In this document: positions 1 to 64,000 of the stretch, piece by piece
Layout: every line of letters begins with the position of its first letter
Numbering within the stretch: the first letter of the stretch is position 1
Virus record (IMG/VR): IMGVR_UViG_3300027985_000843
Location: 307,740-371,739 of that record
Length of the DNA stretch: 64,000 nt
Direction: 5' to 3' (one strand)
Program-made: the position numbers and the translations under genes
The notes under the pieces: model-generated
Seen by the model: the letters and a program-made list of their open reading frames with translations, nothing else
Databases searched by the model: none
Told to the model about the DNA's origin: nothing

Positions 1-462
1 CTTCATTGCGTTGGTCAGGACCTCTCGGAACTCGCTGTCCTTGCGAATCTTGTCGATCAAGAGCAGACGAGTGGCCTCGTTCTCGACGATCTGGTTCACA
101 AGCGCAGTCACGCGATCCTTGTCGGACTCCTTGATTGCTGTCCGGGCCTCACTCTTCGACCACTCCTCGACATCCCCTCGAAACTGTCCGTTGTTTCGAA
201 CATCGTCTACGAACTTGGCCTGAACCTCTCGGTCGTTGACGACTTCCCGAGCCCATTTCTTGACGAGGTCCTCCGATTTGAAGGCCGCGCCTCCGATGAC
301 GATGCACAGGAGAACGAACACGTAAGCAGAGCTTCGCTGAAAGCTCTGCTGCAACCGGTCGAGCCACGATCTGGGAGGCTCGGCAGGGGGCCTGTCAGAT
401 GGCCTTGGGGGCGGTATTACCGGCACCTTGGGGGCGGCGGGTATCTCGATTGAGTCGGTCAT
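1..462 (-). CDS. Membrane-anchored hypothetical protein, runs off the window (partial)
   Basis: Manual translation from ATG at 462: MTDSIEIPAAPKVP...SAYVFVLLCIVIGGAAFKSEDLVKKW...; open to position 1; one hydrophobic segment; absent from ORF track because no stop is in the window. Confidence 0.7.
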   Translation of the reverse strand, partial: MTDSIEIPAAPKVPVIPPPRPSDRPPAEPPRSWLDRLQQSFQRSSAYVFVLLCIVIGGAAFKSEDLVKKWAREVVNDREVQAKFVDDVRNNGQFRGDVEEWSKSEARTAIKESDKDRVTALVNQIVENEATRLLLIDKIRKDSEFREVLTNAMK

Positions 463-509
463 ACAGATCGGGCCGCACAAGAAGATCCACTTGTGAAACG
501 GCCTTATCG

Positions 510-779
510 ATGAGCGATAGAACCCTAGCGAATCGCGTTGTGGATCGCTTCCTCGGTAAAGGAAAGGTTGTGATCCCTACGCCGGGCCTGAGCATGCGGG
601 GTGTGGGGAAGCGCGTGCGTAACGGACAACCCGAATACTACTGTCTTCTCGACAATGGAGGAGCCCTTGTAAGCCCTTCCCGAGAGGGCTTTCGATTCAC
701 CCTCCAGTGCAATTCCGTACCTTCTGCCCGCGCCCTTGAGCTAATCAACAAGCTGGATCTGTTCCACCTGTCGAGCTAG
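510..779 (+). CDS. Hypothetical protein with N-terminal ANRVVDRFL motif
   Basis: In-frame ATG at 510 of track ORF 399..779; motif shared with other proteins in the window. Confidence 0.55.
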   Translation: MSDRTLANRVVDRFLGKGKVVIPTPGLSMRGVGKRVRNGQPEYYCLLDNGGALVSPSREGFRFTLQCNSVPSARALELINKLDLFHLSS

Positions 780-1050
780 TCTTCTCGTGCATGGTTACCG
801 CGAGCCGATGCTTGCAACGACTTGCGCGGTCTTTGCAGGTACAAGTGGACTTGCGGGCTTGCCGGAAAACACGGATGGTGTACCAGTTGTCGGGGTTCGT
901 CTCGGATCGCACCTTGTAGACATCCGGGTCCGACGTGGGGTCCACGCGTAGGAAGATCGCCCTCTCCAGGCGAGTTTTCAGCTTCGGGTGCATCTTCGAC
1001 CATTTTCGCATCCATTCGAGCTTGGCCTGGAAGCGATCGTATGAGACCAT
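745..1050 (-). CDS. SWIM-type zinc finger protein
   Basis: CTCKDRASRCKH (CxC...CxH); ATG at 1050 lies 5 nt after a class I promoter motif. Confidence 0.75.
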   Translation of the reverse strand: MVSYDRFQAKLEWMRKWSKMHPKLKTRLERAIFLRVDPTSDPDVYKVRSETNPDNWYTIRVFRQARKSTCTCKDRASRCKHRLAVTMHEKTSSTGGTDPAC

Positions 1051-1200
1051 GCATGTACTACGACCGCTGTCGCCGATGGTTCGGTTCTCTGCTAATCTTT
1101 GGGCTACCCGTAGAGGGAGGCCAATCCCTCCCCGCACCCGAGCGCGGGGTCATTGCAGGGAGAGCGTTTGGTCAGCCTCTCCCGAAAGGCTCGGGAGACC

Positions 1201-1231
1201 AAGGGCCGCCTTCGGGCGGTCCTTCTTTTTT
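1201..1231 (+). terminator. Intrinsic terminator-like hairpin
   Basis: aagggccgcc-TTCG-ggcggtcctt followed by a T-run, directly before a class I promoter. Confidence 0.65.
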
Positions 1232-1268
1232 CCGAACTCTTCCCGAGCCCCGACGTAGTAGGGGCATG
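1232..1268 (+). promoter_or_regulatory. Class I promoter motif CCGAAC-N16/17-CGTA(G/A)TA-N5-start (representative of about 32 copies)
   Basis: Plus copies (CCGAAC start): 1232, 1874, 2118, 6025, 6238, 12738, 15323, 16450, 18118, 19551, 20567, 21067, 21328, 21739, 25379, 36090, 47313, 55118, 57056. Minus copies (TA(C/T)TACG start): 1056, 34626, 56069, 56341, 60340, 60624, 61135, 61456, 61810, 62435, 63215, 63461, 63563. Confidence 0.85.
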
Positions 1269-1505
1269 AGCATCCAGTGGAACAAGCCGGTCGGGGACGA
1301 ATGGGGTGAGGGTCTGGTTCGCACGAGCAAATGCGGCCGATACCGCATCATCAAGCGGCAAGTGTGTGCCTACTTCAATGGCTGCTACCGCCCCTCCTAC
1401 GAGCTGGAAGTGACGCGGAATGGTGAGACGGAGAAGCATGACGAGCTGGACACTCTCCGGGACGCGAAGGAATGGGCCAAACAGGACGCCGAAGACAACG
1501 GCTGA
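1266..1505 (+). CDS. Hypothetical protein (79 aa)
   Basis: ATG 5 nt after class I motif; MSIQWNKPVGDEW... Confidence 0.75.
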   Translation: MSIQWNKPVGDEWGEGLVRTSKCGRYRIIKRQVCAYFNGCYRPSYELEVTRNGETEKHDELDTLRDAKEWAKQDAEDNG

Positions 1506-1517
1506 AGGGACACGACC

Positions 1518-1868
1518 ATGAACGCCACCTACTCCAACCAAGAAAACCTGACCGACTGGGACCTCATCGTTGCGTGCCTTTCCCCCACGAAGGGCACCAT
1601 CACGATCCACACTGCTGCCGACAGGCAAGCTCGCCTCCTGTGCGATGGGATGGGCAAGCTCTCTGTGGCGGACCTCCCGGCCGACCTCTACCCTCTGTAT
1701 GACTGGTCGCACGTCCGCGACTCGTCCGAAGCAGCCGTGACCGAGTGTGCCAAGTTCCTTCGACAGTACCTCCGCCTGTCCGACTTGGCCCTCAAGGCCA
1801 ATGACGCCCTGAGCCGGGGCGACACGGCCACCTACAATGAAGCCTTGGAAGCTTTGAAGGCATCCTGA
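1518..1868 (+). CDS. Hypothetical protein
   Basis: Track ORF, coding-like composition, aaggga upstream. Confidence 0.7.
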   Translation: MNATYSNQENLTDWDLIVACLSPTKGTITIHTAADRQARLLCDGMGKLSVADLPADLYPLYDWSHVRDSSEAAVTECAKFLRQYLRLSDLALKANDALSRGDTATYNEALEALKAS

Positions 1869-1907
1869 TTTCTCCGAACCTTCGTCGACCTGTGTCGTAG
1901 TAAGACC

Positions 1908-2108
1908 ATGAAGAAGCCTCAGACCTCAGAGCAGCCCCGACCCATCACCGCTTTCAACCGTGACAATGAACTCGTTTACATCAAGGAGTCCATGGATAGC
2001 CTGAATCAAAAGAGCCCCGACAGCTTCGTCAAGTGCAGCTACAAGCTTCGCGGGGGGTGCACGTTCACCACCCAAAAACGGCTTCTCCGAGACATCTGCG
2101 AAGGCTGA
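1908..2108 (+). CDS. Hypothetical protein (66 aa)
   Basis: ATG 5 nt after class I motif. Confidence 0.7.
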   Translation: MKKPQTSEQPRPITAFNRDNELVYIKESMDSLNQKSPDSFVKCSYKLRGGCTFTTQKRLLRDICEG

Positions 2109-2151
2109 CACTTTTCTCCGAACCTTCGTCGACTTACATCGTAGTAAGACC

Positions 2152-2301
2152 ATGAACACTCCCCGTAACATCATCATGGCTGCTGTGGCGGCCAACGACC
2201 CTACCCGCTTTCACTCTCGCACCGTCCAGCCCACCAAGGGCAAGGGACGCAAGTCCCGCCCCCGCAGCTCCAACAGAAGCCGCCGTGAGTGGGGTGTCTG
2301 A
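2152..2301 (+). CDS. ArfA-like (alternative ribosome rescue factor A-like) small basic protein, 49 aa
   Basis: MNTPRNIIMAAVAANDPTRFHSRTVQPTKGKGRKSRPR resembles the ArfA pattern N-x-I-x-A...DP-x-F-x-x-R...KGKG; class I promoter; below ORF-track cutoff. Confidence 0.55.
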   Translation: MNTPRNIIMAAVAANDPTRFHSRTVQPTKGKGRKSRPRSSNRSRREWGV

Positions 2302-2841
2302 TTTTGGTAGCGGTCGGTCTCTCAGTGGTGTATCTAGTCTGCATAACACCACTGGTGAACGCCGACTGCCGTCTAGCCCCCCCCCCAACAGCAGTCGGCG
2401 TTTCTTTTCCATGGTGTAGGTCATGTGGCACATTGAAGTGTGGTCGAAGACACTCCACAAGTGGGTGGAGGTAGGGACCGACGAAGACTCGACTTTCGTC
2501 GAGGAAGGGATCCAGTCCCTCGCGGTCGTGCATCATACGGCTCGGGCGTGGCGAGAGTCCGGAGAGGGCTGGACGGGCATGCAAGCCAGCCTGTACCGAG
2601 GATTCTGTCGATGGACGGGATCCGGCGGCCTTGTTCGGTGTATCTAGTTGTTCATGTCCCGTGAACAGGCTCGATCCTTGATCAAGGCCCTTGGCCTACC
2701 TGTGGCAGACGCTTCCGTCGAAGATCTTGAGGAAGCCCTGTCAGATGAACCCACGTCGAGGTTCGCGCTCTTTGACCCCGATCGTCTCATATCCGAGGAA
2801 ATGAGCCCCGGGGGAATCATCCTACCTGGGAAGGAGTTGTC

Positions 2842-3513
2842 ATGCTCATTCAAATCTCCACGCCTCGCCCCTTGTTCGACCACTCCAGACACCCTGAATA
2901 CGTCCACATCCATACAATCGCCAAGACAGGGGTGTCAGAAGGTCAGGTGCTATTCACCGGCCCAACCGACCCAGAACACGGGACGGTAGGGACACGGAAC
3001 CTCGAACCTTACATGAGGGTTCCCATCGACGGTGAAGAGGGCTTCGAAGCTCTCATCTACGTGCTGCCCTTCTGGGAGTTGTTCAAGGAGGGGAAGAATC
3101 GATCCATGCACGACGGGGAGATTGTAAGGTCCGCTCCCATTGCCCTCGTCCGATACTGCACGGCAGGCTTCAAGGTGACGGCCCATTCGGCCTTCCGAAC
3201 CGGCCCTCAGGAGTATCAAGGACGAGCTGTTGGGTTCACCATCATGACGGCCGCCACCGGCGGAGGCGTTCTGCGCCTTGCCGATTGGCCGGTTGATGTT
3301 GCCAACCCGACCTTCGACCCGTGGGCCCTGCATCCCGCCGCCCTCACGACGGGGCAGCAGCAGGACCTGTCGGTCGTGTACAACCGAACCCACCGGCTCT
3401 CGCGTGGTGGAGCTGCCGATCTCCGAGCCCAACGCATCGCCTCCGTCGAGGCCAGCATGGCAAAGGAAGGTCGGGCTCTACCGAGTAACCGGGCACTTCC
3501 AGAGAAAACATGA
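2842..3513 (+). CDS. Hypothetical protein
   Basis: AAGGAG 5 nt before ATG; 223 aa; overlaps start of next gene. Confidence 0.7.
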   Translation: MLIQISTPRPLFDHSRHPEYVHIHTIAKTGVSEGQVLFTGPTDPEHGTVGTRNLEPYMRVPIDGEEGFEALIYVLPFWELFKEGKNRSMHDGEIVRSAPIALVRYCTAGFKVTAHSAFRTGPQEYQGRAVGFTIMTAATGGGVLRLADWPVDVANPTFDPWALHPAALTTGQQQDLSVVYNRTHRLSRGGAADLRAQRIASVEASMAKEGRALPSNRALPEKT

Positions 3514-4109
3514 AATCATACCCATCCATTACATCCACCGTTACTTACGATACGAAGGTTCACGTCTTCAACAAGATCGACGGTTCCCAGATTCGGGCAG
3601 AGTGGTCCCGTAAGCGCGGCTTCTACAAGCTGGGGTCCAGGAGGCAGCTCATTGACGAGGACACCGTTCTAGGGGCCGCCAAGGGGCTGCTAGAGGTATC
3701 CTTCGTCGAACCCCTCGGCCGGATCTTCACCGACAAGAAGTTGGAGCGAGCTGTGTGCTTCTTCGAGATCTCGGGGGACCAGTCCTTCGCGGGCCGACAT
3801 GTCCCCGGGGATCCCCTCAGGCTCACTCTGTTCGACGTGGCGCCCTACAAGAAGGGCATCATGCTCCCCGAGGATTTCCTGGACGTCTTCGGGCACTTGA
3901 ATGTCCCGGCCTGCATCTTCAAAGGAATGCTCACCGAGGATTTCGTCGAAGACATCCGATCCAGCACCACCCTCGACGAGGGTGTTGTGTGCAAGGGGTC
4001 GCATCGCAATAACCAGGTTCTCATGTTCAAGATCAAGACCCGGGCGTGGATTCGCAAGTTGCGGGCCTTGTGTGGTGAAGATGAAGCCCGGTTCAAGGAG
4101 CTGTTGTGA
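3510..4109 (+). CDS. ATP-dependent RNA ligase-like nucleotidyltransferase
   Basis: Motif I KIDG, III FFE, IIIa LFDV, IV EGVVCK, V FKIKT; 199 aa with no OB fold. Confidence 0.75.
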   Translation: MKSYPSITSTVTYDTKVHVFNKIDGSQIRAEWSRKRGFYKLGSRRQLIDEDTVLGAAKGLLEVSFVEPLGRIFTDKKLERAVCFFEISGDQSFAGRHVPGDPLRLTLFDVAPYKKGIMLPEDFLDVFGHLNVPACIFKGMLTEDFVEDIRSSTTLDEGVVCKGSHRNNQVLMFKIKTRAWIRKLRALCGEDEARFKELL

Positions 4110-4297
4110 CATGGCCGAAGGAAGCCGCTGACCTCATTGCCCTTCTTGTTGGGCAGCTTGCTGACGTGCCCGTTCAGAACAATCACGCGGGCGCCGCCCC
4201 CGTCGTCGACATCGTCGAGGATGGTCGTGTAGGTCGTGTAGTCAGCCGTATGGGCTTCCTAGTCAACCCTGGCTAATCCTCTTGTCACTTCCCATCG

Positions 4298-5308
4298 GTG
4301 ATGTTCACCGATAAAGAAGCTGCCACTCTTCGGGCGCGTCTGCTCGTAGCAATGTCCACGGGAGAAGCCAAGGACATCTTGGACTTTCCGCCCCACGCCA
4401 ACCCGTCTCCAGAAGAAGTTCGGAAGAGGCTACGGACCAAGGTCAAGGAACTGCGGGTTCACCCTGACCAAGGTGGCGGAGCCCACTCCCCAAAGATGGT
4501 CGAGTTGTCTGTGGCCGCTGACATCCTCCAGGGACGTCGGATCAACGACCTCACCGAGGTGCAGCCCGAAGACGAAGAGCTTCGGAAGCGTCGTGAAGCT
4601 GCTCAGCGAATCAAGACGCTTCAGGACAAGGCCACCAACGGTATGAAGCTCATCCAGAATGCCTACGTCCTGCAACTCCGGTTTCCCGGCAGAATCAGCC
4701 TTCGGGACTACCTGGTCGATGACTTCGTGGACGGCCTAGGCGATCTGCAAGATGCCGCTGACGAGGCCCTTGAGGGGGAACTGGAGCCTCGGGACGAGCG
4801 CGTGTGGAAAGAGGTCAGCAAGCTTTCGCACGACCTCGTGGGCCGAACCAGCCGCCTCGCGTCCAAGTACAAGGCCCTCTTGAAGGATGTCGAGTCCTTC
4901 CAGAAGAGCCCAAAGCTGGCGGACCTCAAAGCCCTCATGAAGCAAGCCGAAAAATACCGCGAGATGTTCCTCGATTTCCGAATGGCTGCGAGTCGAGTGT
5001 CCGGCCTGCTCGGAACCACCGAGACAGTGCCGATGGATGCCTACGACGCGTACTTCGACAAGTTCAACATCATCGACGCCTTCTCTACGCAGTTCAAGCA
5101 GATCAACTTCGATGTGCGCCGGTCTGGTGACATGGTGCTCGAAGCCATCGAGGCCGCCAAGGCTGAGGCCGACGAGTTCAAGGTCCAAACCCCGAAGCCC
5201 GAACAGTGGGTCGTCCCGGACGACTTCGACAAGCTCGTCTCTACCCTCACCGGCTACAAGGCCGCGTCCTCCAGAATGGTCGCGGCGCACTTCCTCCGAA
5301 ACATCTGA
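4298..5308 (+). CDS. J-domain (DnaJ-like) protein with helical C-terminus
   Basis: EAKDILDF...EEVRKR...VHPDQGG...ELSVAADIL; HPD motif. Confidence 0.7.
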   Translation: MMFTDKEAATLRARLLVAMSTGEAKDILDFPPHANPSPEEVRKRLRTKVKELRVHPDQGGGAHSPKMVELSVAADILQGRRINDLTEVQPEDEELRKRREAAQRIKTLQDKATNGMKLIQNAYVLQLRFPGRISLRDYLVDDFVDGLGDLQDAADEALEGELEPRDERVWKEVSKLSHDLVGRTSRLASKYKALLKDVESFQKSPKLADLKALMKQAEKYREMFLDFRMAASRVSGLLGTTETVPMDAYDAYFDKFNIIDAFSTQFKQINFDVRRSGDMVLEAIEAAKAEADEFKVQTPKPEQWVVPDDFDKLVSTLTGYKAASSRMVAAHFLRNI

Positions 5309-5317
5309 GAGGCCACC

Positions 5318-6022
5318 ATGCAGCTACGTGACGGAACCACAGTTCAGGATGGGCGTCTTGCACGTCTCCAGCAGTTCGACGAGCGCAGCCGGAAGTTCCC
5401 CATCCGCAAAACGGTGGGAGCCAAGCCCCTTCGCAGCTTCACCTGGAAGTGCGACAAGTGGCTCGACCAGGGGACAGATGGCGCGTGCGTCGGCTTCTCT
5501 TGGACCCATGAGCTGATCGCCCGCCCTGCCGTGGTGTCGGGCGTGGCCGCCGCATTCGCCAAAGAGAAGGTCTACTGGGAAGCCCAGAAGATCGACCCGT
5601 GGCCGGGTGGGTCCTATCCTGGGGCGAGTCCCGTCTACGAAGGGACCAGCGTCCTCGCAGGTGCCAAAGTCATCCAGAAGATGGGCTATATCGAGGAGTA
5701 CCGGTGGGCTTTCAGCGTGCAAGAGCTGGCCCTGGCCGTCGGCTACTGCGGGCCGGCCGTACTCGGCATCCCTTGGTACGAGGGGATGTTCAATTTTCTC
5801 AGTTGTGGGCACATCCACATCAGCGGCCAAGTCGCGGGCGGGCACGCCATCCTCTGCAATGGCGTGAACGTGAAAGACAGAACGTTCAAGCTTCACAACT
5901 CGTGGGGCAAGGGCTGGGGCAACAGCGGGGAAGCCCTCGTCTCGTGGGATGAGATGGACAGGCTTCTGCATGAGGGTGGGGAAGCCTGTATCCCCGTCGG
6001 CCGCACCCGAATCCTCAAGTAG
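5318..6022 (+). CDS. Papain-like cysteine peptidase (C1 family)
   Basis: DQG..GACVGFS (Gln/Cys), GGHAI (His), HNSWGKGWG (Asn). Confidence 0.88.
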   Translation: MQLRDGTTVQDGRLARLQQFDERSRKFPIRKTVGAKPLRSFTWKCDKWLDQGTDGACVGFSWTHELIARPAVVSGVAAAFAKEKVYWEAQKIDPWPGGSYPGASPVYEGTSVLAGAKVIQKMGYIEEYRWAFSVQELALAVGYCGPAVLGIPWYEGMFNFLSCGHIHISGQVAGGHAILCNGVNVKDRTFKLHNSWGKGWGNSGEALVSWDEMDRLLHEGGEACIPVGRTRILK

Positions 6023-6058
6023 CTCCGAACTTCTCCCGCCCAGGGGCGTAGTAGGGGC

Positions 6059-6235
6059 ATGTATACTCACAAAGAAGCCCTAGCCGAGAAGAAACGTCGG
6101 AAGTTACCTCACAAGGTCCTGAAGAAGGTCAAGCACGACCCTCTCTGTCTTGTCTCCGACGGTCTACTCACCCCGGCACACGAGTGCACTTGCGGTAGCA
6201 AGGAGCACACCTACTACCTCCAGCTCGGCAAATAA
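6059..6235 (+). CDS. Small basic hypothetical protein (58 aa)
   Basis: ATG 5 nt after class I motif; MYTHKEALAEKKRRK...HECTCG. Confidence 0.65.
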   Translation: MYTHKEALAEKKRRKLPHKVLKKVKHDPLCLVSDGLLTPAHECTCGSKEHTYYLQLGK

Positions 6236-6271
6236 TCCCGAACTCTTCCCGTCGGCCGGCGTAGTAGGGGC

Positions 6272-6571
6272 ATGGAGCCTGAACTACAGTCCGTCGAAGC
6301 CTTCGTTGAATATCTCCTGGAAGATGAGCGGGACAGCTTCACCTTCGAGGAAGCCACAGAGCTGGCCGAAGCCCTCGGGTTGTCGGTTCCGACTCCTGTC
6401 ATCCGTGAGCTGAAGAGCTACGGGCTGACCATGGTCCCCCGCACGCCCGAAAAACGCGTGCGGGGGTTCCACTCCAACAACCATGACCGGTGGTACGGGC
6501 CCGGGGCCTGCCGCACGCATGGTGGCTCGGGATGGGAACAGATCACCGGTATCGCAGGGCAGGAGGGGTGA
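6272..6571 (+). CDS. Hypothetical protein
   Basis: Class I promoter, track ORF. Confidence 0.75.
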   Translation: MEPELQSVEAFVEYLLEDERDSFTFEEATELAEALGLSVPTPVIRELKSYGLTMVPRTPEKRVRGFHSNNHDRWYGPGACRTHGGSGWEQITGIAGQEG

Positions 6572-6769
6572 TGGCTCGCAAACCGACTCAGAGGCAGCTT
6601 CTTGACATCCTCGCAAGCCGACGGGCCGGATGTGTCAAGATTCTCAAGAGCCGCTCCACGGGGCAGTACGTTGGCCTGTACCGGTCAGCCGAGTCGGGTA
6701 TCGAAGTCGACCCCGACTACCCCTGGACGACGGTCTGTGAGGACCATGGTGGGGTGGTGAAGGCATTGC

Positions 6770-7018
6770 TCATGTCTTGTGCAGCTCCGCTTCTTTCCAG
6801 TCAGTGGGCTCGGGCTTGCTCTGCGAGTAGTGCTGGTCGTAAGCAGATTCGACCATCTCCAAAGTGATGTCGGGGTTGTCCAGCTTGCAGTTGCCGTAGA
6901 CCCAGCTCACCCTTTGCCGGCGAAGAAGCTCCGCTCGCTTCTCAGGAGACAGTTTCGACTCTGTCACCTTCATCTTGTTCGCCAGCTCGACCATCTCATC
7001 CCAATTCATTTTCGGCAT
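6770..7018 (-). CDS. Hypothetical protein
   Basis: ATG 6 nt after minus-strand class II motif. Confidence 0.7.
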   Translation of the reverse strand: MPKMNWDEMVELANKMKVTESKLSPEKRAELLRRQRVSWVYGNCKLDNPDITLEMVESAYDQHYSQSKPEPTDWKEAELHKT

Positions 7019-7028
7019 GCCCTCATCA

Positions 7029-7040
7029 TACACCGGTGTA
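7029..7040. promoter_or_regulatory. Class II promoter motif (C)GGTG-TANNNT-N6/9-start, here as bidirectional palindrome TACACCGGTGTA (about 35 copies in the window)
   Basis: Plus copies near 7035, 9927, 10511, 14759, 17605, 18439, 22238, 24510, 25618, 26824, 29348, 30768, 33274, 34662, 35769, 38417, 39383, 40785, 45200, 47628, 47948, 48672, 50486, 52021, 63968. Minus copies near 7029, 9916, 14753, 18433, 24037, 39156, 50443, 54595, 58690, 58975. Confidence 0.8.
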
Positions 7041-7050
7041 GGGTAGATGC

Positions 7051-7377
7051 ATGGCAAAGCTGAGCAAAAGCGTTCTGGAAGAGGGCCGTGCGCACGTTCG
7101 AAGCCGGGACCTGAAAAGCCTCCGGTTGTGGCAGGACACCAATATTCCCGCATGGAGACGTTCCTCCGTAGAGCAGCACTTCGAGAGGGCCTACGAGAAG
7201 GACAGCTCGGGAACACTGGCTCTGAAGCTTTTTGACAGGGTCTACACTGACATCGACCCTGTCGAAGAGAACGCCAAGGCTGTGCTCTCACTGGTCACCC
7301 TCGCCGTTAAACTAGTCGTCGTGCTCGTGCTTCTCGTTGGAGCGATCGGCGGGATCGTGTATCTTTTCCAGCTATGA
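7051..7377 (+). CDS. Hypothetical protein with C-terminal transmembrane helix
   Basis: Class II promoter; LVVVLVLLVGAIGGIVYLF. Confidence 0.75.
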   Translation: MAKLSKSVLEEGRAHVRSRDLKSLRLWQDTNIPAWRRSSVEQHFERAYEKDSSGTLALKLFDRVYTDIDPVEENAKAVLSLVTLAVKLVVVLVLLVGAIGGIVYLFQL

Positions 7378-7790
7378 GAGTCACACTGTACTGGCCCGAA
7401 TGCACCCTGTACCACAAGGGTAGCCCAGCAGAAGTCTTCTGGGACGCTCCCGCCCGCACCGTCTTCTGGGTGGAGGCCACCATCCAAGAGGTAGAGACGT
7501 CCATCCGACCTCACATGACATCCGGTCTTGAGGAGTACGAGAGGATACGGGATCTCCCCCTGGAAGTCAGGGAAGATCACATGTTCGATGATCGTCTGTG
7601 CTTCCTCGTGAGTCAGAACCTCGACTTCGTAGGCTGGTGCTTCCGGATCTACCCCTACTCCGCCATGTGGGGCCGGGACGGGAGCCCGTTCAAAGCTATC
7701 GGCCCGTGGCCGAAGGACGGAGGGTTCCCGCCGGCAGGTGTTCAGATTTCCTCCCTCGAAGCCTTGCGGAACTTCATCCCGCCTGCGTGA
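7374..7790 (+). CDS. Hypothetical protein
   Basis: ATGA overlap with upstream gene. Confidence 0.7.
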   Translation: MRVTLYWPECTLYHKGSPAEVFWDAPARTVFWVEATIQEVETSIRPHMTSGLEEYERIRDLPLEVREDHMFDDRLCFLVSQNLDFVGWCFRIYPYSAMWGRDGSPFKAIGPWPKDGGFPPAGVQISSLEALRNFIPPA

Positions 7791-7813
7791 TCTTCTTGTA
7801 TTCTCGTTGAGAC

Positions 7814-9070
7814 ATGAGTCTCTTCAAGACTGCGGCAGACCTCATCGCAGAAGGCAAGTCATCGGAAGCGTTCGATCTCATCCTCAAGGGCGAGGTCGTC
7901 GAAGACTCCCGGGACTTTATCGCCAACCAGCTGGGACGCGATGTCCCCTGGTGGGACCGAGCAGACATCCAGCCAGCTGGATCTCGGATGAGCACGGAGC
8001 CGGACTCCTGGATCGGTCACTCCCTACTCAAGAAGGCCATCGAGGGCGGCCCGCCTGTCCACAACAGTGAGTGGGCTGGTCAGCTCGTGGTGCCGGGCAA
8101 GCACCTGGTACAGGCGTGCGAGAAGGTGCTCGGCCTCCGACCCGTGTGGGTCCGGGGCAGCTCCATCCTGTTCGCCTCCGAAGAGACCATGCTCAAGATC
8201 TGGTTCACTGGTCGGGATAAGAATGCCTCGGCCGAGATGGTGACCTCGTCGGCGAAGTTGATGAAACACGCCTCCCAGCTCTTCGACAGATGCCTCACTC
8301 ATGAGAGTGCCAAGAAGGGACACGTCTTCACCCTCGTGGCAACCATGCACGGTTACCGTGTCGCTCAACTCGGCACGGCAGGCAATCCTATCGAGCGTGG
8401 GAACTACAGCCCGGAGACCCTCAAGGCGTACGATCACATTGCCCAGGAACTCAACGCGGAGGACCCTGACGGCCGCTTGAGCATCCTCGCGGGTGAGCCC
8501 GGGACCGGAAAGACCTACCTCATCCGAAGCCTTCTCGGAGAGTGTCCCAAGGCCGCCTTCATCGTGGTACCGCCCCAGATGGTCGAGAACCTCGGTTCCC
8601 CCGAGATGCTCCCAGCCCTGGTCAACGCCCGCGACATGATGGACGGCCCCATGGTTCTCATCCTGGAGGACGGCGACTCTTGTCTCGTGGCTCGAAAGAA
8701 GCTTGGGGAGACAGCAGCAGACAAGACAAGCAACATGAACGCCATCAGCTCCCTACTCAACCTCGGGGACGGCATCCTTGGTTCGGTGCTCGACCTGCGC
8801 ATCGTGGCGACCACGAATGCGGAGGAGATCGACCTGGACCCGGCCATCCAACGTCCAGGCCGCTTGAGCATCTACGCCAAGGTCGATGCCCTGCCGCCCA
8901 ACGTCGCGGCCGCCGCCTTGTCCCGCCTCACGGGCCAGAAGGTTGCCTTCGACAAGTCTGCAACCATTGCAGAAGTCTACAAGCGGGCTCGGGAGATGGG
9001 TTGGAAACCGGACACCAAGAAGAAGAAGGCTGAGAAGCAGAAGCAGCTCCGCCTCGACATTCTCACTTGA
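7814..9070 (+). CDS. AAA+ ATPase (single domain)
   Basis: Walker A GEPGTGKT, Walker B LILEDGD, sensor TTN, second region of homology DPAIQRPGR. Confidence 0.9.
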   Translation: MSLFKTAADLIAEGKSSEAFDLILKGEVVEDSRDFIANQLGRDVPWWDRADIQPAGSRMSTEPDSWIGHSLLKKAIEGGPPVHNSEWAGQLVVPGKHLVQACEKVLGLRPVWVRGSSILFASEETMLKIWFTGRDKNASAEMVTSSAKLMKHASQLFDRCLTHESAKKGHVFTLVATMHGYRVAQLGTAGNPIERGNYSPETLKAYDHIAQELNAEDPDGRLSILAGEPGTGKTYLIRSLLGECPKAAFIVVPPQMVENLGSPEMLPALVNARDMMDGPMVLILEDGDSCLVARKKLGETAADKTSNMNAISSLLNLGDGILGSVLDLRIVATTNAEEIDLDPAIQRPGRLSIYAKVDALPPNVAAAALSRLTGQKVAFDKSATIAEVYKRAREMGWKPDTKKKKAEKQKQLRLDILT

Positions 9071-9461
9071 TCGATGACTCGGGGAGCTTAGCGACGAGGA
9101 AGCTCCCGCCCCTCTGCCACGCCCGCTTCTCCAATCGGAACTTGAGCCCACGCTTCTTCATCGTGTCGATGACGTCCTTCATCGCAGCGTAGGCTTCCGG
9201 GTTCACGACGTCCGACAGTTTCGCCCCCGCGTCCATCATGTCGCGGGCGGTGTCGATGTCGTACTGGAGGTAATCGGAGGGGTCGATGTTGAAGGCGAAC
9301 ACCCGGGTTTGGGTGTTGAAATACCGGCGGCCCCGAGGGTACTTCTTGTGGGCTGCGTGAGCCCTCGGGCCGAGCCACTTCATGAGCTGGTCGAACTCTC
9401 GATCGGACAGCTCGCGAGCTTCCAGGTACCTGTTGACAACCCTCTCTGTGGACTCACTCAT
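9063..9461 (-). CDS. Hypothetical protein with N-terminal ERVVNRYL motif
   Basis: Track ORF, internal ATG at 9461. Confidence 0.7.
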   Translation of the reverse strand: MSESTERVVNRYLEARELSDREFDQLMKWLGPRAHAAHKKYPRGRRYFNTQTRVFAFNIDPSDYLQYDIDTARDMMDAGAKLSDVVNPEAYAAMKDVIDTMKKRGLKFRLEKRAWQRGGSFLVAKLPESSIK

Positions 9462-9521
9462 GACTACCCTCGCGGACAAGAACTTCTGTTGGTACTACGT
9501 CTCGGCGAGGGTCTGGTTCGG

Positions 9522-9905
9522 CTATTTCTCGTTCCGTACCTCGATGCCGGGTAGGGAGTTCACCCAAGCCTTGAGATCCTTGAGGTCGTCGAAGACCTGG
9601 ATCCCCAGCTTTTTGGCAAGCTCAACCTCTGCCCGCGTGCCCGACGACTTCTCCCAGCCCTTCAGGAGCATGATGGCGTCACATCTGGACATCATTTCCA
9701 GGGTGCCGGCAAGCCAGAAGCTGTCCGGCATCTCCCCGTCGTAGAAGGCTGTATTTGCATGCGGGATAAGTGGCATGACCCCCAACTTCGCCACCTGAAG
9801 CCCTAAGATTCGAGCATTGAAGATGTTACGGGCCACCTTCCAGGGGGTCTTGGCTCTGTAGGGGCCTGCAACGTACACGATTTTCATTCGGTTGATTCGT
9901 TCCAT
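9522..9905 (-). CDS. DUF4406/nucleoside 2-deoxyribosyltransferase-like protein
   Basis: IVYVAGPY...PLIPH...CDAIMLLKGWEKSSGTRAEVELAKKLG. Confidence 0.8.
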   Translation of the reverse strand: MERINRMKIVYVAGPYRAKTPWKVARNIFNARILGLQVAKLGVMPLIPHANTAFYDGEMPDSFWLAGTLEMMSRCDAIMLLKGWEKSSGTRAEVELAKKLGIQVFDDLKDLKAWVNSLPGIEVRNEK

Positions 9906-9941
9906 GTCCAGAATCTACACCGATTCGGTGTATGACTCAGC

Positions 9942-10508
9942 ATGACCACCGGAGAACCCTACCGGGACCCACCTCTCAGTGGGACAACGACACAGCAAGA
10001 ATTCGAAGTGTTCATGCGGGATCAGGAGATCGACTGCATCGCTCGATACCAGCTCTGTCGAAAGACAGCCGCCTATTGGAAGGACTACTCCCAAAAAGGC
10101 CGCGACCGATCGTTTTTCTATGCCGCCCTCGCCATTGTCGCGACCCCTCTCATCATCTTGGGCACGGCCTATCAGTACGGCGACAACAGGCTGTTCGAGG
10201 GTATCCTAACCCTCGTCCTCTTGGCTCTCGGCGCATTCATCCTTGCACAGATCATCGCCTACTACCGCTACTGGATGCACCGGGATGCGCACGCGGACCA
10301 CACCGTGAGGGCGGCCAAGTACAAATGCCTGGCAAGTACGGCGGCCTTTCAACTGGGCTTCGTCAATCACAGGATGTCCGACAGTGATCGAGAAGATGAG
10401 GTGATCTCCTTCCTCAAGGACAAGGAAGCTCTCGATCGTGACTGCAACCCGAGCCTCGCAACTCTGGTAGACGAAAAGAACAGCGTACTGCGACTGCTTA
10501 CCAAGTAA
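9942..10508 (+). CDS. Two-TM protein, SLATT-like
   Basis: Two hydrophobic helices followed by H...A.KY..L pattern; class II promoter. Confidence 0.5.
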   Translation: MTTGEPYRDPPLSGTTTQQEFEVFMRDQEIDCIARYQLCRKTAAYWKDYSQKGRDRSFFYAALAIVATPLIILGTAYQYGDNRLFEGILTLVLLALGAFILAQIIAYYRYWMHRDAHADHTVRAAKYKCLASTAAFQLGFVNHRMSDSDREDEVISFLKDKEALDRDCNPSLATLVDEKNSVLRLLTK

Positions 10509-10525
10509 CCGGTGTAGGTAGGAAC

Positions 10526-10852
10526 ATGGTAGACGACAAGGAAATGGACGAACCGACGGCGACCTTCGTCGCCTCTCCTGAGTGTGTGAGCGAGGCCCTG
10601 GAGACGTTCAAGACAGGGCGTAAGCCGGACTTCACGGTCACAAGGGCGTACCTGTCCGAGGCTTGGAACCACGAGAAATCCAAGGGCTTCGAGATCTCGT
10701 GGGAGACAGTGAGTGCCGGGTTCGGGTCAATCACGGTTGCCGTCGACCAAGAGACCGGGAAAGTTCGGTGCGACACGGAGTCCATGAGCAAGCGCTTCGT
10801 CAAGGAAGTGTTCGCCAAGTTCGTGGACGACCTGCCGGAGAGTACCACGTGA
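10526..10852 (+). CDS. Hypothetical protein
   Basis: Class II promoter, track ORF. Confidence 0.7.
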   Translation: MVDDKEMDEPTATFVASPECVSEALETFKTGRKPDFTVTRAYLSEAWNHEKSKGFEISWETVSAGFGSITVAVDQETGKVRCDTESMSKRFVKEVFAKFVDDLPESTT

Positions 10853-11133
10853 AGCTCACGGACCTGCAACTCCTGAGGATCTTGCTGAGCATGCCGCCCG
10901 GCAAGCTCAAGAACAGAAGCGCCTTCCAAGCGATGTACGACAGCCTTGCCACGGGCGAGATCGTATCGCTGTTCCCCAAACAGCGGGCATGGGCAGAGCG
11001 TGTCTACAAGGAAAACAACCTCGATAAGCGGCCTCTTACCTTCCGACAGAAGGTCGAAGTCCAGGACAAGAACAAGGGCTCGGGCAAGATCCTAGACTTC
11101 GGCCCGCTCCCCATGAAACCCCCAGGGAAGTAG
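10849..11133 (+). CDS. Hypothetical protein
   Basis: GTGA overlap with upstream stop; MKLTDLQLLRILL... Confidence 0.65.
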   Translation: MKLTDLQLLRILLSMPPGKLKNRSAFQAMYDSLATGEIVSLFPKQRAWAERVYKENNLDKRPLTFRQKVEVQDKNKGSGKILDFGPLPMKPPGK

Positions 11134-11136
11134 ACC

Positions 11137-11766
11137 ATGGCAAGTAAATACGTGAGCAAGTGGATCTGGAGAAGCTCAAATACGCATCCGGTCGAACGCC
11201 GGAACGTCATCATTGCGGACAACAAAGCCTACGTCCAGCCGAACAAGCATGACGCGAAGAAGGCCGAGATCGTCGACATGGTCCGGGTCTTCGACACCAA
11301 GGAAGAGGCCATCGCGGCCGCCGCGCTCGGGGGTCGCGTCGTCTGGACCTTCACGGACACCGGACCCCGTTGGGGTAGGCCCGAGGTGGACAAGATCGAA
11401 GTCTTCCGAGTGAAGATCTCCGAACTGCTCTACTCCTACGGAAACGTGTCTGCCGTCCGCATCGACGCCAAAGGCAACCGTCTGGGTGATGGGTTCATGA
11501 TTCCCCGGGAGCGTTGTTTCGGCACGGAAGCTGCGGCCCGCAAGGCCCTGGCCGAGAAGCTTTCCGAGTGGCGGCAGGACTTCGAGAAGGAACTGAGGAA
11601 CATCACGGCTCACGTGGAACTCGTGCGTAATGCGGTGAAGGCCGTCGAGCGTGCAGGCACCAAGGTTCCTGAGTACAAGTCGCTCCTCCGTCGGCAGAAG
11701 GACCGCCGGAACCGCGAACAAAAGAAGCGCGAAGCCCGACGAGCGGAACTTCGAAAGCACAGCTAG
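11137..11766 (+). CDS. Hypothetical protein with coiled-coil C-terminus
   Basis: Track ORF in operon-like run. Confidence 0.7.
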   Translation: MASKYVSKWIWRSSNTHPVERRNVIIADNKAYVQPNKHDAKKAEIVDMVRVFDTKEEAIAAAALGGRVVWTFTDTGPRWGRPEVDKIEVFRVKISELLYSYGNVSAVRIDAKGNRLGDGFMIPRERCFGTEAAARKALAEKLSEWRQDFEKELRNITAHVELVRNAVKAVERAGTKVPEYKSLLRRQKDRRNREQKKREARRAELRKHS

Positions 11767-11776
11767 CCTTCTGAGC

Positions 11777-12187
11777 ATGCCACTTCAGGTCTGGACTGCT
11801 CGCATTTCGTGTCGAGACCCTGACTCGCTCAACATCACGCGCAAGTCAGGGAATGCAGTCTTTGCACCCTCGTGGGCCCTCTTGGGGCCGGCCCTCGCCC
11901 GTCGCCGCGAAGGGGCAGCACTCACCGACGACGAGTGGAAGCTCGCCTACGCCGCACCCTACCTCCAGGAAATGACACGGAGCCACAAGATCCACCGCTC
12001 CGTGTGGGATCACCTACTCAAGCAGGACCGAGTAGTTCTCACCTGCTACTGCACCAACCCCAAGCGTTGTCATCGTACCCTTCTCGGGCTCTTCCTCCAA
12101 CAGAGGTTGGGGGCCGTGTTCCATGGTGAACTCGACCCTGATGCGGAGTTGCGAGACGTGTTCGACGCAATGCAGAAACTCGAATGA
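11777..12187 (+). CDS. DUF488/YeaO-like protein
   Basis: FAPSWALL...Y..EM...VVLTCYC....CHR. Confidence 0.7.
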   Translation: MPLQVWTARISCRDPDSLNITRKSGNAVFAPSWALLGPALARRREGAALTDDEWKLAYAAPYLQEMTRSHKIHRSVWDHLLKQDRVVLTCYCTNPKRCHRTLLGLFLQQRLGAVFHGELDPDAELRDVFDAMQKLE

Positions 12188-12735
12188 GGTTTACCGTGTT
12201 CCGACATCCGATCGATAGAGTGTTCGAAATCCCCGCACCCCTCACCCAAGAGCAGATAGAGAGGCAAACAGAGATCTACCAGATCTTTCTCCGGTTCGCA
12301 TCACTGCTGGACGCGACGATCTTCCACAACGAAGACAGCGACGCGTGTTTCGAGCTTCTTCGCCAAGCCAGAGACAAGGCTCTGTCCGCGTCCCGACTGA
12401 ATCGAAGCACCGTCACTATGGACGTGGTGTCGAGGCTCTTCTGGCATGTCGAGAAACAGGATCTTCTCGTCGGCCGAGTCTACTTTAATGCCATCGACTA
12501 CGCGGACGTGCGGAAGTTCGGCAGAGGCCAGCTGGATATCGAAAACAGAGCCGTGATGCTGAGGAAAGGTATTCAGGGTACGCTGTTCGGAGCCCAGGTC
12601 CGGACCAGCCGACGCATTCCCCCTGGTTACGCCCTTCTTGTGCCCATGGATGATCGGGAAGAGAGCTTCGAGAAGGACCCCGACTTCGATTCAGAGAAGG
12701 GGCCCGAAGAGAAGGATCTAATTCAGATCAGATAA
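12184..12735 (+). CDS. Hypothetical protein
   Basis: ATGA overlap, track ORF. Confidence 0.65.
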   Translation: MRFTVFRHPIDRVFEIPAPLTQEQIERQTEIYQIFLRFASLLDATIFHNEDSDACFELLRQARDKALSASRLNRSTVTMDVVSRLFWHVEKQDLLVGRVYFNAIDYADVRKFGRGQLDIENRAVMLRKGIQGTLFGAQVRTSRRIPPGYALLVPMDDREESFEKDPDFDSEKGPEEKDLIQIR

Positions 12736-12783
12736 CTCCGAACTCCACCTGGTCGGGGACGTAATAGGACAAAGGAACCGAGC

Positions 12784-13497
12784 ATGAGCCGCAACCGAAA
12801 GAAGCCGTCCCTGGGGGCGGCAATGATCATCTACCTCATCAGCTTCCTGATCTCAGGCAGTGTCATTGCCCTCACGCACTGGGTGAGTCCCGGACTCATC
12901 CCCCTGACCACGAGCGACATCTGGAGCTATCACAATACCGGCTTCGGAGAATGGATGCTCACGGCCTTGCCCCTTCTCGGGTGGGGGTTCGGGGCCTCGC
13001 TCATTTCTGGCCTGATCAACGGGTCCGACCCCTATGTGAGCGGCGGTGAGATCCTCGTGAAGGGGGCTACTATCAGTGCCTTCGCTGGAATCTTCGAGGA
13101 GTTGGCTCACCGGTGGCTTTCGTTCCTCGGGGCCTTTGGTGTTCTTGCCGTCACGAACTACCTTCTGGGAGGCTTCGTGTTCGGGACAGGTCTGCCTGAG
13201 TGGCTTCACAACAATGTGTGGGGCCATCTCGCGGACTGGACCACCTTCGGGATGCTGCACGACTGGATCTATCATCCGGGCGGGTGGCTCGTAGGCGCAG
13301 CCATGCTCTACAGCAACGCCGTCTTCCGCGACGGTCACAAGTATCAGGGGTGGTTCGGCTACATCAACTCGTGGTTTATCGGGATGTACCTGTTTTACAT
13401 CATGTTTCACCACGGGCTCCTAGCCGCCATTCTCGTGCACTTTGCCTACGACATGGTCATTTTCACGGTGCGTGCGCTTTTAGCCGGCCGATCTTAA
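12784..13497 (+). CDS. CPBP (CAAX/Abi-like) intramembrane metalloprotease
   Basis: Multiple TM helices; GIFEELAHRW (EExxxR), FRDGH (FxxxH), HFAYD (HxxxD/N); class I promoter plus AAAGGA SD. Confidence 0.72.
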   Translation: MSRNRKKPSLGAAMIIYLISFLISGSVIALTHWVSPGLIPLTTSDIWSYHNTGFGEWMLTALPLLGWGFGASLISGLINGSDPYVSGGEILVKGATISAFAGIFEELAHRWLSFLGAFGVLAVTNYLLGGFVFGTGLPEWLHNNVWGHLADWTTFGMLHDWIYHPGGWLVGAAMLYSNAVFRDGHKYQGWFGYINSWFIGMYLFYIMFHHGLLAAILVHFAYDMVIFTVRALLAGRS

Positions 13498-13707
13498 CGC
13501 CTGCGCAGTCGCTCTCGGCGGCCGCCTGCGGGGCGCTTCTTTCGCTTTTGCGGGTGTTCCTTGTACCATCGGCCGATGGCACTGGCGAGGCAATGCCTTT
13601 CGTCCGGCAGGCCGGCCCACGTCGACGTACGAATGCCCAACGACTTCGCCAGTCGGCGAAGGTTCTCGACACGGGCATCCATCAGAGTGTCGTAAGGTAT
13701 GGCGGGG

Positions 13708-14406
13708 CTAGGTTTCATCCTTGAGGCGTTTGATCATGGCCGGAACGCCGGAAAAGTCAATGCGGCTGAACTTGATGTAGTCGTGCCGCTCTACCTTCAC
13801 GCACTGGTCCCCCATCAGCTTGTTCCAGGTTTCCACGCATTGTTCGAACTCTTCGACCATCGCGTGACCCAGCACCTTGAGGACCTGTTCCTTCTGCGAG
13901 GCGACTTCCTTCTCGGCTGATTCTGTGTTCAGACCGCCGAGGATCATGACGCGGATGTGGTTCTTCGTGTTGTGCCACAAGGAATCCGCGAAGCTCTTCA
14001 GCTCGGTCTCGATCAGGATGGATGCCGCTGACTCGTACGCTTTTCGCTTCGTCAGATAAGGCCCCTGGAGGCCGCCGGCATTCACGAACCATGGACCGAG
14101 ATCTTCCTTCGTCTTGTGACCTCGGAACTCCTCCCACGGGCCCAGACAGCCACAGACCTTGCACTTGTTGTGCAGTGTGCTGCGTTCCCCCACGAACACG
14201 ACATCCTCGCTTCCGCAGGTTGGGCAGCCATAGGGGAGCGCCGCCTCCTCACTGAACTCGGGTTCGGGGTCGGGCCCGCAGTCCTCACAGGGATAGCTCT
14301 GCTGGATCTGCTGAGTCTGCACAGGACAGTCTTCGTGCCCGTACTTGCACCCGTGAATCGCACAGCAGTGCCCTTGGTGAACGAGAGGGTTGGAGTTGGT
14401 CATCAC
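13708..14406 (-). CDS. Cys-rich hypothetical protein (zinc ribbons)
   Basis: CPTCGS...CKVCGC; track ORF. Confidence 0.65.
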   Translation of the reverse strand: MMTNSNPLVHQGHCCAIHGCKYGHEDCPVQTQQIQQSYPCEDCGPDPEPEFSEEAALPYGCPTCGSEDVVFVGERSTLHNKCKVCGCLGPWEEFRGHKTKEDLGPWFVNAGGLQGPYLTKRKAYESAASILIETELKSFADSLWHNTKNHIRVMILGGLNTESAEKEVASQKEQVLKVLGHAMVEEFEQCVETWNKLMGDQCVKVERHDYIKFSRIDFSGVPAMIKRLKDET

Positions 14407-14741
14407 ACGCTCTTCCGGATGAAGGCAACGGGACCTTCCCCGCCACAGTGGGTGAACTGAGCGACCTTGCCGTCGTGAAGCTTGACGTCGTCGAAGCAGG
14501 TGAAGCCCCCGTCGGCCCCGTCTTCGTTGCCGTCATCGTAGGGCTTGCCGTCCTTCATCTTGAAGCCGTAGCTTAGGAAGAACTTGTGGACAGCCATCAC
14601 GGCTTCCCTGTAGGTAGGGCGGGAAGCGATGGTGCCGTCCGCTGAATGGTCGTGCTTCATGACCGCAACGAAAGGCTTGGTCAGAGGAGTCTTTTCCATG
14701 CCCTCGCCGGACGCGACTATGACGGGTTTTTTCTTTGCCAT
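14403..14741 (-). CDS. Hypothetical protein
   Basis: ATG at 14741 after minus-strand class II motif. Confidence 0.7.
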   Translation of the reverse strand: MAKKKPVIVASGEGMEKTPLTKPFVAVMKHDHSADGTIASRPTYREAVMAVHKFFLSYGFKMKDGKPYDDGNEDGADGGFTCFDDVKLHDGKVAQFTHCGGEGPVAFIRKSV

Positions 14742-14748
14742 GCTCTCC

Positions 14749-14768
14749 ACCATACACCGGTGTATGGT
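14749..14768. promoter_or_regulatory. Perfect 20-bp palindrome ACCATACACCGGTGTATGGT: back-to-back class II promoters
   Basis: Sequence equals its reverse complement; divergent ATGs at 14741 and 14775. Confidence 0.8.
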
Positions 14769-14774
14769 CGTTCC

Positions 14775-15332
14775 ATGAACACCGCAACGCCTTACAACGT
14801 CCTGTACTACGGTCAGTGGGGGCAGCCCGGGCACTACCTACTCGACGAATACGGCAGGACCGTCCGTATGGCTGTTCAGAAGAGCCTGCTGCCCTGGACA
14901 GAAGGGCAATACTACAGCCTACCGCCGGGCTTTCGTAGGAGTGGGTACGACATCATCGAAGCTCCACAAGGCCACGCATCCCTGCATCGCAAGGGTGGCT
15001 GGACGGCCCTAGCCTTCTGGGATCGCTCGGGCGACCATCGGGGGAATTCGATGAGCTGCTTCTTCGTCCGGGGCGAGCACACCTTCGACGAAGTGGTCCA
15101 GATCACGAAGGAGCGGCTCCCTTCCCTTTGGAAGCGGTTCCCTTTCGAGGTCATCTGCAAGGAGGACCAGGGCATCCTCAACCCCGACCACCTGTCCTTG
15201 GAGGAGAAGGCTGCCGACTATGCTCGGGTCACCGACATGCTCAGGCAAGTCATCGAAGATCGAGACAAATGGCGGCAGCGGGCCAAGGATCTTGAGGCTG
15301 ACCTCAAGCATGCAGAAAAATGCCGAACTTGA
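14775..15332 (+). CDS. Hypothetical protein
   Basis: Class II promoter; in-frame ATG of track ORF. Confidence 0.75.
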   Translation: MNTATPYNVLYYGQWGQPGHYLLDEYGRTVRMAVQKSLLPWTEGQYYSLPPGFRRSGYDIIEAPQGHASLHRKGGWTALAFWDRSGDHRGNSMSCFFVRGEHTFDEVVQITKERLPSLWKRFPFEVICKEDQGILNPDHLSLEEKAADYARVTDMLRQVIEDRDKWRQRAKDLEADLKHAEKCRT

Positions 15333-15356
15333 TCAGTCGGCAGGCGTAGTACGGGC

Positions 15357-15707
15357 ATGAAGACCCTGACCACCGAAGACCTCGCCAACTGGGAAGCCGT
15401 CTCCGCCGTCGCTTGGAAAGAATGCGACGACCGAAAGCTCACGAAGGTCGAGAAGATCGCCGTGACTATCAAGGCTCTCCGTGATGACCCCGACGCCTTC
15501 CGCGTCAGAGAGCTTCTCGTCCCCATGTCCCAGCGAGAAGTCTGTGCTGTCCTTCGGACCCACATGGTCCTCATCAACTCGGTGCTCGGGACCACCTACC
15601 GCTACGTGGGGGCGAGCTACGCCCCCTCCGGGCGGGGAGCCTTCGGTCGGCTCGGGGGCGGCCATCGGGGTCACTACAGCGAGCCGTGCCTGCTCAGCTA
15701 CACGTGA
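15357..15707 (+). CDS. Hypothetical protein, paralog of 21362..21733
   Basis: Shared W..C.DR.LT..EK and SGRGAFGRL.GG.R.HYS.P motifs; class I promoter. Confidence 0.8.
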   Translation: MKTLTTEDLANWEAVSAVAWKECDDRKLTKVEKIAVTIKALRDDPDAFRVRELLVPMSQREVCAVLRTHMVLINSVLGTTYRYVGASYAPSGRGAFGRLGGGHRGHYSEPCLLSYT

Positions 15708-16012
15708 GGTGTCTGTGAAGATCGAACTCAGTGTCAAGAACGTGCAAGTCCTCGTCAACCTCCCCGGAACGGACGAGGTGCACATCAATCTGAGCGGCCC
15801 CAGCCCCTTCCCTGCCATGGGATACGATGGCGTGGCAACGATCAAGACCCAGAAGGGCGAAGGAGTTCGGTGGTGCCGGGAAGTCCTCGGGGTCGAGCCC
15901 TCGGTGGTCGACTGCAACCCGGGCATCGTGAGTTGACTTTCCCGACAACCCCAGTACAATCACCACAACTGCTGACGGTGGATGGCCGTGGCCCCAACTG
16001 TGGGAGATCCCC

Positions 16013-16426
16013 ATGCAAAACATCCGCGTCAAACGCTTCAATAATGGCCCTTCTGAGTACAACGTCCACGTCCTGACGGGTGGGGTGGTCGAGCCAGAGG
16101 ACCGGTCGTGGCTTCTTTTCATCCACGAGGATGGCAGTCCGCCCACCTTGTGGCTCCGCACGAAGGTCGAGATGTGCCCCAACCACGTAGAAGACACCTA
16201 CGTGATGGCAACCGCCGTGCTGAACGATGAGGGGCAGGAAGTCACCCCCGCCAGCCTCTACCGGGTTGGGCTCCGCGTCCTCGGAACCAGTCTGTCCGCT
16301 GAGACACGCAACTGGTTGGAAGGTGAAACACCAGATGAGTCCCTCTTGGAGTTGCGGGAAGCTGCCCGAAAAATGGCCTCCCTGAACTTCGGCGGCACCA
16401 ATACCAAGGTCATGCTCGACACCTAA
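16013..16426 (+). CDS. Hypothetical protein
   Basis: GGAGA SD; track ORF. Confidence 0.65.
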   Translation: MQNIRVKRFNNGPSEYNVHVLTGGVVEPEDRSWLLFIHEDGSPPTLWLRTKVEMCPNHVEDTYVMATAVLNDEGQEVTPASLYRVGLRVLGTSLSAETRNWLEGETPDESLLELREAARKMASLNFGGTNTKVMLDT

Positions 16427-16483
16427 TCGGTGTATCTACGTCGAAAGCTCCGAACTCTTTCGAAGCTCTGACGTAGTACGGAC

Positions 16484-16717
16484 ATGAGCAACCCCTACCA
16501 TATCGCACTCGTTGTCGGAGCCGCTGTCGCCGCCCTTCAGGCGGACCCGGACTTCGGTCACATCGCCACCGTCCACACCAACGCGGACCCCGGGGTATGG
16601 CTCAAGACGGGCGAGGACGTCCATTGCTTCGTGTGCGCCCAAGACAACCTGGGTAACTTCTCCTGCGTGACGCAGGAGGGCTACGTACGCCAGTACCTGG
16701 CGAGTGAGGTGGACTGA
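16484..16717 (+). CDS. Hypothetical protein
   Basis: Class I promoter. Confidence 0.75.
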   Translation: MSNPYHIALVVGAAVAALQADPDFGHIATVHTNADPGVWLKTGEDVHCFVCAQDNLGNFSCVTQEGYVRQYLASEVD

Positions 16718-17103
16718 TGTCAATCGCGGAGACCATCCGGAAAATCCACAAGGACAACCCGACCACCAAGGTGGTGATCGTCTGCGAACCCGGGGAGATG
16801 AACTGGGAAAAGAAGACTCGCGGGCCTGGCAAGATCGAGGTCCAGCTACGGTTGGACTCGAACCGGGGCTTCTACTCAGAAGAGATATCCTTGCGCGGTA
16901 GCGACGAAAGGATCTCTGCTGTGATCCACAAGCTGTATCTCCGGGCGGTCAAGGGCGCCCTGGAATCCAGCAAGAGTGAACTGAAGAACCTGGTAGAGAA
17001 AGCCATTGCCGCCAAGAAGGCCGTCAAGGCTGCCGACCACGAGGTGGCCGAACAACAACGCATGATCGAAAAGACAGAGGCTCTGCTGACGAACGGAGGG
17101 TGA
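16717..17103 (+). CDS. Hypothetical protein with coiled-coil C-terminus
   Basis: TGATG overlap. Confidence 0.7.
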   Translation: MSIAETIRKIHKDNPTTKVVIVCEPGEMNWEKKTRGPGKIEVQLRLDSNRGFYSEEISLRGSDERISAVIHKLYLRAVKGALESSKSELKNLVEKAIAAKKAVKAADHEVAEQQRMIEKTEALLTNGG

Positions 17104-17223
17104 TATGGGCAAAAAGTACATCGTTGAAGAGGTTGAGAGTGGTAGCGGTTGGGGGTGCTTGTCGGTCATCGGACTGATCACAGTGGTGGGCTTCGTTCTG
17201 CTGCTCTGCGCTGCCATGGCAAA

Positions 17224-17601
17224 ATGAGTCGACGCGATCTGTCTCAACTCCGAAGGGCCCTCCCCACCTATCGGTTCTACGAGGACGACCGCTACGGATT
17301 CTGCGTCCTCGCCCCACACAATAGCCTGGAGAGTGTCCCTCGTGAGTTGAGGCTGGGGGCCGATGTCGTTCTCGGCCTGATCCGAGACACAGTGGTAGTT
17401 CTAAGGGATCAGCGCTGTCGTGCCGGCGGCACTCAGACGCTGCGCCTGTTCCAGGTGATTGCGGGGCTCGTCCCGGATGGTATCTACGACAGTCGGACGG
17501 TCGAACAGATCCGTGTGCTCCTGGAGGCTCATATCCGGGAGTGCCCCACGGTGTCGTCTTCGTGGGCCCGACTCAAAAATGGCCCCGACTTCGACTTCTG
17601 A
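17224..17601 (+). CDS. Hypothetical protein with possible degenerate peptidoglycan-binding motif
   Basis: FQVIAGLVPDGIYDSRT resembles PG_binding_1 (FQ...GL..DG..D..T). Confidence 0.55.
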   Translation: MSRRDLSQLRRALPTYRFYEDDRYGFCVLAPHNSLESVPRELRLGADVVLGLIRDTVVVLRDQRCRAGGTQTLRLFQVIAGLVPDGIYDSRTVEQIRVLLEAHIRECPTVSSSWARLKNGPDFDF

Positions 17602-17621
17602 ATCCGGTGTATGGTCCAGAC

Positions 17622-18116
17622 ATGGACGACACCCAAGACAAGACCCTCGACTGTATCAAGCGTCTACGCAGCCTCACCGTCCCCGGTAAGAACCTGCCCG
17701 GGAAAGAGGTCAAGAAAGCCCTCTCGGATCTTCAGGGGCTGCATCCCCAATACCGGTTCTACTACGACAAGCTCTACCTGCTCGTTGTCGTTGGCCCCCC
17801 TGATTGTCGACTGACTTTGCCGCCGTACCTCTACAATCAAGCCGATCTTGTGCTGGTTGTCCAAGAGGACGCTGCCAAGTTCCGGTGCGACATTCTGAAG
17901 GACAGAGACGGTGTCATTGAGACCGTCGGCCAGCGCTACCGCGTCATGCAGGCGGCCTTCGGTCTGCCTCCGACCGGCCGACTCGACGACGCATCCCTTG
18001 CCGCCATGGCCGGCGTGGTCGAGGGCGCCCCGAAGTTGACAGAGGAGGAGATCGAGGCTCTCCTGGAGGACCGGCGGAACCGCTACGGGCGGAATCTCAA
18101 AAATCTCAAGGGTTGA
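17622..18116 (+). CDS. Hypothetical protein, distant paralog of 17224..17601
   Basis: P.YRFY.D, AD.VL and Q...GL.P.G..D shared; class II promoter. Confidence 0.65.
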   Translation: MDDTQDKTLDCIKRLRSLTVPGKNLPGKEVKKALSDLQGLHPQYRFYYDKLYLLVVVGPPDCRLTLPPYLYNQADLVLVVQEDAAKFRCDILKDRDGVIETVGQRYRVMQAAFGLPPTGRLDDASLAAMAGVVEGAPKLTEEEIEALLEDRRNRYGRNLKNLKG

Positions 18117-18152
18117 TCCGAACTCTTGCTCGGTCCCGTCGTAGTACGGGCA

Positions 18153-18422
18153 TCAATGGACCGGATTGCACATGCCCTGGGCCCACAGGGCTCCTCGGAT
18201 GAAGTTCAGGTGTCCGTCACACCGTCCGAGGTTGCCTGGGCCGCCCTCGCGGATCTCTCGGCGAATTTCCCCGCACACCCACAGCAGGTGGCCTGCGGTT
18301 TCCTTTTCCGAGAGGGGAGGCCCGTCCAGTCGGCGGGCTGTGACGGTCTCTCGTCGAAGATCAGACTCGTAGGCGTCAACGACTTCGAGAATTCTGCTTT
18401 CGATGTAGGTCACGTCGGGCAT
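18153..18422 (-). CDS. Hypothetical protein
   Basis: ATG 6 nt after minus-strand class II motif in palindrome at 18433-18444. Confidence 0.7.
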   Translation of the reverse strand: MPDVTYIESRILEVVDAYESDLRRETVTARRLDGPPLSEKETAGHLLWVCGEIRREIREGGPGNLGRCDGHLNFIRGALWAQGMCNPVH

Positions 18423-18469
18423 AGGCCCACCATACACCGGTGTATCCTCCCAGGAAAGGAGTTCCAACG

Positions 18470-18796
18470 ATGAGCGTTCTCGGCATTCTTCCCACAGGTG
18501 TCCTCCACAACCAGGAGACAGATAGGTACCATCCCATCGCCTTCCACCACTCTCCGCCGCCGTCGGGCGACCTGCCGAATGGTACCGGCCGGTACCGATC
18601 CGTTGGTCATCATACGAATGGCTTCGACACGAAAGCCGAAGCCGATGCATGGATCGAAAAGACTGAGAACATGTCCCCGATCAACAGCGTGTGGGAGTGG
18701 GACGGCAAGGGTTCCCCCGCTATGGTCATCTGGCTCAAGTGCGACACGAGCGTCCATTTCGAGGAAGCATGCAGCGAGAAATCAAAATCCTCTTGA
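18470..18796 (+). CDS. Hypothetical protein
   Basis: AAAGGAG SD; divergent from 18433 palindrome. Confidence 0.7.
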   Translation: MSVLGILPTGVLHNQETDRYHPIAFHHSPPPSGDLPNGTGRYRSVGHHTNGFDTKAEADAWIEKTENMSPINSVWEWDGKGSPAMVIWLKCDTSVHFEEACSEKSKSS

Positions 18797-19584
18797 ATCA
18801 CTCGGACTTCGAAGTGTCCAAGACGAACCGGACCGACGCCGGCCAGTGGTTCGTGATGACGAGCCCCGACTACCACTTAGGGGACCGTCTTCAGGCGGAA
18901 GCCTCAAAGGTGAGGGCGCCGAACCGAGAAGGCGTGTTGACGCTGGTCTTCGAGAATCTGGACGGCACCCGCTGGGCTGACCACGAGGATCTGCTGATTC
19001 CGGCCGACGAATTCTGGGCCACTACCTACAAGTACAAGGGCGAGGAGCGCCCCGTCAATGCCAACCGCAAGAGCTGGACCTTCTCTCGGGGTTGGATCAA
19101 GTGCAAGGTGAGTGCGGCCAAGAAGCACTATCCCGAGATTTTCGTTGTTCCCACAGTGGATGAGATCCTACACAACGTCAGCATCCTCAGGCCGAGCCCA
19201 GTTCAGCGAGCACTGGCAAAGCTGCACGACGCCTTCGGCTACCCTCGCATTGCTCGTGTCACCTTCGACGTCCTCATGGAGCATGTCTCATGCAGTGCAA
19301 GCTAACTCATCGATACGACAGCACTTTTGCAAGCCTCCCGGACGACCAGGGAGGTGAGGGCCGCCACAAGTGTGCCGGCTGTGCCTACGCGAAGGGCTAT
19401 CAGCAGGGCCTTGCGCTCCAAAGCACCATGATCCTTGACCTCCGGAAGCTTCCAGATTCCCAGGCGGGGTCCGTTCGGCACAAGAGTCCTCACGCAGCCT
19501 TCGCTCTGGGCTATCTTCACGGAGTCATGGCCCGGTATGGAACGAAAGATCCGAACCTATCTGTCACTCGAACGTAGTATCAAC

Positions 19585-20061
19585 ATGGAACCTCGCTACG
19601 AACACCGCTGTGAGACTTGCGTCTTCCTTGGGCACCACGAAGACAAGGACCTGTATTGGTGCGCATCGAAGTCGAACCGCAGGCTGGACTCCATTATCGC
19701 TCGCCTGTCGAGCGAGCCTTCTGACTACCTGAGCAGTCACCCGCCTGGGGCCTTCGCCGGCCCGCCCCTGCCGCAATCCTGGTACGTCGCCGCCCTCAAG
19801 GCGGCCGAAGCCAAGGGCCTGTACGACCCCAAGGTGCAAGGATGGGTCCAGGACAGGGGTTGCATCGCCTGCGGCCATAAGTGGGTCGCAGAGTACCCTT
19901 ACGGGTCCACAGAGCAGTCTCCTGAGAAGTGCCCGGAGTGCGGGAGCTTCAAGACCTACCACGACAACGAATGCCAGTGGTGCGACGGCACTGGGTTCAC
20001 CCCCACTGGTATCATGTGCCACACCTGCCATGGCTCGGGAGAGAAGGCCAGGCGTGCCTAA
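19585..20061 (+). CDS. Hypothetical protein with multiple CxxC zinc ribbons
   Basis: Class I promoter at 19551; CIAC, CPEC, CQWC, CHTC. Confidence 0.75.
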   Translation: MEPRYEHRCETCVFLGHHEDKDLYWCASKSNRRLDSIIARLSSEPSDYLSSHPPGAFAGPPLPQSWYVAALKAAEAKGLYDPKVQGWVQDRGCIACGHKWVAEYPYGSTEQSPEKCPECGSFKTYHDNECQWCDGTGFTPTGIMCHTCHGSGEKARRA

Positions 20062-20566
20062 GTTTGTAGACATACCTCAGCTCCCGTCGGCCGCCTACCA
20101 GGTGGATGTTCCGTGGGGTTACCTTCGAAGGCATCTCGAATGCGGCGTCGAGATCAATCTCACCCCGGACTATCAGCGAGGACATATATGGTCCACGAAG
20201 AAGCGGGCAGCCTTCGTCGAGTATGGGCTCATGGGAGGCGAAGCGGCCCGTACCATTGTCACCAATTGCCCGGGATGGATGGCTGACTTCAGGGGGCCCT
20301 ACGAGCTGGTGGACGGCCTCCAGCGAGTCACGAGCGTGCTCATGTTCTTGGACAACAAGTTCAAGGTGTTCGGACACTACTTCCAAGACTTCGAGGACAG
20401 CAAGCTCTTCAGGTCACGATCCCGGCCGTTCTTCAGTTGGCAGGTCTTGAGCCTGCCGACTCGCAAAGAGGTCTTGAACCTCTACCTCCTGCTCAACAGC
20501 GGAGGAGTCGTGCACAGCCCCAAAGAGATTGCTCGGGTCAAATCTCTGTTGGCCGACGAGAAATAA
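20054..20566 (+). CDS. Stand-alone DUF262 (ParB-like/GmrSD N-terminal) domain protein
   Basis: PDYQRGHIW and ELVDGLQRVTS signatures. Confidence 0.8.
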   Translation: MPKFVDIPQLPSAAYQVDVPWGYLRRHLECGVEINLTPDYQRGHIWSTKKRAAFVEYGLMGGEAARTIVTNCPGWMADFRGPYELVDGLQRVTSVLMFLDNKFKVFGHYFQDFEDSKLFRSRSRPFFSWQVLSLPTRKEVLNLYLLLNSGGVVHSPKEIARVKSLLADEK

Positions 20567-20600
20567 CCGAACTGGTTGAGCTGGCCGTCGTAGTACAGGC

Positions 20601-20833
20601 ATGAAGAAGCTCAACTGGAAAGCCTCGGACCTCAACGACAAGAAGATCAGATTCTATCACGCGTCCTTCGGTAAGACGCAGCTTCACATGAGCTTCTTCG
20701 CCGGCAAGGAGAAGAGCCTAGGTGGGAGATCAACTCGGACAGCCGGACCATCTGCTCGGCTCCGACCCGCAAGGAAGCTGAGGAGAAACTGGCTCAGGCG
20801 ATTGCGAACACCTGGGGCTTCATGGCTCTGTAG
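20601..20833 (+). pseudogene. Small gene with apparent frameshift near 20710
   Basis: After FFAGKE the protein-like reading (EPRWEINSDSRTICSAPTRKEAEEKLAQAIANTWGFMAL*) is in another frame ending at TAG 20833, next to the SD of the next gene. Confidence 0.5.
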
Positions 20834-21361
20834 GAGGAACGGATCATGCTACGCGGAACCCCGACTGAAGCTTTGGTGATGCGGCACAAGACCTCCGGTC
20901 GAGAAGCCAGCCCCTACGGCTCGGCCCCTTGGACGGGAGCCCAGGGCGACACGGAAGCCGACTGGGAAATGGTCCAGGTGGGATGGACGGTTCGCTGGAA
21001 CGACGGAACCATCGGCCTTCGGGTGCGGCCTCCCATGGCCTCCCAAGAGGAGGTCGAAACTTTTCTCCGAACCACTGGCCGATTGGAGGCGTAGTACAGT
21101 CATGGAAACAACGCTAGACCGAGTGGAATTCGTTCAACGTAGGATCGCTGAGAGGCTGGAGATTGCCAAGACGCTTCGGGAGCGGGCAGCAGGTCTTAAT
21201 GAAACTGATCCCGAGTCGGCTGAAGACTATCGCCGTCGAGCAGACGACGCGGAGTCTGTAGCTCTGGGTCAGAGGTCTGTTCTTTTGACTCTGTTCCCCC
21301 ACCTGGATCTATAGCCCAACGATTTTTCCGAACTCTTTCGGCCGGCCGTCGTAGTACGAGC

Positions 21362-21733
21362 ATGACGACCTCAACTGAGAACACCGCCTCCTGGAAGCAA
21401 CTGGCCGAACAAGCGTGGGACGCTTGTGAGGACAGAGAGTTGACGGTTGACGAAAAGGTGGCCCTGGTGGCGGAAGCCATCACCATCCAGTACCTGGAAA
21501 AGAAGGGCTACCGTAGCCTGGATTTCGCTTACCTGTCTTCCTGCTCTTGCCTCTCCGTCCGAGAGATGTCGGCCATCTGCCGCCATCATCTGGACAAGGT
21601 GGCTGCTCACCTCGGTGGCATCGCCCTCTCCTACCGCAAGGGCGAGTATGAGGGCAGCGGGCGCGGCGCCTTCGGTCGACTCAGTGGCGGCCGCCGAGCC
21701 CATTACAGCAAGCCTGGCCTGGTCATCGGTTGA
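21362..21733 (+). CDS. Hypothetical protein, paralog of 15357..15707
   Basis: Class I promoter; shared motifs. Confidence 0.8.
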   Translation: MTTSTENTASWKQLAEQAWDACEDRELTVDEKVALVAEAITIQYLEKKGYRSLDFAYLSSCSCLSVREMSAICRHHLDKVAAHLGGIALSYRKGEYEGSGRGAFGRLSGGRRAHYSKPGLVIG

Positions 21734-21773
21734 TTTCTCCGAACTCGCACCCTCCGAAGAGCGTAGTACGACC

Positions 21774-21989
21774 ATGAACACCACGACCACGATGAACTAC
21801 GAATCCGCTGCCCGCCAAGTCCGACAGGCAGCCCGCACCGCAGCGTATCACACGGACGTCCGATTCACCTACGCAGACGTGGCCGCCATGTGCGTTCCTG
21901 GCCTCTCGCCCCGCTTCATCTGCGAACAGGCAGAGCTGGCCGGCTTCCCCTGCTGGACCTCAGCCCCCGACGAAGCCTGGAACCCCTGA
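21774..21989 (+). CDS. Hypothetical protein
   Basis: Class I promoter; MNTTTTMNYESAARQ... Confidence 0.7.
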   Translation: MNTTTTMNYESAARQVRQAARTAAYHTDVRFTYADVAAMCVPGLSPRFICEQAELAGFPCWTSAPDEAWNP

Positions 21990-22254
21990 AATGCTGGCTG
22001 GCTACAAGGTCCTATGATCTCGCCGTCGAGCCTCCCACCCACTCAAGACCACGCCACCCTTTTCGACACAGCAGCTCCGAAGGGGCTCCGCCCCCAAGCC
22101 ACTCCGTGTAGCGGCGAACACCAAGAGGTTGCCGTCCAACTTCTCCAGTTCTTCGATCAGCTCGCGCACCGTTAGTTGTTGCTTCATACGATAGATGGAG
22201 CCCGAGCCACCGAGAATGGAAGCCGGAATCGACTGCCCGGTGTATCTTGCCCCC

Positions 22255-22860
22255 ATGAGCCGACTACCTCGCATGGGGAACGAACCCCTTCCCACCAACG
22301 AGAACATCCGTCGTAACTTCCGGTGTTCTCTTGGGTGGCACGACACCGAAGAAGTATCCGAAAGGCACGTCGCCGTCGACCCGCCCCCGCCAGATCACCC
22401 ACCCTACCCGTCTCACAACCACATTCATGTCAAGCGGCACAAGACCGTGTACCCTGTCGTGGGCTTCAACGAGACGATTTTTCGGTGCCGTCGGTGCAAC
22501 GAGAAGTGGATACAGCGAAGGGCAGTGCACGGAAACGCGGAGACGCGCACCTGGTGGGACACCATCCAGCTCCCCATCAATGGGATCGAGCTGCCGGAGA
22601 TTGTACTTCCTCCGTATGCCGTCGACTTGCTCACGTGGCACAGCGTTGACAACACCACCGCTAACATCCCGTTCCTCACCCCTCTGTTGGTCGTCGACCA
22701 TAACGGCTACCTCGATCTGTACCTTTTCAACGGCGAGTGTCAGTGGCTTCGGTATCGGAAAGGTGGCCGTGTGACGCCGCCCACCCACTGGATGCGCCCC
22801 CCAGACGTCTTCGTCAGCCACGACCCGAGCGAAGGACCTCCGGAGCCCGACAATGTCTGA
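22255..22860 (+). CDS. Hypothetical protein with C-terminal DUF551-like THWM motif
   Basis: Class II promoter; PTHWMRPP. Confidence 0.65.
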   Translation: MSRLPRMGNEPLPTNENIRRNFRCSLGWHDTEEVSERHVAVDPPPPDHPPYPSHNHIHVKRHKTVYPVVGFNETIFRCRRCNEKWIQRRAVHGNAETRTWWDTIQLPINGIELPEIVLPPYAVDLLTWHSVDNTTANIPFLTPLLVVDHNGYLDLYLFNGECQWLRYRKGGRVTPPTHWMRPPDVFVSHDPSEGPPEPDNV

Positions 22861-23212
22861 TCTGTACTCTGCGGCCGACAGGCTGAACGAATTGATCAAA
22901 CGAGCCGAGCATATCTTCGGAACCATTGGTGTGTCTGGAGATATTTGGCTGACGTTCACCGCCACTGTCAGTGGTCGACTGGCCTTCAAGAAAGTCCGTC
23001 ACGAGTGGAAACTCATGTGGATCGTCGGTGACAATGAGTCCCCCTTGACCAACACAAGCCTGGAACTACGCCTGTTCACCGTAGGCTATCTGCCGAATCT
23101 GTATGAAACAATCATACGTAACCGGCAGAACATCACGAAGGACATCGAGGGAGCCAACGCCTCCTTGGAAGCCTTCCTGGACCGCATCGAGGAATCCAGC
23201 AGTGTTCACTGA
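22853..23212 (+). CDS. Hypothetical protein
   Basis: Overlap with upstream gene; track ORF. Confidence 0.65.
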   Translation: MSDLYSAADRLNELIKRAEHIFGTIGVSGDIWLTFTATVSGRLAFKKVRHEWKLMWIVGDNESPLTNTSLELRLFTVGYLPNLYETIIRNRQNITKDIEGANASLEAFLDRIEESSSVH

Positions 23213-24525
23213 TTTCAAGCCCACCAAGCCGGTCGAATACCGTCAGATCCTAGAGGGTAACTTGCCGGCCGGAGTCACATCCGAACCCATGCATGACTTC
23301 AATGGGCTGATCGAGGGGAGCACCCGCCTCATCGGGTTCGGGGCAACACTCATTGCTCAACGGATCGACCTCCCCGGCCTGGGAGACCTCGTCCAGTTCG
23401 AGCCCGCCGACCAGCTGGAGTCAGACAAGCGAAGGAACCGCTTGCTGCAAGCCCTCGCCGATCACTTCAGGACGGAGATCCGGAACGTGAGCGGGGACAC
23501 GGTTTTCCAGCATGTCACCTGGGAGGACGTCTACATCCTCGGGTTCTACGATGCCAGTGGGCGGGGTTACTTCACCAGTTGGACTGGTGATGCGCCCGTC
23601 ATCCACGTCGTTGTCACAGGGTGTCGCCACACCATCCGCGACCCCTTCCCCTTCTTGGCAACGCACGTGCCCTCGGGAGCGGGGATTCATTCCATTCCGC
23701 CCGGATGGGATGAGAAAGACTACGCGGAGGAACTGGGAGGTGTCCGGGCCTTTGGCTGGTACCTCCCCGGAACTGTGCGCCGTACACAGTCTCGGGGCTA
23801 GTTGGGCTTGGGCTTGACGTACCCGCACACGGGGCAGGTATCTACGAAGACCCCATTCCCTAGGAAGGGGTGCAGCGTCGCTTCGCAAAGCGGTTTGGTG
23901 GGCGGCCTTCGAGCCGCTGCCCGAATCCTGCCCACCATCACACGGGACATGCAACTCATGCACATGTGAACACCTTCTTTGGTCACCAGAACCTTTTTCG
24001 TCTCACCACATTTTTCGCAGGCCATACTCGAACCATACACCGGAGGCAGTCATGCCAGTTTGGGTAGTTTTGCATGAAACCGCTCGCGTGGGCGACACGA
24101 TTCAGATCAGGGACAACCCGCCCAGGTGGGTCGCAGAGGTCGAGATGAAGGTACCTATCGGCACTCAGTTGCTCAACCGAGACATCCGCAGGGACAATCT
24201 TCGATGGCCCTTCCTCAATCCAACACCACTGTTGCCGGAGGTTCCCCTCTGCCACGCGCGTCTTGTGGCTAGCCCGCCAAACCCTGTCGGTGTATGTTGG
24301 GCGTGTGACGCCAGCTAGGAGCAAGCCGTGCCAACCCTCTTCTGTGTTGACTGCTACGCCCACAACGACAAGCCGCTCATTGTCGAATCTCCCGACGATA
24401 AGCTCACGATCAAGTGCGACCGAACCTGTGATGGAGACGGCCCTGTCACGGACGAAGACGGGCTGAGGAAAATCCGACGAGACAAGAATCCAAAGAAGAC
24501 AACGGCGCCGGTGTAGGGTTCCCTC

Positions 24526-25392
24526 ATGGGAACCTTCAACGCCACCTGCTGTGTGTCCAGTCTGCCAATCCTCGAAGGCGAGCCCGCCGTAGAGATTCTC
24601 CTCCTGCCCGGCAGGACTCACCCACACAAGGAAGCTTGCTTTCCCACCCTCGGAAGCTACTCTGGGTCCAGTCACGGTCCCGGGTCCTTCTACCGCCCAT
24701 TCCTGTGGCCCATCCACGGGATCTATGGAAGTGCCGGCTCTCTGTTCGCTGAGTACGAGGACGACCCCCAGCCCACGGTAGCAGTTCCCGAGCTGTTCGA
24801 GCGTCTCCTGTTTCAGTCGCTGAGGCACACCGCCGAGATGATTCCGGAAGGGGACTCGCCCGAGTATGTCCAGTGCGAGCCTATGTCGCTGAACGAGCTG
24901 CTCAAGCGAAGGGCCTACTTCCACCATCCTGTCAAGATCGACACCTCGTTCGGGTGGATGCCCCTGTACTCAACTCTCGTTCGCAAGGACATCTGGGACG
25001 CCCTCCAGGGCCTCGCTTTCGAAGAGATCCATGAAGGGGCTGAGGAGTACCTCCGCGACATGAAGAAGCCGGCGGGTCTGGCAGAAGCTCTCAGTCGAAC
25101 GGCGTCGCTGGAGGGGTGGGACAACATGTTCTGCCATGTGTTGTATCCGTACGGGATAGTGGGCATCGACAGGCACCTGCTGGAAGTGCCCCTGCAAGAC
25201 GCCCAGAAGGTCGTTGCTGCCCTCGTCGAGCTGCTCCACGTCGACGCACACATGGACTTGCTCCGGAAGCACTGGGGGCCCATGACGGGGGCGGGGAGCC
25301 AAGATGACGAGTTCGACGCCCACGTCCGGTTTGCCGACATCGTTCGGAAGATTGCGGTCACCAAGCGTGACGAATTGTCCGAACGATACTGA
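24526..25392 (+). CDS. Hypothetical protein (MG.FN.TC.VS.LPI..G phage-type N-terminus)
   Basis: Class II promoter; 288 aa. Confidence 0.75.
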   Translation: MGTFNATCCVSSLPILEGEPAVEILLLPGRTHPHKEACFPTLGSYSGSSHGPGSFYRPFLWPIHGIYGSAGSLFAEYEDDPQPTVAVPELFERLLFQSLRHTAEMIPEGDSPEYVQCEPMSLNELLKRRAYFHHPVKIDTSFGWMPLYSTLVRKDIWDALQGLAFEEIHEGAEEYLRDMKKPAGLAEALSRTASLEGWDNMFCHVLYPYGIVGIDRHLLEVPLQDAQKVVAALVELLHVDAHMDLLRKHWGPMTGAGSQDDEFDAHVRFADIVRKIAVTKRDELSERY

Positions 25393-25412
25393 CCGACCAG
25401 CGTAGTAGAGCT

Positions 25413-25613
25413 ATGGATATCGAGAAGCTAGCGTCCAGGCCGAACGTCCAGGCCGAAGCTGTCGTAAACTTCCTGTCGTCCCTCGAAGGGCTCACCTACC
25501 AAGAGGCCGTCGCGAACTGCGAGTGCGACGCCCAGTCCTACGGGTGGAATCACGAGACCTCTGGGGCCATCCGGGAAGGGCTCGTCCAGCACTACTTCCG
25601 CGACAATCGCTGA
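25413..25613 (+). CDS. Hypothetical protein
   Basis: Class I promoter. Confidence 0.7.
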   Translation: MDIEKLASRPNVQAEAVVNFLSSLEGLTYQEAVANCECDAQSYGWNHETSGAIREGLVQHYFRDNR

Positions 25614-25622
25614 GTCCGGTGT

Positions 25623-26822
25623 ATGGTCCAGGCCATGACTAAGTGGATCAGCACCAAGGACAAGGACAAGCTACCCGAACCAGGAACGGGCGTTCTCGCC
25701 CTCATAGACGGAGTCCCCACGACCATGAAGTGGGACGGCATTCAATGGGTACGGGAAGGGGGCTTCCCCTCTCCCCCCACTCACTGGATGCCTCTGCCCG
25801 AGCTACCGAAAGGGGTGGTTGGCAAGTACCCGAAGACTCCGAAGGTCAAGAAGCCTCCCAGGGCCAAGGCTACATTTCTGCTGGTGTTTCAGGCCGTTCT
25901 CGCTGCGTCGGCCGAGGGGCCGTCTACTATCTCTGGCATCGATCGGTACCTCACTCGTAAGGGCGTCAATCTGTCGTCAGCAAGTCGCATCCTCAAAACA
26001 CTGCATCAATGCAACATTCTCTCGGAGAGCGAGAGCCGCTACGCCGTCGCCCCCGAGGCACGCTTCGTCTACGAATGGCTTGAGGGCTTGACCCGCCCCC
26101 TCTCCCTAGAAGCCATTCGGCGGGCAGGAGAGGCCCAATACGGCTCTCGAAAGATGGACATCATCATCATCGCTCTGCACGAGGCCGGGATACTCCAGTA
26201 CGTCGAGCACGACAGCAATGAAATCAAGGGATTTTTGATCAACGGGGTGGAACCGACCTTCCAAGACGAGGCTGGAGCCGAAACGATCGAGCCCCTGATC
26301 TTCAAAATCCTCACCACGAGGAAACTCACTCAGAAAGAAGCGATCGTCCGATTCGTGCACGTAGGGAGCGGAGCTTCGTTCGTGTCAGTCCTGAGCTACT
26401 GCGACGGGTTGATCGACAAGGGCATCGTCGCTCGGGATGACTTCGGACAGTGGCGGTGGGTCGGGAAGCCTTCCAGGGTCCGGGAGGGTGCGGACACGCC
26501 GCCCATGTGGCGGGTAGAATCAGTTCTCGCCCCTGAGCCTGCTCTTGAGCCACCCGCCCCGGATATCTCTGAATCGTGGAAGGCCGCCATTCAAAGCGTC
26601 CACCCCAACGACCTGTTCGTGATCTTCCGCTACCCAACGAACGGCCACATTTCTCGTATCCAGCGCATCCCGGGGGACACTCCCGTGTCCAAGCTGTCGG
26701 TCGAGTCGCGATCCGAATACATGACCGGCTACCAAGTCAGGTTCATGTTGTATTCCACCGCAGAAGCCCTAGGGCACGTCTTCCGAACTCCTGGCGCGGA
26801 ATTCGATCTGCATACGCCCTGA
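25623..26822 (+). CDS. DUF551-like N-terminus plus probable winged-helix repeats (start probably ATG 25636)
   Basis: WIST....P...PTHWMPLPELP; LSSASRILKTLHQCNIL. Confidence 0.6.
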   Translation: MVQAMTKWISTKDKDKLPEPGTGVLALIDGVPTTMKWDGIQWVREGGFPSPPTHWMPLPELPKGVVGKYPKTPKVKKPPRAKATFLLVFQAVLAASAEGPSTISGIDRYLTRKGVNLSSASRILKTLHQCNILSESESRYAVAPEARFVYEWLEGLTRPLSLEAIRRAGEAQYGSRKMDIIIIALHEAGILQYVEHDSNEIKGFLINGVEPTFQDEAGAETIEPLIFKILTTRKLTQKEAIVRFVHVGSGASFVSVLSYCDGLIDKGIVARDDFGQWRWVGKPSRVREGADTPPMWRVESVLAPEPALEPPAPDISESWKAAIQSVHPNDLFVIFRYPTNGHISRIQRIPGDTPVSKLSVESRSEYMTGYQVRFMLYSTAEALGHVFRTPGAEFDLHTP

Positions 26823-26829
26823 CCGGTGT

Positions 26830-27204
26830 ATGGTCCAGGCCATGAAGCAATTCAGCCTTGAGTTGTTCGCCAACGCCTTCACGCTCGTGGAAGCCCAGGA
26901 GAGCTTCGTGCACATCGTCATGGGGCACCCTCAGAGCCTCAAGGCCATGGTTGCGATCATCAGCGCCATCCAGAAGGATGCCGTGAAACATAGGACCGTG
27001 TGGGACGCCCTCATCGTCGAGAACGAAAGCATGCGTCGCGGCGTTCTTCATCTGAGGTCGAGCATCTACAGCCGCCCCAAAGTAGCATCCCTCGCAGTGC
27101 CGGGCCCGGTCATCGAGGCGAGCCTTCAGCAGCTGACCAAACTGCCGGTAAGGCTGGACGAACACCCCGGGAGTCATTGGACCCTCAAGGTAGACTTCAA
27201 TTGA
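26830..27204 (+). CDS. Hypothetical protein (start probably second ATG, 26842)
   Basis: Class II promoter identical to that at 25618. Confidence 0.7.
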   Translation: MVQAMKQFSLELFANAFTLVEAQESFVHIVMGHPQSLKAMVAIISAIQKDAVKHRTVWDALIVENESMRRGVLHLRSSIYSRPKVASLAVPGPVIEASLQQLTKLPVRLDEHPGSHWTLKVDFN

Positions 27205-27320
27205 CGCTGATTGTTAACGGCCACCCCGCTTCTCTGACCGAGTGGCTTGCAACGCAGCACTCTGACCCCAAGGTTCAAGTTGCGGCCGGCTGGATGATTA
27301 TCGAAACAAGGCTACGGCAC

Positions 27321-27599
27321 ATGATCAAACCAGGCAGCATCTATCAGCATTTCAAGGGCGAATACTACTACGTCGTCGGTCTGGCAAAGCACAGCGAGAC
27401 GGGCGAGGTCATGGTTGTCTACCGGCACTCAGGACAAGCTGACGTGGAGAACGAAGACGGCACTCTGCGAAAAGTCTTCGTGAAACCCGGCCCCTACCAC
27501 GAGACATGGGTCCGCCCCCTGTCCATGTGGGCTGAACCCACCGACCGGTGGCCTGATGGCATCACTCGGCCACGGTTCGTCCTTGTCGAGGAGCCATGA
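27321..27599 (+). CDS. DUF1653 domain protein
   Basis: YQHFKGEYYYVVGLAKHSETGEVMVVYR...WVRPLSMW. Confidence 0.85.
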   Translation: MIKPGSIYQHFKGEYYYVVGLAKHSETGEVMVVYRHSGQADVENEDGTLRKVFVKPGPYHETWVRPLSMWAEPTDRWPDGITRPRFVLVEEP

Positions 27600-28109
27600 G
27601 GGAATCGCTCAAGAACTTCGCATACCTCCTCGCACTGGGGGCTATCGTCCTCGTGTCAGCAGCCCTTGCCCTGCTACTGCACCGTGGGTGCGTACAGTTC
27701 ATGTTGTCGTGAACCGAATCTTTGCCCCCTACATTCCATTGACGTGTGGCTTGACCCCCAGCCCTACCAGGAGGACGTTCAACGTGAGCAAGGAGCCAAA
27801 GAAGCCCAAGGGAGCTATGGCCGAAGCCCGCAAGCGACACCTCAACCAGCAAGCCGCTTCCGATGCCCTCAAGAGGCTCAGGGAAGGGTTGGAGGTCGAC
27901 GTGACTGCCTTCGGCATCGACCGCAAGCTTGCCACCTTCCACGTAAGGCCCATCGAGCACGGAGAAGACCCGGCCTTGTGGGAGCCCTTCCCCGGTCAGC
28001 TTGTGCTGTGCGTGTGTGGGCGCCGCCTCCGCGTCATGCATTATGTCTGGAAGGATGGCTTCAACGTGGCGGATTGTCGTGACGTCATACGACTCCCGGA
28101 AGAGCAGAT

Positions 28110-28547
28110 CTACGGGGTCGTGGACGACAAGAACCGCTGAACCACCCGGTGTGCCTTCTTGGCTTCCAGGTCGGACTCCATCTTGTCCAACGCCTCGTAA
28201 TACTTGGGCGACTCGGCCAAGTGATCCAAGACGATCTTCTCAGCCAGCTCACGATCCTTCGTATGCTCCAACTCGACCTTGATCCCCTTCTCGATGGTCT
28301 CTTTGGGGAAGTCCTTGGCCGAGACCCCTTCTTTCTCCGCCCGGCCGCCAGGATTGACCTTGGACCGCTCGTTCATGGCCCACAGAGAAGCGTAGGCATA
28401 GATCTCGCTCTCCAGGACATGGGCATCCAAACCCAGATCCTCCGCGAGCTTGTGCACCTTCGAATCGTCGATGGGCTTGCCCTTGGCGTCGGCAAGAAGG
28501 TCAATGACCTTCTTTCGTCCCTCGTCCGTGAGCTTGGCAGTCTTCAT
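28110..28547 (-). CDS. DUF5661-like protein with C-terminal HRVVQRFL motif
   Basis: KGIKVELEHTKDRELAEKIVLDHLAESPKYYEAL. Confidence 0.8.
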   Translation of the reverse strand: MKTAKLTDEGRKKVIDLLADAKGKPIDDSKVHKLAEDLGLDAHVLESEIYAYASLWAMNERSKVNPGGRAEKEGVSAKDFPKETIEKGIKVELEHTKDRELAEKIVLDHLAESPKYYEALDKMESDLEAKKAHRVVQRFLSSTTP

Positions 28548-28661
28548 ATCCAACCCAAGCAACAAGAAGATCTGGTGTACCTTTCCGGGTAGTCGTCCGT
28601 TCTGCGATCGAAAGAGTGAGCACTTCCGTACCCGATGGCCGTATTCTAATGCGAGGTCGAC

Positions 28662-29021
28662 ATGAAATTATGCCAAAACCACTGGGATGAGCTGGTACAA
28701 GCCATCAAGGACAGGGGTCTATCCAAGCTCAACTCCACCACCTCCAAGGAAGCCATGCGTCGAATGGTCGACTCTGTGGGCGAGCAGGCCATTACGGCGA
28801 GCAACTTCGACCCCCTGATCAACGCCAACATGGCTATCTGGAGCAACTCCATCGAAGTCGTTGGCTTGGAAATCCTACAGCTTGAAGGCTGCCCCGTGTG
28901 CTTCCTGATCGAAAACTGCGGGTGCGGGAGCGACGACTGCGAATACCGCAAGTGGGTGGGGTACGCAGCCGATGACCAAGTGGTCGAAGCAAAGAAGCAC
29001 GGCTTCGTAGGCGACAGGTGA
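28662..29021 (+). CDS. Hypothetical protein (Cys-rich)
   Basis: Track ORF, GAGG SD. Confidence 0.7.
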   Translation: MKLCQNHWDELVQAIKDRGLSKLNSTTSKEAMRRMVDSVGEQAITASNFDPLINANMAIWSNSIEVVGLEILQLEGCPVCFLIENCGCGSDDCEYRKWVGYAADDQVVEAKKHGFVGDR

Positions 29022-29363
29022 CCTCTCCTTACCGAATTCCGGCCGGTCCCTCTCAGCCCGTCAGGAAGGTACATGAGAGGCCCGTCGAGGCCGCGAGGTA
29101 CCGAAACGCCTCCGAGATGTTTGAGTCGATTCTGGGGGCCGTACGGCGGCACGGTGGGCCGGTTTTGACTTGGACCGACTCTCGCCTGTGGGGACTGTTC
29201 TACGATATGCCCCACGCAAGGCTCAGATGGGCCATCGCTCCACACGACATGGCCCGCAGCTGTCCCGAACACCTCCGACCCTATCTCAAGACCGACGGGG
29301 GGTTAGCCCGCATCGCGGCTGCACTTTCATGCGGAACCGACCGCCCTGGTGTATAATGGGGGC

Positions 29364-29864
29364 ATGAACCGTCGAGACTTCTCGAAAGCCCTCGTGGCCG
29401 CCCCCGTCATCGCCACCACTTCCCAGACGGCCTTCGCCTTCATGGAGAAGCCTGTGAAGACGGCCCCGCCCGAGCCTCCTCTTGAGCCCCCTTCCAGCTG
29501 CACCATCATCGTCAATCCGAGAGATGGCAAATTCGCTACGGAATTTGAGATATGCGTCGAGCAGGCGTTCAAAAACTTGCAGCCGGAAGACGTCGACGGC
29601 CCAATCTACTTTGATCCCAGAACCATGTACAACAAGCCGTGGCTCATGGTTCCGGGGCTCAAGGACAACACCCTCACTACACCCCCGGATGTCATCTTCA
29701 GACAGCGTCGATTCGACATCATCGATCGAGCCGTGGACCTGCGCCTCTCCCAGTACGGCAAGGTCGTGGGCTTTCGCCCGACGGACATCAATGAGTGGCA
29801 TGCCCGCCGGAAGGCCGCCCGCCAGTTTCTGCTGCGTGTCCTCGTCACGTTCCGAATGAGGTAA
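29364..29864 (+). CDS. Protein with twin-arginine (Tat)-like signal peptide
   Basis: MNRRDFSKALVAAPVIATTSQTAFA; preceded by GGTG-TATAAT. Confidence 0.6.
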   Translation: MNRRDFSKALVAAPVIATTSQTAFAFMEKPVKTAPPEPPLEPPSSCTIIVNPRDGKFATEFEICVEQAFKNLQPEDVDGPIYFDPRTMYNKPWLMVPGLKDNTLTTPPDVIFRQRRFDIIDRAVDLRLSQYGKVVGFRPTDINEWHARRKAARQFLLRVLVTFRMR

Positions 29865-30196
29865 CCCGTGTTCTACGGACCAGTGCTCCCCGAATTCAGG
29901 CACATCAAGTGCGGGCAATACAAGAACCCGGTCAGGATGTTCAAAGACATCCTGGTGGCCGTCGTAGCGACCGAGGGCGAACATCCCGTCTTGTGTTGCG
30001 ACGACCCTACCAACAAGCTCATGGGCTTCACCACGTACGCGATTCGAGACGGCATGCAGTACGAGTGGAAGTGGTTCATCCACATCAATGACTTCGTTCG
30101 ATACTCCCGGTACAACGCGGAACTCTGCAAGAAGTTACTCAGCTGTGAAGACCGGGTTGAAATCGCCGCCACCCTCTCGAAAGGCCAGATGCCCTC

Positions 30197-30766
30197 ATGA
30201 GCGACAACCTCCGCACCGACCCTCTCATACAGCAGGCCGTCGAAGAGACGAACCGATGGTTTAATCACAAGCGGGCCCGTCTCATGGTCCACGGCACCGT
30301 AAAAGAGAAGGCCGACCTCCAACGGCTTATCGATGGTATGGGCCCTGATGAGAGGATGCGGTTCCTACGTGATGTCCAGTTCGTCAAGGACGCTCACCAG
30401 CGGAAGCTCCGCAAGCGGCCATACTGCAATGGTCTCGAAGGGCTCGACCCCGAGTGCAGGGAGCTTGCTGAGGCTCTCAACGATCAGCCGGGAGTCGTGA
30501 CCATCGGGTCTTGCTCCGGCCACGGGAAGCGGAACTTCTTCATCAGCTTCAAGATTGCGCCCGACATGAACGAAGACTATGCCTCCGACCTCGCTCGCCT
30601 CCTGTCTGGCCTAGAGGATGACCCCTCCTTCCGCCAAAGCTGGAGGATCGAGGCCAATTACACAAATGGTGTCTGGTTTGCTCTCCTTGGCCCCAAGGGA
30701 GCCTCGGGCGACGGCCTAGCCAAAACCCTCCGTCGACGAGATCAAGACGCTTCTGAGGGCACGTAG
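30197..30766 (+). CDS. Hypothetical protein with G..T..SC.GH motif
   Basis: PGVVTIGSCSGHG. Confidence 0.65.
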   Translation: MSDNLRTDPLIQQAVEETNRWFNHKRARLMVHGTVKEKADLQRLIDGMGPDERMRFLRDVQFVKDAHQRKLRKRPYCNGLEGLDPECRELAEALNDQPGVVTIGSCSGHGKRNFFISFKIAPDMNEDYASDLARLLSGLEDDPSFRQSWRIEANYTNGVWFALLGPKGASGDGLAKTLRRRDQDASEGT

Positions 30767-31172
30767 CGGTGTATGCTCCCATCCATGAGCAGGGAATTCA
30801 TCAACGGTCAGATCGCTGAGAAGGCAAAGATCGCATCTCAGCTCATCACTGAAGTTCTGGCCGAGATGCCAGACGAGTTCCTCGAAGACCACCAGAAGAA
30901 CCTCAGCGAGGGGTGCGGCTCCCTTCAGCTCATCCACCACCTCCTCCGGCAACAGGACAAGAAGTGAGCCAAGACCTGAACCTCGCGGTCGTTCGGAAAG
31001 CTGCTCCAGCCCTGCTGAAGGGCCTGCGCCTCGCCACGTCTTACGCAGCAACCGCCGACGAACGCCTGTATCTTCAAAGCCTCACCTGTCAAGTCCAGAC
31101 ATTCATCGACACGCCCGAACCGACGTACGCCAAAGTCACCGTGCTCGCTCGTGACGGAGTCCCGGAAAAGTA

Positions 31173-31772
31173 ATGCACTCGCGACCATCCCATTGCTTCG
31201 ACTGCGACAGCAACACCACCCTCTACTCCGTCCATGACCACGTGTGGCTCAAAGCGTGGCCCGACTACCAAGAGGACAAAGCTCGGGTCGTGACTCGCTA
31301 CGGGGAGTACATTGTGGACGCGTACGAGGGTACGAAGCGCCACCCAATGAACTGCCTGTGCCTCTGTTTCGATTGCCTGGAGAAGCGCCTGGGCCGCCCC
31401 CTCACCATCGACGACTTCGACGGCACCCGAGCCAATGACGGCATCCGGTTCGGCCACAGCCTCGCTCAAATCAATAGGGGACGCCCCCTGAAGGTCATTC
31501 CCCTGGAAGATCTGCCGAAGGCTGCCTACAAAATCCTGCTCCTGCACAACTGTGAGTTCGCTATCGACGAGGAACTGACCTTCCTCCAAGGCGACGAGGT
31601 CGACTCTCTCTGGTTCATCAACCACGACTACCCCGACGCCAAGATCGCCCAGCGATGGGATGGGGCCGAGTGGTGCGCCACGGACTACGACGTCCTGGTT
31701 CGGTCCCTGCCAAAGACTACGCTGGAACTGCGCCATCTACACCACCCACTCCTCGACGAGGCGGAGACATGA
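31173..31772 (+). CDS. Hypothetical Cys/His protein, paralog of 46423..46947
   Basis: HCFDCD...VHD.VW..AWPDYQE...HPMNCLCLC..CLEKRLGRPLT..DF. Confidence 0.8.
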   Translation: MHSRPSHCFDCDSNTTLYSVHDHVWLKAWPDYQEDKARVVTRYGEYIVDAYEGTKRHPMNCLCLCFDCLEKRLGRPLTIDDFDGTRANDGIRFGHSLAQINRGRPLKVIPLEDLPKAAYKILLLHNCEFAIDEELTFLQGDEVDSLWFINHDYPDAKIAQRWDGAEWCATDYDVLVRSLPKTTLELRHLHHPLLDEAET

Positions 31773-32245
31773 AAGCCCACTACATAGCCTTCCCTCGGTT
31801 CAACAGCATCACCAGCAAACGCCGAACCGTCATACACATTCCGTACCTCCAGGACCCCATTCTTCGGGCCCAGAACCCCAAGCCAGGCGATTGGATCCTT
31901 CCTTCTAACGCCGACGCTGACGTCAACGCCCGGAAGATCGGCCCCTTCATGCGGGTCACCACCTCCGAGGTCGGCTTGCTCACCGACTTCCTGAAGCGAC
32001 GCGACGAACTGGAACGGCTTGATACGACGCTTCCGAAGTATCTGGACTCATGGCGGAAGGCCCACGGCGATTACTACAACACCCCTGCTATCCGCCTCGA
32101 AGTCGAATACCCCGGCATGCCCACCGACGAAGAAACCGTCGAAGAGCTGTGCAAGCAACTGCACTTCGTGGATGCCATAAAGCTCCAAGAAGACGCGCGT
32201 GTCCTGAGGGAGATTGAGGCCGTCGTCGCAGGTGGGGCGCCATGA
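31769..32245 (+). CDS. Hypothetical protein
   Basis: GGAG SD, ATGA overlap. Confidence 0.65.
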   Translation: MKAHYIAFPRFNSITSKRRTVIHIPYLQDPILRAQNPKPGDWILPSNADADVNARKIGPFMRVTTSEVGLLTDFLKRRDELERLDTTLPKYLDSWRKAHGDYYNTPAIRLEVEYPGMPTDEETVEELCKQLHFVDAIKLQEDARVLREIEAVVAGGAP

Positions 32246-32495
32246 CAGCCTGCAAGCATTCGTGGGAACTGTACGGCAACCATCCGCCTGGTGAGGACCG
32301 GGAGCGCTTCTGGAAGTGCGTCTCGTGTGGCATCATCGGCTATCGGTGCGGGAGCAGGAGCACCCGCACGATCAAGTGCCACGTCAAGGGCTGCAACAAC
32401 CTCGCAGTCAACCGGATGTGGGGCCGGGACTACGCCGGCCGCCTCAAGTGGGTCTGCCAAAAGCATAGTGACAGCAACGATCTGGTGGTTACGCC

Positions 32496-32960
32496 TTGAA
32501 ACACGTTCAACAGCCGAGGGATTCTTCCTTGTGTGGGCACGCTGTGCTCGCCATGGTCTTAGGCTTGTCTCTCGACGAAGCTTGCGATCGTATGGGCCAC
32601 CGCCACGGCACCCGGACACGTGAGCTGGTCAAAGCCCTCGGGCCTGCTGCCCTCGACACCAGCCTCACCCGCATCTCCCGTCGCCACCCTATGCCCCACA
32701 CTTGTGTCCTCAAGGTTCGCTGGAACGGATCGCACCGATCGCACTTCGTCCTCAAGGTGGACTCCGACATCCACGACCCCGTTCTGACTGGTCCTGTGAC
32801 CCTCGAAGGCTGGTCGCAGGTGCTCAAGGAGTCCGGCCGGGTTACGAGTTTCTTGCCGGTTCGGCGCGTAACCGAGTGGGATATCTACTTCCAAAGTCTC
32901 GCAGACAAGGTCCGCACCAGGGCGGAAATCAAGGATCTCGTTGAATCTGTCCTACTATAG
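32496..32960 (+). CDS. C39-like cysteine peptidase
   Basis: VQQPRDSSLCGHAVLAMVLG...SHFVL...IHDP (Q/C/H/D). Confidence 0.7.
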   Translation: MKHVQQPRDSSLCGHAVLAMVLGLSLDEACDRMGHRHGTRTRELVKALGPAALDTSLTRISRRHPMPHTCVLKVRWNGSHRSHFVLKVDSDIHDPVLTGPVTLEGWSQVLKESGRVTSFLPVRRVTEWDIYFQSLADKVRTRAEIKDLVESVLL

Positions 32961-33509
32961 GTCCAACATGGCACGCAAACTCACATACTGCTCATTCGCC
33001 AACGAAACCAAGTGTCTTGGAGTCCTCATCTTGGAAGGCTCCCTGGACCCCGTGGAGGCGGCTAAAATCGCGCGTGCGAAGAATCTGACTCCGGAAGGTC
33101 GAGGGCAGCTCATAGCCATGCCCTGCACAGAGACGGATTCAGATGTGCCACCCAAGTTGTTCGAGGCCATGTGGGAGAATCGCGACAAGCTCCTCACTGG
33201 TTACGAGGCCCGAGAACTGTTCGACGCAAGGACCGTCGAGGAACTCGACGCGGAGTCAGACGATCTGGCCTAGCTGGTGTAAGATCCCCGTATGAGCGCA
33301 TACAGGGAACAGCCCTACAACGAACACGAAAAGGTCTGGGACGCTTTCATCTGCAAGCGGATAGGCCACAGAATCCAAGGTAACCGGTGCCTCCGGTGCG
33401 GGGCCGCCGGCATCATGCTCATTCGGCCTCACCGATTCCCCATGCTTGAAAGTGAGAGTGTCGCCGACGTCAGGGCCATCGAAGACGCCGCCACGTTCGA
33501 GAACCTCCC

Positions 33510-34130
33510 ATGAAAGTCGTCTGCCTGTCCGATACACACGGCTGCCACCGCCGAATCTACGTGCCCCCAGGGGATGTGCTCATTCACGCGGGGGACTTTA
33601 CCTGTTCGAACAGCTACGAGGATCTCATCGACCTTGACGAGTGGTTTGCCGACCTTCCCCACCCCTTCAAAATCCAGGTCGCCGGGAACCACGACCGTTG
33701 CTTCGAGAACCGCCCCTGGTGGTCCCTCAACAACCTCACGTCCGCCATCTACCTCCAGGACCAGGCTCACGTGATCGGCGGGGTCAAGTTCTACGGGTCC
33801 CCCTGGCAACCGCACTTCTGCGATTGGGCGTTCAACCTCGAACGAGGCCAGCCCTTGCGGGAGAAGTGGCAGCTCATCCCCGACGACGTGGACGTGCTCA
33901 TCACGCACACGCCTCCTGCGAACATGCTCGACACCAACTCGAAGAACAACCGGATGGGCTGCGAGGACCTGCGGGAAGCCGTTCGTCGAGTCCGCCCCAA
34001 GTTCCACGTCTTCGGCCACAATCACGAAGGCTACGGAACCGGTACGGACGGCACCACGACCTTCATCAACGCGTCCATCTGTACCGCCTTCTACAGCCCA
34101 ACCAACGATCCCATCGTCTTCGAGATATGA
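33510..34130 (+). CDS. Calcineurin-like metallophosphoesterase
   Basis: SDTHG, HAGDF, AGNHD, THTPP, FGHNHE. Confidence 0.92.
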   Translation: MKVVCLSDTHGCHRRIYVPPGDVLIHAGDFTCSNSYEDLIDLDEWFADLPHPFKIQVAGNHDRCFENRPWWSLNNLTSAIYLQDQAHVIGGVKFYGSPWQPHFCDWAFNLERGQPLREKWQLIPDDVDVLITHTPPANMLDTNSKNNRMGCEDLREAVRRVRPKFHVFGHNHEGYGTGTDGTTTFINASICTAFYSPTNDPIVFEI

Positions 34131-34395
34131 ACCTGCTGGTTGTCATCGTCCGCGAGGGCGTCGCTGAAGTGACCGAGTTCGAGGACGATGACACCGCCCG
34201 GACCTTCTTCGACGAACACGCCCAGCAGTGGACCGAGTCCTTTCTGTGCCGCGTGCTCGCCGGCCCAGGTCGGCCTGTCGACGCCACGGAAGCTCGCCTG
34301 AGACTGATGCAGGGTGTCTGGAATGCGGCCCTGGAAGAGGCCGCCAAGGCGGTAGACGAGGCCGATCGGCCGACCATCCTCGGGCTGAGGCGCGG

Positions 34396-34620
34396 TCAAC
34401 GAATCTCGCGCTGATAGCTCTCCAGGATGACGTAGATTTCAAGAGCCTCCAGAGCCACCTCCCACGTAGGGCGTTCATCCTCCGCTGCCTCCGCCAGGCA
34501 GATGGCATTGTGAACGTACGCCTTCACGTCTTCCTTGCAGCATCCCATACGAACTGCCGCATGAAGGCGGGCTCGGTACTCTTCTCTGTGAAGTTGAAGC
34601 TGCTGGGCATCGGTAGTCAT
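34396..34620 (-). CDS. Hypothetical protein
   Basis: Minus-strand class I promoter at 34626-34654. Confidence 0.7.
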   Translation of the reverse strand: MTTDAQQLQLHREEYRARLHAAVRMGCCKEDVKAYVHNAICLAEAAEDERPTWEVALEALEIYVILESYQREIR

Positions 34621-34678
34621 GCTCGTACTACGGTGGTCAGGGACCAAGGTTCGGACAAATCGGTGTATGGTCGAAGGT

Positions 34679-35107
34679 ATGGAAACCAAAAACCCGCTCG
34701 ATCCGCCCCTGTATGTAGTTTGCGACGCCAACGGCGAGTGCAAAGGGATCTTCACCGACGGAGACGAGGCCGGCAAGTGCGCCGATTACCATGGGGCCAA
34801 CGTCTCCGAGCACTTCTTCACTCTCAACCGATTCACCTCTCCAGACATGGTGCTGCTCCAACCTACGCGCGTCGACACTTCGATGGCTATCCGGGACGCT
34901 CTGCTCGAACACGTCCAGGCCGATATCCGCGAGCCCCCGAGCTGCATCCCAACCAACATCGTCAAGGAGAGCCACCCGCAATGGGACAACGGCGATATCG
35001 TGTCCGTCTGGGAAGCTCTCGTTGACAACCAGGTAGTCCACCAAATCACAAACGGCGAGGGCTGGTACGTCAACCCGAACCGACCTGTTTCCCCCTGGGC
35101 GCCATGA
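34679..35107 (+). CDS. Hypothetical protein
   Basis: Class II promoter back-to-back with a class I promoter. Confidence 0.7.
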   Translation: METKNPLDPPLYVVCDANGECKGIFTDGDEAGKCADYHGANVSEHFFTLNRFTSPDMVLLQPTRVDTSMAIRDALLEHVQADIREPPSCIPTNIVKESHPQWDNGDIVSVWEALVDNQVVHQITNGEGWYVNPNRPVSPWAP

Positions 35108-35775
35108 GCAACCTTCTACCCATCCTGCAAAGGGTCGAGCCGTACGGAGAGGGAGACAGGATCCCCTACCAAGTCCCGAACGATCCCGACGGCGGCGCTT
35201 TCATCATCGGTGAGGAGGGGGACAACATCCTGCATGTTCAGAAGCCCAAGACAGTCCTCATCCCTCGAATCGAGATTGCCGTCCCGACGGGAGCCCCCGA
35301 AGCTGTCCGGAAGAACCAGTATGGCCGGACCGTCAACAACTACATCGAGCAACTTCTATGGGCTGCCGTCCTCCAACGGACGATCACTCGACCGGACGGG
35401 ACCGACTTTCTGACCAGCGTCCCAGAAAGCCGGGTGCTCGTGGCCTTGCGTCTCCAGCTCAAGCCCTCGGACAACCTCATGTGGCTTCTTGCCAACACGC
35501 AACGCGCCCTTGATGCTGCCGCTCGGATCGCCACCGAGTTCCGGGCCTCGATGTCAGGCCCCATGGAAGTCATGCAGATCACCGGCACCCTTCGAGGTCG
35601 TTCCGACCCCAAACCCCGAGACATCATCATCGGTACCACCAACCCCGTCGGCTACTACCTCGAACCGAATCAGCCCTGCACGGTCAAGGGCGAATTGGAG
35701 CACGAAGTCCATGACGGACACGGCTGGCTCCTGTACCCAGGCAAGGTGGCGGCCATCGAACTCGTCTCGGTGTAA
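35104..35775 (+). CDS. Hypothetical protein
   Basis: ATGA overlap. Confidence 0.65.
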   Translation: MSNLLPILQRVEPYGEGDRIPYQVPNDPDGGAFIIGEEGDNILHVQKPKTVLIPRIEIAVPTGAPEAVRKNQYGRTVNNYIEQLLWAAVLQRTITRPDGTDFLTSVPESRVLVALRLQLKPSDNLMWLLANTQRALDAAARIATEFRASMSGPMEVMQITGTLRGRSDPKPRDIIIGTTNPVGYYLEPNQPCTVKGELEHEVHDGHGWLLYPGKVAAIELVSV

Positions 35776-36123
35776 AGTCTTCGCATGAACAAGGACCTCG
35801 AAGACCTTTTCAATCAGGACATCGACACCAATGACATCTTGGACGGTGTCGCCCGAAAAGTCCTATCCCTCCCGGGAGGGGCCCGCCTCGCTGCCGAGAC
35901 AGCGACCAACTATCTCAAGCAGGTGATGGCTGATGGCCCGGAAGACAGCACCACGATCACCCTGCCCCGCCGGACCATCAACCGCCTCGTCATTGTCCTC
36001 GAAGGTTTGGCCTTGTACGCCGACGACAGGCCGAAAGGCGAGGCGTAGAATCCAGTAGCACTGAATCTCCGGCTGACGGTCAGAAAATTCCGAACCCTTG
36101 TCCGTGCCTGACGTAGTACAGAC

Positions 36124-37545
36124 ATGGTCACAGAATCAGACCTCCTAATCCACGGGCTCTCGAAAGCTTCCAGCGAAGCCTACACGAAAAGCTGGAAAGA
36201 GTTCGAGACCTGGTGCCAGGCGAACGGCAGATCAGCCCTCCCGGCCTCTGTCGAGACCATGGTGGAGTTCATCAAGAGCCACGAAGAGAAGTGGTCCGCT
36301 TCCACCCTGAGCCGAGCTGCGGCCGCCATCGCCAAGATCCACGTCCTGTACGGGGCCAGGTCCCCTGTCCAAGACGAGGCCAAGTTCATCCTCAAGAGCT
36401 TGGAAGCACAGCAGGAGCCCAACAGCAAAAAGGCCCTCACGAAAGACGAGTTCGAGACACTAGTTAGGCACACGAGCGGGCAGTCCCTCAAAGACATGCG
36501 GGACAAGGCTATGCTCCTGTTGGGCGTCTACACGGGCATGCCCATCGATACCCTGGTGGCCCTGCAAACAGAGCACATTGTCGAAGACAACGGCCGTTGG
36601 ACCATCGAGGTCGACGACTACCGGGTCGACTTCGACTTTGCTGTTGAACCCATCCCAAGCTTGTCCGCTTGGCTGAACTTCGCGAACATCGAAAAAGGCT
36701 ACGTTTTCCGCAATGTTCGGAAGAATGATACGCTGGGAGAGGGCAGCATCGGCTCGCGCCAGGTCAACCGCCTGCTCAAGAACCTTGCCACCAAAGCGGG
36801 GCTCGACGCCAAGGGCATCTCCTACGATTCGCTTCGTCGGAGCTTCCAGAATTCGGTCGGGCAGAAGATCGCCGTGGTCGTCCAAAAAACGGTTCGGCCC
36901 CGGACCTCTCCCAGCCTCCAGCGAGCCCTCTCCGACCTGGTCGAAGTGAAGGCTCAGGAAAAGCAGCTCCTCCAGGACTGGGTCGAAGCCTCCGAACGTG
37001 CTGAGGCCCTAAGCAAAGAGCTGAACCTCGTCACGGCACAGCTCCAGCAGATCCGTCAGGCCACCCAGGCCCACACGGTCACTGCGGACAGCAGCACACA
37101 AGACCTTCTCCGGTCCCTACTCTCCGGCTCGAAAACCCCCGAGGAGTGCCTTCAGCTCCTCGCCACGGCCTATCCCGAACGGATTGTGGTGCTGCCCTCA
37201 GCCGTGGCCTCTGCCCAGAAGGCACGCGCCTTCCGCTTCACAGACAAGCTGTTGCAGCTCTTCGATAAGCTCGCAACCGTCTACTTCGAGGCCCTGGCCT
37301 CAGGGAAGGGAGATACCGGCGCATACGCCTACATGGGGTGGAGCTATGCCGCCAACGACAGCTTCGGAAGCGCGTCCGCCAAGAAGCGGCGGGTCTTCGA
37401 ATACAAGGGCCAAGACATCCTCATGGAGAAGCACCTGCGGATCGGTCAGAAGCCCTCCCCCTCCGAAACCATCCGCGTCCACTTCGAGTGGATCGCCCCC
37501 GAGAAAAAGATCGTCATCGGCTGGTGCGGCCGCCACCTGGAGTAA
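36124..37545 (+). CDS. Degenerate Cre-like tyrosine-recombinase fold fused to coiled coil and possible RelE-like C-terminal domain
   Basis: SAM-like N-terminus (W..F..WC...PAS.ET..FI...S.STL); RD.AMLLLG..TGMP (Arg to Pro); SYDSLRR (His to Asp); no C-terminal Tyr motif; C-terminus MEKHLRIG...TIRVHF.W...KIVIGWCGRHL. Confidence 0.7.
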   Translation: MVTESDLLIHGLSKASSEAYTKSWKEFETWCQANGRSALPASVETMVEFIKSHEEKWSASTLSRAAAAIAKIHVLYGARSPVQDEAKFILKSLEAQQEPNSKKALTKDEFETLVRHTSGQSLKDMRDKAMLLLGVYTGMPIDTLVALQTEHIVEDNGRWTIEVDDYRVDFDFAVEPIPSLSAWLNFANIEKGYVFRNVRKNDTLGEGSIGSRQVNRLLKNLATKAGLDAKGISYDSLRRSFQNSVGQKIAVVVQKTVRPRTSPSLQRALSDLVEVKAQEKQLLQDWVEASERAEALSKELNLVTAQLQQIRQATQAHTVTADSSTQDLLRSLLSGSKTPEECLQLLATAYPERIVVLPSAVASAQKARAFRFTDKLLQLFDKLATVYFEALASGKGDTGAYAYMGWSYAANDSFGSASAKKRRVFEYKGQDILMEKHLRIGQKPSPSETIRVHFEWIAPEKKIVIGWCGRHLE

Positions 37546-37549
37546 ATCC

Positions 37550-38137
37550 ATGTACAACGAATTCGACTCCCTTGTTGAACAACTCCGCGACATGCAGCGG
37601 AACTCGAAACTCACCCTGGCCGTCGATGTTGGCCGGCTCATAGTCGATAGGATCTTCGGCGGGGACTACAGCATCCTCAAGCAGAACGGACACGACCATG
37701 TGAGCTTCCGAAAGCTCGCGGCCCACCCCAAGCTGCCGTTCTCGAAGTCCACCCTGTGGCGGTATGTTGGCGTGAGCGAGCTGGCCCAGAACTTCCCCTG
37801 GGTCATGCAGGCCAACGCCCTGACCACCGCCCACCTCATTGCCGTGCTGGGACTCCCGACCTCCGAACAGAAGCGCTTTCTCCGGGACTCCCTGAAGAAC
37901 CGCTGGACAGCCAAGGATCTACGAAAGCAGATAGGGAAGCCCATCGTTCCCAGGGCCAACCCTGTGGACGTGTTCCTTCAGAAGCTCGAACGTGCCCAGT
38001 CCGAACTGCCCCAAGACATGACCGACCTCGACCGGCAGCGAGTGATGAAGGCGCTTCAGAACACAGGAGACTGGTGCTACCGAAGCCTCGCCTCCCTCTC
38101 TGTCCTCTCTGAACAGAAGCAAGCTGCCAACACCTGA
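37550..38137 (+). CDS. DUF1016 (YhcG) N-terminal-like helical protein
   Basis: VGRLI...FSKSTLWRY...LTTAHLIAVL...RWTAKDLRKQI; 4 nt after upstream stop. Confidence 0.55.
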   Translation: MYNEFDSLVEQLRDMQRNSKLTLAVDVGRLIVDRIFGGDYSILKQNGHDHVSFRKLAAHPKLPFSKSTLWRYVGVSELAQNFPWVMQANALTTAHLIAVLGLPTSEQKRFLRDSLKNRWTAKDLRKQIGKPIVPRANPVDVFLQKLERAQSELPQDMTDLDRQRVMKALQNTGDWCYRSLASLSVLSEQKQAANT

Positions 38138-38461
38138 CTGTGGTATAGTTCGGAGCCATCATGTTCTACGGAAGCCCCGCCATCAGCCTTTCAAGTACCC
38201 AACCTTGGAGGCTGCATGCACGTCAATCATCGACGGAAGAATCATCCCCCCTGCGTCTCTCACGTGTGGCCTAGCGCCAAAGAGGCTCGCAAGATGCTCC
38301 ATCGTGCCTGCCGACGTACCGAGAAGCTCCGACTCCGCTTGGGAAAACCCCAAGCCCACCTCACCTCCCGCAAGTGCCCCTGCTGCGGCTTCTACCAATT
38401 CCTGCTGTCCTAGCTCGGTGTATGATCCAGCCTCAACCTGGAACACACCTCAAGGAACATC

Positions 38462-38905
38462 ATGAACACCAGCGTAGAAAGCATCCGTGAAGCGGAAGAC
38501 CTTCGAATCCTCAAGGTCGTAGACAGTGAAGTCCCGGCAGAGGCACAGGCGCCCGAACCCGATCCCATCCGCAAGTTCTGGGCGCACGACCCACCCTCTG
38601 ACAACGGTGTCAAGGGACACCCGCGCACCCTCATTGCCTTCACCGTCAAGGACAACAACGTCACCTACGCCGCCGTCACTTGGAACCCCGTCGAGAAGTT
38701 CGACCGACACCATGCCATGCGCCGCGTCCTCGGCCGCCTCAACTGCCCCAAGCGACAGCGTAACATTCCCCTCGTCGCCAGCCTCGGTGCCCACAAGACC
38801 ATCCTCAAGGACATCCTCGCGCGAGATCTCCAGAACCGCCGCACCGACACCTACCGTTTCCGGGCCTGCAACTACACCCAGGGGCACCAGAAGTTCGCCG
38901 TATGA
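38462..38905 (+). CDS. Hypothetical protein
   Basis: AAGGA SD; class II motif upstream. Confidence 0.7.
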   Translation: MNTSVESIREAEDLRILKVVDSEVPAEAQAPEPDPIRKFWAHDPPSDNGVKGHPRTLIAFTVKDNNVTYAAVTWNPVEKFDRHHAMRRVLGRLNCPKRQRNIPLVASLGAHKTILKDILARDLQNRRTDTYRFRACNYTQGHQKFAV

Positions 38906-40494
38906 CGGACTTCCGCCCATTCCCCTGCACGGCCTGCGGAGCCACCGTGAGCCTCGCCGCCGGCAAGGGGCGTACGCGCCTCATGGCCCCCGGAGTCGAA
39001 AGCCCCATCCCGGAGGACTTCCTCTTGCCCACGTGCGAGGAGTGCGGGGAGATCTTCTATTCCCCTGAGTTTTCAGAGCCCTTGGACCAGCTCATCAAAC
39101 AAAAGGCCCCCTAGCCGTTTGTAGGGAGCCTCTGCGAAACGCAACACGACAAGCATACACCGACAATTCGACCGAGCGGGCGATTATTTGTCTCAGACAA
39201 GTCCGCTGGCCCGTTTGTAGAGCATGAAGCCCTTGATCATGTTCTCGCTTGTCGTTCTTCTGCTCGCCATCTCCGCTTGGGCCGCCATCTCCGGATGGGG
39301 TATGCCCGGCCTGTTCTACGGCTGGGTATCCGCCTTCAGCCTGCTTACGGCTGAAAGAGTCCTCCGGTCCGTCTCCTGAGGCGGTGTATGGTCCGAGTAT
39401 GCCTAACTCGGACTTCTGCATCACGTTCAAGGACGGTCAGCCTGTTGCCGCCAAGAGGCTCCCTGACGGGGTCTCCTACGGCATCAGGCACTACAACGAT
39501 GCCATCGCGGTCGTCATCTCAGCCACGAGCCTTCTAGCCGCCGTCACCGAGGCCACAAGCCTATTGTCTGATGGGGACAACCCGTGAGCACGAACGATGA
39601 GCCCCTCCCCGACTTTCGAAACGGCATGTATGTGCGCGTAGAGCGGGTAACATCCGGCACATGGTCCGCTCACCTGATGAAGCCTGTGGGCATGTTCAGG
39701 AAGAGCAAGATCGTCCGTTCGGTCCACGGAACATCTGATGTCAATGCCGCTCAAGCCATGCTCGCCTCCCTCAGGGAAGAGGTGTCCGAGCCTACCATGA
39801 TCCGCGTCATTGCCAGCCAACCCTATACAGCCCTCATCGAACCATGAGCCTTGACCAAGACCACCTCATCATCGTCCTACGCTGGGAGTAACGCCATGCA
39901 CACCACAAGCGGCCTCGCCAAAGATGGAACCGAATTCCACCTCCACCACAACAGCGACTTCTCAGGCAATGCATCCCTCGTCCTGCACCAACCAGGTACC
40001 AGCCACTCCAACGATAAACGAATTGAACTCCCAGGAGAGGTCGTCAAAGCCCTCGCCATGCTCATCGCCGCCGATGTCATCCGAACCGCCGTCCAAGAAG
40101 CTGTCGAACTCGCCATCAAGAACACAGTACGATGACCCTCGTCTTCCTCGCCCTTCTGCTGATCGCCATCGTCGCAGTCACGTGCCACGTGCTGTATCAC
40201 ATCGGCTTCGAACGCGGGCACGCCGCCGGCTGCCAGTTCATCATCGAACGTGATGAAGCCATTCGAGCAAACGAAGTACGACAGAACCGAAAGTCCTAGA
40301 CTATGGTCCTCAAGGTCTCCTGCAAACACGAACTCATTCTCCAAGAGGAATCCTTCACGTGGTGCCGGTCCTGCGGCGCCATCAAGATCAAGGGCCGGTG
40401 GCGCCACCCCCACCGCAACCAAACGAAGGGCCAGGACTTCGCGTGCTTCGTCGACCGGGGTATCCCCCTGTCCAAGCACAGTGTATGATCGGGC

Positions 40495-40764
40495 ATGGTC
40501 GACATCAAACGCGGAACCTTCTTCGACATAGGTCACGGCGTCACCCTCGAACCCGTCTACTTCGACGGTAGCTTGGAGGCCGTCGAATACACCCACCCGG
40601 ACAAGGAGGGCAAGCCGTGCGTCGGCTGGGTCCCCCTCAAGCCCCGAAACAAGCTCGGTTGGGACCTCCTCAACGAGGAACCGCTGACCCTGTCCCCCTC
40701 CCTGCTATGCCGCCGCTGCGGCCATCACGGATTCATCCGAAACGGCAAATGGGTGCCCGCCTGA
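40495..40764 (+). CDS. DUF6527-like protein
   Basis: PLTLSPSLLCRRCGHHGFIRNGKW. Confidence 0.7.
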   Translation: MVDIKRGTFFDIGHGVTLEPVYFDGSLEAVEYTHPDKEGKPCVGWVPLKPRNKLGWDLLNEEPLTLSPSLLCRRCGHHGFIRNGKWVPA

Positions 40765-40801
40765 CTGCCTCGTAAAGGCCCGGCCGGTGTATCTTGGTGT
40801 G

Positions 40802-41368
40802 GTGAGTGATACGACCAAGATCCAAAGCCATCTGGAAAAGAGGCTCAAGGCGATCCAAGGCCGCCACAACTTCAATCCTCGGGTGGGCTCTCGACAGGTC
40901 AGAGAACACCCTGAACTCCGTCAGGAGTTCGGAGCTTTCCAAGAGTTGCTCAAGCTCCTGGAGGTGCTTGATCTGGACATCGCTATCCCGTACGACCCCG
41001 CTGGACTCGACATCAGAAAAACCACCAAGGTCGAAGCGAAACCGGTGTACGTGTATTTCATGCGAGAGCAGGGTGACCCTATCTGGAAGATAGGATACTC
41101 CAGCAACCTGTACCAGAGAAAGGGCGGTGTTCAGACGGGAAACTCCAACTACGTCGGCATCGTGCACAAGATCGCATGCAAGGACGTGGAGGAAGCTCGC
41201 TCACGTGAGAAGCAACTACACCGCTACTTCGAGAAGCTCAAGACGCGTCACCACAACAGCTCCGTGAAGGGAGAGTGGTATCGAATCCGACCGTCCGAGG
41301 TCACTGCCACTGTCAAACGGCTGAAGACCGAAGGATGGGATTGGTTGAAAGCAGGACGGCCCTCTTGA
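40802..41368 (+). CDS. T5orf172/GIY-YIG family nuclease
   Basis: VYVYF...KIGYSSNLYQR...VQTGN...EKQLHRYF...GEWY; class II promoter; stop abuts the cas ORF. Confidence 0.85.
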   Translation: MSDTTKIQSHLEKRLKAIQGRHNFNPRVGSRQVREHPELRQEFGAFQELLKLLEVLDLDIAIPYDPAGLDIRKTTKVEAKPVYVYFMREQGDPIWKIGYSSNLYQRKGGVQTGNSNYVGIVHKIACKDVEEARSREKQLHRYFEKLKTRHHNSSVKGEWYRIRPSEVTATVKRLKTEGWDWLKAGRPS

Positions 41369-43663
41369 ATGGCCGGAACAAAGGTGGCCTACGACCTATT
41401 GAACGGTAGGACCCATGCACATACGCATAACCCAGACGAGATGAACATGACGAAAAAGCAGTATTCGACAGCCCGCAAAGTGTCCAAGACACCCACCAGG
41501 AACTTCGTGTACGGAGTGGGCAACAAGGGTGAACAGCCCTTCCCCAAAGATATCATCCAGGACCAGTTGTGGAAGGCCCACGACTACAAGGCAACTGTGC
41601 TGTGGAACCATTGCCTGAGGGTCGACGAAGAGACCGCAATCCTGTGTGAGGTCGAACCCCGCCTGACGGAGCTGGACCAGCAAGCCAAAGAGCTGTCCGC
41701 TGAAATCAAAACCATGCGGACCGAACTGAACATCCCCAAGGGGTGTCGGGACGACTCCCCCGAGAGTGCAGCCATCAAGGCACTCACAATCCAGCGAAGC
41801 AGCATCTACGAGGAGATGTCGACGCTCCGTAAGGCGGCATTCAAGACGATCGAAGGCCCCCAGAAAGAATTCGATGAGGCGCTGGGGCAAGCCCTCTTGA
41901 AGATGGCCGCCGAACGTGATCCCAGCTTCGCCCCTCTCCTCGACGGGTGTCCCAAGGACGAAGACCCCGACGAGTTCAAGAAGAAGGTGACTCGGGCAAT
42001 CAACACCATCGGCCCGCGTAACCCCGAACGGGTTGCCTTGGTCAAACGCATGACTGACGAGATGCTCTCCAGTGACGCGGTTCCCGACTTGATGAAGCGG
42101 CTCAAGGAGGTCGAACGGCGCTGCCACGAGAAGAACACCTTGGCACGCAATAACTCCGGGTGCTTCTCCGGGACCTATCAAGCCGTCGACAGCGCCGTCA
42201 AAGACGCCATCCGGAAGTCCTACCGCCCCAGGATCCCCAAGTACGAGCACACGGGCAAGATCGGCATCCAGCTGACCAAGGGGATCAACACCAAGGGCGA
42301 GGTCGTCAAGGGGCTGCCCGTCTCCAGTGTGTTCGACACCCGCCAGAAGTTCTCCCTCGAACTGCTCCCGAACCACAAGGTCTACGGAGCTGCTGGCAAG
42401 AAGATAAAAGTGATGGCCCGGGCTCGAATCCGAGTCAAGCGAAACGTCTGCGTGGAAGCTCTCGTTGTCCTGCACCGACCCTTGCCTGAAGACGGATTGA
42501 TCAAGTGGGCCTACCTGGAGGTCAAAAAGGACGGCCTCCGAACCCGCTACGAACTCCGGCTGGTTATCGAGTTCACTCCCCAGCCCAAGCCCCGAACCAA
42601 CAGTAAGCTGCCCCTGCTCGCCATCAACCTCGGGTACCGATCCATGGATGATGGCACCATCCGACTCGCTACCACTTGGGACGGCGAGAATATCGGAGGC
42701 ATCACCCTGCCCGCCCACATCAAAGAAGACGAGGACCTCTCACGCCGGCTCGAAAGCTACGCGGGGAAGCACTTCACGTACGTCAAGAAAGAGCTGTCGA
42801 AGTGGAAGGGCAAGAACAAGAAGGACCTGCCAGAAGACCTGAAGGACTTCCTCCAGTTCAGCGGGCAGTGGCGTGCTCATGGTAAGCTCGCAAAGGCTAC
42901 TCGCATGATGGTCAATGCCTTCGTCCCGGAAGCCAGGGAGACCATCAAGCGACTGTGGCACGAGTGGCGCGTGGAACGTCTCAGTACAGGGGAAGGTGTC
43001 TTCCGTGTGCCCCGGAAGGGCAGCTGCCGCAAGGACTGGGAAAAGGAGGACCTGTTCGACAGCTGGCCCTTCCTGGAGGCTTGGTTCCAGAAGCATGGAG
43101 TCCGAAGCCGCGACGCCCGCTTTGCCCTGTACCTGGAATGGTGGCGCATCAAGGACGATCACCTCATCGGCCTGTCCAAGCACCTCCGAACCAGGTACAA
43201 GCTCAGGATCCGGGAAATCATTCGGATGCAAGTGGCCCGGTGGCGAGAATCCTACGAAGTCGTTGCCAGCAACGAGTGGGATATGCGGAAGACGGCCAAG
43301 AAGCCGAAGCCCGAGAACGACACCCGCACCCACCAAGAAAAGGCCGCCAACAGCGTCCGGCAGATCAGCGGGCCCGGTGCCGTAACTGCCTCTCTCAAGG
43401 AGTCCTTCAAGGGCCGTCTCATCAAGACCAACTCCAAGGACATCTCGAAGACGCACTTCGGGTGCAACGGAGAAGGCGTCGGTGTCGACGTGGACCGCTA
43501 CTGCGGCAAGTGTGGGAGGACCTACGACCAAGACGTCAACGCGGTCCTCCACACCTGGAAGGCCGCCAACGAAGTCCTCAACGGCCCGTCTGACCCATCC
43601 GAGGACAAGCCCCAGAAAGGTCCCGCGAAACGCTCGAAGCGAAGGTCCAACCTCGAAACATGA
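41369..43663 (+). CDS. cas12m: Type V-M (V-U1) Cas12m-like effector, RuvC probably inactive (alternative start ATG 41441/41447)
   Basis: Colinear motifs recalled from Cas12m: DQLWKAH, HTGKIGIQL, LHRPLPED, LAINLGYRSMDDG (RuvC-I D to N), ASNEWD, HFGC...CGKC zinc finger, YDQD; adjacent CRISPR array. Confidence 0.85.
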   Translation: MAGTKVAYDLLNGRTHAHTHNPDEMNMTKKQYSTARKVSKTPTRNFVYGVGNKGEQPFPKDIIQDQLWKAHDYKATVLWNHCLRVDEETAILCEVEPRLTELDQQAKELSAEIKTMRTELNIPKGCRDDSPESAAIKALTIQRSSIYEEMSTLRKAAFKTIEGPQKEFDEALGQALLKMAAERDPSFAPLLDGCPKDEDPDEFKKKVTRAINTIGPRNPERVALVKRMTDEMLSSDAVPDLMKRLKEVERRCHEKNTLARNNSGCFSGTYQAVDSAVKDAIRKSYRPRIPKYEHTGKIGIQLTKGINTKGEVVKGLPVSSVFDTRQKFSLELLPNHKVYGAAGKKIKVMARARIRVKRNVCVEALVVLHRPLPEDGLIKWAYLEVKKDGLRTRYELRLVIEFTPQPKPRTNSKLPLLAINLGYRSMDDGTIRLATTWDGENIGGITLPAHIKEDEDLSRRLESYAGKHFTYVKKELSKWKGKNKKDLPEDLKDFLQFSGQWRAHGKLAKATRMMVNAFVPEARETIKRLWHEWRVERLSTGEGVFRVPRKGSCRKDWEKEDLFDSWPFLEAWFQKHGVRSRDARFALYLEWWRIKDDHLIGLSKHLRTRYKLRIREIIRMQVARWRESYEVVASNEWDMRKTAKKPKPENDTRTHQEKAANSVRQISGPGAVTASLKESFKGRLIKTNSKDISKTHFGCNGEGVGVDVDRYCGKCGRTYDQDVNAVLHTWKAANEVLNGPSDPSEDKPQKGPAKRSKRRSNLET
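41377..41412 (+). CRISPR. Orphan CRISPR repeat at the 5' end of cas12m
   Basis: aacaaaggtggcctacgacctattgaacggtaggac, 31/36 identical to the array repeat. Confidence 0.85.
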
Positions 43664-43901
43664 CGTCGGCGAAGATACTTGCGCCGAACTTGCCACGCTC
43701 GGTGTAAGTATCACGAGCGGTCGAGTGCTCCGGAAAATTCGGGGACCTCTCGCACAGCTCCCAGGTGTTTGAAAACCCACGATTTCTCTGCCTCCGAGAA
43801 GGCTCAGTGGCGTGCTGGACATGCTCAACACTTGAACGAAATAAGAGGCTCTCGCAGACCCCGGTCTAAGTGACCGTATTTAGGGGTATTCTGCGATACC
43901 T
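43664..43901 (+). promoter_or_regulatory. CRISPR leader
   Basis: Non-coding gap between cas stop and first repeat; CTCTCGCA occurs twice; cggtgtaagta near 43700. Confidence 0.6.
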
Positions 43902-45175
43902 CTCAAAGGTGGCCCACGACCTATTGAATGGTGGGACATGCCTTCATCACCCCATTGCTGGCCTGGGCCGCACGCTCAAAGGTGGCCCACGACCTATTGA
44001 ATGGTGGGACCAGCAGGTGGGCCTCAGTGAGATGACGGCCCAAAGCATCTCAAAGGTGGCCCACGACCTATTGAATGGTGGGACGTTCCCGTTGCGGTAT
44101 GGCGGGATTGGCTTGAGCACTCAAAGGTGGCCCACGACCTATTGAATGGTGGGACGACCGGGTCAACGAACCTCAATCCTCAAAGGTGGTCCACGACCTA
44201 TTGAATGGTGGGACGAGTAGCCGTCCTGCTTGAGCACCCGAACTGCTCCTCTCAAAGGTGGCCCACGACCTATTGAATGGTGGGACTGGACGCCGACCTC
44301 ACCCTGCTCGCCGGGCGGCATCCTCAAAGGTGACCCACGACCTATTGAATGGTGGGGCTCATAGAACTGGCTCGTACGACCACCATACTCCCACCTCAAA
44401 GGTGACCCACGACCTATTGAATGGTGGGGCCAGAACTCAATCGGCCAAAGAAGCGCACGACGAAGAACTCAAAGGTGACCCACGACCTATTGAATGGTGG
44501 GGCGTGTAAACGCGTGCACTGACTCCTCCCGCGTCGGGCGCTCAAAGGTGACCCACGACCTATTGAATGGTGGGACAGGCGCACAATCCGGGATAGCTCA
44601 AAGGTGGCCTACGACATATCGAATGGTGGGACCTCAGCTCGCTGAGACCAAAGGTGGCCCACGACCTATTGAATGGTGGGACGACACGCTCCCGCTCACG
44701 GTCGTAGCCGTACTCCCCACCTCAAAGGTGGCCCACGACCTATTGAATGGTGGGACAGAAGTAACCCGATCTCACCTTCTTGGTCGGGCCGACTCAAAGG
44801 TGGCCCACGACCTATTGAATGGTGGGACGGTGATGAAGCCCCACGACCATGCTCTCAAAGGTGACCCACGACCTATTGAATGGTGGGGCAGTTGACTCAT
44901 CATCGGGAGTAGGGCCCCGCCTCAAAGGTGGCCCACAGCCTATTGAATGGTGGGACTACCGGCAGCCTTCCATGGGTTTCCCGCCCGTCACCTCAAAGGT
45001 GGCCCACGACCTATTGAATGGTGGGACGCGGTCCTCCTGGAGCCCCACACTTCGTGGGCACTATCGCTCAAAGGTGGCCCACGACCTATTGAATGGTGGG
45101 ACATCCTGCACCCCGAGGCCATCCAATGGCTACGTGATGCTCAAAGGTGGCCCACGACCTATTGAATGGTGGGAC
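43902..45175 (+). CRISPR. CRISPR array, 19 repeats / 18 spacers
   Basis: Repeat CTCAAAGGTGGCCCACGACCTATTGAATGGTGGGAC (36 bp); spacer lengths 37,38,35,23,36,36,36,37,37,20,14,38,36,25,31,35,39,37. Confidence 0.98.
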
Positions 45176-45216
45176 CCGAAGTAAATCAGCCTCTCGTATC
45201 GGTGTAGAGTCCCCTC

Positions 45217-45654
45217 ATGTCCAACGCCACCGACTTCGCCAAAGTCTTCCTGTCCGCCCTGTCCAAGGCCGTCGAACACAACAGCAACGCTGTCCGGGTA
45301 ATCGCTGAGACCCTCGGTGTCCCCCATCGACCCGAACTCGAAAAGGATGGACCACGAGGCCCGCGCATCAGGACCTTCTACGAGAACGGCCGCCTCAAAA
45401 GCTCTCGTGTCGGCGAACTGCTCCCGGGCTCCGTCGACAACTCTCCAGACACCTACAACAGCGTCAACGAAGCCCTCGCCCTCATGAAGAACGACACGCT
45501 CACCGGCATGTACTTCCACGCCCCGAGCCTCAACCTCGTGCTTATGACCCTCTCAGGTAAGAAGATCGGCATCCGCATGATCGACCTCCGAGGCCGCACC
45601 CCCTATCTCATCCAAGAACTCAAGAGCATGTCCGAGGCTCGTATGCTCTCGTAG
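45217..45654 (+). CDS. Hypothetical protein
   Basis: Class II promoter right after the array. Confidence 0.75.
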   Translation: MSNATDFAKVFLSALSKAVEHNSNAVRVIAETLGVPHRPELEKDGPRGPRIRTFYENGRLKSSRVGELLPGSVDNSPDTYNSVNEALALMKNDTLTGMYFHAPSLNLVLMTLSGKKIGIRMIDLRGRTPYLIQELKSMSEARMLS

Positions 45655-45844
45655 TCAGAGGTCAAGATGCGAATCAGCTATTTCACCCACGAAAATCTCA
45701 CCATCGAGGCCAGAATCCAGATCCTGAAAGACTCCATCGCCTTTCTGGATAACCGGTGGCCCAACGGCGCAATCGCCGTGCAGCTCCGAGACCGGAAGCT
45801 CAAACAGCTCCGGCACCTGGAAGCTTCGATACAGGGAGATCAAG

Positions 45845-46423
45845 ATGCAACTGTGGATTGAACACGTACAGACCCTGTGGATCCTCCAACAAGACCGGGA
45901 CGGCCTCCTCGTTGTCCTCCCGCCCAACGCGAAAGTCGTGGGCTCGGTAGATGGCAACGAAGGGACGCTGACCCCCCTGAAGGCCATCCCCACGGAAGTG
46001 CAGAAAGAAGTCCGGTCCGTTCCAAACGTGTCCGTCTACGAACTGACCCCCGACAACGCCCGCACACACAAGCACCTCTTCCTCCCCGCCGAGAACACCA
46101 TGTACTGGTGGATCATGCTCGACCCCAAGAAAGAGCACTTCGACATCGCCATCTCCATCGACGTGGTGAGCAAGGTCCGACAAGTCAGCGTCATCGCGCG
46201 GCCCGACAGGGACCCGAACGACCGCCAAATCACCCTGTTCCGACCGCCCCCCACGTGGACAGTAACCCGGCCGAAGTCCCGCCAAGAAGCCCTGGAGCGC
46301 CGCCCGAGTTACGACCGGGGCCGCCGGGACGGGGAGGCGGGCAAGTCCCCTACCGACGCCACCGATGAATACCTCGCCGGCTACACCTCCGGCCGCAAAC
46401 AATTCCTAGAAAGTCATACCTGA
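45845..46423 (+). CDS. Hypothetical protein
   Basis: GGAG SD; track ORF. Confidence 0.7.
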   Translation: MQLWIEHVQTLWILQQDRDGLLVVLPPNAKVVGSVDGNEGTLTPLKAIPTEVQKEVRSVPNVSVYELTPDNARTHKHLFLPAENTMYWWIMLDPKKEHFDIAISIDVVSKVRQVSVIARPDRDPNDRQITLFRPPPTWTVTRPKSRQEALERRPSYDRGRRDGEAGKSPTDATDEYLAGYTSGRKQFLESHT

Positions 46424-46947
46424 TGCATTCCAAAGCTTTTCACTGCTTCGACTGCGACAGTCGGGACGCGTTCCTGTACTTCGTTCACGATGACATCTGG
46501 GCCCAAGCATGGCCCGATTACCAAGAGGAGAAGGCCAAGGCCGTAGAGCGCAACGGCAAGTACCTCATCGTCAACGGTGTAAAGCGCAGCCATCCGATGA
46601 ACTGCCTGTGCCTCTGCATCCCCTGTCTGGAGAAGCGCCTCGGACGGCCCCTCACCCTCAACGACTTTGATGACTCCTCTGCCAATGATCCTGTCCGCTT
46701 TGGCTTCAGCCTCCGAACCGGCGTGCCCATGGAACCCCGTCCCAAACCTGACCTCTCGGCCTTCACCCTCAAGATCAAGAATGGCGACACCTTGATTCAC
46801 CTAGGAACCGGAACCATCTTCGAAGTCGTCGACTGCAAAGGCGCCCTCTCACCCGTCGCCGTATCCAAGGGTGTTCTCCTGCCCGAAATCCACAATGGCT
46901 GCCTCTCCAACAAGGAGTTCAAACCCAAGCCGGAGGTGACCCCGTGA
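46423..46947 (+). CDS. Hypothetical Cys/His protein, paralog of 31173..31772
   Basis: Shared N-terminal domain; different C-terminus. Confidence 0.8.
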   Translation: MHSKAFHCFDCDSRDAFLYFVHDDIWAQAWPDYQEEKAKAVERNGKYLIVNGVKRSHPMNCLCLCIPCLEKRLGRPLTLNDFDDSSANDPVRFGFSLRTGVPMEPRPKPDLSAFTLKIKNGDTLIHLGTGTIFEVVDCKGALSPVAVSKGVLLPEIHNGCLSNKEFKPKPEVTP

Positions 46948-47282
46948 TCCTCGGAACCATCCTGACTCAGTCCGACCTCGTCCAACACTACGTCGACGTC
47001 TTCAACCGAAACGAGCCCGAGGCCAAAGGCAAGTTCGAAGACGTCGAGAAGGCCGCCGACAAAGCCAGCGAAGACCTATTCAACGAGGTCCCCGAACTGG
47101 CAGAACGAATCATGGCCTCTGCCATGATTCTCACCCTCAACATCTCCCTCATCACGTATTGCCGCCCCTACACTTGCGGGTACCTCGTCGAACTCACCTC
47201 CGATAAGGCCGTCGTTCTCGTCCACGACACTGTGTGGGTCGGAACCCCCGCCGAATACCTTCTCACCTGGCAAGTGAACTGA
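46944..47282 (+). CDS. Hypothetical protein
   Basis: GGAGG SD, GTGA overlap. Confidence 0.7.
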   Translation: MILGTILTQSDLVQHYVDVFNRNEPEAKGKFEDVEKAADKASEDLFNEVPELAERIMASAMILTLNISLITYCRPYTCGYLVELTSDKAVVLVHDTVWVGTPAEYLLTWQVN

Positions 47283-47346
47283 GACACCGCCTGGCAAAAA
47301 ACACCCGGGTCTCCGAACTCCTAGCCACCGCCGTCGTAGTACCACC

Positions 47347-47622
47347 ATGGAACCAACTCAAGATCCTACCGACGCCTACTTCCAAACCATCTCCCTCGAT
47401 ACGTCCAACTACATCGGCCATACGGACGACACCGATGGTGTCGAACCCGACAAGGCTGTCCGCTACGTCCACGAATACGATTCCAACGCCACCGTTGTCG
47501 TCCTCTGGTACGCCTACGCCGGGCGTGCCTGCATCATCACCAACGGTGGTGACAAGTGGACCGACGCCGATGACCCCGAAGATGCCCTCTTCCGGTACTG
47601 CTCCGGCACGATGGTCGAGTAG
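47347..47622 (+). CDS. Hypothetical protein
   Basis: Class I promoter. Confidence 0.75.
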   Translation: MEPTQDPTDAYFQTISLDTSNYIGHTDDTDGVEPDKAVRYVHEYDSNATVVVLWYAYAGRACIITNGGDKWTDADDPEDALFRYCSGTMVE

Positions 47623-47963
47623 CCCCCGGTGTATGTTCCCACCCATGGGAACACGGCCATCCTACCGAATCTACGACTGCTGCATCTGCGGCGAAGACTC
47701 CCGAGCCTATGGAGCCCGAGAGCCCAAGCCCACCTACCCCTACTGCCACACCCACCTCATCATCGCCTTCCGACAAGAAGTCCTCGATGCCCTCACCGAA
47801 CTGGGCAAGCCCTCGACCTTCGTCGACGTGCAACACCACATCCACACCCCCTTCTCCTTCACCGTTCAAGCAGCCCTCGGCTGGCTTCACCAAAACGGCT
47901 TCGTCGACGTACAAGGCAACCTGTGGTCCGTCGTGTAGACGGTGCTGGTGTATGTTCCCTCCC

Positions 47964-48692
47964 ATGGGAATACACATCCTCGAAGGCACCAAGGTCAACG
48001 ACGGCCCCGACGCCGGTACCGCCGCCGTTCTGTACTGCTCAACGTATCTCGTCGCCCTGCCCATGATGTTCGACAACGCAGAGGAAGCCCAACGCTTCCT
48101 CGACTGGTTCGGACAAGACCCCCGCAAAGACGAATCCACCGCCTGGAAAGAATGGGAACGCTGGGTTGCCGCTGGCAAACCCGAAAAGGGCAAACCCACA
48201 AGGATCACGAAACGCCCCAACCTGCTCGACCCGCCCGTCATCGAGGCCGTCGTCAAGAAGCTCCTCCCCCAAGTCACCCTGTGGCTCGAAGAGGATATCG
48301 ATTCCATCGACCCCACCACCGACCTCACCAAAGCCATCGAAAACGCCTTCGCTTGGGACGGCTACCGCATCGCCCGAGCCCTCTCCGACCTCGGCTGGGA
48401 ACCCGACGACAGTCTCGTCAACACCCTTTCCCTATCCATCCACGAAGCCTACCTCGCCCGTGACGAAATCACCCGCCAATGGGTCGCCTCCGAAGGCATC
48501 AAGCCCACATACAAGGTCGGGGACACCGTCACCTACAAGGGCAACATCTGCGAAGTCACCAAGGTCGACGAACAACTCGCCCGCTACCTCCTCTTCTGCG
48601 AAGCCCTCGGCCACGTCCATTGCGGCCTCGGTACCCACGGCACCTACGCCAACTTCGAAGATGTCTCAGACGGTGTAGAATCCAAGGCATGA
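47964..48692 (+). CDS. Hypothetical protein
   Basis: Class II promoter. Confidence 0.7.
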   Translation: MGIHILEGTKVNDGPDAGTAAVLYCSTYLVALPMMFDNAEEAQRFLDWFGQDPRKDESTAWKEWERWVAAGKPEKGKPTRITKRPNLLDPPVIEAVVKKLLPQVTLWLEEDIDSIDPTTDLTKAIENAFAWDGYRIARALSDLGWEPDDSLVNTLSLSIHEAYLARDEITRQWVASEGIKPTYKVGDTVTYKGNICEVTKVDEQLARYLLFCEALGHVHCGLGTHGTYANFEDVSDGVESKA

Positions 48693-49165
48693 TCATCGAC
48701 ATCACGTCCAACCCACCTTCCGAACTCAAAGACCCGCCCTTCACCCCAACCTACTCCCTGTGGGTCCACTCCAACCTCGGAGTGCTCGGGAGCCAAGACC
48801 AGGTCCCCTACAACAAGGAACGCATGATCTCACGGATCTCGTCACCAGGGACCTACGAGGTCATCGAATCAGACATTGTCCTCGATGTCTCCGAAAACGA
48901 CGGCAGCACCCACATCCGAGTCCTCAAGAACGGGGCTGAACTCGCCACCTTCCAAAGCGCACCTCTACCTCGCAAGCCTGAGCCCTCCAAGAACCCCCTC
49001 TCCGGCCCCGTCGAAGACCCCATCGAAGCCCAAGGCTGGTTCACCGTCTACGCCGCCGTGTACTGCCACAACTTCGTGAAGGACTACACCACCACCGCCA
49101 GGGAAGAAGCAGCCGCCGCCATCGCCGACAAGGCCCTGACCCTCTTCCGCCAACGGACCCGCTAG
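48689..49165 (+). CDS. Hypothetical protein
   Basis: Class II motif GGTG-TAGAAT. Confidence 0.7.
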   Translation: MIIDITSNPPSELKDPPFTPTYSLWVHSNLGVLGSQDQVPYNKERMISRISSPGTYEVIESDIVLDVSENDGSTHIRVLKNGAELATFQSAPLPRKPEPSKNPLSGPVEDPIEAQGWFTVYAAVYCHNFVKDYTTTAREEAAAAIADKALTLFRQRTR

Positions 49166-49478
49166 CGATGACCCCCAAAGAAGCCAAGGCCGACTTCCAA
49201 CGCCTCGTCTCTGCCCACGAAGCCGAGCTGTTCGAGTGGAAACTCAAGTACGCCGCCCTCTCCGACCACGACCGGGGCCGCCTAGCCTTCTTCCTCGACG
49301 TCCCAGGCTTCCCTCCCAAGCCCATCCACCCAAGCTACACCCACAAGGCCGGTACCCCCCACCCGCACATGGTCCACGAACAAGCCAAGCTCGGACTCGT
49401 CTGGGTCAAAGGCTACGGGTGGATGGACAAGACCTTCCGCGATGACATCATCGAGTGGCTCCTAGAAGAATCTCAGTC

Positions 49479-50432
49479 CTAGCTGCTCCACTCAAGGTCG
49501 CCTACCCGAACCAGAGCTGGTATGGACTCCAGCTCAACAGGCTCCAGCTCAACAGGCTCGACATTGTCCACGAATTCAAGAAGCGCCATAGGCACCGGCT
49601 GCAACATACCGGCATACACGACCATCGCTAGATCCGACTCCTCGATCCGAGCTACAATCACCCCCTGCCCCTGCTCCAGTAGCACGCCCGCTCGCTGATA
49701 ACCCTCTCGCAAGAAGGCCACCATCACCGGCTGATCCGGCTGAACCGTTGAGTACAACCGGCAAGCAGGAATGAACACATTGAAACCGTCCGATGTGACG
49801 ACCTGCGCCGATAACCACCCGTCACGCGTTCGAGCAGCTGACACAGGGCGAACTTGATCAACCGTTGGAAAGTTCCCTCCCGGATCCCCATCCAAGTCCA
49901 CGTTCGACCAAAAGGGCGTCGCACTCATCCAGTATGTCGGCAACGCATTCATTATCGGCCGAACATGCTCCGGTTGTACCACCACCCGCGACCCGTCCGG
50001 CAAGCCCACATACAAGCGTCGACTGAGAATGGTCACTGGAGTCCCACTCAGAACATGCCCCGGGGGAATCCCAGCATCAACATCATCCTCCCAATAAGGG
50101 ACCGGGCCACCATCCTCACGGACCATCACCGCGTCCGCCACAGATATCCTTTCCAGCTCCTCATTCACAACCACGGAACTCGCCGGGAAGGTGTCGATGA
50201 ACCGCCGGTCCGTGATGAGTATCCGCGACGTCTCGTCGATCAACATGATGAGCCGTGTCGGCCGATCACTCTCGATCGGATCAGGAATGCCCCTCTGACC
50301 TTCATGCATCACCACCATCGTCACGTCCGGCAGCGGCACTTCCACCCCCAACACGTGCGGATGGTTGATCAACGCAGACAACACCCCTGGCGACAGAACG
50401 TCCGCCACAAGCCAGACAACATGGTAAGGCAT
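49479..50432 (-). CDS. Hypothetical protein (beta-rich repeats)
   Basis: ATG 6 nt after minus-strand class II motif at 50443. Confidence 0.7.
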   Translation of the reverse strand: MPYHVVWLVADVLSPGVLSALINHPHVLGVEVPLPDVTMVVMHEGQRGIPDPIESDRPTRLIMLIDETSRILITDRRFIDTFPASSVVVNEELERISVADAVMVREDGGPVPYWEDDVDAGIPPGHVLSGTPVTILSRRLYVGLPDGSRVVVQPEHVRPIMNALPTYWMSATPFWSNVDLDGDPGGNFPTVDQVRPVSAARTRDGWLSAQVVTSDGFNVFIPACRLYSTVQPDQPVMVAFLREGYQRAGVLLEQGQGVIVARIEESDLAMVVYAGMLQPVPMALLEFVDNVEPVELEPVELESIPALVRVGDLEWSS

Positions 50433-50501
50433 CCCAAGAACATACACCGGCCAAAAGGGCCACCTCGGGGGCATAGAGCCCAACCGGTGTATGGTTGAGG
50501 C

Positions 50502-51401
50502 GTGATGGACGACGACCTCGAAGACTTCCTCTCCGACATAACCCCCAAGCCCAGACCCGAGCCCCCTCCCGTCGAGTCCACTGACGACCCCCTCGAAGAC
50601 TTCCTGCCTCCTCCCAAACCAGAAGTCCCCACCACCCTCACGCCAGAGCTGCAAGCCCAACGCGTCCTCGCTGAAGCCCCGAGCGCCAACCCCGCCTACG
50701 TCCACACCCTCGTGAGCAGATCGTCCGATGCCTTCATCGACGCGCTTCTCGACCCCACCCTGTCCAAACGAGCAAAACGAATACGCAACCTCATCCTCCA
50801 ACAAGGGGGATGGTTCGCATACAGTCAGCTGAAAGAGACCTACGCCTGCCACCGCCGAGCCAAACGAGACCTGGTCGAGAAAGGTATCACCCTCTCGGAA
50901 ACGAAAGTCCGAGGCGACACTATCTTCGAACTCGACCCGCACGCCTTCCAACGCCAACGCGAGGGCCGCCTTCCCCTCACCCCCACCGAACTCGATGAGC
51001 TGAGGGCAAGGTACAACTCCAAGTGCGTCCTGTGCCATACACCCCACCACCAACGCCACCTCGAAGCCGACCACCGCGTCCCCTTCGAAGTCGCCGGCAA
51101 CTCCCTGCACGAGCTGCATGGCATCGACGCATTCCAACCCCTGTGCGGAGCCTGCAACACGAAGAAGCAACGCGCCTGCATCGAATGCTCAAACAGACTC
51201 CCGGACGTCTGCCAAGACTGCTTCTGGGCCAACCCACAAACGTACGCCCACGTCGCCACCATCCCCGAACGACGTCTCGAAGTGGTCGTCCACAACACCA
51301 CCCTCATCAAGTTCCTAGACAGCCTTCTACCTAAGCTCCAAGTCGAAGGCCAAACACCAGGAGAAGCTCTGCTCCATCTCCTCCTCAAAGGTGCCGGGTG
51401 A
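50502..51401 (+). CDS. HNH endonuclease, SphI-like type II restriction enzyme family
   Basis: SKRA..IR..IL..G, RA.RDL...G, KC.LC...DHRVPF..AG, F.PLC...N..K..C..C.N...C..CFWA.P..Y.HV.T.PERR, matching my recollection of R.SphI. Confidence 0.7.
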   Translation: MMDDDLEDFLSDITPKPRPEPPPVESTDDPLEDFLPPPKPEVPTTLTPELQAQRVLAEAPSANPAYVHTLVSRSSDAFIDALLDPTLSKRAKRIRNLILQQGGWFAYSQLKETYACHRRAKRDLVEKGITLSETKVRGDTIFELDPHAFQRQREGRLPLTPTELDELRARYNSKCVLCHTPHHQRHLEADHRVPFEVAGNSLHELHGIDAFQPLCGACNTKKQRACIECSNRLPDVCQDCFWANPQTYAHVATIPERRLEVVVHNTTLIKFLDSLLPKLQVEGQTPGEALLHLLLKGAG

Positions 51402-52036
51402 CCCGGACTAAGGCACTTGTGTGCACACGCTTAATGAAAACCCGCACCGAGCCAAATCCCGGTGCCACGGGAGAGATCCCAACCTGCGTGCCACCGGCAC
51501 AGCACAGGGCGTCGTACGCCCAGAAGGATGAACATGTCCCACATATTGCAACTGCAAAGATCTCAAGGCCCTCTCGCGGTTCAACGTACATCCTCCAGAT
51601 TTCCGGGTGGGGCCGTAATTGCTCGCGGTCTTCTCATGGGTGAAGACCTAGCCACTCTCTGGGGTGTTCGTAACCCGGATGAATTCGACCCCTTCGCCTG
51701 GGCCAAGACAGGCACCGACCCAATTGACGAGTATCTGAGGAGACATACCTGGTCCGACGAATTCAAGACAGCCATGAAGTGGGCTGCCGAAGGGGCCCCT
51801 CCAGAGCTACATGGGCCGGGTATGGATGTTGATGGTATACGGGAAAAGTGGCCTAGAGCCCTGTTGGTTGCTGCTCACGGGTATGACCGGTTCATGCGGG
51901 CCAGGTGGACCGATCAGAACTGGGAGATCTTCGATCCAGCTCCCCTTTTGACTCCAAAGCGCTCTAGCTAGCCCCACGCCCCTTCGCGCCACCATCGACA
52001 CCGCCCACTCTCACACGAACGGTGTATGGTACCAGT

Positions 52037-53683
52037 ATGACAAAACCATGCATCCAAGAGAATGTTCTTGTCACCCCCCCATCAAGCCCAAGGGTGCGGG
52101 GAGGTCTACTCCCCCGAGTTTTCAGAACCCTTCAACAAACTCTTGGAACCATGAAAATCTCCTGGCAGATGCTCTGGCTACGGGAAGCCCCCATCCGAGA
52201 CGTCCACGTCACCTCTCGCATCTGGCTCCCCCACAAGGGCTGGTCGCTCCCAACACACCCGCCTGACCACTCCACCCTCACCCTCTGCCCCGTCCGACTC
52301 GACGACGCCAAACGGTGGATCCAATACCGGGCCGACAAGCTCGAAACCGCAAAAGGCGTCCTCTGGGCTCTCGTCCGCGACCCACGCGAAGGCGATGGCA
52401 CCCACATCAACATCGCCCTCGCCTGGCTTCCAGAAGGCTACACCATGTCCGGGGGCGAGGACGACAACCCACCCCACCCGAGGCTCGACTTCCACGAGGT
52501 CCACGATCCAAAAAGTGAGATTGAAGAGTTCCTTGCTGACTTTTCTGACCCCAATACAGCAGAGGTTCCCCTCGTTGTCCCCAGAAAATGGAAGCCAAAG
52601 AAGCCTCTGCAAGAGCATAACCCTACGGCTGCCTCTCAATGGCACCCTACAAAAAACGGAACAATCACACCTCAAGATGTAGGAGTGGGATCCAAGTACA
52701 ATGCCTGGTGGGTGTGTCCTGAAGGGCATACTCACCAGGCACCCGTTTTCCAGAAGGCCCGTGCTGGTGAGCCCGGCTCACACAGACCCTACTCCAACGG
52801 GTGCCCAACATGTCACAAGATACGACGCTCATTAGGTTGGGGGCCCGGCAAAAACTGCCTGGCAGCTAGAAAACCAGAAGTGGCCGAAGACTGGCACCCT
52901 GACAACAAGCTCCGATCGGATGAAGTGGGTTGGTCTTCTCAGGCAGTTGCCAAGTGGCGTTGTAAAACCTGCAAGCACGTGTGGGAAGCCAGCATCTTCT
53001 CAAGGTGCTGGCCCTCAAGAGCAGAGCTTAGCTGCCCCGTGTGTGTACAAAAGTTGGCGGAAAACGGAGATCCGCACGCTAAACGAAGGGCGGGGACGAC
53101 GCCCTCGCTAGCTGAGAGCCTGCCTGGGCTTGCGAAACTTTGGCATCCCACAAAGAATGGCAGCTTGACCCCTGATGATGTCACAGAGCACACCACCAAG
53201 GTAATTTGGTGGATCTGTTCCGAGGGTCATGAGTGGGAGGCTCCTGTGAAGCTCAATCGGCAGCGGTGTTTACAGTGCCGTCAAGAGAAGTCTGTAAGAA
53301 AAGCTGAAAAGGTGCGAACCGCCAACCGATTGAAGAAACAACGATGGGAACCTCTTCTGCCGTATTGGGATGATCAGAACGGCCCCGTGCCCTGGACTAC
53401 ACGCCCAAGTGTCCTAAAAAGTGTGACCTGGAGCTGTCCTGAGGGTCATGTGTGGGAAGCCACCGGGCGGCTCATGTCGAGAAAACCATTGTGCCCATAC
53501 TGTTACTTCCTCAAGCACCTGAAGAACGAATGGCAAGGCTCCGGCCTCCCCGACCTGTCCAAAAGTTACTGGTGGAGGTGCTCCTGCGGGGTCGTCTGGA
53601 AAGCTTCCTTGGCCGTCAGGGTAGGGATGAGCATGGACTACGATCATGGCCCCCCTAACTGCCCGTACTGTTCTCAGCTCTAA
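52037..53683 (+). CDS. Multi-copy treble-clef zinc-ribbon (DUF4379-like) protein
   Basis: Repeated WHP.KN...P..V...WW.C..GH.W.A...CP.C units. Confidence 0.85.
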   Translation: MTKPCIQENVLVTPPSSPRVRGGLLPRVFRTLQQTLGTMKISWQMLWLREAPIRDVHVTSRIWLPHKGWSLPTHPPDHSTLTLCPVRLDDAKRWIQYRADKLETAKGVLWALVRDPREGDGTHINIALAWLPEGYTMSGGEDDNPPHPRLDFHEVHDPKSEIEEFLADFSDPNTAEVPLVVPRKWKPKKPLQEHNPTAASQWHPTKNGTITPQDVGVGSKYNAWWVCPEGHTHQAPVFQKARAGEPGSHRPYSNGCPTCHKIRRSLGWGPGKNCLAARKPEVAEDWHPDNKLRSDEVGWSSQAVAKWRCKTCKHVWEASIFSRCWPSRAELSCPVCVQKLAENGDPHAKRRAGTTPSLAESLPGLAKLWHPTKNGSLTPDDVTEHTTKVIWWICSEGHEWEAPVKLNRQRCLQCRQEKSVRKAEKVRTANRLKKQRWEPLLPYWDDQNGPVPWTTRPSVLKSVTWSCPEGHVWEATGRLMSRKPLCPYCYFLKHLKNEWQGSGLPDLSKSYWWRCSCGVVWKASLAVRVGMSMDYDHGPPNCPYCSQL

Positions 53684-54584
53684 ATCCAGGTAGAAATTCG
53701 AGAAAGTCTTCCATCTCTCGTGCACACTCCTTGGGTGTAGCTTGTTGGTCAAGAGCTTGACTCACCGTCCAGCCCAACTTCAGACGGCTTCGGATCCTAT
53801 TTACTGGGATCTGAAGGTGCTCGGACCACTCGACCAGTGTGAGCGTCTTGCCTCCGTACGAAAGACGTGTGTTCCCCCTGTTGTTCCTTGCTTGCTGCTC
53901 CAATGTAGCCCATCGACAATTATCCGGTTCATAGTTCCCGTCATTATTGACTCGGTCTAGGCTAAGTCCCTTGTGACAGGGACCCATGTCTTTCAAGAAG
54001 GCTAAAAAACTCTCCACCCATCGGTCACAGACAGTGATTCCCCTGCCCCCGTAATCGTCCCACGCCGGATGTCTTGGATTGGTGCATCGTGAAATCATGG
54101 CTTGCCACGCTAAATACGTAGGCGTCCCAGACATGCCGTGCTGTTCCCTCAGCTTCTCAGACTTTTGCCGACCCCTCTGTTGCCCTTTTGGCCTAATTCT
54201 CGGGTCGAGTACCTCTTCGATAGCCCACCCTGCCTTCAGTCGGTTGTATATGTTGTGCCTCTTCATTCCCAACCGTTCCGCCCACTCAGGTACCGACAAC
54301 GTCACCCCACCCAACGTCAACCGGACCGTCTTCCGCGTGTTTCTCGCCTGTTGCTCCCTCGTAGCCCACCGACAATTGCCCGGCTCGTAGTTCCCGTCCG
54401 GGTCAATCCGGTCAAGTGACCACCCTTTTCCTGGACGCCGCCCCATATCTTCCAGGAAGTTGTCGAAAACCTCCCATCGCTCACACACCCGGATCCCACG
54501 CCCACCGTAGTCCGGATGGTCGTTCCGGCATCGGGTGAGCATCGAATGCCACACGTGATATTCAGGCAGGTTTGATGACGCCAT
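53655..54584 (-). CDS. Tandem double HNH homing-endonuclease-like protein
   Basis: Two copies of W..M..RC...YGGRGI.VC.RW...SLDR...DGNYEP.NCRWAT..QQARN plus HTH; class II promoter. Confidence 0.88.
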   Translation of the reverse strand: MASSNLPEYHVWHSMLTRCRNDHPDYGGRGIRVCERWEVFDNFLEDMGRRPGKGWSLDRIDPDGNYEPGNCRWATREQQARNTRKTVRLTLGGVTLSVPEWAERLGMKRHNIYNRLKAGWAIEEVLDPRIRPKGQQRGRQKSEKLREQHGMSGTPTYLAWQAMISRCTNPRHPAWDDYGGRGITVCDRWVESFLAFLKDMGPCHKGLSLDRVNNDGNYEPDNCRWATLEQQARNNRGNTRLSYGGKTLTLVEWSEHLQIPVNRIRSRLKLGWTVSQALDQQATPKECAREMEDFLEFLPGFRAENSTGS

Positions 54585-54681
54585 GCCTAGAACATACACC
54601 GGACGACCCTGTGGACGAACAAGCAGGGGCCGCCAAGGCGGCCCCTGCTTGTTCCCTGCCCCCTCCTGCCCATCTGACCGC

Positions 54682-54732
54682 CCGAAGAGAGGCAGCATCG
54701 CCCTGCCGAAGAGAGGCAGCATCGCCCTGCCG
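54682..54732 (+). repeat. 24-bp tandem repeat x2 (ccgaagagaggcagcatcgccctg)
   Basis: Direct duplication; ggcag/ctgcc stem. Confidence 0.85.
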
Positions 54733-55269
54733 TGGCCCGAAGGGCCGAGGGCGTGGCAAAAACACGGGCGGGAGAGGGTTTGGGATTATCGGGGCGTTTT
54801 TCGGCCAAAAAATGACCGGGGCGGGATTTTGGATTTTTGACTTTTCGAACCACAGAGCGCAATACGTACCCTAAACACGCCCCGTAGCCCTCTTTGTCAA
54901 TCTCAAAGTCATAATACGTCGGTTCTGCTACGGCGGTAATTCAGCCCCCTCCGGAGGTCCGCCCCGGCCAGTGACCTGGCCTCGAACCCAACACCCCGAC
55001 CCCCGTCCATCTCGTACGCCCTCACGGTAAGCGCGTAGCTCACGCCCACGAGCCCACCACCCCAGGGCAACGCCCGCGAGGGCGGCCGCCAAAGGTGTGA
55101 GAAGGGGGACGATTTGTCCGAACATGCGAGCCACCGCGAGCGTAGTAAGGGTGTGGCGGGTGGGAGCCCCCTCCCACAGGGAGGCCGGGAGGATCGAGCC
55201 TCCCACCCGCACACCTACACCTCGACACAAGGAGATTGTTCGAGCGTATGCCCAGGGCCTGAGCCATGC

Positions 55270-55452
55270 CCCTGGGCAGGGGGCGTAGCCCGAGGCCCTG
55301 GGCAGGGGGCGTAGCCCGAGGCCCTGGGCAGGGGGCGTAGCCCGAGGCCCTGGGCAGGGGGCGTAGCCCGAGGCCCTGGGCAGGGGGCGTAGCCCAGGGG
55401 GCGTAGCCCGAGGCCCTGGGCAGGGGGCGTAGCCCGAGGCCCTGGGCAGGGG
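55270..55452 (+). repeat. 26-bp tandem repeat (ccctgggcagggggcgtagcccgagg), about 7 copies
   Basis: Unit starts at 55270, 55296, 55322, 55348, 55374, 55414, 55440; one 14-bp partial duplication; inverted copies near 55485 and 55517. Confidence 0.95.
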
Positions 55453-55745
55453 CACCGCCTCGGGCATGGCAGGGGGGCGTATGCCCCCCTGCCCAGGGGC
55501 GTGGACAAAGAAAGGCCCCTGCCCATGTCCCTGGGCAGGGGCCTAGAATCCCTCGGCAACCACCAGCCCTGCTATGCACCAAGCCAGAGCTGGCGGAGGT
55601 ACGGGCAGCACCCTCATCTCGACTGCCGGCCCCATTGCCGGCGTAGTGCCGAAGCGTGGTACTTTTCGCACCTTGCGGACTGGGCCTCTTTCACACAGCC
55701 CAGCAGGCCCCGCCGTGCCAGAATTCTATTCGTCCCGGAGAACGT

Positions 55746-56063
55746 TCACGACCCTAGGGCCTCAAGGGCTTCGGGGGTCGGCACGTAGCCGCGTAGCTCC
55801 CGACTGCCCTCATAATAGACCCTGTCCACGAGGCCCTGCTTCGCGAGCTTCGACAGGTACCCGCCCGCGAGCAAGTTCCGCTTCGGGTTGTTCGCGGGGA
55901 TGGGGCGGGATGTCTCCTCCGGCCACATGACCCGGCCGAATACCGCCGCCTTCACGGGGCGTCCCTGGCCGATCCGGACCAGGATCTTGATCGCCTTGAG
56001 GGCTGTGGGCGTCATGCTTCCTCCGTGTCTCGCGAACTTCCCGATGGTGGTGTTGGTATTCAT
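55746..56063 (-). CDS. Hypothetical protein (possible winged helix)
   Basis: Class I promoter; GGYLSKLAKQGLVDR. Confidence 0.7.
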   Translation of the reverse strand: MNTNTTIGKFARHGGSMTPTALKAIKILVRIGQGRPVKAAVFGRVMWPEETSRPIPANNPKRNLLAGGYLSKLAKQGLVDRVYYEGSRELRGYVPTPEALEALGS

Positions 56064-56098
56064 GACCGTACTACGCTCCCCGAACATCCAAGTTCGGA

Positions 56099-56335
56099 TT
56101 AAACTTCGTCTCGAAGGATGTTCACGAGAAGCGTGGGGTCATCGGCCGCGCCATCGAAGTTGCAGAGGCAGGCCGTCCACCGAAGGGGTGGCTCGCCAGG
56201 AAACGGTGAGGGGGACTCGACGTCGACCACCCACCCTCCAGGGATATAGCGGGGCTCATCCGTGGTCGTGACGACCCCGGAATGGTTCACCTTGTACTTG
56301 AGGCCCTTCTTGACCTCGCCGTGGCTCATGCTCAT
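56099..56335 (-). CDS. Hypothetical protein
   Basis: Class I promoter. Confidence 0.7.
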   Translation of the reverse strand: MSMSHGEVKKGLKYKVNHSGVVTTTDEPRYIPGGWVVDVESPSPFPGEPPLRWTACLCNFDGAADDPTLLVNILRDEV

Positions 56336-57241
56336 GCACGTACTACGCTCGCCACCGGGAGGAGTTCGGAACCCTCTTCCATTTTGGCGGCTTCCACCAC
56401 ACGGTCCCAGAAGAGCATGTTGATCACGTCAACCACGAGGCGGATGATCGCGCCGTTCCAACGAATCGAACACTTCACGATGTCTGCGTCCAAGAAGGGT
56501 TGCAGCCGCTCGGCGATCCATTGGTCGATCGCTATCAGGACCTCGTTCAGCGGCTCGGGGAAGTCCACGATCAGACTGTTCGAACGCACCTCGACGAAGC
56601 GACCCATCTAGCTGTCCTCCTCGACACACGATCCCCCGACGTGCGTCGCGTAGACATTGGCTGCTCGGATGATCGCATTGATCTTGGTGGTCCCCTGCCG
56701 GAACCATTTGCGGCGTGTCTTGCGGTCGGACAGAGACACGAAGCTCGTTCGACTCACGTCCCCCACAGACATTCGCCGCTGCCGCATGAGCCGTCGCGTC
56801 GATGCTCGATACATCTCCGCGCAGCTGTCGCACAACGGCCAGATTAATCCTCCCCCGCTCACAAAGAACACAGCGGCTTGCCCCCCGCATCGTGCTCGAT
56901 GAGCGTTCCCCCTGAACACACAATCGATCATGTCCGGATCGTATACCGGCCCGGTCGGGGATCAAGCACAAATCCTACTGGATTGCGTTTTCGTGCAGGG
57001 CGAAATGACTTAAATATGCAGGCATTCTCCCTCCTCGCGTGTCCCGACGAATTATCCGAACTTCCGGGCGCGGGAGATCGTAGTAAGGGTGTGGCGGGTG
57101 GGGACCGGCCCCGATCCGGGCCTCATGGAAGATCGAAGCCCCCGGAACCGTCCCGATCCGAGGGCCTACCTCCGTAGTGAGGCCCTGTGAGGGTACGCCC
57201 CGGGCCCGGGGCGTGTCAACTATACCGAATGTTCTCGATGA

Positions 57242-58258
57242 TCATGGCTCCTCCGGGTACTTCGCTCGTACCTTCTCCAGCAGCTTCTGAAGCGCCTCCG
57301 TCACCTTCACCTCAGGGATGCTCGTCGCCCTCACACCGGTCAGGATGATGATCCAGTCGGCCGGGAGGGGGTCCGGCTCGGGCTCCGAAGGGTTCAGCTC
57401 TTCTCGGATGGCCTGCTCGACGGCCTCATCGTGGGCCATGTACCGCTCGAAGTCCTCGTCCGATTCCCGGGCCGGTGCCGGCCCCTTCTCGGCCAGGTCC
57501 GCGAGGGCGTTGGCCGCCAACTTGGTCGCCTTCGGGATCTCATACTCGTTGACCGGACTCACCCCAAGACCCGCCCGGATGTCCGCGAGGGGGTCGCCAC
57601 TCGTCTCCTCGTAGGCCGACAAGCCATCCAAGTCCTCCCGGAAGATGTCGTCCGAGCCCGAGAGGGTGTCGTCCTCCTCTTCTTCCTCGTCTTCGTCCTC
57701 GTCGGGGTCCTTGTGCTCCATCCACCGCTCGAAGTCCTCATCCGACTCCCGCTTGGGGGGCGGGACGGGGTCCGGACCCATCACAACCATCGGCTGGTGG
57801 ACCGGAATCGACAGGTCGGGGGTGGCGTCGTGTCGTTTCAGCCCCTCTGAGGGCCCGTTTTCGGGGGTTTCGGGGGTCGAAACGACATCGGGACTGCCGC
57901 CAGGCACCTCTTCCCCAGCCGTGTCGATGACTTGGGGGTCGGGGGTCAAAACGGACATTTTGTCCGTTTTGGGGCGAGGGGGACTGAGAAGTTTTTTGGC
58001 CTCCGCCAGGTTGGAGGCATCAGCCAGTCGAGGATTGTCCTTCTGGGAGTATACCCACATGTATCTTCGGGCACTTCGTGGTTCGATACCAAGCTTCTCA
58101 AGCCAGGGACCAAACTCCCCGTGCTTGAGGGCCTTCTTCTGCTCAGTGAGAAGCTCCCCGATACGGATGAAGTCCGGAAGGGACTTCCGGAAGACTTGGC
58201 CCACCTTCTCGATGAGCTGTAGAACCTCTTCAGAATGGTCTACGACTAGGTCAGTCAT
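57242..58258 (-). CDS. DUF3102 domain protein with long acidic low-complexity tail
   Basis: IRIGELLTEQKKALKHGEFGPWLE...RSARRYM; RESDEDFER motif twice. Confidence 0.8.
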   Translation of the reverse strand: MTDLVVDHSEEVLQLIEKVGQVFRKSLPDFIRIGELLTEQKKALKHGEFGPWLEKLGIEPRSARRYMWVYSQKDNPRLADASNLAEAKKLLSPPRPKTDKMSVLTPDPQVIDTAGEEVPGGSPDVVSTPETPENGPSEGLKRHDATPDLSIPVHQPMVVMGPDPVPPPKRESDEDFERWMEHKDPDEDEDEEEEEDDTLSGSDDIFREDLDGLSAYEETSGDPLADIRAGLGVSPVNEYEIPKATKLAANALADLAEKGPAPARESDEDFERYMAHDEAVEQAIREELNPSEPEPDPLPADWIIILTGVRATSIPEVKVTEALQKLLEKVRAKYPEEP

Positions 58259-58677
58259 ACTGCCTCCATGATCTCGGCCACTTCGTGATCCCAACGAGTG
58301 TCTTCCAGGGCCTCCCCATCCTTGAAGACGATGAGGGCAACCCCGGCATCCTTGAGAGCGTCGCGGTAGGTGGGGTTCGCCTCCCAGTCCAACACAACAC
58401 AAGGCTTCCGTTTCAAGGCGGTTGCGTAGAGAACCGCTTGGCCTACGGCTGAGAACGAGCTACGACACCCAGTTTTCAGCTCATACACCCACGTCTTGTC
58501 CACTACATCAGCTCGTCCAACCGAGCATCTGACCTGCTCCTGGCATGGGCCCAACCACGCCACGAAAGCCTTCTGCATGACTCGTTCTCGGGACTTGTAG
58601 GTGGGTCGTAAGAAGACTCGGGCGAGCCGCATCTCCGTGAGAAGCCGTCTTATCTCTTGGGCTGGTTCGTCAGTCAT
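58255..58677 (-). CDS. PD-(D/E)XK nuclease with QxxxY motif
   Basis: RE...GRADVV...YELK...VGQAVLY; class II promoter. Confidence 0.75.
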   Translation of the reverse strand: MTDEPAQEIRRLLTEMRLARVFLRPTYKSRERVMQKAFVAWLGPCQEQVRCSVGRADVVDKTWVYELKTGCRSSFSAVGQAVLYATALKRKPCVVLDWEANPTYRDALKDAGVALIVFKDGEALEDTRWDHEVAEIMEAV

Positions 58678-59640
58678 GCCCCCGAACATACACCGGGCCG
58701 AACGCCGAAGGCCGGCGTCTTTTCACCGGCCTTCGGACTCGCTCAAACCGAACTGGGCTCTTCGGCCCATGGGGTGAGCGTACCTACAAGAACCCGCTCG
58801 TGTAGCCGTAGGGTGGACTGCTCACAAGGTCTGCTGTTGAGCGATTGAGCCCATTGGCGGGCTCCGTTACCGGCCGGAGGGACGTCACCTCCGGTTGAGC
58901 CAGGGCAACGAACCACTCCCAGGCAATGAGAACGGGCAAGTAGTTCGTTGCAACCCAGAACACGGTACTAGGATACACCAACCAGACTCAGATGGGGGCG
59001 AAAACTCAGATCTTCCCCTCGTCGACGAGTGTCAAGAGGGTCTCAGCTACCCGCCACATGGGCAGCGTGGTCGTACCCGTCGGGGCCAGCTGGTCTCCCT
59101 CCCCCTCCTCCCGGAGATAGTTGTTGTACTTGCCCAAGAACTCGGCCACCTCTTCGTCCGTGAGGTCGTCGATGAACCCTAGGTCTGTTGCTCCCTCGCT
59201 CGACAAGTCCTTTTCCTTGGGCGCCGCGTGCTTCAAGAGCATGTTGCAGCCCTCCGCGTTCAACATGTCGCAAGCCACGACCAACACACGGCACAGCAGC
59301 TTCCTCTCAGCGCTCGTCATGGGAACTTCTCCCTCTTGGTCACCACGAAGCCGTGACCGGCGTCATAGTGGGCCTTCACCCGCTTGACCGGCTTGTGAAG
59401 GATGTGCCTCTCCGACCGAATGATGTCGGTCAGCTCCCTCTCCAGGCCGGCGTCTACGGGCCGCACAAGCTCCCGGAGGGACTGAATCGACAGGGTGTAG
59501 GTATCGAGCACCGGCCAGCCCAGGGCGGCGGCCACCCGCTCTCGTAGCTCCTCAGGCACGATTCCTCCAATCCAGCCACACGCGAACGGCGACGGCCGCA
59601 AAGAACCCTACGGTGAAGCTGATGACGATGCCGGGGTACA

Positions 59641-59799
59641 TGTCAGCCCTCCTCGAACATTTCGAACTGCTCGTCCCAGTCGCTATACCCCATCTCCATG
59701 GGAAACTCTTCCGGGTTGATGGGGTGGCTCTCTCGCCACCACTTCTCAAATCGTGCCAGATCCTCACGCTTCTTGTTGAGGAATTCATCCAAAGGCATG
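59641..59799 (-). CDS. Small acidic hypothetical protein (52 aa)
   Basis: AAGGAGG SD; MPLDEFLNKKREDLARFEKWW... Confidence 0.65.
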
Positions 59800-60079
59800 T
59801 TCCAGCCCTCCTTTAACGGCCTAAGGCGGGCACCCCCCAGGGTCCCGCCTCCCGTCCCCAGTTCCCTTGCCGTACCAACCTACCGGGGCGAGGTTGGGGT
59901 CACCGGCTGACACTATCTCAAGGCTGAAATCCTCCTTCCGTGTCGGTTGGCCGTCCTGTGACGGGTTCCTGTCAGCCCCCTGTCCCTTGTCTTACTTCGG
60001 CCGTGCGGGGGTCACGGCCAGGGTTTTACGCTCTCAAGGGCAGCCTCCTCTCAGGTTTGGTTCCTATGCCAAGCCCCCT

Positions 60080-60334
60080 TCACTTGCAGGGGTCGGGGTT
60101 GCCGTACTCCGCCGCGACGGTGCGGGGACTGTCGAGCCCCGCAGCTTCCAGGACGTCACACGCTGCCGACAGCGTCTCTTTGCAGCCCGAAAGCTGCGCC
60201 TTCAAGAAGGCAACCTGGGTCTCCAGGTCTTGGATGCGAAGAGCCTGGTCCAGCTCCTTGCGGGTCGGGCGGTCGACCGAGGGGCTTCGAAGCTGCGGCA
60301 TGGCGGGGTCTCTGTCTGCGGTGTTGGTGTTCAT
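60080..60334 (-). CDS. Hypothetical protein
   Basis: Class I promoter. Confidence 0.75.
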   Translation of the reverse strand: MNTNTADRDPAMPQLRSPSVDRPTRKELDQALRIQDLETQVAFLKAQLSGCKETLSAACDVLEAAGLDSPRTVAAEYGNPDPCK

Positions 60335-60378
60335 GTCTCTACTACGCTCCCCGAAGGCCAAGGTTCGGAAAAATCGTC

Positions 60379-60618
60379 TCACTCGTCTTCGCACTCAGCT
60401 CGTTCCGTGAGGATGTCGTCCACCAGGGACTCGAAGGCTTCCTTGCTGTCGACGTCTTCGACGTACTCATCGTTGTCGTCCCAGCATTCCAGCCGGGTGC
60501 CACCTTCGTAGTCCTCGTGCTCTTCCGAGTAGGTGACCTTCAGAAGGGCGAAGCCTTCGTAGCGGGCGACGGTCACGTGGGCGATGTAGGCGGGGTGCTC
60601 GGTGATGTTGGTGTTCAT
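60379..60618 (-). CDS. Acidic hypothetical protein
   Basis: Class I promoter. Confidence 0.75.
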   Translation of the reverse strand: MNTNITEHPAYIAHVTVARYEGFALLKVTYSEEHEDYEGGTRLECWDDNDEYVEDVDSKEAFESLVDDILTERAECEDE

Positions 60619-60940
60619 GTCTCTATTACGCTCCCCGAAGGCCAAGGTTCGGTGAAAAGTTCACTTCTCGCAGCGGTGTCGGTCGAACCGCTTGCTGTCG
60701 ACGCTGACTTCGCATCCACAGCCGGGGCAAACCAAGAAGAGGCTGCCCTCTCGCACCACCGCAGTGGTCCCCAGCTGCTCACTGCCCACCTTCATGTTGC
60801 GAGCCGTCTTCGAGCCCGGGACCATACTGTAGACGTCAGCAGCTCGAATGCTCTCGCGGGAGCGAATCTGCATTGCCCACCCCCGGATTCTCGCCACGAC
60901 CTCTTTCCAGGTCTTGGCTGACATGTCTTGGGCACCCATG

Positions 60941-61129
60941 TCAGTTGACATCCCCAGCACCAACGCGGTTGGCGGCCCACTCGAAGTTGCCGCAGCGGAC
61001 CGCACGGTTGTTGGCGTGACGCTCGCGGCGGCGAGCAGTGACCTTGATGCCCCGGAGGGTGGCCTCACCGTCAACGGTGCGGCGGGTGGCCTTACGAGCT
61101 GCGCGGGTGGTGGTCATCTTGGCGTTCAT
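60941..61129 (-). CDS. Basic hypothetical protein
   Basis: Class I promoter. Confidence 0.7.
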   Translation of the reverse strand: MNAKMTTTRAARKATRRTVDGEATLRGIKVTARRRERHANNRAVRCGNFEWAANRVGAGDVN

Positions 61130-61171
61130 GGTCTTACTACGCTCCCCGGAGGTGATGGTTCGGAAGAAAGA

Positions 61172-61450
61172 TCAGACCGTGAGGACTTGCTTCGCGTAGC
61201 TCTTCGCGGCCTTGAGGGTCGCCCTCGCGTCCCCACCCTTGGGCACGCTGAACTCTCGGTCCTTGTCATCGATGCCGAAGAAGCGAACCTCGTAGCTGCC
61301 TGCGCGGTACTCGTGAATCGAGCCACCAACGTCGACCACGTGCTTGATCAGCTCCCCAACCGACTCCCCATCGACCAGGACTTCGCACGACTGGTCGTCA
61401 TGCCAGAGACCCGAGATCGATTCCATCTTGCTGAAGGTGACCTTGCTCAT
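61172..61450 (-). CDS. Hypothetical protein
   Basis: Class I promoter. Confidence 0.75.
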   Translation of the reverse strand: MSKVTFSKMESISGLWHDDQSCEVLVDGESVGELIKHVVDVGGSIHEYRAGSYEVRFFGIDDKDREFSVPKGGDARATLKAAKSYAKQVLTV

Positions 61451-61495
61451 GCCCGTACTACGATCAGGGCGAGGGAAGGTTCGGAAGAAAATGGT

Positions 61496-61804
61496 TCACC
61501 AAACTCGGTCGGGCTCGTAGTCGTACCCACGAGGGGCCGGCTCGGCCTCAGGCTCCTCTTCCGGCCCTCGGTCACACAGGATGATGGCTTCCGCCATCTC
61601 ATAGCCGACGTCATCGGCCAGCTCGTCCAGGGCCTCGTCACGGTCCTCGATCTTCTGGACGGCCTGGGCCGCCGCGTGGACCCGGCGAGCCTCTCTGAGG
61701 GCCCTCTGCGCCCCGCGAACGGCCTCTTCGGCCATCTCCAGGGCGATCTCCGCGTCTTCGATTGCGGTGTAGGTGTCGTAGGTCCAGGGTTTTGAAGTTG
61801 CCAT
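61496..61804 (-). CDS. Acidic coiled-coil hypothetical protein
   Basis: Class I promoter. Confidence 0.75.
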   Translation of the reverse strand: MATSKPWTYDTYTAIEDAEIALEMAEEAVRGAQRALREARRVHAAAQAVQKIEDRDEALDELADDVGYEMAEAIILCDRGPEEEPEAEPAPRGYDYEPDRVW

Positions 61805-61844
61805 GTCCCTACTACGCTCCCCAGCCTCAAAGGTTCGGAACAAA

Positions 61845-62018
61845 TCAGCCCTCGACCTCAAGACGGTCAAGGATCGCAAGCATGGCCTTCAGATTCGTCC
61901 GCATGGTCCCGTGAACATCCCGGGAAGGTGGCTCCCCGATCACGGCCTGCACATCCGCTTGCAGCCCCTCAAGGCACCGCACGAGGATGGCCTCTTCCTT
62001 CGCTGTTGGTTCTCGCAT
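61845..62018 (-). CDS. Hypothetical protein (57 aa)
   Basis: AGGAGG SD immediately after the CCA of the tRNA-like RNA; MREPTAKEEAILVRCLEGL... Confidence 0.7.
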   Translation of the reverse strand: MREPTAKEEAILVRCLEGLQADVQAVIGEPPSRDVHGTMRTNLKAMLAILDRLEVEG

Positions 62019-62028
62019 CTCGCCTCCT

Positions 62029-62159
62029 TGGTGGAGCTGACCGGAATCGAACCGGCTTCCCCGTTCACGGTCTGCCTAAAGGCCCTTCTCGGGCCATCCA
62101 GGTCCCCCCGGCCCTGGCCTAGCTTTCGCTCGAACGGGAGGTGCCATACCTCCAGCCCC
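62029..62159 (-). ncRNA. 131-nt tmRNA-like/tRNA-Ala-like RNA
   Basis: 5' GGGGCUG pairs with CAGCUCC-A-CCA 3' (G3.U70, A73); T arm GCCGG-UUCGAUU-CCGGU; helix CCCGUUC/GAACGGG; 3-nt linker GAA. Confidence 0.8.
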
Positions 62160-62162
62160 GAA

Positions 62163-62429
62163 TCACACCCTGCTGAAGTCCACCACCTGGGTCATGGCCT
62201 TGATCGTCTGCGCATAGGTCGTCGAAGCAATCCAGATGGCAAGGTCGTAGCTCCCAGGGGTTCTGTCCTTCGGAAACGTCTCCTGGAAGCACTGCCACAG
62301 GCCCATCCCCCACTCGGGGTCAGGATCCTCACCCCGATGCACGGCAAGCTGAACCTGCTCGCGGGCCGCGTCGATAGCCCAGGTGATGATTGCTTCGTTG
62401 CTCTTGCCGATTTCGTTCAAGGTTGCCAT
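62163..62429 (-). CDS. Hypothetical protein
   Basis: Class I promoter; stop 3 nt before the tRNA-like RNA. Confidence 0.75.
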   Translation of the reverse strand: MATLNEIGKSNEAIITWAIDAAREQVQLAVHRGEDPDPEWGMGLWQCFQETFPKDRTPGSYDLAIWIASTTYAQTIKAMTQVVDFSRV

Positions 62430-62451
62430 GCCCGTACTACGATCCCCGGCC

Positions 62452-62829
62452 TCAAGAGTTCGGAGAATTCTTTCCCCTGGCCTTCCGCTGCCGCTCCGCC
62501 TCCCGCTCCAGGGCGGGGTACTTCCCTGGAGGAAGCCCGCACAGGCCGGCAAGCTCCGGCCCCATGTCCCGAGCCAGTTGCCGCCGCTCCCGCCTCACGG
62601 CCTCTTGCTCCCGCCGCTCTGCCTCCTCCCTACGGGCCCTCAAGATGTCCCGTAGCCTCCCTATGTCTGTCCTCACCTTGAACAGGATGAGACCCTCACC
62701 ACGGCCCTCCAGGAAGGCTTCCCCGGCCAGGGACTCAGCCACCATCGCTTCCAAGGTCGCGTCGTCGATGAGCCTCACGTCCCCTCGATCAAACGCATCC
62801 CATGCTGCTCGCATTGTCGAACGTTCCAT
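62452..62829 (-). CDS. Hypothetical protein
   Basis: GGAGG SD; track ORF. Confidence 0.65.
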   Translation of the reverse strand: MERSTMRAAWDAFDRGDVRLIDDATLEAMVAESLAGEAFLEGRGEGLILFKVRTDIGRLRDILRARREEAERREQEAVRRERRQLARDMGPELAGLCGLPPGKYPALEREAERQRKARGKNSPNS

Positions 62830-62996
62830 GTCACGCCTCCTCCCGAAGCATCTCCTCCAGGATCGAATCCGCCAGCTCTATCTGAGCCTTGTAATCCTCG
62901 ACAGTCAGCCCAAGGCGGTCTGCCTCCTCCTGCCACCACTCCTCAGGCGAGGACGAGGACAGGGGAACCAACGTCCGCGAACGGCCAATGTACGGC

Positions 62997-63209
62997 CTAC
63001 CAGCCGGTGTCGTTCTCACAGCTCCGCCTCCTATTGTCCGGGCCCTTCTCGGCCAGCGTGGTGCCATCCTCGCCTCTCCAGATGACTCTGCCAACGGTCA
63101 GCGTCAATCGCTGCCCACTCGCCTTGGTCACCGTGACTGTCTGGCCCTCGACCAGGTCCGTTCCACGAAGGCCCCAGTTCCCGTTCTTCAACTTGGCGAA
63201 GGTTGTCAT
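62997..63209 (-). CDS. Hypothetical protein
   Basis: Class I promoter. Confidence 0.7.
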   Translation of the reverse strand: MTTFAKLKNGNWGLRGTDLVEGQTVTVTKASGQRLTLTVGRVIWRGEDGTTLAEKGPDNRRRSCENDTGW

Positions 63210-63883
63210 GCTCGTACTACGACCCCCGCCCCCCAAGGTTCGGAACAAAAGCGAAACGGCCCGAGGGCTGGTCCTCCCTCAGGCCGTCTCAGAACAGAGC
63301 CACGCAGGGACCAGCTGCGCGGTATCCAGACGGCTACCTCGGCCAGTCTATCGGCCCGGGACTCTAACCCAAGAGGCTAGCTCGTCAGCGTCAGACCTAC
63401 GTCAGGTCTGGGAGGGCTCGCACCTCCCCGGCCACCATTGGCCGTCTCTGCTCTCCCCCCTACTACGTCCGCCAAGCCCAGATGTTCGGATCAAAGATCC
63501 CAGGCCAGGCCCCGGGCCGAAGAGCCCCTGGCCCCGCCGGGGACTCCCACCCGCCACACCCGTACTACGACCCCGCCTCACCAGAAGTTCGGAAAAATCT
63601 CACGCACCCCACCACAAAAATTCCACGGGGCTCGCACACCCACCCACGCCCCCGTACATGGCCCGGGCCGGTGGATTCCAGTGAGGGCGGAGCGAGGGGG
63701 CCCGATTTGGCAATCGTGCTGCGCCTTTGAGCGTAAGTGTACGGAAATATTGAGGAATTCCCGGGCAATGGCTGGGGGGCGTGAAAACGTTTGCAATCCG
63801 GCCCCCCTTCCCGGCCCTTGCCCTTGAATTTGCCTGGCCTTGAACACGGCCTGTCGGCCACGTTCGAGGCCGAGCAGCCATCA

Positions 63884-63907
63884 AACTACTCAATTAATTG
63901 AGTAGTT
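63884..63907. repeat. Perfect 24-bp AT-rich palindrome AACTACTCAATTAATTGAGTAGTT
   Basis: Equals its reverse complement; lies in a non-coding region. Confidence 0.9.
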
Positions 63908-64000
63908 CTGGCCGTTTTTACCTACATTCCCCCACCTTTGATTCCGATAAGTGGGAGGGGTGTGTGTGGTGTATGGTTGGGGGTATGTCGACGGTGAGGG

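What the first reader, a model, noticed from the sequence alone, without database searches (positions are those of the whole stretch)
41377..41440. Orphan repeat with a compensatory stem change at the start of cas12m: candidate autoregulation
Seen: a solitary repeat, 31/36 identical, about 2.5 kb from the array. In the predicted stem (CCCAC 12-16 / GTGGG 30-34), pair C14-G32 has become T14-A32, so the hairpin is preserved by a double change. A further degenerate repeat end (cttgaatggccggaac) lies just upstream, and 28 nt separate the repeat from ATG 41441. Inference: Cas12m either processes its own mRNA (negative feedback, also uncoupling it from the upstream nuclease gene) or makes a regulatory mini-guide starting ccatgcacatacgcataacc, analogous to Cre-type cas-regulating RNAs.
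Basis: partly seen in the sequence, partly recalled or inferred. Interest (0 to 1): 0.76.

Follow-up and report, generated by a model that had tools for sequence, protein, structure and literature searches.

The report
Lone CRISPR repeat before phage cas12m
A huge phage from a hydrothermal vent carries an intact copy of its own CRISPR repeat just in front of its cas12m-like gene, and a second copy in front of another gene; these are most likely sites where the Cas protein binds or cuts the phage's own messages, but nothing here shows that they are used.

Summary
Window 41377-41412 is a solitary copy of the 36-nt repeat (31/36 identical), 2.49 kb upstream of a 19-repeat array. Stem pair C-G has become T-A, and 28 nt separate the repeat from ATG 41441. 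About 25 homologues support that ATG, or ATG 41447, as the start.

The gene encodes a 740-aa Cas12m (V-U1/V-M) relative with Asn at RuvC-I, on a 372-kb viral contig.

New findings:
- A second solitary repeat (34/36) lies at genome 5995-6030, 12 nt upstream of another start codon.
- Stem and pseudoknot co-vary across three related systems, and both orphans keep them.
- Two protospacers in a co-occurring 32-kb contig give a 5'-TTC PAM.
- Neither orphan's downstream sequence has a PAM-flanked DNA target in the phage better than chance.
- Ten distant relatives have a tight junction upstream of cas12m, with no repeat there.

The mini-guide reading is therefore unsupported. The reading that fits best is a cis-acting Cas12m binding and processing site in the T5orf172-cas12m message, giving negative feedback (confidence about 0.45). 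A harmless insertion relic remains a serious rival (about 0.3). No RNA data and no close relatives were found. I rate it a new variant of a known kind, the repeat-derived cas regulators.

The parts
40787..41368 (+). T5orf172/MUG113 (GIY-YIG-like) gene directly upstream of cas12m. Its stop codon, TGA 41366-41368, abuts ATG 41369.
   Evidence: Pfam MUG113 2.8e-10 and T5orf172 1.8e-9. Aligns end to end with the genes upstream of cas12m in L001, L002, L004 and L015. Its C-terminal tail is about 5 residues shorter than in those relatives.
41358..41378 (+). Possible remnant of a repeat 3' half (GGCCC..TcTTGAATGG..GGaAC) that includes the T5orf172 stop codon. Support is weak.
   Evidence: nhmmer E=54 genome-wide. 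Local alignment score 22, reached by 1.3% of random windows. The 5' part of that alignment is conserved coding sequence.
41377..41412 (+). Solitary CRISPR repeat (orphan 1), 31/36 identical to the array repeat. Stem arms are 41388-41392 and 41406-41410, with T41390-A41408 replacing C-G. The pseudoknot contact AGG 41382-41384 with CCT 41395-41397 is intact. The loop has T to C at 41404.
   Evidence: nhmmer E=1.7e-11; same hairpin as the array repeats; covariation.
41413..41440 (+). 28-nt linker between the repeat and the cas12m start, in the position a spacer would occupy. It holds a weak SD-like ACGAG at 41436-41440.
   Evidence: No PAM-flanked DNA match elsewhere in the phage contig above chance. 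No contig other than the phage's own lay on 41413-41440.
41415..41444 (+). 9-codon mini-ORF starting 2 nt after the repeat. An AGGA at 41408-41411 sits inside the 3' stem arm. Its stop codon overlaps the cas12m ATG as ATGA, so it is a candidate for translational coupling.
   Evidence: Read directly. The same ATGA overlap joins T5orf172 and cas12m in L001 and L002.
41369..41440 (+). In-frame, stop-free 24-codon extension from ATG 41369, which the gene caller used to give 764 aa. It would place the repeat inside codons 3-15.
   Evidence: the database entry has 764 aa. The extension is absent from all roughly 25 homologues, whose N-termini are M-x(2-14)-ARKTS..PTK.
41441..43663 (+). cas12m-like gene, 740 aa from ATG 41441 (ATG 41447 is also possible). 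Predicted RuvC residues are N-E-D.
   Evidence: PDB Cas12m 23vw_A E=3.4e-20, with AINLG aligned to AIDLG. PADLOC Cas12u1 8.8e-44. Family profile search. N-terminal alignment.
43746..43775 (+). Conserved leader element CCTCTCGCA-N-TTTGAAAAC between cas12m and the array. A second CTCTCGCA lies at 43849.
   Evidence: The combination occurs once in the genome. It or a variant is present in front of the first repeat in the relatives examined.
43902..45175 (+). CRISPR array of 19 repeats of 36 nt. Spacers are 14-40 nt. It is transcribed on the + strand.
   Evidence: Orientation and the 5'-TTC PAM come from two protospacers in a co-occurring 32-kb contig.
40755..40777 (-). Weak candidate DNA target of the second orphan's downstream sequence. 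It matches exactly over 10 nt from guide position 1 (12 of the first 13), 13 nt upstream of the T5orf172 start, but the flank is CTT rather than TTC.
   Evidence: The background of such exact matches is high. The PAM does not fit.

Best explanation
The solitary repeat is a cis-acting recognition site for the phage's own Cas12m-like protein, embedded in the T5orf172-cas12m message.

When transcribed, it folds into the same hairpin and pseudoknot as a pre-crRNA repeat. Free Cas12m binds it and, as Cas12m does with pre-crRNA, cuts near the 5' side of the repeat. That separates the T5orf172 cistron from the cas12m cistron. It also leaves Cas12m bound to the 5' end of its own mRNA, 2 nt from a 9-codon mini-ORF whose stop overlaps the cas12m ATG, and 28-34 nt from the cas12m start codon. 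Translation of cas12m would then fall when free protein exceeds the supply of array transcript. This is negative feedback titrated by pre-crRNA.

The second solitary repeat, 12 nt upstream of another ORF, would put that operon under the same control.

What is shown: the sequence, its structural integrity, its position and orientation, and the PAM. What is inferred: binding, cleavage, and any effect on translation.
For: - Only 21 repeat copies exist in the 372-kb contig: 19 in the array and two solitary ones. Both solitary copies are on the sense strand, in short gaps between co-directional genes, and end 28 nt and 12 nt upstream of a start codon.
- The 5-bp stem and a 2-bp pseudoknot contact are 98.9% paired across 13 repeats of three systems. 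Four of the 7 pairs show double changes, and slid controls pair at 40-50%. Both orphans keep all of these pairs, whereas one in-array repeat (44597) has lost a pseudoknot pair.
- The orphan's stem change is compensatory, with a chance probability of about 0.014.
- Array orientation and a 5'-TTC PAM show that the orphans are in the orientation that yields a 5'-handle RNA.
- In 10 distant relatives the junction upstream of cas12m runs from -23 to +22 nt (one is 106 nt and divergent) and never holds a repeat. Here it is 72 nt, filled by the repeat.
- The ATGA overlap typical of the relatives survives at the end of the mini-ORF.
- Characterised Cas12m proteins process pre-crRNA themselves, within or upstream of the repeat scaffold (PMC10442227; PMC11013384).
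- The trans-guide alternative found no target.
Against: - There is no transcript evidence of any kind: no RNA run was listed.
- No close relative exists in which to test conservation. The feature is absent from all distant relatives, so it is recent and may be neutral.
- Any surviving insertion in a densely coded phage genome will lie in an intergenic gap near a start codon, so position alone says little.
- Intact structure after 3 substitutions is not rare: 33-52% in the simulation.
- The T-A pair could be inherited from another array variant rather than selected in place.
- The hairpin is not thermodynamically unusual (z about 0).
- Processing by this 740-aa clade has not been demonstrated. 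The characterised Cas12m proteins are 24% identical or less (P0007).
Confidence: 0.45

Rival explanations
1. The repeat is a neutral relic. A fragment of an array (about 1.5 repeats) was inserted by recombination into the 3' end of T5orf172, or is the remains of a decayed mini-array. It is tolerated because both genes stayed expressible, and it has no regulatory role.
For: - The junction repeat is unique to this phage among 11 loci.
- The array is visibly decaying or rearranging: spacers of 14, 20, 23 and 25 nt, and variant repeats.
- Relatives show arrays and mini-arrays scattered around the operon (L004 on both sides; L001 second array), so repeats do move.
- T5orf172 looks shortened by about 5 codons, and a possible repeat half sits at its stop codon.
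- There is no RNA evidence.
Against: - Two independent solitary copies both keep the stem, the pseudoknot and the 3' end, while a repeat inside the array has lost a pseudoknot pair.
- The stem change is compensatory (p about 0.014).
- A recognisable repeat on the sense strand of an mRNA would be expected to be bound and cut by a self-processing Cas12m, so true neutrality would need the site to be ignored.
Confidence: 0.3
2. The repeat encodes a CreR-type cr-like RNA. Repeat plus downstream sequence is processed into a guide that takes Cas12m to a partly matching, PAM-flanked DNA site (a cas promoter, another phage gene or a host gene) and represses transcription.
For: - Solitary repeat units next to cas12a are common, and one (Moraxella bovoculi CreR) represses the cas12a promoter (10.1101/2023.03.10.532045; PMC10120712).
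- Cas12m works by DNA binding alone.
- The second orphan's downstream sequence matches exactly over 10 nt from guide position 1 (12 of the first 13), 13 nt upstream of the T5orf172 start.
- L001 carries a solitary repeat-like unit with two compensatory stem pairs beside a mini-array.
Against: - For orphan 1 the best matches in the phage are chance level: 12/14 without a PAM, and at TTN sites at most 10 of the first 12 positions with an exact match from position 1 of at most 7 nt.
- The orphan-2 match is flanked by CTT, not the TTC seen at both real protospacers.
- Exact matches of 9-10 nt from position 1 are common: 73 for 21 guides against about 60 expected.
- No degenerate second repeat follows orphan 1.
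- No other contig of the same metagenome lay on 41413-41440.
- Both 'guides' are the ribosome-binding regions of downstream ORFs.
Confidence: 0.12
3. The repeat is coding sequence. Translation starts at ATG 41369, coupled to the T5orf172 stop (TGAATG), and yields a 764-aa Cas12m with a 24-residue N-terminal extension. The repeat similarity is then only the history of that insert. This reading does not exclude the operator model.
For: - ATG 41369 abuts the stop codon and is in frame and stop-free through to 41441.
- The public gene call is 764 aa.
- Relatives couple the two genes tightly.
Against: - None of about 25 homologues has such an extension, and the conserved N-terminus aligns to 41441/41447.
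- Two of the three frames of the repeat are open anyway, as read from the sequence.
Confidence: 0.1

Closest known systems
CreR / cr-like regulatory RNAs: degenerate mini-CRISPRs and standalone repeat units next to cas genes, including those upstream of cas12a in type V-A (10.1101/2023.03.10.532045; PMC10120712)
   Same: Both are solitary copies near-identical to the cognate repeat, with the hairpin and handle preserved, sitting directly upstream of a type V effector gene. Both are expected to compete with array crRNAs for the effector and so to sense crRNA load.
   Different: CreR works through partial guide-DNA pairing at the cas promoter next to a canonical PAM. No such target was found here. 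This repeat lies inside an operon between two cistrons, not beside a promoter, and no second degenerate repeat follows it. The proposed action is on RNA.
RNA anti-CRISPRs (Racr): solitary repeat units in viral genomes (PMC10651486)
   Same: Both are solitary repeat units in a virus genome that mimic a CRISPR repeat and would bind a Cas protein.
   Different: Racrs mimic the host's repeats, are usually not linked to cas genes, and sit just downstream of their own promoter. Here the repeat matches the phage's own array and lies next to the phage's own cas12m, inside a message.
Long-form tracrRNA (tracr-L) autorepression of the Cas9 operon.
   Same: Both are repeat-derived RNAs that make a class 2 effector repress its own expression.
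   Different: tracr-L acts as a natural single guide on promoter DNA. Cas12m uses no tracrRNA, and no anti-repeat is present in this genome.
Autoregulation by RNA mimicry: ribosomal proteins on their own mRNAs, the MS2 coat protein operator hairpin, T4 RegA.
   Same: In each case a protein whose main ligand is a structured RNA binds a weaker copy of that structure at the translation start of its own message. Excess free protein then shuts off synthesis.
   Different: None of these involves a CRISPR effector or RNA cleavage. The resemblance is in how the circuit works, not in family membership.
Characterised type V-M Cas12m (MmCas12m2, GoCas12m, MsCas12m; PMC10442227, PMC11013384)
   Same: All share a homologous effector with an altered RuvC site, a 36-nt repeat with a stem and pseudoknot, a single crRNA, and a 5' T-rich PAM. 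Self-processing is known for the characterised proteins and assumed here.
   Different: This effector is about 740 aa rather than about 600 and is 24% identical or less to characterised members. It is carried by huge-phage-like contigs rather than plasmids, and is paired with a T5orf172 gene in 8 of 11 loci.

Membership tests
Type V-M (Cas12m) CRISPR-Cas | Effector homologous to Cas12m / Cas12u1 | tested here: met
   PDB Cas12m 23vw_A E=3.4e-20 and UnCas12m4a 9.8e-6. PADLOC Cas12u1 8.8e-44, though a Cas12f model scores equally at 8e-44.
Type V-M (Cas12m) CRISPR-Cas | Non-canonical or inactivated RuvC catalytic residues | tested here: met
   RuvC-I Asp is Asn (AINLG aligned to AIDLG of the solved Cas12m). 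It is Asn in 5 of the 6 clade members aligned. E and D remain at the other two positions. Catalytic inactivity itself was not testable.
Type V-M (Cas12m) CRISPR-Cas | Single crRNA, no tracrRNA or anti-repeat | tested here: met
   No reverse-strand copy of the repeat anywhere in the 372-kb contig (best minus-strand nhmmer hit E=0.31).
Type V-M (Cas12m) CRISPR-Cas | 5' PAM (T-rich or C-rich); TTN in MmCas12m2 | tested here: met
   Two protospacers (spacers 1 and 18) on one co-occurring 32-kb contig both have the 5' flank TTC. The sample is only two.
Type V-M (Cas12m) CRISPR-Cas | Compact size of about 600 aa | tested here: not met
   This protein is 740 aa. Most of the top-scoring clade members are about 635-840 aa. 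I treat it as a distinct larger clade related to V-M.
Type V-M (Cas12m) CRISPR-Cas | Autonomous pre-crRNA processing and DNA binding without cleavage | not testable with these tools
   Known for MmCas12m, MsCas12m and GoCas12m. Assumed here.
CreR / cr-like regulatory RNA | Degenerate repeat that keeps the handle and hairpin of the cognate repeat, in or next to the cas locus | tested here: met
   31/36 identity, stem and pseudoknot intact, 28 nt upstream of cas12m.
CreR / cr-like regulatory RNA | Spacer-like part partly complementary to a cas (or toxin) promoter next to a canonical PAM | tested here: not met
   Orphan 1 has no TTN-flanked match above chance in the phage contig. Orphan 2 has an exact 10-nt match from guide position 1 upstream of T5orf172, but with a CTT flank. 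Host targets could not be tested.
CreR / cr-like regulatory RNA | Second, often very degenerate, repeat closing the mini-array | tested here: not met
   The 80 nt downstream of orphan 1 score at background level (score 14, p about 0.5).
CreR / cr-like regulatory RNA | Expressed and processed into a small crRNA-like RNA | not testable with these tools
   No RNA run was listed. There is no sigma-70-like promoter in 38000-46000, but the host's promoter type is unknown.
Racr (RNA anti-CRISPR solitary repeat unit) | Virus-encoded solitary repeat that mimics the host's CRISPR repeat and is not linked to cas genes | tested here: not met
   The repeat matches the phage's own array and lies next to the phage's own cas12m.

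The most novel reading that the evidence does not exclude
This Cas12m-like protein doubles as a sequence-specific RNA-binding repressor and RNase for phage messages that carry a repeat 'operator'. On this reading the two solitary repeats define a small post-transcriptional regulon: its own gene, and an unrelated operon downstream of a GmrSD-like gene. The output of that regulon would track the balance between free Cas12m and array transcript. That would be a natural, RNA-level counterpart of CreR/tracr-L autoregulation, and in the logic of its second target possibly of CRISPR-guarded modules such as CreTA.
Probability: 0.35. Interest if true: 0.75.

Novelty: new variant of a known kind. Interest (0 to 1): 0.55.

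Why it matters
Repeat-derived RNAs that let CRISPR effectors control their own level are known (CreR, tracr-L, cr-like RNAs), but all characterised cases act on promoter DNA through a guide. A repeat used as an operator inside the effector's own message would be a simpler circuit that needs no guide. It would sense free protein against crRNA supply directly.

It would also show that a self-processing type V effector shapes mRNAs in nature, which so far has only been engineered. It is easy to test in cell-free expression or in E. coli.

The locus also brings out a large and little-described clade of roughly 700-aa, RuvC-altered Cas12m relatives on huge-phage contigs. These are nearly always paired with a T5orf172 nuclease-like gene, which may matter for how a cleavage-dead effector achieves interference.

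Tried and rejected
- RNA evidence: no RNA run was listed for the locus. The DNA runs come from one sample or study pair and add no variants.
- Close relatives: the exact repeat and a degenerate repeat pattern gave no hit in metagenome contigs or viral contigs. The protein has no relative above 33% identity. There were no matches in the phage or plasmid collections and none from the search for related loci.
- Protospacers by exact search: spacers 1, 2, 3 and 6 (22 nt each) gave no hit in viral contigs. The PAM came instead from contigs laid on the array.
- Self-targets: no array spacer matches the phage better than 26/36.
- Further hidden repeat copies: nhmmer and a 9-mismatch scan found only the 21 copies.
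- Rfam: no hit in the window.
- The orphan-2 match upstream of T5orf172 looked promising at first. I downgraded it after the PAM (TTC, not CTT) and the high background of such exact matches became clear.
- The idea that CCTCTCGCA is a general phage promoter element: 9 copies against about 4 expected, with no shared extended motif. Not pursued.
- An L001 mini-array spacer against the L001 cas promoter: only 8-nt matches, which is chance level.
Full report
**What is there.** The window is the last 64 kb of a 371,739-bp viral contig (an IMG/VR record, CheckV estimate 78% complete) from a hydrothermal-vent metagenome. A CRISPR array of 19 repeats of 36 nt lies on the + strand at 43902-45175. One more copy lies at 41377-41412. 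It matches 31/36, or 3 mismatches in the 34-nt core, where 0 matches are expected by chance.

Its differences from the array repeat are:
- positions 1-2 of the repeat;
- T41390 and A41408, the two partners of one stem pair, so C-G has become T-A;
- a T-to-C change at 41404 in the loop.

All repeat variants fold into the same 5-bp hairpin.

The 'further degenerate repeat end' is weak. It scores E=54 genome-wide. A local alignment is matched or beaten by 1.3% of random windows, and half of that alignment is conserved T5orf172 coding sequence.

**The genes.** ORF 41441-43663 is a Cas12m relative: PDB Cas12m E=3.4e-20 and PADLOC Cas12u1 8.8e-44. Asn replaces the RuvC-I Asp, both here and in 5 of 6 aligned clade members.

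The public gene call starts at ATG 41369 (764 aa). That ATG abuts the stop codon of the upstream gene (TGAATG) and is in frame and stop-free down to 41441. However, the N-termini of about 25 homologues (M, then 2-14 residues, then ARKTS..PTK) align to ATG 41441 or 41447, and none has the 24-residue extension.

The upstream gene (40787-41368) is T5orf172/MUG113.

**Family and context.** A profile of six members finds 4,023 cluster representatives at E<=1e-3. The nearest to this protein is 33% identical.

I examined ten relatives' loci. In seven of them, eight counting this one, a T5orf172-like gene sits directly upstream of cas12m. The junction upstream of cas12m is tight in nine of the ten: an ATGA overlap in L001 and L002, overlaps of 8 and 23 nt, and gaps of 4-22 nt. 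None of them holds a repeat there. In this phage the junction is 72 nt and is filled by the repeat.

Every relative has its array directly downstream of cas12m, or upstream of the operon in L004, behind a conserved leader element (CCTCTCGCA ... TTTGAAAA or variants).

**Repeat structure.** I aligned 13 repeats from three systems. The 5-bp stem and a 2-bp contact between the 5' AGG and a loop CCT are paired in 98.9% of cells. Four of the seven pairs show double changes, and slid controls pair at only 40-50%. This matches the stem-plus-pseudoknot scaffold described for Cas12m2 (PMC10442227).

The orphan's changed pair is the same pair that is T-A natively in L001. An array repeat (44597) carries the one-sided U-G state and has also lost a pseudoknot pair. 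Both solitary repeats keep everything. In a simulation of three random substitutions, a double pair-restoring change arose in 1.4% of trials, while simple retention of pairing arose in 33-52%. The compensatory change is therefore suggestive, but it is a single event.

**A second solitary repeat.** Scans of the whole contig (regex, nhmmer, pattern search) find exactly 21 copies. The extra one is at genome 5995-6030 on the + strand and matches 34/36. It lies in the 52-nt gap between a GmrSD_N/DUF262-like gene and a 102-aa ORF. Only 12 nt, including a GAGG, separate the repeat from the ATG. The same copy appears in an independent Logan assembly of the same reads. Both orphans thus share one layout: sense strand, short gap between co-directional genes, just upstream of a start codon.

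**PAM and activity.** I laid the metagenome's contigs on the array. This showed a 32,187-bp contig of different depth (20.6 against 13.7) carrying 26-nt exact matches to spacers 1 and 18. Both matches have the 5' flank TTC, and in both the PAM-proximal positions have diverged. This fixes the array's orientation, gives a 5'-TTC (TTN-like) PAM as in MmCas12m2, and shows that the system targets a co-occurring element.

**Test of the mini-guide idea.**
- The 28 nt after orphan 1 (and beyond) have no match elsewhere in the phage better than 12/14 without a PAM.
- At TTN sites the best match is 10 of the first 12 positions, with an exact match from guide position 1 of at most 7 nt.
- No other contig of the metagenome lay on this stretch.
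- No degenerate second repeat follows it.
- Orphan 2's downstream sequence has an exact 10-nt match from position 1 (12 of the first 13) on the minus strand at 40765-40774, 13 nt upstream of the T5orf172 start. Its flank is CTT rather than TTC, and exact matches of 9-10 nt are common (73 seen for 21 guides against about 60 expected). I treat it as a weak lead only.

The Cre-type reading is therefore not supported for the reported repeat. A host target remains untestable.

**Most likely mechanism (inferred).** Characterised Cas12m proteins cut their own pre-crRNA within or upstream of the repeat scaffold and stay on the product. A structurally intact repeat on the sense strand of the T5orf172-cas12m message should therefore be bound and cut. 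That would separate the two cistrons and leave the protein on the 5' end of its own mRNA.

Three possible routes to Cas12m translation all pass this site:
- the in-frame ATG 41369, which would make the repeat codons 3-15;
- a 9-codon mini-ORF from ATG 41415, 2 nt after the repeat, with an AGGA inside the 3' stem arm and a stop codon that overlaps ATG 41441 as ATGA (the same overlap that couples T5orf172 to cas12m in L001 and L002);
- direct initiation at 41441 or 41447.

Occupancy by an ~85-kDa protein (my estimate from the 740-residue length) would hinder each of these routes. Array transcripts would compete for the protein, so the loop would report free Cas12m relative to crRNA supply.

The preserved ATGA and the slightly shortened T5orf172 tail suggest that the repeat was inserted into the 3' end of T5orf172. 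I put this model at about 0.45.

**Rivals.**
- A neutral insertion relic, about 0.3. It is favoured by the lack of conservation in relatives, the visibly rearranging array, and the absence of any RNA data.
- A trans-acting guide, about 0.12.
- A purely coding N-terminal extension, about 0.1. This does not exclude the operator model.

**Comparison and novelty.** The closest known kind is the family of repeat-derived cas regulators (CreR and cr-like RNAs, standalone repeat units upstream of cas12a, tracr-L) together with the viral solitary repeat units (Racr). The orphan meets the 'repeat-like, handle preserved, next to cas' criteria. It fails the defining guide-target-PAM criterion of CreR and the 'mimics the host's repeat' criterion of Racr. 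It would work more like classic autoregulation by RNA mimicry (ribosomal proteins, the MS2 coat protein operator). I rate it a new variant of a known kind. It is of moderate interest and is easily testable.

Noticed in passing
Outside the window: own genome C1:5995-6030 (= L014:5995-6030), + strand: A second solitary repeat (34/36 identical) lies in the 52-nt gap between a GmrSD_N/DUF262-like gene (5445-5990) and a 102-aa ORF (ATG 6043) that overlaps a 434-aa ORF. Only 12 nt, containing GAGG, separate the repeat from the ATG. The 102-aa and 434-aa products have no family match in Pfam, PHROGs or PADLOC.
   Followed up: partly
window 40787-43663; L001, L002/L003, L004/L005, L015, L019, L020, L021: A T5orf172/MUG113 (GIY-YIG-like) gene sits directly upstream of the cas12m-like gene, often overlapping it, in 8 of 11 loci. 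The effector has Asn at RuvC-I. No paper in the searchable library mentions both T5orf172 and Cas12. It may be a nuclease partner for a cleavage-dead effector.
   Followed up: partly
window 43938-43974 and 45103-45139 (spacers 1 and 18): A co-occurring 32,187-bp contig (depth 20.6 against 13.7 for the phage) carries 26-nt exact matches to both spacers. Both have the 5' flank TTC, and in both the PAM-proximal positions have diverged (in one case with a 1-nt length difference). They look like escape variants of a targeted element.
   Followed up: partly
window 43746-43775 and 43849-43856; L001 10172, 10330 and 4205-4215(-); L002 10215-10250; L004 6880-6895; L015, L016, L018-L021 tails: A conserved leader element (CCTCTCGCA or a close variant, then TTTGAAAA-like at variable spacing) precedes the first repeat in the relatives examined. 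The combination occurs only once in the 372-kb genome. It could be a promoter, a leader, or a binding site for an unknown factor.
   Followed up: partly
L001 3960-4303, minus strand: A second small array with a duplicated leader, followed by decaying repeats. Upstream of it lies a solitary repeat-like unit (4268-4303) whose stem differs from L001's own repeats by two compensatory pairs (CCTAC/GTAGG becomes CTTGC/GCAAG). No target was found within the 10-kb locus.
   Followed up: partly
L004 6915-7440 and 10270-10403: Repeats flank the T5orf172-cas12m operon on both sides. An 8-9-unit array ends in a degenerate repeat 20 nt upstream of the T5orf172 ATG. Three further repeats overlap the 3' end of the called cas12m ORF, so that ORF's C-terminal tail is probably read-through into repeats. 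An AcrVA2-like gene (weak Pfam hit) lies about 3 kb upstream.
   Followed up: no
window 44120-44900: The array is irregular. Spacers of 23, 20, 14, 25 and 31 nt sit among the usual 35-40 nt. Repeats 7-9 and 15 carry a paired change (G11A with A35G) at a purine-purine position flanking the stem. Repeat 11 has lost a pseudoknot pair. The first 10 nt of spacer 14 are the reverse complement of part of spacer 1.
   Followed up: no
window 40755-40777, minus strand: The sequence after the second solitary repeat matches this site exactly over 10 nt from guide position 1 (12 of the first 13), 13 nt upstream of the T5orf172 start. The flank is CTT rather than TTC, so it is probably chance, but it could be tested in a binding assay.
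   Followed up: yes
window 36124-37545: A 473-aa ORF with tyrosine recombinase/phage integrase domains lies about 4 kb upstream of the cas operon. No Cas1 was found anywhere in the contig.
   Followed up: no

What the first reader, a model, noticed from the sequence alone, without database searches (positions are those of the whole stretch)
55118..63592. Three class I promoters launch the same non-ATG 5' end GTGGCGGGTGGG; two bracket 8.5 kb as inverted repeats
Seen: CGTAGTA-(A/C)GGGT-GTGGCGGGTGGG at 55141 (+), 57079 (+) and 63563 (-). The GTG frames are junk-like. At 55153 the 5' end pairs with ctcccacccgcacac about 50 nt later, closing a hairpin. A fourth gene-less promoter lies at 63461 (-). 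Inference: a family of non-coding RNAs with a shared 5' leader, possibly replication primers or regulators. The roughly 30-bp inverted copies could also define an invertible segment.
Basis: partly seen in the sequence, partly recalled or inferred. Interest (0 to 1): 0.6.

Follow-up and report, generated by a model that had tools for sequence, protein, structure and literature searches.

The report
Promoter-locked G-run non-coding units, jumbo phage
Three promoters of a roughly 370-kb hydrothermal-vent phage launch short non-coding transcripts that share only a G-rich start; a related phage keeps the same design six times, so it is under selection, but what it does is still unknown.

Summary
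CGTAGTA-(A/C)GGGT-GTGGCGGGTGGG occurs exactly three times (55141+, 57079+, 63569-), against none in shuffles.

The window is the last 64 kb of a 371,739-bp virus record. The promoter, TCCGAAC-N16/17-CGTAGTA, is the phage's own two-block promoter of ECF-sigma type. It occurs 52 times in the record, and in 40 cases an ATG lies exactly 5 nt downstream, giving leaderless mRNAs.

The three GTG units are a separate subclass. All have a 17-nt spacer and a fixed G-run module (GGG-N-GNGG-Y-GGG-N-GGG, about -4 to +14). Their bodies are unrelated and hairpin-rich, and two of the three have a predicted terminator-like 3' end.

A related phage of 240,951 bp carries six such units, also all with N17, but with AGA, TGT or TGA where the GTG sits. 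Codon scores of the GTG frames fall below every real leaderless gene, so the frames are not coding.

The 31-nt inverted copies are simply shared promoter modules. No inversion joint and no nearby recombinase were found.

Only unit a closes a 5' hairpin. That hairpin is conserved next to a 26-bp tandem array in both phages.

The function is inferred. I favour a cis-acting, promoter-proximal signal on the non-template DNA or nascent RNA. A shared 5' tag on trans-acting small RNAs is the main rival.

The parts
55117..55147 (+). Promoter of unit a: TCCGAAC, 17-nt spacer, CGTAGTA
55148..55166 (+). G-run module of unit a (about -5 to +14; inferred start at 55153)
55153..55214 (+). 5' hairpin of transcript a. 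The G-run pairs with its complement at 55200-55214. An equivalent hairpin with different sequence sits beside the array in the relative.
55270..55452 (.). Tandem array of 26-bp units (about 7 copies, 100% identical) with core GGGCAGGG, lying downstream of unit a. The relative has 12 units of the same length and core.
55474..55553 (.). Inverted GGGCAGGG/CCCTGCCC sites forming strong palindromic hairpins. On the - strand they look like a terminator for the converging genes.
55746..56931 (-). Four small genes converging on the array. Leaderless promoters lie at 56069-56098 and 56341-56370.
57055..57085 (+). Promoter of unit b (17-nt spacer)
57091..57217 (+). Transcript b, about 125 nt. It has a G-run 5' end and three hairpins, the last a perfect GC palindrome (57192-57217) abutting the stop of the converging gene 57242-58402.
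57242..63209 (-). Early cluster of small, mostly leaderless genes, bracketed by inward-facing units b and c. Promoters lie at 60340, 61135, 61456, 61810, 62435 and 63215. The cluster is syntenic with 7.6-13.1 kb of the relative, which is bracketed the same way by units f and g.
63563..63593 (-). Promoter of unit c (17-nt spacer)
63495..63557 (-). Transcript c, about 60 nt. It has a G-run 5' end and a GC hairpin followed by AUCUUUG, directly before the next promoter.
63461..63490 (-). Fourth gene-less promoter (16-nt spacer, no G-run module)
63245..63455 (-). Transcript x, about 210 nt. It is a multi-branch fold closed by its 5' and 3' ends (-115 kcal/mol, z = -5.4), followed by an intrinsic terminator at 63291-63252. 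It has no Rfam match and no counterpart in the relative.

Best explanation
SHOWN. The three sites are members of a conserved class of short, non-coding early transcription units of a jumbo phage. Each unit is a 17-nt-spacer version of the phage's own two-block promoter (TCCGAAC-N17-CGTAGTA). It is fused at a fixed distance to a G-run module, GGG-N-GNGG-Y-GGG-N(1-2)-GGG, spanning about -4 to +14. After that come unrelated, hairpin-rich sequences: predicted lengths are about 60 nt (c) and 125 nt (b), and for a the 3' end is undetermined.

The same promoter with a 16-nt spacer drives about 40 leaderless mRNAs whose ATG sits where the GTG sits here. The GTG is therefore an accident of the G-run, not a start codon.

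INFERRED. The promoter has the ECF-sigma shape (AAC and CGT blocks). It is probably read by the phage's own sigma-like protein, whose gene carries such a promoter in both phages.

INFERRED, the mechanism I commit to. The conserved part is locked to the promoter's geometry, while the RNA bodies are free to vary. The module therefore most likely acts in cis during the first about 15 nt of transcription. The G-runs on the non-template strand, together with the very stable rG:dC hybrid, would form a signal on the early elongation complex. That signal could be a pause, a loading site or an R-loop seed. It marks these transcripts, or the DNA beside them, for a common partner.

Unit a is a special case. 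Its G-run closes a conserved hairpin in front of a 26-bp repeat array.
For: The module is exact three times and position-locked.

Nine units in two phages were aligned. All G positions, CCGAAC and CGTAGTA are invariant, while the loop positions vary.

All 9 units have a 17-nt spacer. ATG promoters split 38 N16 to 3 N17 in this phage and 6 to 5 in the relative.

In the relative, 6 of the 8 genome-wide copies of the motif sit directly behind the promoter.

The bodies share no similarity and no second motif. Pairing of the 5' end is no better than in shuffles, except in unit a.

The frames are non-coding: codon scores fall below every real gene, and the start codon is not conserved.

Placement is conserved. 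Units b and f, and units c and g, sit at the two ends of the syntenic minus-strand cluster.

A hairpin closed by the G-run lies beside the array in both phages, with different sequences.

Sigma70 region 2 proteins lie behind their own promoter in both phages.

A possible partner exists. A conserved protein of about 600 aa combines a NusG-like part with a 5'-3' exonuclease.
Against: There are no RNA data, so the start sites, 3' ends and even expression itself are inferred.

Within this phage the loop bases are also identical in all three copies. That fits a sequence-specific reader, which could equally be a trans partner of the RNA.

Two of this phage's three units and some of the relative's have a predicted terminator-like 3' end, as free-standing small RNA genes do.

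Beyond +15 the transcripts are not G-rich, so a long R-loop is not favoured.

The loci are not the strongest G-quadruplex candidates in the genome.

The NusG-like fusion also occurs in distant relatives whose promoters differ. In the one relative examined (G003), no G-run class was seen among its GTGTAATA promoters.

Only two genomes carry the class.
Confidence: 0.45

Rival explanations
1. These are trans-acting small RNAs that share a 5' tag or seed. Each unit makes a stable small RNA. The common G-rich 5' end is bound by one partner: a protein such as a nuclease, chaperone or host factor, or a C-rich RNA target. The different bodies give each RNA its own role.
For: The units are discrete, each with its own promoter, and some have terminator-like 3' hairpins. 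The 5' sequence is identical in all three copies, loop bases included. The units lie in an early region rich in other non-coding RNAs: transcript x and a mini tmRNA-like RNA.
Against: No family of complementary sites exists in either phage; the only long complement lies inside transcript a itself. The strict 17-nt spacer is not explained. The bodies are not conserved even between syntenic units. The host is unknown, so host targets could not be searched.
Confidence: 0.28
2. The module is only an optimised start region or a repressor operator. The G-run would be the preferred initial transcribed sequence of this polymerase, or a DNA operator at +3 to +14. The biological function would then lie elsewhere: in the variable RNA bodies, or in mere promoter occupancy.
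For: The module is tied to promoter geometry and sits in a fixed register. The array core GGGCAGGG resembles the module, and unit d of the relative contains it exactly. This fits one DNA-binding protein reading both.
Against: Transcript x is also non-coding and uses the same promoter type without the module. Sixteen conserved positions is long for a start-region effect. An operator with no gene to regulate is odd.
Confidence: 0.15
3. These are leaderless micro-ORFs starting at GTG and encoding peptides that begin Met-Ala-Gly-Gly.
For: The GTG sits exactly where the ATG of the leaderless genes sits. The relative has two likely real leaderless GTG genes, at 9094 and 13962. In the relative's unit i the frame stays open for 83 codons.
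Against: Codon scores are below all 38 real genes. The lengths are 53, 28 and 51 codons, with no similarity after the motif. Four of the relative's six units have no start codon at that place. The differences between the similar stretches of b and e fall on first and second codon positions (read).
Confidence: 0.05
4. An invertible DNA segment is bounded by the inverted copies at 55.15 and 63.57 kb.
For: There is a 31-nt inverted repeat at 94% and a 54-nt one at 80%.
Against: The repeats are the promoter module itself, present nine times in both orientations in two phages. A contig of an independent assembly is colinear over 55423-64000 with no joints. The relative keeps the same orientation. 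The ORFs scanned in 52-63 kb (all of 140 aa or more and most smaller ones) show no recombinase domain, and the only recombinase-like gene found lies at 36124-37545. Inversion would exchange like for like.
Confidence: 0.02

Closest known systems
ECF-type sigma factor promoters (for example Bacillus subtilis sigma-W, TGAAAC-N16-CGTATA; from my own knowledge)
   Same: Two blocks with AAC in the -35 and CGT(A) in the -10, and a rigid 16-17 nt spacer. The sigma-like gene sits behind its own promoter.
   Different: The promoter is phage-borne and used about 50 times. It is placed so that +1 is the A of ATG, giving leaderless mRNAs. Pfam recognises only region 2 of the sigma. No experiment links this sigma to the promoter.
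ops / RfaH and plasmid PrfaH: a 12-nt non-template-strand signal in the leader that loads a NusG paralogue (PMC5995543, PMC11880322)
   Same: A short, asymmetric, G-rich element just downstream of a promoter and read in one orientation. Eight of 12 positions of GGCGGGTGGGAG match ops, GGCGGTAGCGTG; the full ops consensus is from my own knowledge, since only GGCGGTAG was seen in the paper. Both phages encode a NusG-like NGN+KOW module.
   Different: Here the element starts at about +3 and no long operon follows. The NusG-like module is fused to a 5'-3' exonuclease and also occurs in relatives without the motif. Binding has not been tested.
Mitochondrial CSB II, phage T4 oriF/oriG and ColE1 RNA II: transcripts that stay on the template and prime replication (PMC3488243, PMC4176368; T4 and ColE1 from my own knowledge)
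   Same: A promoter followed by G-runs on the non-template strand. The products are short and non-coding. There are several copies. One copy lies beside a repeat array.
   Different: The G-runs are at the very 5' end and only about 15 nt long. The sequence downstream is not G-rich. No origin has been mapped, and the neighbouring gene is an HNH endonuclease, not an initiator.
Small-RNA families with a shared 5' end (OmrA/OmrB, Qrr1-4; from my own knowledge)
   Same: Several copies, each with its own promoter, with identical 5' ends.
   Different: Those families also share their bodies and have known complementary targets. Here the bodies are unrelated and no target set was found.
Lambda PR' 6S transcript with Q antitermination (from my own knowledge)
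   Same: A gene-less short transcript that ends at a terminator, with a conserved initial transcribed signal.
   Different: Lambda has one copy in front of the late operon. Here there are several copies, two of which face against the neighbouring genes.

Membership tests
Leaderless protein-coding gene | Start codon at +1 that is kept in relatives | tested here: not met
   GTG is present in all 3 copies here, but the relative has AGA (three times), TGT (twice) and TGA at that place.
Leaderless protein-coding gene | Codon usage like that of the phage's real genes | tested here: not met
   Scores are -0.18 to -0.31 per codon. The 38 real genes average +0.28, with a minimum of -0.11.
Any Rfam RNA family | Covariance-model match at or near the gathering score | tested here: not met
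   No match at gathering score in the window. At E up to 5, nothing lies on units a or c or on transcript x; the only hit overlapping a unit is a chance-level Actino-pnp match (E 2.7, 19.7 bits against a 47.7-bit threshold) on the opposite strand within transcript b.
ECF-sigma-type promoter | -35 block containing AAC, -10 block containing CGT, spacer of 16-17 nt | tested here: met
   26 exact copies in the window against 0 expected. Spacers are 16 or 17 nt only.
ECF-sigma-type promoter | A cognate sigma of the sigma-70 family that recognises it | tested here: inconclusive
   Both phages have a protein with sigma-70 region 2 (29 and 26 bits, above the cut-off) behind such a promoter. Recognition cannot be tested with these tools.
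Small-RNA family with a shared seed | Stable, discrete transcripts | not testable with these tools
   Only DNA runs hold this sequence. Terminator-like 3' ends are predicted for b, c and x.
Small-RNA family with a shared seed | A set of complementary target sites | tested here: not met
   In the phage, long complements lie only opposite the units themselves and inside transcript a. The host is unknown.
R-loop or hybrid G-quadruplex priming element (CSB II type) | Clustered G-runs on the non-template strand downstream of a promoter | tested here: met
   Four runs lie between -4 and +14 in all nine units.
R-loop or hybrid G-quadruplex priming element (CSB II type) | A persistent RNA:DNA hybrid, and DNA synthesis starting there | not testable with these tools
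   There are no read-level data. The G excess stops after +15. G4Hunter scores are not among the top 25 of the genome. GC skew gives no inflection.
ops-like loading site for a NusG paralogue | A conserved, oriented element of about 12 nt in the leader | tested here: met
   Shown in alignment A2.
ops-like loading site for a NusG paralogue | A specialised NusG paralogue that co-occurs with the element | tested here: inconclusive
   A fusion of NGN, KOW and a 5'-3' exonuclease is present in both phages. It is also present in three distant relatives; the one examined in detail (G003) uses other promoters.
Invertible DNA segment (Hin/Gin or fim type) | Both orientations present in the population | tested here: not met
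   Contigs are colinear with no joints. Contigs can miss rare variants.
Invertible DNA segment (Hin/Gin or fim type) | A site-specific recombinase within or beside the segment | tested here: not met
   No recombinase domain among the ORFs scanned in 52-63 kb; a few small ORFs in 58.7-62.9 kb were not scanned. The nearest recombinase-like gene found is 18 kb away.

The most novel reading that the evidence does not exclude
The G-run module couples phage transcription to DNA metabolism. Transcription from these promoters would leave the G-rich 5' RNA on its C-rich template, as an R-loop or hybrid G-quadruplex. The clade's conserved protein, a NusG-like part fused to a 5'-3' exonuclease, would ride on the polymerase and process that hybrid. 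This would create primers or entry points at several defined places, one of them beside the 26-bp repeat array. It would be a bacterial-virus counterpart of mitochondrial CSB II priming, with a dedicated nuclease tethered to the polymerase.
Probability: 0.15. Interest if true: 0.8.

Novelty: new variant of a known kind. Interest (0 to 1): 0.55.

Why it matters
Huge phages from metagenomes are annotated almost only by their proteins. Here the raw sequence gives a complete promoter grammar. About 50 promoters place +1 on the ATG. A second, non-coding promoter class differs by one base of spacer and carries a 16-nt G-run module conserved between phages that share no other nucleotide similarity in these units.

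This gives a direct handle for experiments on how an uncultured jumbo phage runs its early programme. It also links to a conserved and, as far as my one full-text search showed, undescribed protein that fuses a NusG-like part to a flap nuclease. If the module turns out to be a priming or loading signal, it would be a new way of coupling transcription to replication in viruses of bacteria. If the units are ordinary small RNAs, the result is a new phage small-RNA family of modest interest.

Tried and rejected
- **Known RNA families:** Rfam at gathering score and at E up to 5, and ARAGORN, give nothing on the units beyond one chance-level antisense hit.
- **Close relatives in phage collections:** megablast against GenBank phages gives no match.
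- **Exact module in IMG/VR:** none apart from this record.
- **Promoter-plus-G-run pattern in metagenome contigs:** of the loci returned, nearly all were chance hits inside high-GC genes. Only the relative's own contig and one doubtful 3.2-kb contig (L095) looked right. L095 has no convincing homology and no T-rich upstream element, so I did not use it.
- **Species genomes:** 3 single chance hits, so no prophage relatives and no host clue.
- **Relatives found through the sigma protein and the small gene next to unit c:** only the same relative at close range. Three distant huge phages (sigma 26-28% identical) showed at most a weak excess of a short CGAAC-N16/17-CGTA pattern. The one examined in detail uses GGTGTAATA-type promoters without a G-run class.
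- **Shared structure:** pairing of the 5' motif is no better than in shuffles in 8 of 9 units. No second shared motif was found.
- **Target search:** no set of complementary sites.
- **G-quadruplex uniqueness:** the loci are not among the top 25 G4Hunter windows.
- **AT-rich DNA upstream, as an unwinding element:** present for all three units here but not in the relative.
- **Replication initiator beside the array:** the neighbouring gene is an HNH endonuclease.
- **GC skew:** no origin-like turn.
- **RNA evidence:** no RNA run holds the sequence.
- I left out that step, a tblastn of the unit i frame, and scanned the frame by reference instead, with no family found.
- **Literature search by sequence words:** no relevant paper.


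Full report
**What the window is.** The window is the last 64 kb (307740-371739) of a single-contig virus record of 371,739 bp. The record has 59.4% G+C, is classed by IMG/VR as linear and is estimated at 78% complete. It carries tail proteins, a DNA polymerase, a UvrD-like helicase, a topoisomerase, tRNAs and a tmRNA, so it is a jumbo phage. The DNA is held by runs of a hydrothermal-vent metagenome; no RNA run holds it.

**The observation.** The 24-nt string CGTAGTA-(A/C)-GGGT-GTGGCGGGTGGG occurs at 55141-55164 (+), 57079-57102 (+) and 63546-63569 (-). It does not occur in any of 100 shuffles (sequence read). The inverted copies measure 31 nt at 94% (55141-55171 against 63539-63569) and 54 nt at 80%. 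The 5' end at 55153 pairs with 55200-55214 to close a 62-nt hairpin; the 88-nt fold has an energy of -43.2 kcal/mol and z = -3.1. A further gene-less promoter lies at 63461-63490 (-).

**The promoter.** TCCGAAC-N16/17-CGTAGTA has 26 exact copies in the window against 0 expected. The record has 52 copies, concentrated in its first 20 kb and last 90 kb. In 40 of the 52, ATG begins exactly 5 nt after CGTAGTA, and the frames that follow are real genes. The promoter therefore places +1 on the A of the start codon and makes leaderless mRNAs.

An AAC block, a rigid spacer and a CGT block is the shape of promoters read by ECF-type sigma factors (established knowledge). Both this phage and its relative encode a protein with sigma-70 region 2, and that gene lies behind the same promoter. 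That this protein reads the promoter is an inference.

**The three sites form a distinct subclass, and it is conserved.** A pattern scan of IMG/VR found a relative of 240,951 bp and 51.7% G+C with the same promoters. It has six gene-less promoters followed by the same kind of G-run, at 328+, 2806-, 3057+, 13881-, 15227- and 15759-.

In the alignment of all nine units, the invariant columns are CCGAAC, CGTAGTA and the G positions of GG-N-G-N-GG-Y-GGG-N(1-2)-GG(G). The loop positions vary. All nine have a 17-nt spacer. ATG promoters split 38 to 3 in favour of 16 nt in this phage, and 6 to 5 in the relative. In the relative, 6 of the 8 copies of the motif in 241 kb lie directly behind a promoter.

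**Not coding.** Where this phage has GTG, the relative has AGA, TGT or TGA. The three GTG frames have 53, 28 and 51 codons. They score -0.18, -0.31 and -0.21 per codon, below the first 30 codons of each of 38 real leaderless genes (mean +0.28, minimum -0.11). The one stretch that can be aligned between unit b and the relative's unit e differs at first and second codon positions (read). One unit of the relative (i) is followed in frame by an 83-codon ORF that may be real, so the module can perhaps also head an mRNA.

**What is shared, and what is not.** Beyond about +16, the transcripts share no similarity within or between the phages (blastn and nhmmer) and no second motif. The excess of G stops at +15. 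The 5' motif pairs no more than in shuffled controls in eight of the nine units. The family is therefore defined by the promoter plus the module, not by an RNA fold.

Predicted 3' ends are a GC palindrome at 57192-57217 for b and a hairpin followed by AUCUUUG at about 63495 for c. For a the 3' end is open: it may run into the repeat array.

**Placement.** The minus-strand cluster of small genes at 57.2-63.2 kb is syntenic with 7.6-13.1 kb of the relative. In both phages one unit faces inward at the cluster's 3' end (b here, f in the relative) and one at its 5' end (c here, g in the relative).

It is not evidence for inversion, for four reasons:
- The repeats are promoter modules found in both orientations nine times.
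- A contig of an independent assembly covers 55423-64000 colinearly without a joint.
- The relative keeps the same orientation.
- The ORFs scanned in 52-63 kb (all of 140 aa or more and most smaller ones) show no recombinase domain, and the only recombinase-like gene found is at 36124-37545.

**Unit a and the array.** A tandem array of 26-bp units (about 7 copies, identical) with core GGGCAGGG begins 55 nt after the hairpin of transcript a. The relative has an array of the same unit length and core, and its contig breaks inside it. A sister assembly runs through it: 12 units at L164 8021-8330.

To the left of that array, and pointing into it, a G-run closes a 100-nt hairpin with its own complement (z = -4.1). 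This matches unit a here, but with a different sequence, so the structure has been kept. The promoter in front of it is degenerate in the relative.

In both phages, genes on the far side converge on the array. The neighbouring gene here is an HNH endonuclease, not an initiator. I could not decide whether the array is a set of DNA-binding sites or a transcribed repeat RNA.

**The fourth promoter.** It has a 16-nt spacer and no G-run. Its predicted transcript (63455 to 63245) is a multi-branch fold closed by its two ends (-115 kcal/mol, z = -5.4), followed by a clear terminator. It matches nothing in Rfam and has no counterpart in the relative. It is a good candidate for a separate, novel structured RNA.

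**Mechanism.** What is shown is a non-coding, conserved, promoter-locked module. What it does is inferred.

I favour a cis-acting role in the first about 15 nt of transcription (0.45), for four reasons:
- The module co-varies with the promoter's spacer.
- It keeps its register to within 1 nt.
- The RNA bodies are free to change.
- The motif persists beside the array in the relative even where the promoter has decayed.

Known systems that work this way are the ops site, which loads RfaH through the non-template strand (PMC5995543; an ops-like site just downstream of a promoter in IncX plasmids, PMC11880322), and G-run elements that hold the RNA on the template (PMC3488243, PMC4176368).

Both phages, and three distant relatives, encode a protein of about 600 aa with an N-terminal NusG-like part and a C-terminal 5'-3' exonuclease. 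The N-terminal part gives PDB NusG hits at E about 1e-4 and matches the PHROG 'transcription antiterminator' family at E 1e-7. The exonuclease domain scores E 7e-32. The protein is 69% identical between the two phages. It is a plausible reader or processor of such a signal. However, its presence in relatives that use other promoters means the link is only a lead.

The main rival (0.28) is a set of trans-acting small RNAs with a common 5' tag. In its favour are the terminators and the fully identical module within this phage. Against it are the lack of any target set and the unexplained spacer rule. The other rivals are a mere start-region or operator effect (0.15), micro-ORFs (0.05) and inversion (0.02).

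**Limits.** The class is known from two genomes. No transcript data exist. The host is unknown, since scans of species genomes gave only chance hits.

Noticed in passing
window 62029-62159 (-): A 131-nt mini tmRNA-like RNA. It has only the tRNA-like domain: an acceptor stem with a G-U pair, a T arm and a 3' CCACCA. It scores 29 bits (E 6e-10), below Rfam's gathering score. It starts 4 nt after the stop of gene 62163-62429 and lies just before a gene with a Shine-Dalgarno site. ARAGORN does not call it.
   Followed up: partly
G000:C1:247554-247919 (-), locus L155: A full-length tmRNA (114.5 bits), with several tRNA-sized hits nearby at 255-276 kb. The phage therefore carries its own tmRNA in addition to the mini version.
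   Followed up: no
G000:C1:219027-220877 (-), locus L166 1-1845; relative L165 1426-3222: A protein of about 600 aa that fuses a NusG-like NGN+KOW part to a 5'-3' exonuclease (flap nuclease). It is 69% identical between the two phages and is present full-length in three distant huge phages. One full-text search for such a fusion returned nothing.
   Followed up: partly
window 55270-55452; relative L164 8021-8330: A tandem array of 26-bp units with core GGGCAGGG (7 copies here, 12 in the relative). The unit length and core are conserved, but the rest of the unit is not. The IMG/VR contig of the relative and a Logan contig of this phage both break inside it.
   Followed up: partly
window 63884-63907: A perfect 24-bp palindrome inside the most AT-rich 50-mer of the whole window (34% G+C), about 300 nt upstream of unit c and about 90 nt from the contig end. 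Both assemblies stop at the same base, 64000.
   Followed up: no
window 53655-54722 (-) and 52022-53683 (+): Two HNH endonuclease-like genes directly upstream of unit a. One has a duplicated module (PHROG E 1e-103). The other has five treble-clef zinc fingers (DUF4379).
   Followed up: no
locus L011 790-1701 (-) (G000:C1:282948-283859); relative L022 6647-7582: A sigma-like protein (only sigma-70 region 2 is recognised) behind a copy of the phage promoter with a leader of about 35 nt. The arrangement suggests it drives its own synthesis.
   Followed up: partly
window 44176-44829 and about 13900-15175: Two further repeat families. One has units of 56-72 nt sharing a core of about 35 nt. The other is a 34-38-nt element repeated about every 70 nt, with one more copy at 6.0 kb of the record.
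   Followed up: no
window 46000-52000: Unusually strong strand bias (GC skew down to -0.26, AT skew up to +0.21) compared with the rest of the window.
   Followed up: no
G000:C1:43611 (-) (outside the window): Another gene-less copy of the promoter. It is followed by GTA and a direct repeat of a 15-nt GC-rich word, and may be one more non-coding unit.
   Followed up: no
locus L164 13488-14333 (-): A TnpB-like gene (OrfB_IS605 and Cas12f-like domains) in the relative, a few kb beyond its array.
   Followed up: no

What the first reader, a model, noticed from the sequence alone, without database searches (positions are those of the whole stretch)
62029..62159. Miniature tmRNA-like RNA: alanyl-tRNA shell with a three-hairpin insert and no clear tag frame
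Seen (minus strand, 131 nt): acceptor GGGGCUG/CAGCUCC with G3.U70, A73 and encoded CCA; canonical T arm; a 14-nt D region containing GG; helix CCCGUUC/GAACGGG; a 3-nt GAA linker. The anticodon loop is replaced by about 65 nt forming AGC-GAAA-GCU, CCAGG/CCUGG and GGCCC/GGGCC hairpins. It lies 3 nt after a stop codon and directly before an SD. Established: G3.U70 specifies alanylation, and this geometry matches the tmRNA tRNA-like domain, but tmRNAs are about 350 nt with pseudoknots and a tag ORF. Inference: an alanylatable mimic that may rescue ribosomes without degradation tagging, sequester SmpB or EF-Tu, decoy anticodon nucleases, or be an intron-containing tRNA. The SmpB-associated UCGA D-loop motif is absent. 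Short internal frames ending at UGA exist (ARAGGTWMAREGPLGRP* or RP*) but are unproven.
Basis: partly seen in the sequence, partly recalled or inferred. Interest (0 to 1): 0.82.

Follow-up and report, generated by a model that had tools for sequence, protein, structure and literature searches.

The report
Anticodon-less alanine tRNA mimic in phage
A huge phage from a hydrothermal-vent metagenome carries a 131-nt gene with the amino-acid-accepting half of an alanine tRNA but a 65-nt insert instead of an anticodon, so it resembles the tag-less mini-tmRNAs already known from phage DS6A, but it is a singleton that lacks their hallmark motifs.

Summary
On the minus strand at 62159..62029 there is a perfect 7-bp acceptor stem (G3·U70, A73, encoded CCA), a canonical T arm, a 14-nt D region, a 7-bp closing helix and a 3-nt linker. 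A 65-nt insert replaces the anticodon loop. A shell like this arises by chance at about 0.4% of window positions.

The acceptor and T-arm parts are letter-identical to cellular tRNA-Ala genes, mostly Acidobacteriota, and not to tmRNA. ARAGORN and Rfam do not call the element at default thresholds. The best Rfam family is tmRNA, aligned end to end, at 20.7 bits against a gathering score of 47.

The kind is not new. Tag-less tmRNAs are published for jakobid mitochondria, plastids and mycobacteriophage DS6A, and the DS6A form inhibits host tmRNA. I located the DS6A gene and found at least 17 further mini-tmRNAs of 118-143 nt in IMG/VR.

The window element lacks their UYGAC D-loop and GAC linker. 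A model built from the minis does not separate it from ordinary tRNA-Ala.

I found no homologue, so there is no covariation test, and no RNA run was listed. The three-hairpin insert is only one of several competing folds, and no credible tag frame exists.

Verdict: probably a real alanylatable tRNA-Ala/tmRNA-like mimic, a new variant of a known kind, with its function unproven.

The parts
62029..62159 (-). Whole 131-nt tRNA-Ala / tmRNA-like RNA gene
   Evidence: Sequence. RF00023 aligns globally over exactly these ends. The mini-tmRNA model R1 does the same.
62153..62159 (-). Acceptor 5' strand GGGGCUG (RNA 1-7), G3 of the G3·U70 pair
   Evidence: Identical to the 5' strand of Acidobacteriota tRNA-Ala.
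62139..62152 (-). D region GAGGUAUGGCACCU (RNA 8-21). It can form a 4-bp hairpin (9-12/18-21) or stay a loop. It contains GG and GGUAU but no UYGAC.
62132..62138 (-). Closing helix 5' strand CCCGUUC (RNA 22-28)
   Evidence: Pairs 7 of 7 with RNA 94-100.
62067..62131 (-). 65-nt insert replacing the anticodon loop (RNA 29-93). It contains AGC-GAAA-GCU (62130-62121), CCAGG/CCUGG (62117-62099) and GGCCC-GAGAA-GGGCC (62096-62082).
   Evidence: insert z = -1.4, several competing folds, only the last hairpin robust. Unique sequence, not a repeat.
62060..62066 (-). Closing helix 3' strand GAACGGG (RNA 94-100)
62057..62059 (-). 3-nt linker GAA (RNA 101-103), at the position of the GAC linker of tmRNA tRNA-like domains and of the 5-nt variable loop of tRNA-Ala
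62040..62056 (-). T arm GCCGG-UUCGAUU-CCGGU (RNA 104-120)
   Evidence: Identical to tRNA-Ala of 43 species genomes.
62029..62039 (-). Acceptor 3' strand CAGCUCC, discriminator A, encoded CCA (RNA 121-131)
62163..62429 (-). Gene A, an 88-aa ORFan with a leaderless start. Its stop TGA lies 3 nt before the RNA.
   Evidence: No family match. No homologue among 5.8 billion proteins.
62435..62464 (-). ECF-sigma-like promoter motif TCCGAAC-N16-CGTAGTA, 5 nt before the ATG of gene A. It is the likely promoter of the unit that contains the RNA.
   Evidence: The motif recurs before at least 15 genes. Calling it ECF-like rests on my own knowledge of AAC/CGT promoters.
61845..62018 (-). Gene B, a 57-aa ORFan. 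Its SD AAGGAGG (62029-62023) overlaps the terminal A of CCA.
61849..61873 (-). Terminator-like hairpin followed by a T-rich tail at the end of gene B
   Evidence: One site was found and 0.9 are expected, so this is weak.

Best explanation
This is a real, phage-encoded, anticodon-less alanine-tRNA mimic. Its acceptor stem and T arm are copied from a tRNA-Ala, probably the host's and possibly an Acidobacteriota tRNA-Ala. Its D and anticodon half has been remodelled into a short D region, a 7-bp helix and a 65-nt insert. That gives the topology of the tmRNA tRNA-like domain.

Inferred mechanism:
1. It is transcribed from the ECF-like promoter as part of a gene A - RNA - gene B unit.
2. RNase P cuts at G1, and the 3' end is trimmed to the encoded CCA.
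3. Host AlaRS charges it through G3·U70 and A73.
4. It has no anticodon, so it cannot decode.
5. It then acts like the published CDS-less phage tmRNA of DS6A. It would compete with host tmRNA, or with tRNA-Ala-binding factors, and so damp trans-translation or tagging during infection. Less likely, it accepts stalled peptides without adding a degron.

Shown here: the anatomy, its non-chance nature, the tRNA-Ala identity of the shell, and the precedents. Inferred: expression, processing, charging and any effect on ribosome rescue.
For: - All three helices are perfect, 19 bp in total. The only two G·U pairs are the same two found in Acidobacteriota tRNA-Ala.
- Chance of such a shell is 0.39%.
- The 35 shell nucleotides are identical to tRNA-Ala, while everything between them differs completely. 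That pattern points to selection on the minihelix rather than decay of a pseudogene.
- The best Rfam family is tmRNA, aligned globally, E = 4.7e-07 for that small search.
- The D region (14 nt) and the linker (3 nt) match tRNA-like-domain dimensions and not tRNA dimensions.
- Precedent: the DS6A CDS-less tmRNA inhibits endogenous tmRNA (PMC11915505, citing Mao et al. 2009). I located it at JN698994 28478-28560, likewise just after an ORF stop.
- At least 17 further mini-tmRNAs are on viral contigs, with covariation in the acceptor, P2a and T stems. The two that were scored against Rfam (L075 and L177) pass the gathering score.
- G3·U70 as the AlaRS determinant and RNase P processing are established for both tRNA-Ala and tmRNA (PMC3985003).
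Against: - It is a singleton. No homologue was found in IMG/VR. Gene A has no relative at all. There is no syntenic relative. So no covariation test is possible.
- No RNA run was listed, so expression is unknown.
- RF00023 gives only 20.7 bits against 47.
- It lacks the UYGAC D-loop end and the GAC linker that DS6A and the minis carry. The deformed D arm is what SmpB contacts extensively (PMC3985003), so SmpB binding is doubtful.
- The mini-tmRNA model gives 34.8 bits, against 29-33 for ordinary tRNA-Ala genes and 42-57 for other minis.
- The fold is no more stable than shuffled sequence.
Confidence: 0.45

Rival explanations
1. Non-functional relic. Either a phage tRNA-Ala gene, or an attP-type copy of the host tRNA-Ala 3' end, has been disrupted or rearranged and is no longer used.
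For: - The 28-nt identity to the 3' end of cellular tRNA-Ala has the size of a typical att core.
- att-like duplications of this very 3' end exist in an Acidobacteriota MAG (L031).
- A tyrosine-integrase-like gene is in the window at 36124-37545.
- No homologue, no expression data, and no detector calls it at default thresholds.
Against: - An attP copy needs neither a matching 5' acceptor strand nor a closing helix. Getting both by chance has p of about 0.004.
- The integrase-like gene is 25 kb away.
- A decaying tRNA should keep traces of its D arm and anticodon stem and accumulate mismatches in its stems. Here the stems are perfect and the middle part is entirely different.
Confidence: 0.2
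2. Mainly a cis-acting processing signal. A tRNA-like structure inside the bicistronic transcript recruits RNase P and 3' processing enzymes, separating the gene A and gene B mRNAs. The released RNA would have no role of its own.
For: - The element fills the whole intergenic space: 3 nt after the stop of gene A, with the SD of gene B overlapping CCA.
- It lies within one promoter-to-terminator unit.
- DS6A and L075 minis also sit directly after ORF stops.
Against: - Co-transcription of phage tRNA genes with ORFs is ordinary and needs no special role.
- A mere RNase P signal needs neither G3·U70, A73 and an encoded CCA, nor a 65-nt insert.
Confidence: 0.15
3. An intron-containing tRNA gene. About 62 nt are removed to give a 69-nt cloverleaf tRNA.
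For: - ARAGORN with introns allowed and the threshold lowered to 70% calls tRNA-Ile(GAU) with a 62-nt intron.
- In-silico excision gives products that ARAGORN accepts at its default threshold in 5 registers.
Against: - The call does not depend on register (Thr, Ile or Leu).
- Every version has C33 instead of U33, a 3-bp/5-nt D arm and a 3-nt variable loop.
- The acceptor identity is alanine while the anticodon would not be.
- 62 nt is far too short for a group I intron, the only tRNA intron type known in bacteria and phages (own knowledge). No intron or ribozyme family matched even at E <= 10.
- The insert is not a mobile repeat.
Confidence: 0.05
4. A true, very small tagging tmRNA whose message is the internal frame GCC...UGA (ARAGGTWMAREGPLGRP*), or a permuted two-piece tmRNA that uses the second GGGGCUG at 61966-61960.
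For: - The frame starts with an Ala codon just after a UAG.
- Rfam permuted models hit the T arm, CCA and downstream GGGGCUG at 31.2 and 20 bits.
- ARAGORN at a 50% threshold reports a permuted tmRNA.
Against: - All these scores are far below threshold (gathering scores 47 and 84).
- The downstream GGGGCUG lies inside gene B, which has a strong SD.
- The putative tag does not end in a hydrophobic ...AA degron, and its stop overlaps the closing helix.
- At 66% G+C an open 17-codon frame is expected in about two of three cases (own estimate).
- Rfam aligned no pseudoknot positions.
Confidence: 0.03

Closest known systems
CDS-less tmRNA of mycobacteriophage DS6A (Mao et al. 2009, as cited in PMC11915505); gene located here at JN698994 28478-28560
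   Same: - Phage-encoded.
- Has G3·U70, an acceptor stem and a T arm.
- No anticodon, no tag frame and no pseudoknots.
- Sits directly after an ORF stop inside an operon.
- Missed by standard annotation.
   Different: - DS6A is 83 nt, with a plain hairpin instead of a 65-nt insert.
- It keeps the tmRNA hallmark D-loop (GGUGGUCGAC) and a CAC linker.
- It scores 43 bits on RF00023 and 57 on the mini model. The window element scores 20.7 and 34.8.
118-143-nt non-permuted mini-tmRNA genes on IMG/VR contigs (L075, L177, L187-L202)
   Same: - Same size class (131 nt against 118-143).
- Same architecture: acceptor, D region, 7-bp helix, insert, 3-nt linker, T arm.
- GGUAU in the D region.
- GAGCGAAAG, shared with L187, at the start of the insert.
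   Different: - All of them have the UYGAC D-loop end. That was a search criterion, so it is not an independent finding.
- 15 of 17 have the GAC linker, which was not a criterion.
- Many share inner motifs (UAACU-GCC-CAYGG, AAGGCGCACAG) that the window element lacks.
- Their T arms are not tRNA-Ala copies.
tRNA-like domain of standard bacterial tmRNA (Rfam RF00023)
   Same: - Upper-half tRNA mimic with G3·U70, processed by RNase P and charged by AlaRS (PMC3985003).
- The model aligns end to end.
   Different: - No mRNA-like domain, no pseudoknots and no tag.
- The D arm lacks the conserved motif that SmpB contacts.
- The score is below the gathering threshold.
Mitochondrial (jakobid) and plastid CDS-less tmRNAs (Jacob et al. 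2004; PMC11915505; PMC3985003)
   Same: Reduced tmRNAs that lack a tag and pseudoknots yet are conserved.
   Different: They are organellar, mostly shorter (about 65 bp in plastids) or permuted, and co-occur with an imported SmpB. No homology to them was shown here.
Cellular tRNA-Ala (especially Acidobacteriota tRNA-Ala-UGC)
   Same: The acceptor stem (7+7 nt), the T arm, A73 and CCA are letter-identical.
   Different: There is no anticodon stem-loop. The D arm is shortened and unrelated in sequence. The linker is 3 nt instead of a 5-nt variable loop. It is not called as a tRNA.

Membership tests
tmRNA (RF00023, one-piece) | Acceptor stem with G3·U70, discriminator A, 3' CCA | tested here: met
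   G3·U70 is completely conserved in tmRNA (PMC3985003).
tmRNA (RF00023, one-piece) | tRNA-type T arm adjoining the acceptor 3' strand | tested here: met
   GCCGG-UUCGAUU-CCGGU, aligned with high posterior probability.
tmRNA (RF00023, one-piece) | Deformed D arm: unpaired D-loop ending in U(C/U)GAC, and a GAC linker before the T stem (the SmpB contact region) | tested here: not met
   The D region is GAGGUAUGGCACCU and the linker is GAA. The Rfam consensus, DS6A and the minis have the motif.
tmRNA (RF00023, one-piece) | Score at or above Rfam's gathering score | tested here: not met
   20.7 bits against 47. No hit at gathering threshold. ARAGORN finds none.
tmRNA (RF00023, one-piece) | mRNA-like domain: resume codon, tag ORF ending in a degron, stop codon, flanking pseudoknots | tested here: not met
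   Rfam aligns almost none of the internal model positions. The only frame, ARAGGTWMAREGPLGRP*, has no ...AA end and is expected by chance (own estimate). No pseudoknot predictor was run.
tmRNA (RF00023, one-piece) | Binds SmpB, is alanylated, enters stalled ribosomes | not testable with these tools
   Needs biochemistry.
Phage CDS-less mini-tmRNA (DS6A type) | Non-permuted tRNA-like domain closed by a helix, short insert, no tag, phage-encoded | tested here: met
   Compare DS6A and the minis.
Phage CDS-less mini-tmRNA (DS6A type) | Scores with a family covariance model clearly above ordinary tRNA-Ala | tested here: not met
   On model R1 the element scores 34.8 bits. tRNA-Ala controls score 29-33, DS6A 56.9 and L078 41.9.
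Phage CDS-less mini-tmRNA (DS6A type) | Inhibits host trans-translation | not testable with these tools
   Reported for DS6A only (PMC11915505, citing Mao et al. 2009).
tRNA-Ala (RF00005) | Alanine acceptor and T-arm identity elements | tested here: met
   The exact 25-mer occurs in 43 tRNA-Ala genes. The 5' strand is identical.
tRNA-Ala (RF00005) | 5-bp anticodon stem with a 7-nt loop, U33 and an Ala anticodon; standard D arm and variable loop | tested here: not met
   The loop is replaced by 65 nt. ARAGORN and Rfam make no tRNA call. Within the clan, tmRNA outscored tRNA.
Intron-containing tRNA | A canonical cloverleaf after removing the insert | tested here: inconclusive
   ARAGORN accepts 69-nt products in 5 registers. 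All have C33, a 3-nt variable loop and a 3-bp D stem.
Intron-containing tRNA | A recognisable intron class (group I, or archaeal bulge-helix-bulge) | tested here: not met
   No intron or ribozyme family matched at E <= 10. 62 nt is too short for group I (own knowledge).
Permuted two-piece tmRNA (RF04321, RF01850) | 3' piece followed by a 5' piece with D-loop and tag; score at or above gathering | tested here: not met
   31.2 bits against 47, and 20 against 84. The 5' piece would lie inside gene B.

The most novel reading that the evidence does not exclude
The element is not a degenerate tmRNA. It represents an independent invention: a phage has taken the acceptor/T-arm minihelix of its host's tRNA-Ala and fused it to a new 65-nt domain. 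The result is an SmpB-independent, alanylatable, non-decoding RNA. It could act as a decoy for host factors that attack or sense tRNA acceptor ends, as a sink for AlaRS or EF-Tu, or as an alanine donor outside translation. That would be a second evolutionary route to tmRNA-like topology, convergent with the tRNA-like domain.
Probability: 0.2. Interest if true: 0.75.

Novelty: new variant of a known kind. Interest (0 to 1): 0.5.

Why it matters
Phage interference with ribosome rescue is barely explored. One tag-less phage tmRNA, from DS6A, has been shown to inhibit host tmRNA.

This element, together with the 17 or more mini-tmRNAs found on viral contigs along the way (all missed by ARAGORN), suggests that small alanine-accepting, non-decoding RNAs are a recurrent phage tool.

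The window element is the most divergent of them. Its shell is a letter-perfect copy of a cellular tRNA-Ala and it lacks the SmpB-contact motif. If it is functional, it would show how far the tRNA-like domain can be stripped down. It would also test whether alanylation alone is the useful property.

The exact match to Acidobacteriota tRNA-Ala also offers a host clue for a 372-kb vent phage.

If the element turns out to be a relic, the finding is ordinary.

Tried and rejected
**Detectors**
- ARAGORN at default settings and with introns allowed found nothing. Rfam at gathering thresholds found nothing.

**Homologue searches**
- megablast and blastn against 50,697 phage records hit only T-arm/acceptor matches to tRNAs and tmRNAs.
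- The exact 25-mer and the correct structural patterns in IMG/VR returned only the source contig itself.

**My error**
They could not have matched the element.
- L004 and L049-L064 come from that wrong register. L004 has no T arm.
- therefore says nothing about homologues in metagenomes.

**Candidates discarded**
- L183-L186, L079, L080 and L125 are ordinary tRNA-Ala genes with a chance upstream GGGG.
- L136 is a tRNA-Tyr. L089 is two tandem tRNAs. L168 and L159 are unconvincing.

**Flanking proteins and synteny**
- Pfam, PHROGs, the 5.8-billion-protein search and the ESM Atlas gave nothing.
- Synteny through the DUF3102 neighbour gave no relative carrying the RNA.

**Expression**
- No RNA run was listed.

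**Explanations tested and not adopted**
- Self-cleaving ribozyme or group I intron in the insert: no Rfam hit at E <= 10.
- Insert as a mobile repeat: it is unique.
- Menderavirus and Acinetobacter phage BUCT628 'tmRNA' hits are ordinary permuted two-piece tmRNAs, not minis.

**Not obtainable or not done**
- Mao et al. 2009 and Jacob et al. 2004 could not be read. Their content is cited second-hand.
- The other 308 kb of the contig was not fetched. Presence of SmpB, AlaRS, tRNAs or a full tmRNA in this phage is unknown.

Full report
**1. What is there**

On the minus strand, 62159..62029 reads GGGGCUG-GAGGUAUGGCACCU-CCCGUUC-[65 nt]-GAACGGG-GAA-GCCGG-UUCGAUU-CCGGU-CAGCUCC-A-CCA.

- All three helices are perfect: acceptor 7 bp, inner helix 7 bp, T stem 5 bp.
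- The only wobble pairs are G3·U70 and the G·U that closes the T stem.
- The upstream ORF (gene A, 62429..62163) stops 3 nt before G1.
- The SD AAGGAGG of gene B (62018..61845) overlaps the last A of CCA.

It is not chance.
- The T-arm/acceptor pattern is expected 0.04 times in the window even with three mismatches.
- Given that 3' end, a compatible 5' acceptor strand plus a 7-bp inner helix in generous geometry occurs at 0.39% of window positions.
- The shell-constrained fold is as stable as the unconstrained MFE, -60.6 against -60.7 kcal/mol.

The weak points:
- Stability is no better than shuffled sequence in this 66% G+C context: z = -1.3 overall and z = -1.4 for the insert.
- Only one of the three insert hairpins survives across near-optimal folds.

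**2. Where it sits**

- The window is the last 64 kb of IMGVR_UViG_3300027985_000843, a 371,739-bp viral contig.
- Public runs holding the sequence are DNA runs of hydrothermal-vent metagenomes. No RNA run was listed.
- A Logan assembly reproduces the locus without a difference, though possibly from the same sample.
- The window carries HNH endonucleases, an integrase-like gene and mostly ORFans. It has no tRNA gene.
- Many small genes, on both strands, are preceded by TCCGAAC-N16/17-CGTAGTA-N5-ATG. By my own knowledge of AAC/CGT promoters this looks like an ECF-sigma promoter driving leaderless mRNAs.
- The RNA lies inside one such unit: promoter, gene A, RNA, SD-gene B, terminator-like hairpin.
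- Both proteins are ORFans.

**3. What the detectors say**

- ARAGORN and Rfam at curated thresholds report nothing.
- With flanks included, Rfam's permuted-tmRNA models pair the T arm and CCA with a second GGGGCUG that lies inside gene B. The scores are sub-threshold, and I regard this as accidental.
- On the 131 nt alone, the standard tmRNA model aligns from its first to its last position over exactly the proposed ends. The score is 20.7 bits against a gathering score of 47. It still outcompetes the tRNA model within the clan.
- ARAGORN calls an 'intron tRNA' only at 70% of its threshold.

**4. Origin of the shell**

The 3' 25-mer occurs in 44 of 185,579 species genomes.
- 43 occurrences are tRNA-Ala genes: 42 called by ARAGORN plus one cut by a contig end.
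- 31 of these are in Acidobacteriota, including Aminicenantes and Thermoanaerobaculia.
- Only one occurrence is a tmRNA.

Against those tRNA-Ala genes the element is identical over the 7-nt 5' strand and the 28-nt T arm and 3' strand. It is unrelated everywhere in between.

The same sample holds a high-depth k-mer with one mismatch covering just that 3' end.

So the shell is a tRNA-Ala copy, and the host may be an acidobacterium. That is a weak inference from one oligomer. Perfect retention of the minihelix with total remodelling of the rest argues for selection on AlaRS, RNase P and EF-Tu recognition, not for decay.

**5. Relatives in kind**

I found no homologue of the element itself.

Two of my structural patterns were mis-registered by one base. 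That wasted the only metagenome scan. The absence of homologues is therefore established only for IMG/VR and the phage records.

The corrected scans did uncover a class of non-permuted mini-tmRNA genes on viral contigs.
- L075 and L177, 132 nt each, pass the Rfam tmRNA gathering score at 57 and 66 bits. ARAGORN misses them.
- A D-loop-motif scan gave 18 loci, 17 of them distinct, of 118-143 nt. All have 7/7 acceptor and 5/5 T-stem pairs.
- Their alignment shows compensatory changes in the acceptor, closing helix and T stem.

**6. Literature**

- The 2025 tmRNA database paper states that mitochondrial tmRNAs lack a tag frame. It reports roughly 65-bp CDS-less plastid forms.
[quoted passage not shown] 2009).
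[quoted passage not shown] They describe G3·U70 as completely conserved and jakobid forms as lacking tag and pseudoknots (PMC3985003).
- I located the DS6A gene, unannotated, at JN698994 28478-28560, 10 nt after the gp33 stop. It scores 43 bits on RF00023 and 57 bits on my mini model.
- Searches for mini, minimal or truncated tmRNA in phages found nothing else.

**7. Is the window element a member?**

In topology and dimensions, yes: a 14-nt D region, a 7-bp helix, a 3-nt linker and no tag.

By the discriminating features, no.
- It lacks the UYGAC end of the D-loop.
- Its linker is GAA instead of GAC.
- A covariance model built from the 17 minis gives it 34.8 bits. That barely exceeds ordinary tRNA-Ala genes (29-33) and falls below DS6A (56.9) and L078 (41.9).

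Shared GGUAU in the D region, and GAGCGAAAG shared with L187, are suggestive only.

I therefore file it as working like a CDS-less tmRNA or tRNA-Ala mimic, not as a demonstrated member of the tmRNA family.

**8. Rivals**

- attP fragment or relic: the 28-nt tRNA identity fits. The 5' strand and inner helix would have to be chance (p about 0.004), and no integrase is adjacent.
- Processing signal: plausible as a side effect, but it does not explain the alanine identity set.
- Intron tRNA: in-silico excision yields products that ARAGORN accepts. The result is register-independent, with C33 and non-canonical D and variable regions, and no known intron type fits. The insert is not a repeat.
- Tagging tmRNA: no degron-like frame and no pseudoknots.

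**9. Verdict**

The structure is real. This example is a divergent, tRNA-Ala-derived singleton without the SmpB-contact motif. Expression, charging and function remain untested. I rate it a new variant of a known kind, of moderate interest.

Noticed in passing
window, + strand 6254, 15339, 20583, 21756, 57073; - strand 63227, 62447, 61822, 61468, 61147, 60636, 60352, 56353, 56081: A conserved motif TCCGAAC-N16/17-CGTAGTA-N5-ATG stands directly before at least 14 small genes. It looks like an ECF-sigma-type promoter (AAC ... CGT) giving leaderless mRNAs, which suggests a phage-specific sigma factor regulon.
   Followed up: partly
L075 5115-5246(-), L177 11267-11398(-), and the matches in L187-L202 (coordinates): At least 17 distinct non-permuted mini-tmRNA genes of 118-143 nt lie on IMG/VR viral contigs. 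ARAGORN did not call the two it was run on (L075 and L177), and those same two pass the Rfam tmRNA threshold. Subgroups share inner motifs (UAACU-GCC-CAYGG..., AAGGCGCACAG, AAAGGCCCAYG). L195 and L200 would encode 5-residue tags (AHGKT*, AYKQT*), while sister sequences have CGA at the stop position.
   Followed up: partly
L206 (JN698994, Mycobacterium phage DS6A) 28478-28560 +: The published CDS-less tmRNA of DS6A is not annotated in the GenBank record. It lies between gp33 and the DNA polymerase III gene gp34. The phage also encodes an RtcB-like RNA ligase (gp76).
   Followed up: yes
L031 5595-5791 (Acidobacteriota MAG CAVTON010000002.1): The last 34 nt or so of tRNA-Ala(UGC), including the trailing ATTT, are duplicated 121 nt downstream of the gene. 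This looks like an att-type scar of an integrated or excised element at this tRNA.
   Followed up: no
window 55270-55452: A perfect 26-bp tandem repeat of about 7 copies (CCCTGGGCAGGGGGCGTAGCCCGAGG) lies in a local G+C peak of 64%.
   Followed up: partly
window 61960-61966 (-): A second GGGGCUG lies inside gene B, 63 nt after the CCA. It makes Rfam's permuted-tmRNA models and low-threshold ARAGORN report a 'permuted tmRNA'. I judged this accidental.
   Followed up: yes
window 62028-62055: In the public runs, a separate 31-mer unitig at about twice the phage's depth covers only the T arm and acceptor 3' strand, with one mismatch. Abundant organisms in the same sample carry a nearly identical tRNA-Ala 3' end, so they are possible hosts.
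   Followed up: no
L078 1216-1335 (-): An AT-rich 120-nt mini with a perfect acceptor stem and T arm but a non-canonical D loop (UAUUGGAAUGUA) and an AUA linker. Like the window element it lacks UYGAC and GAC. It scores 41.9 bits on the mini model.
   Followed up: no
window 36124-37545 (+), 52022-53683 (+), 53655-54722 (-): A tyrosine-integrase-like gene, a protein with five DUF4379 treble-clef zinc-finger repeats, and a strong HNH endonuclease. These are mobile-element-type genes within a huge-phage contig.
   Followed up: no
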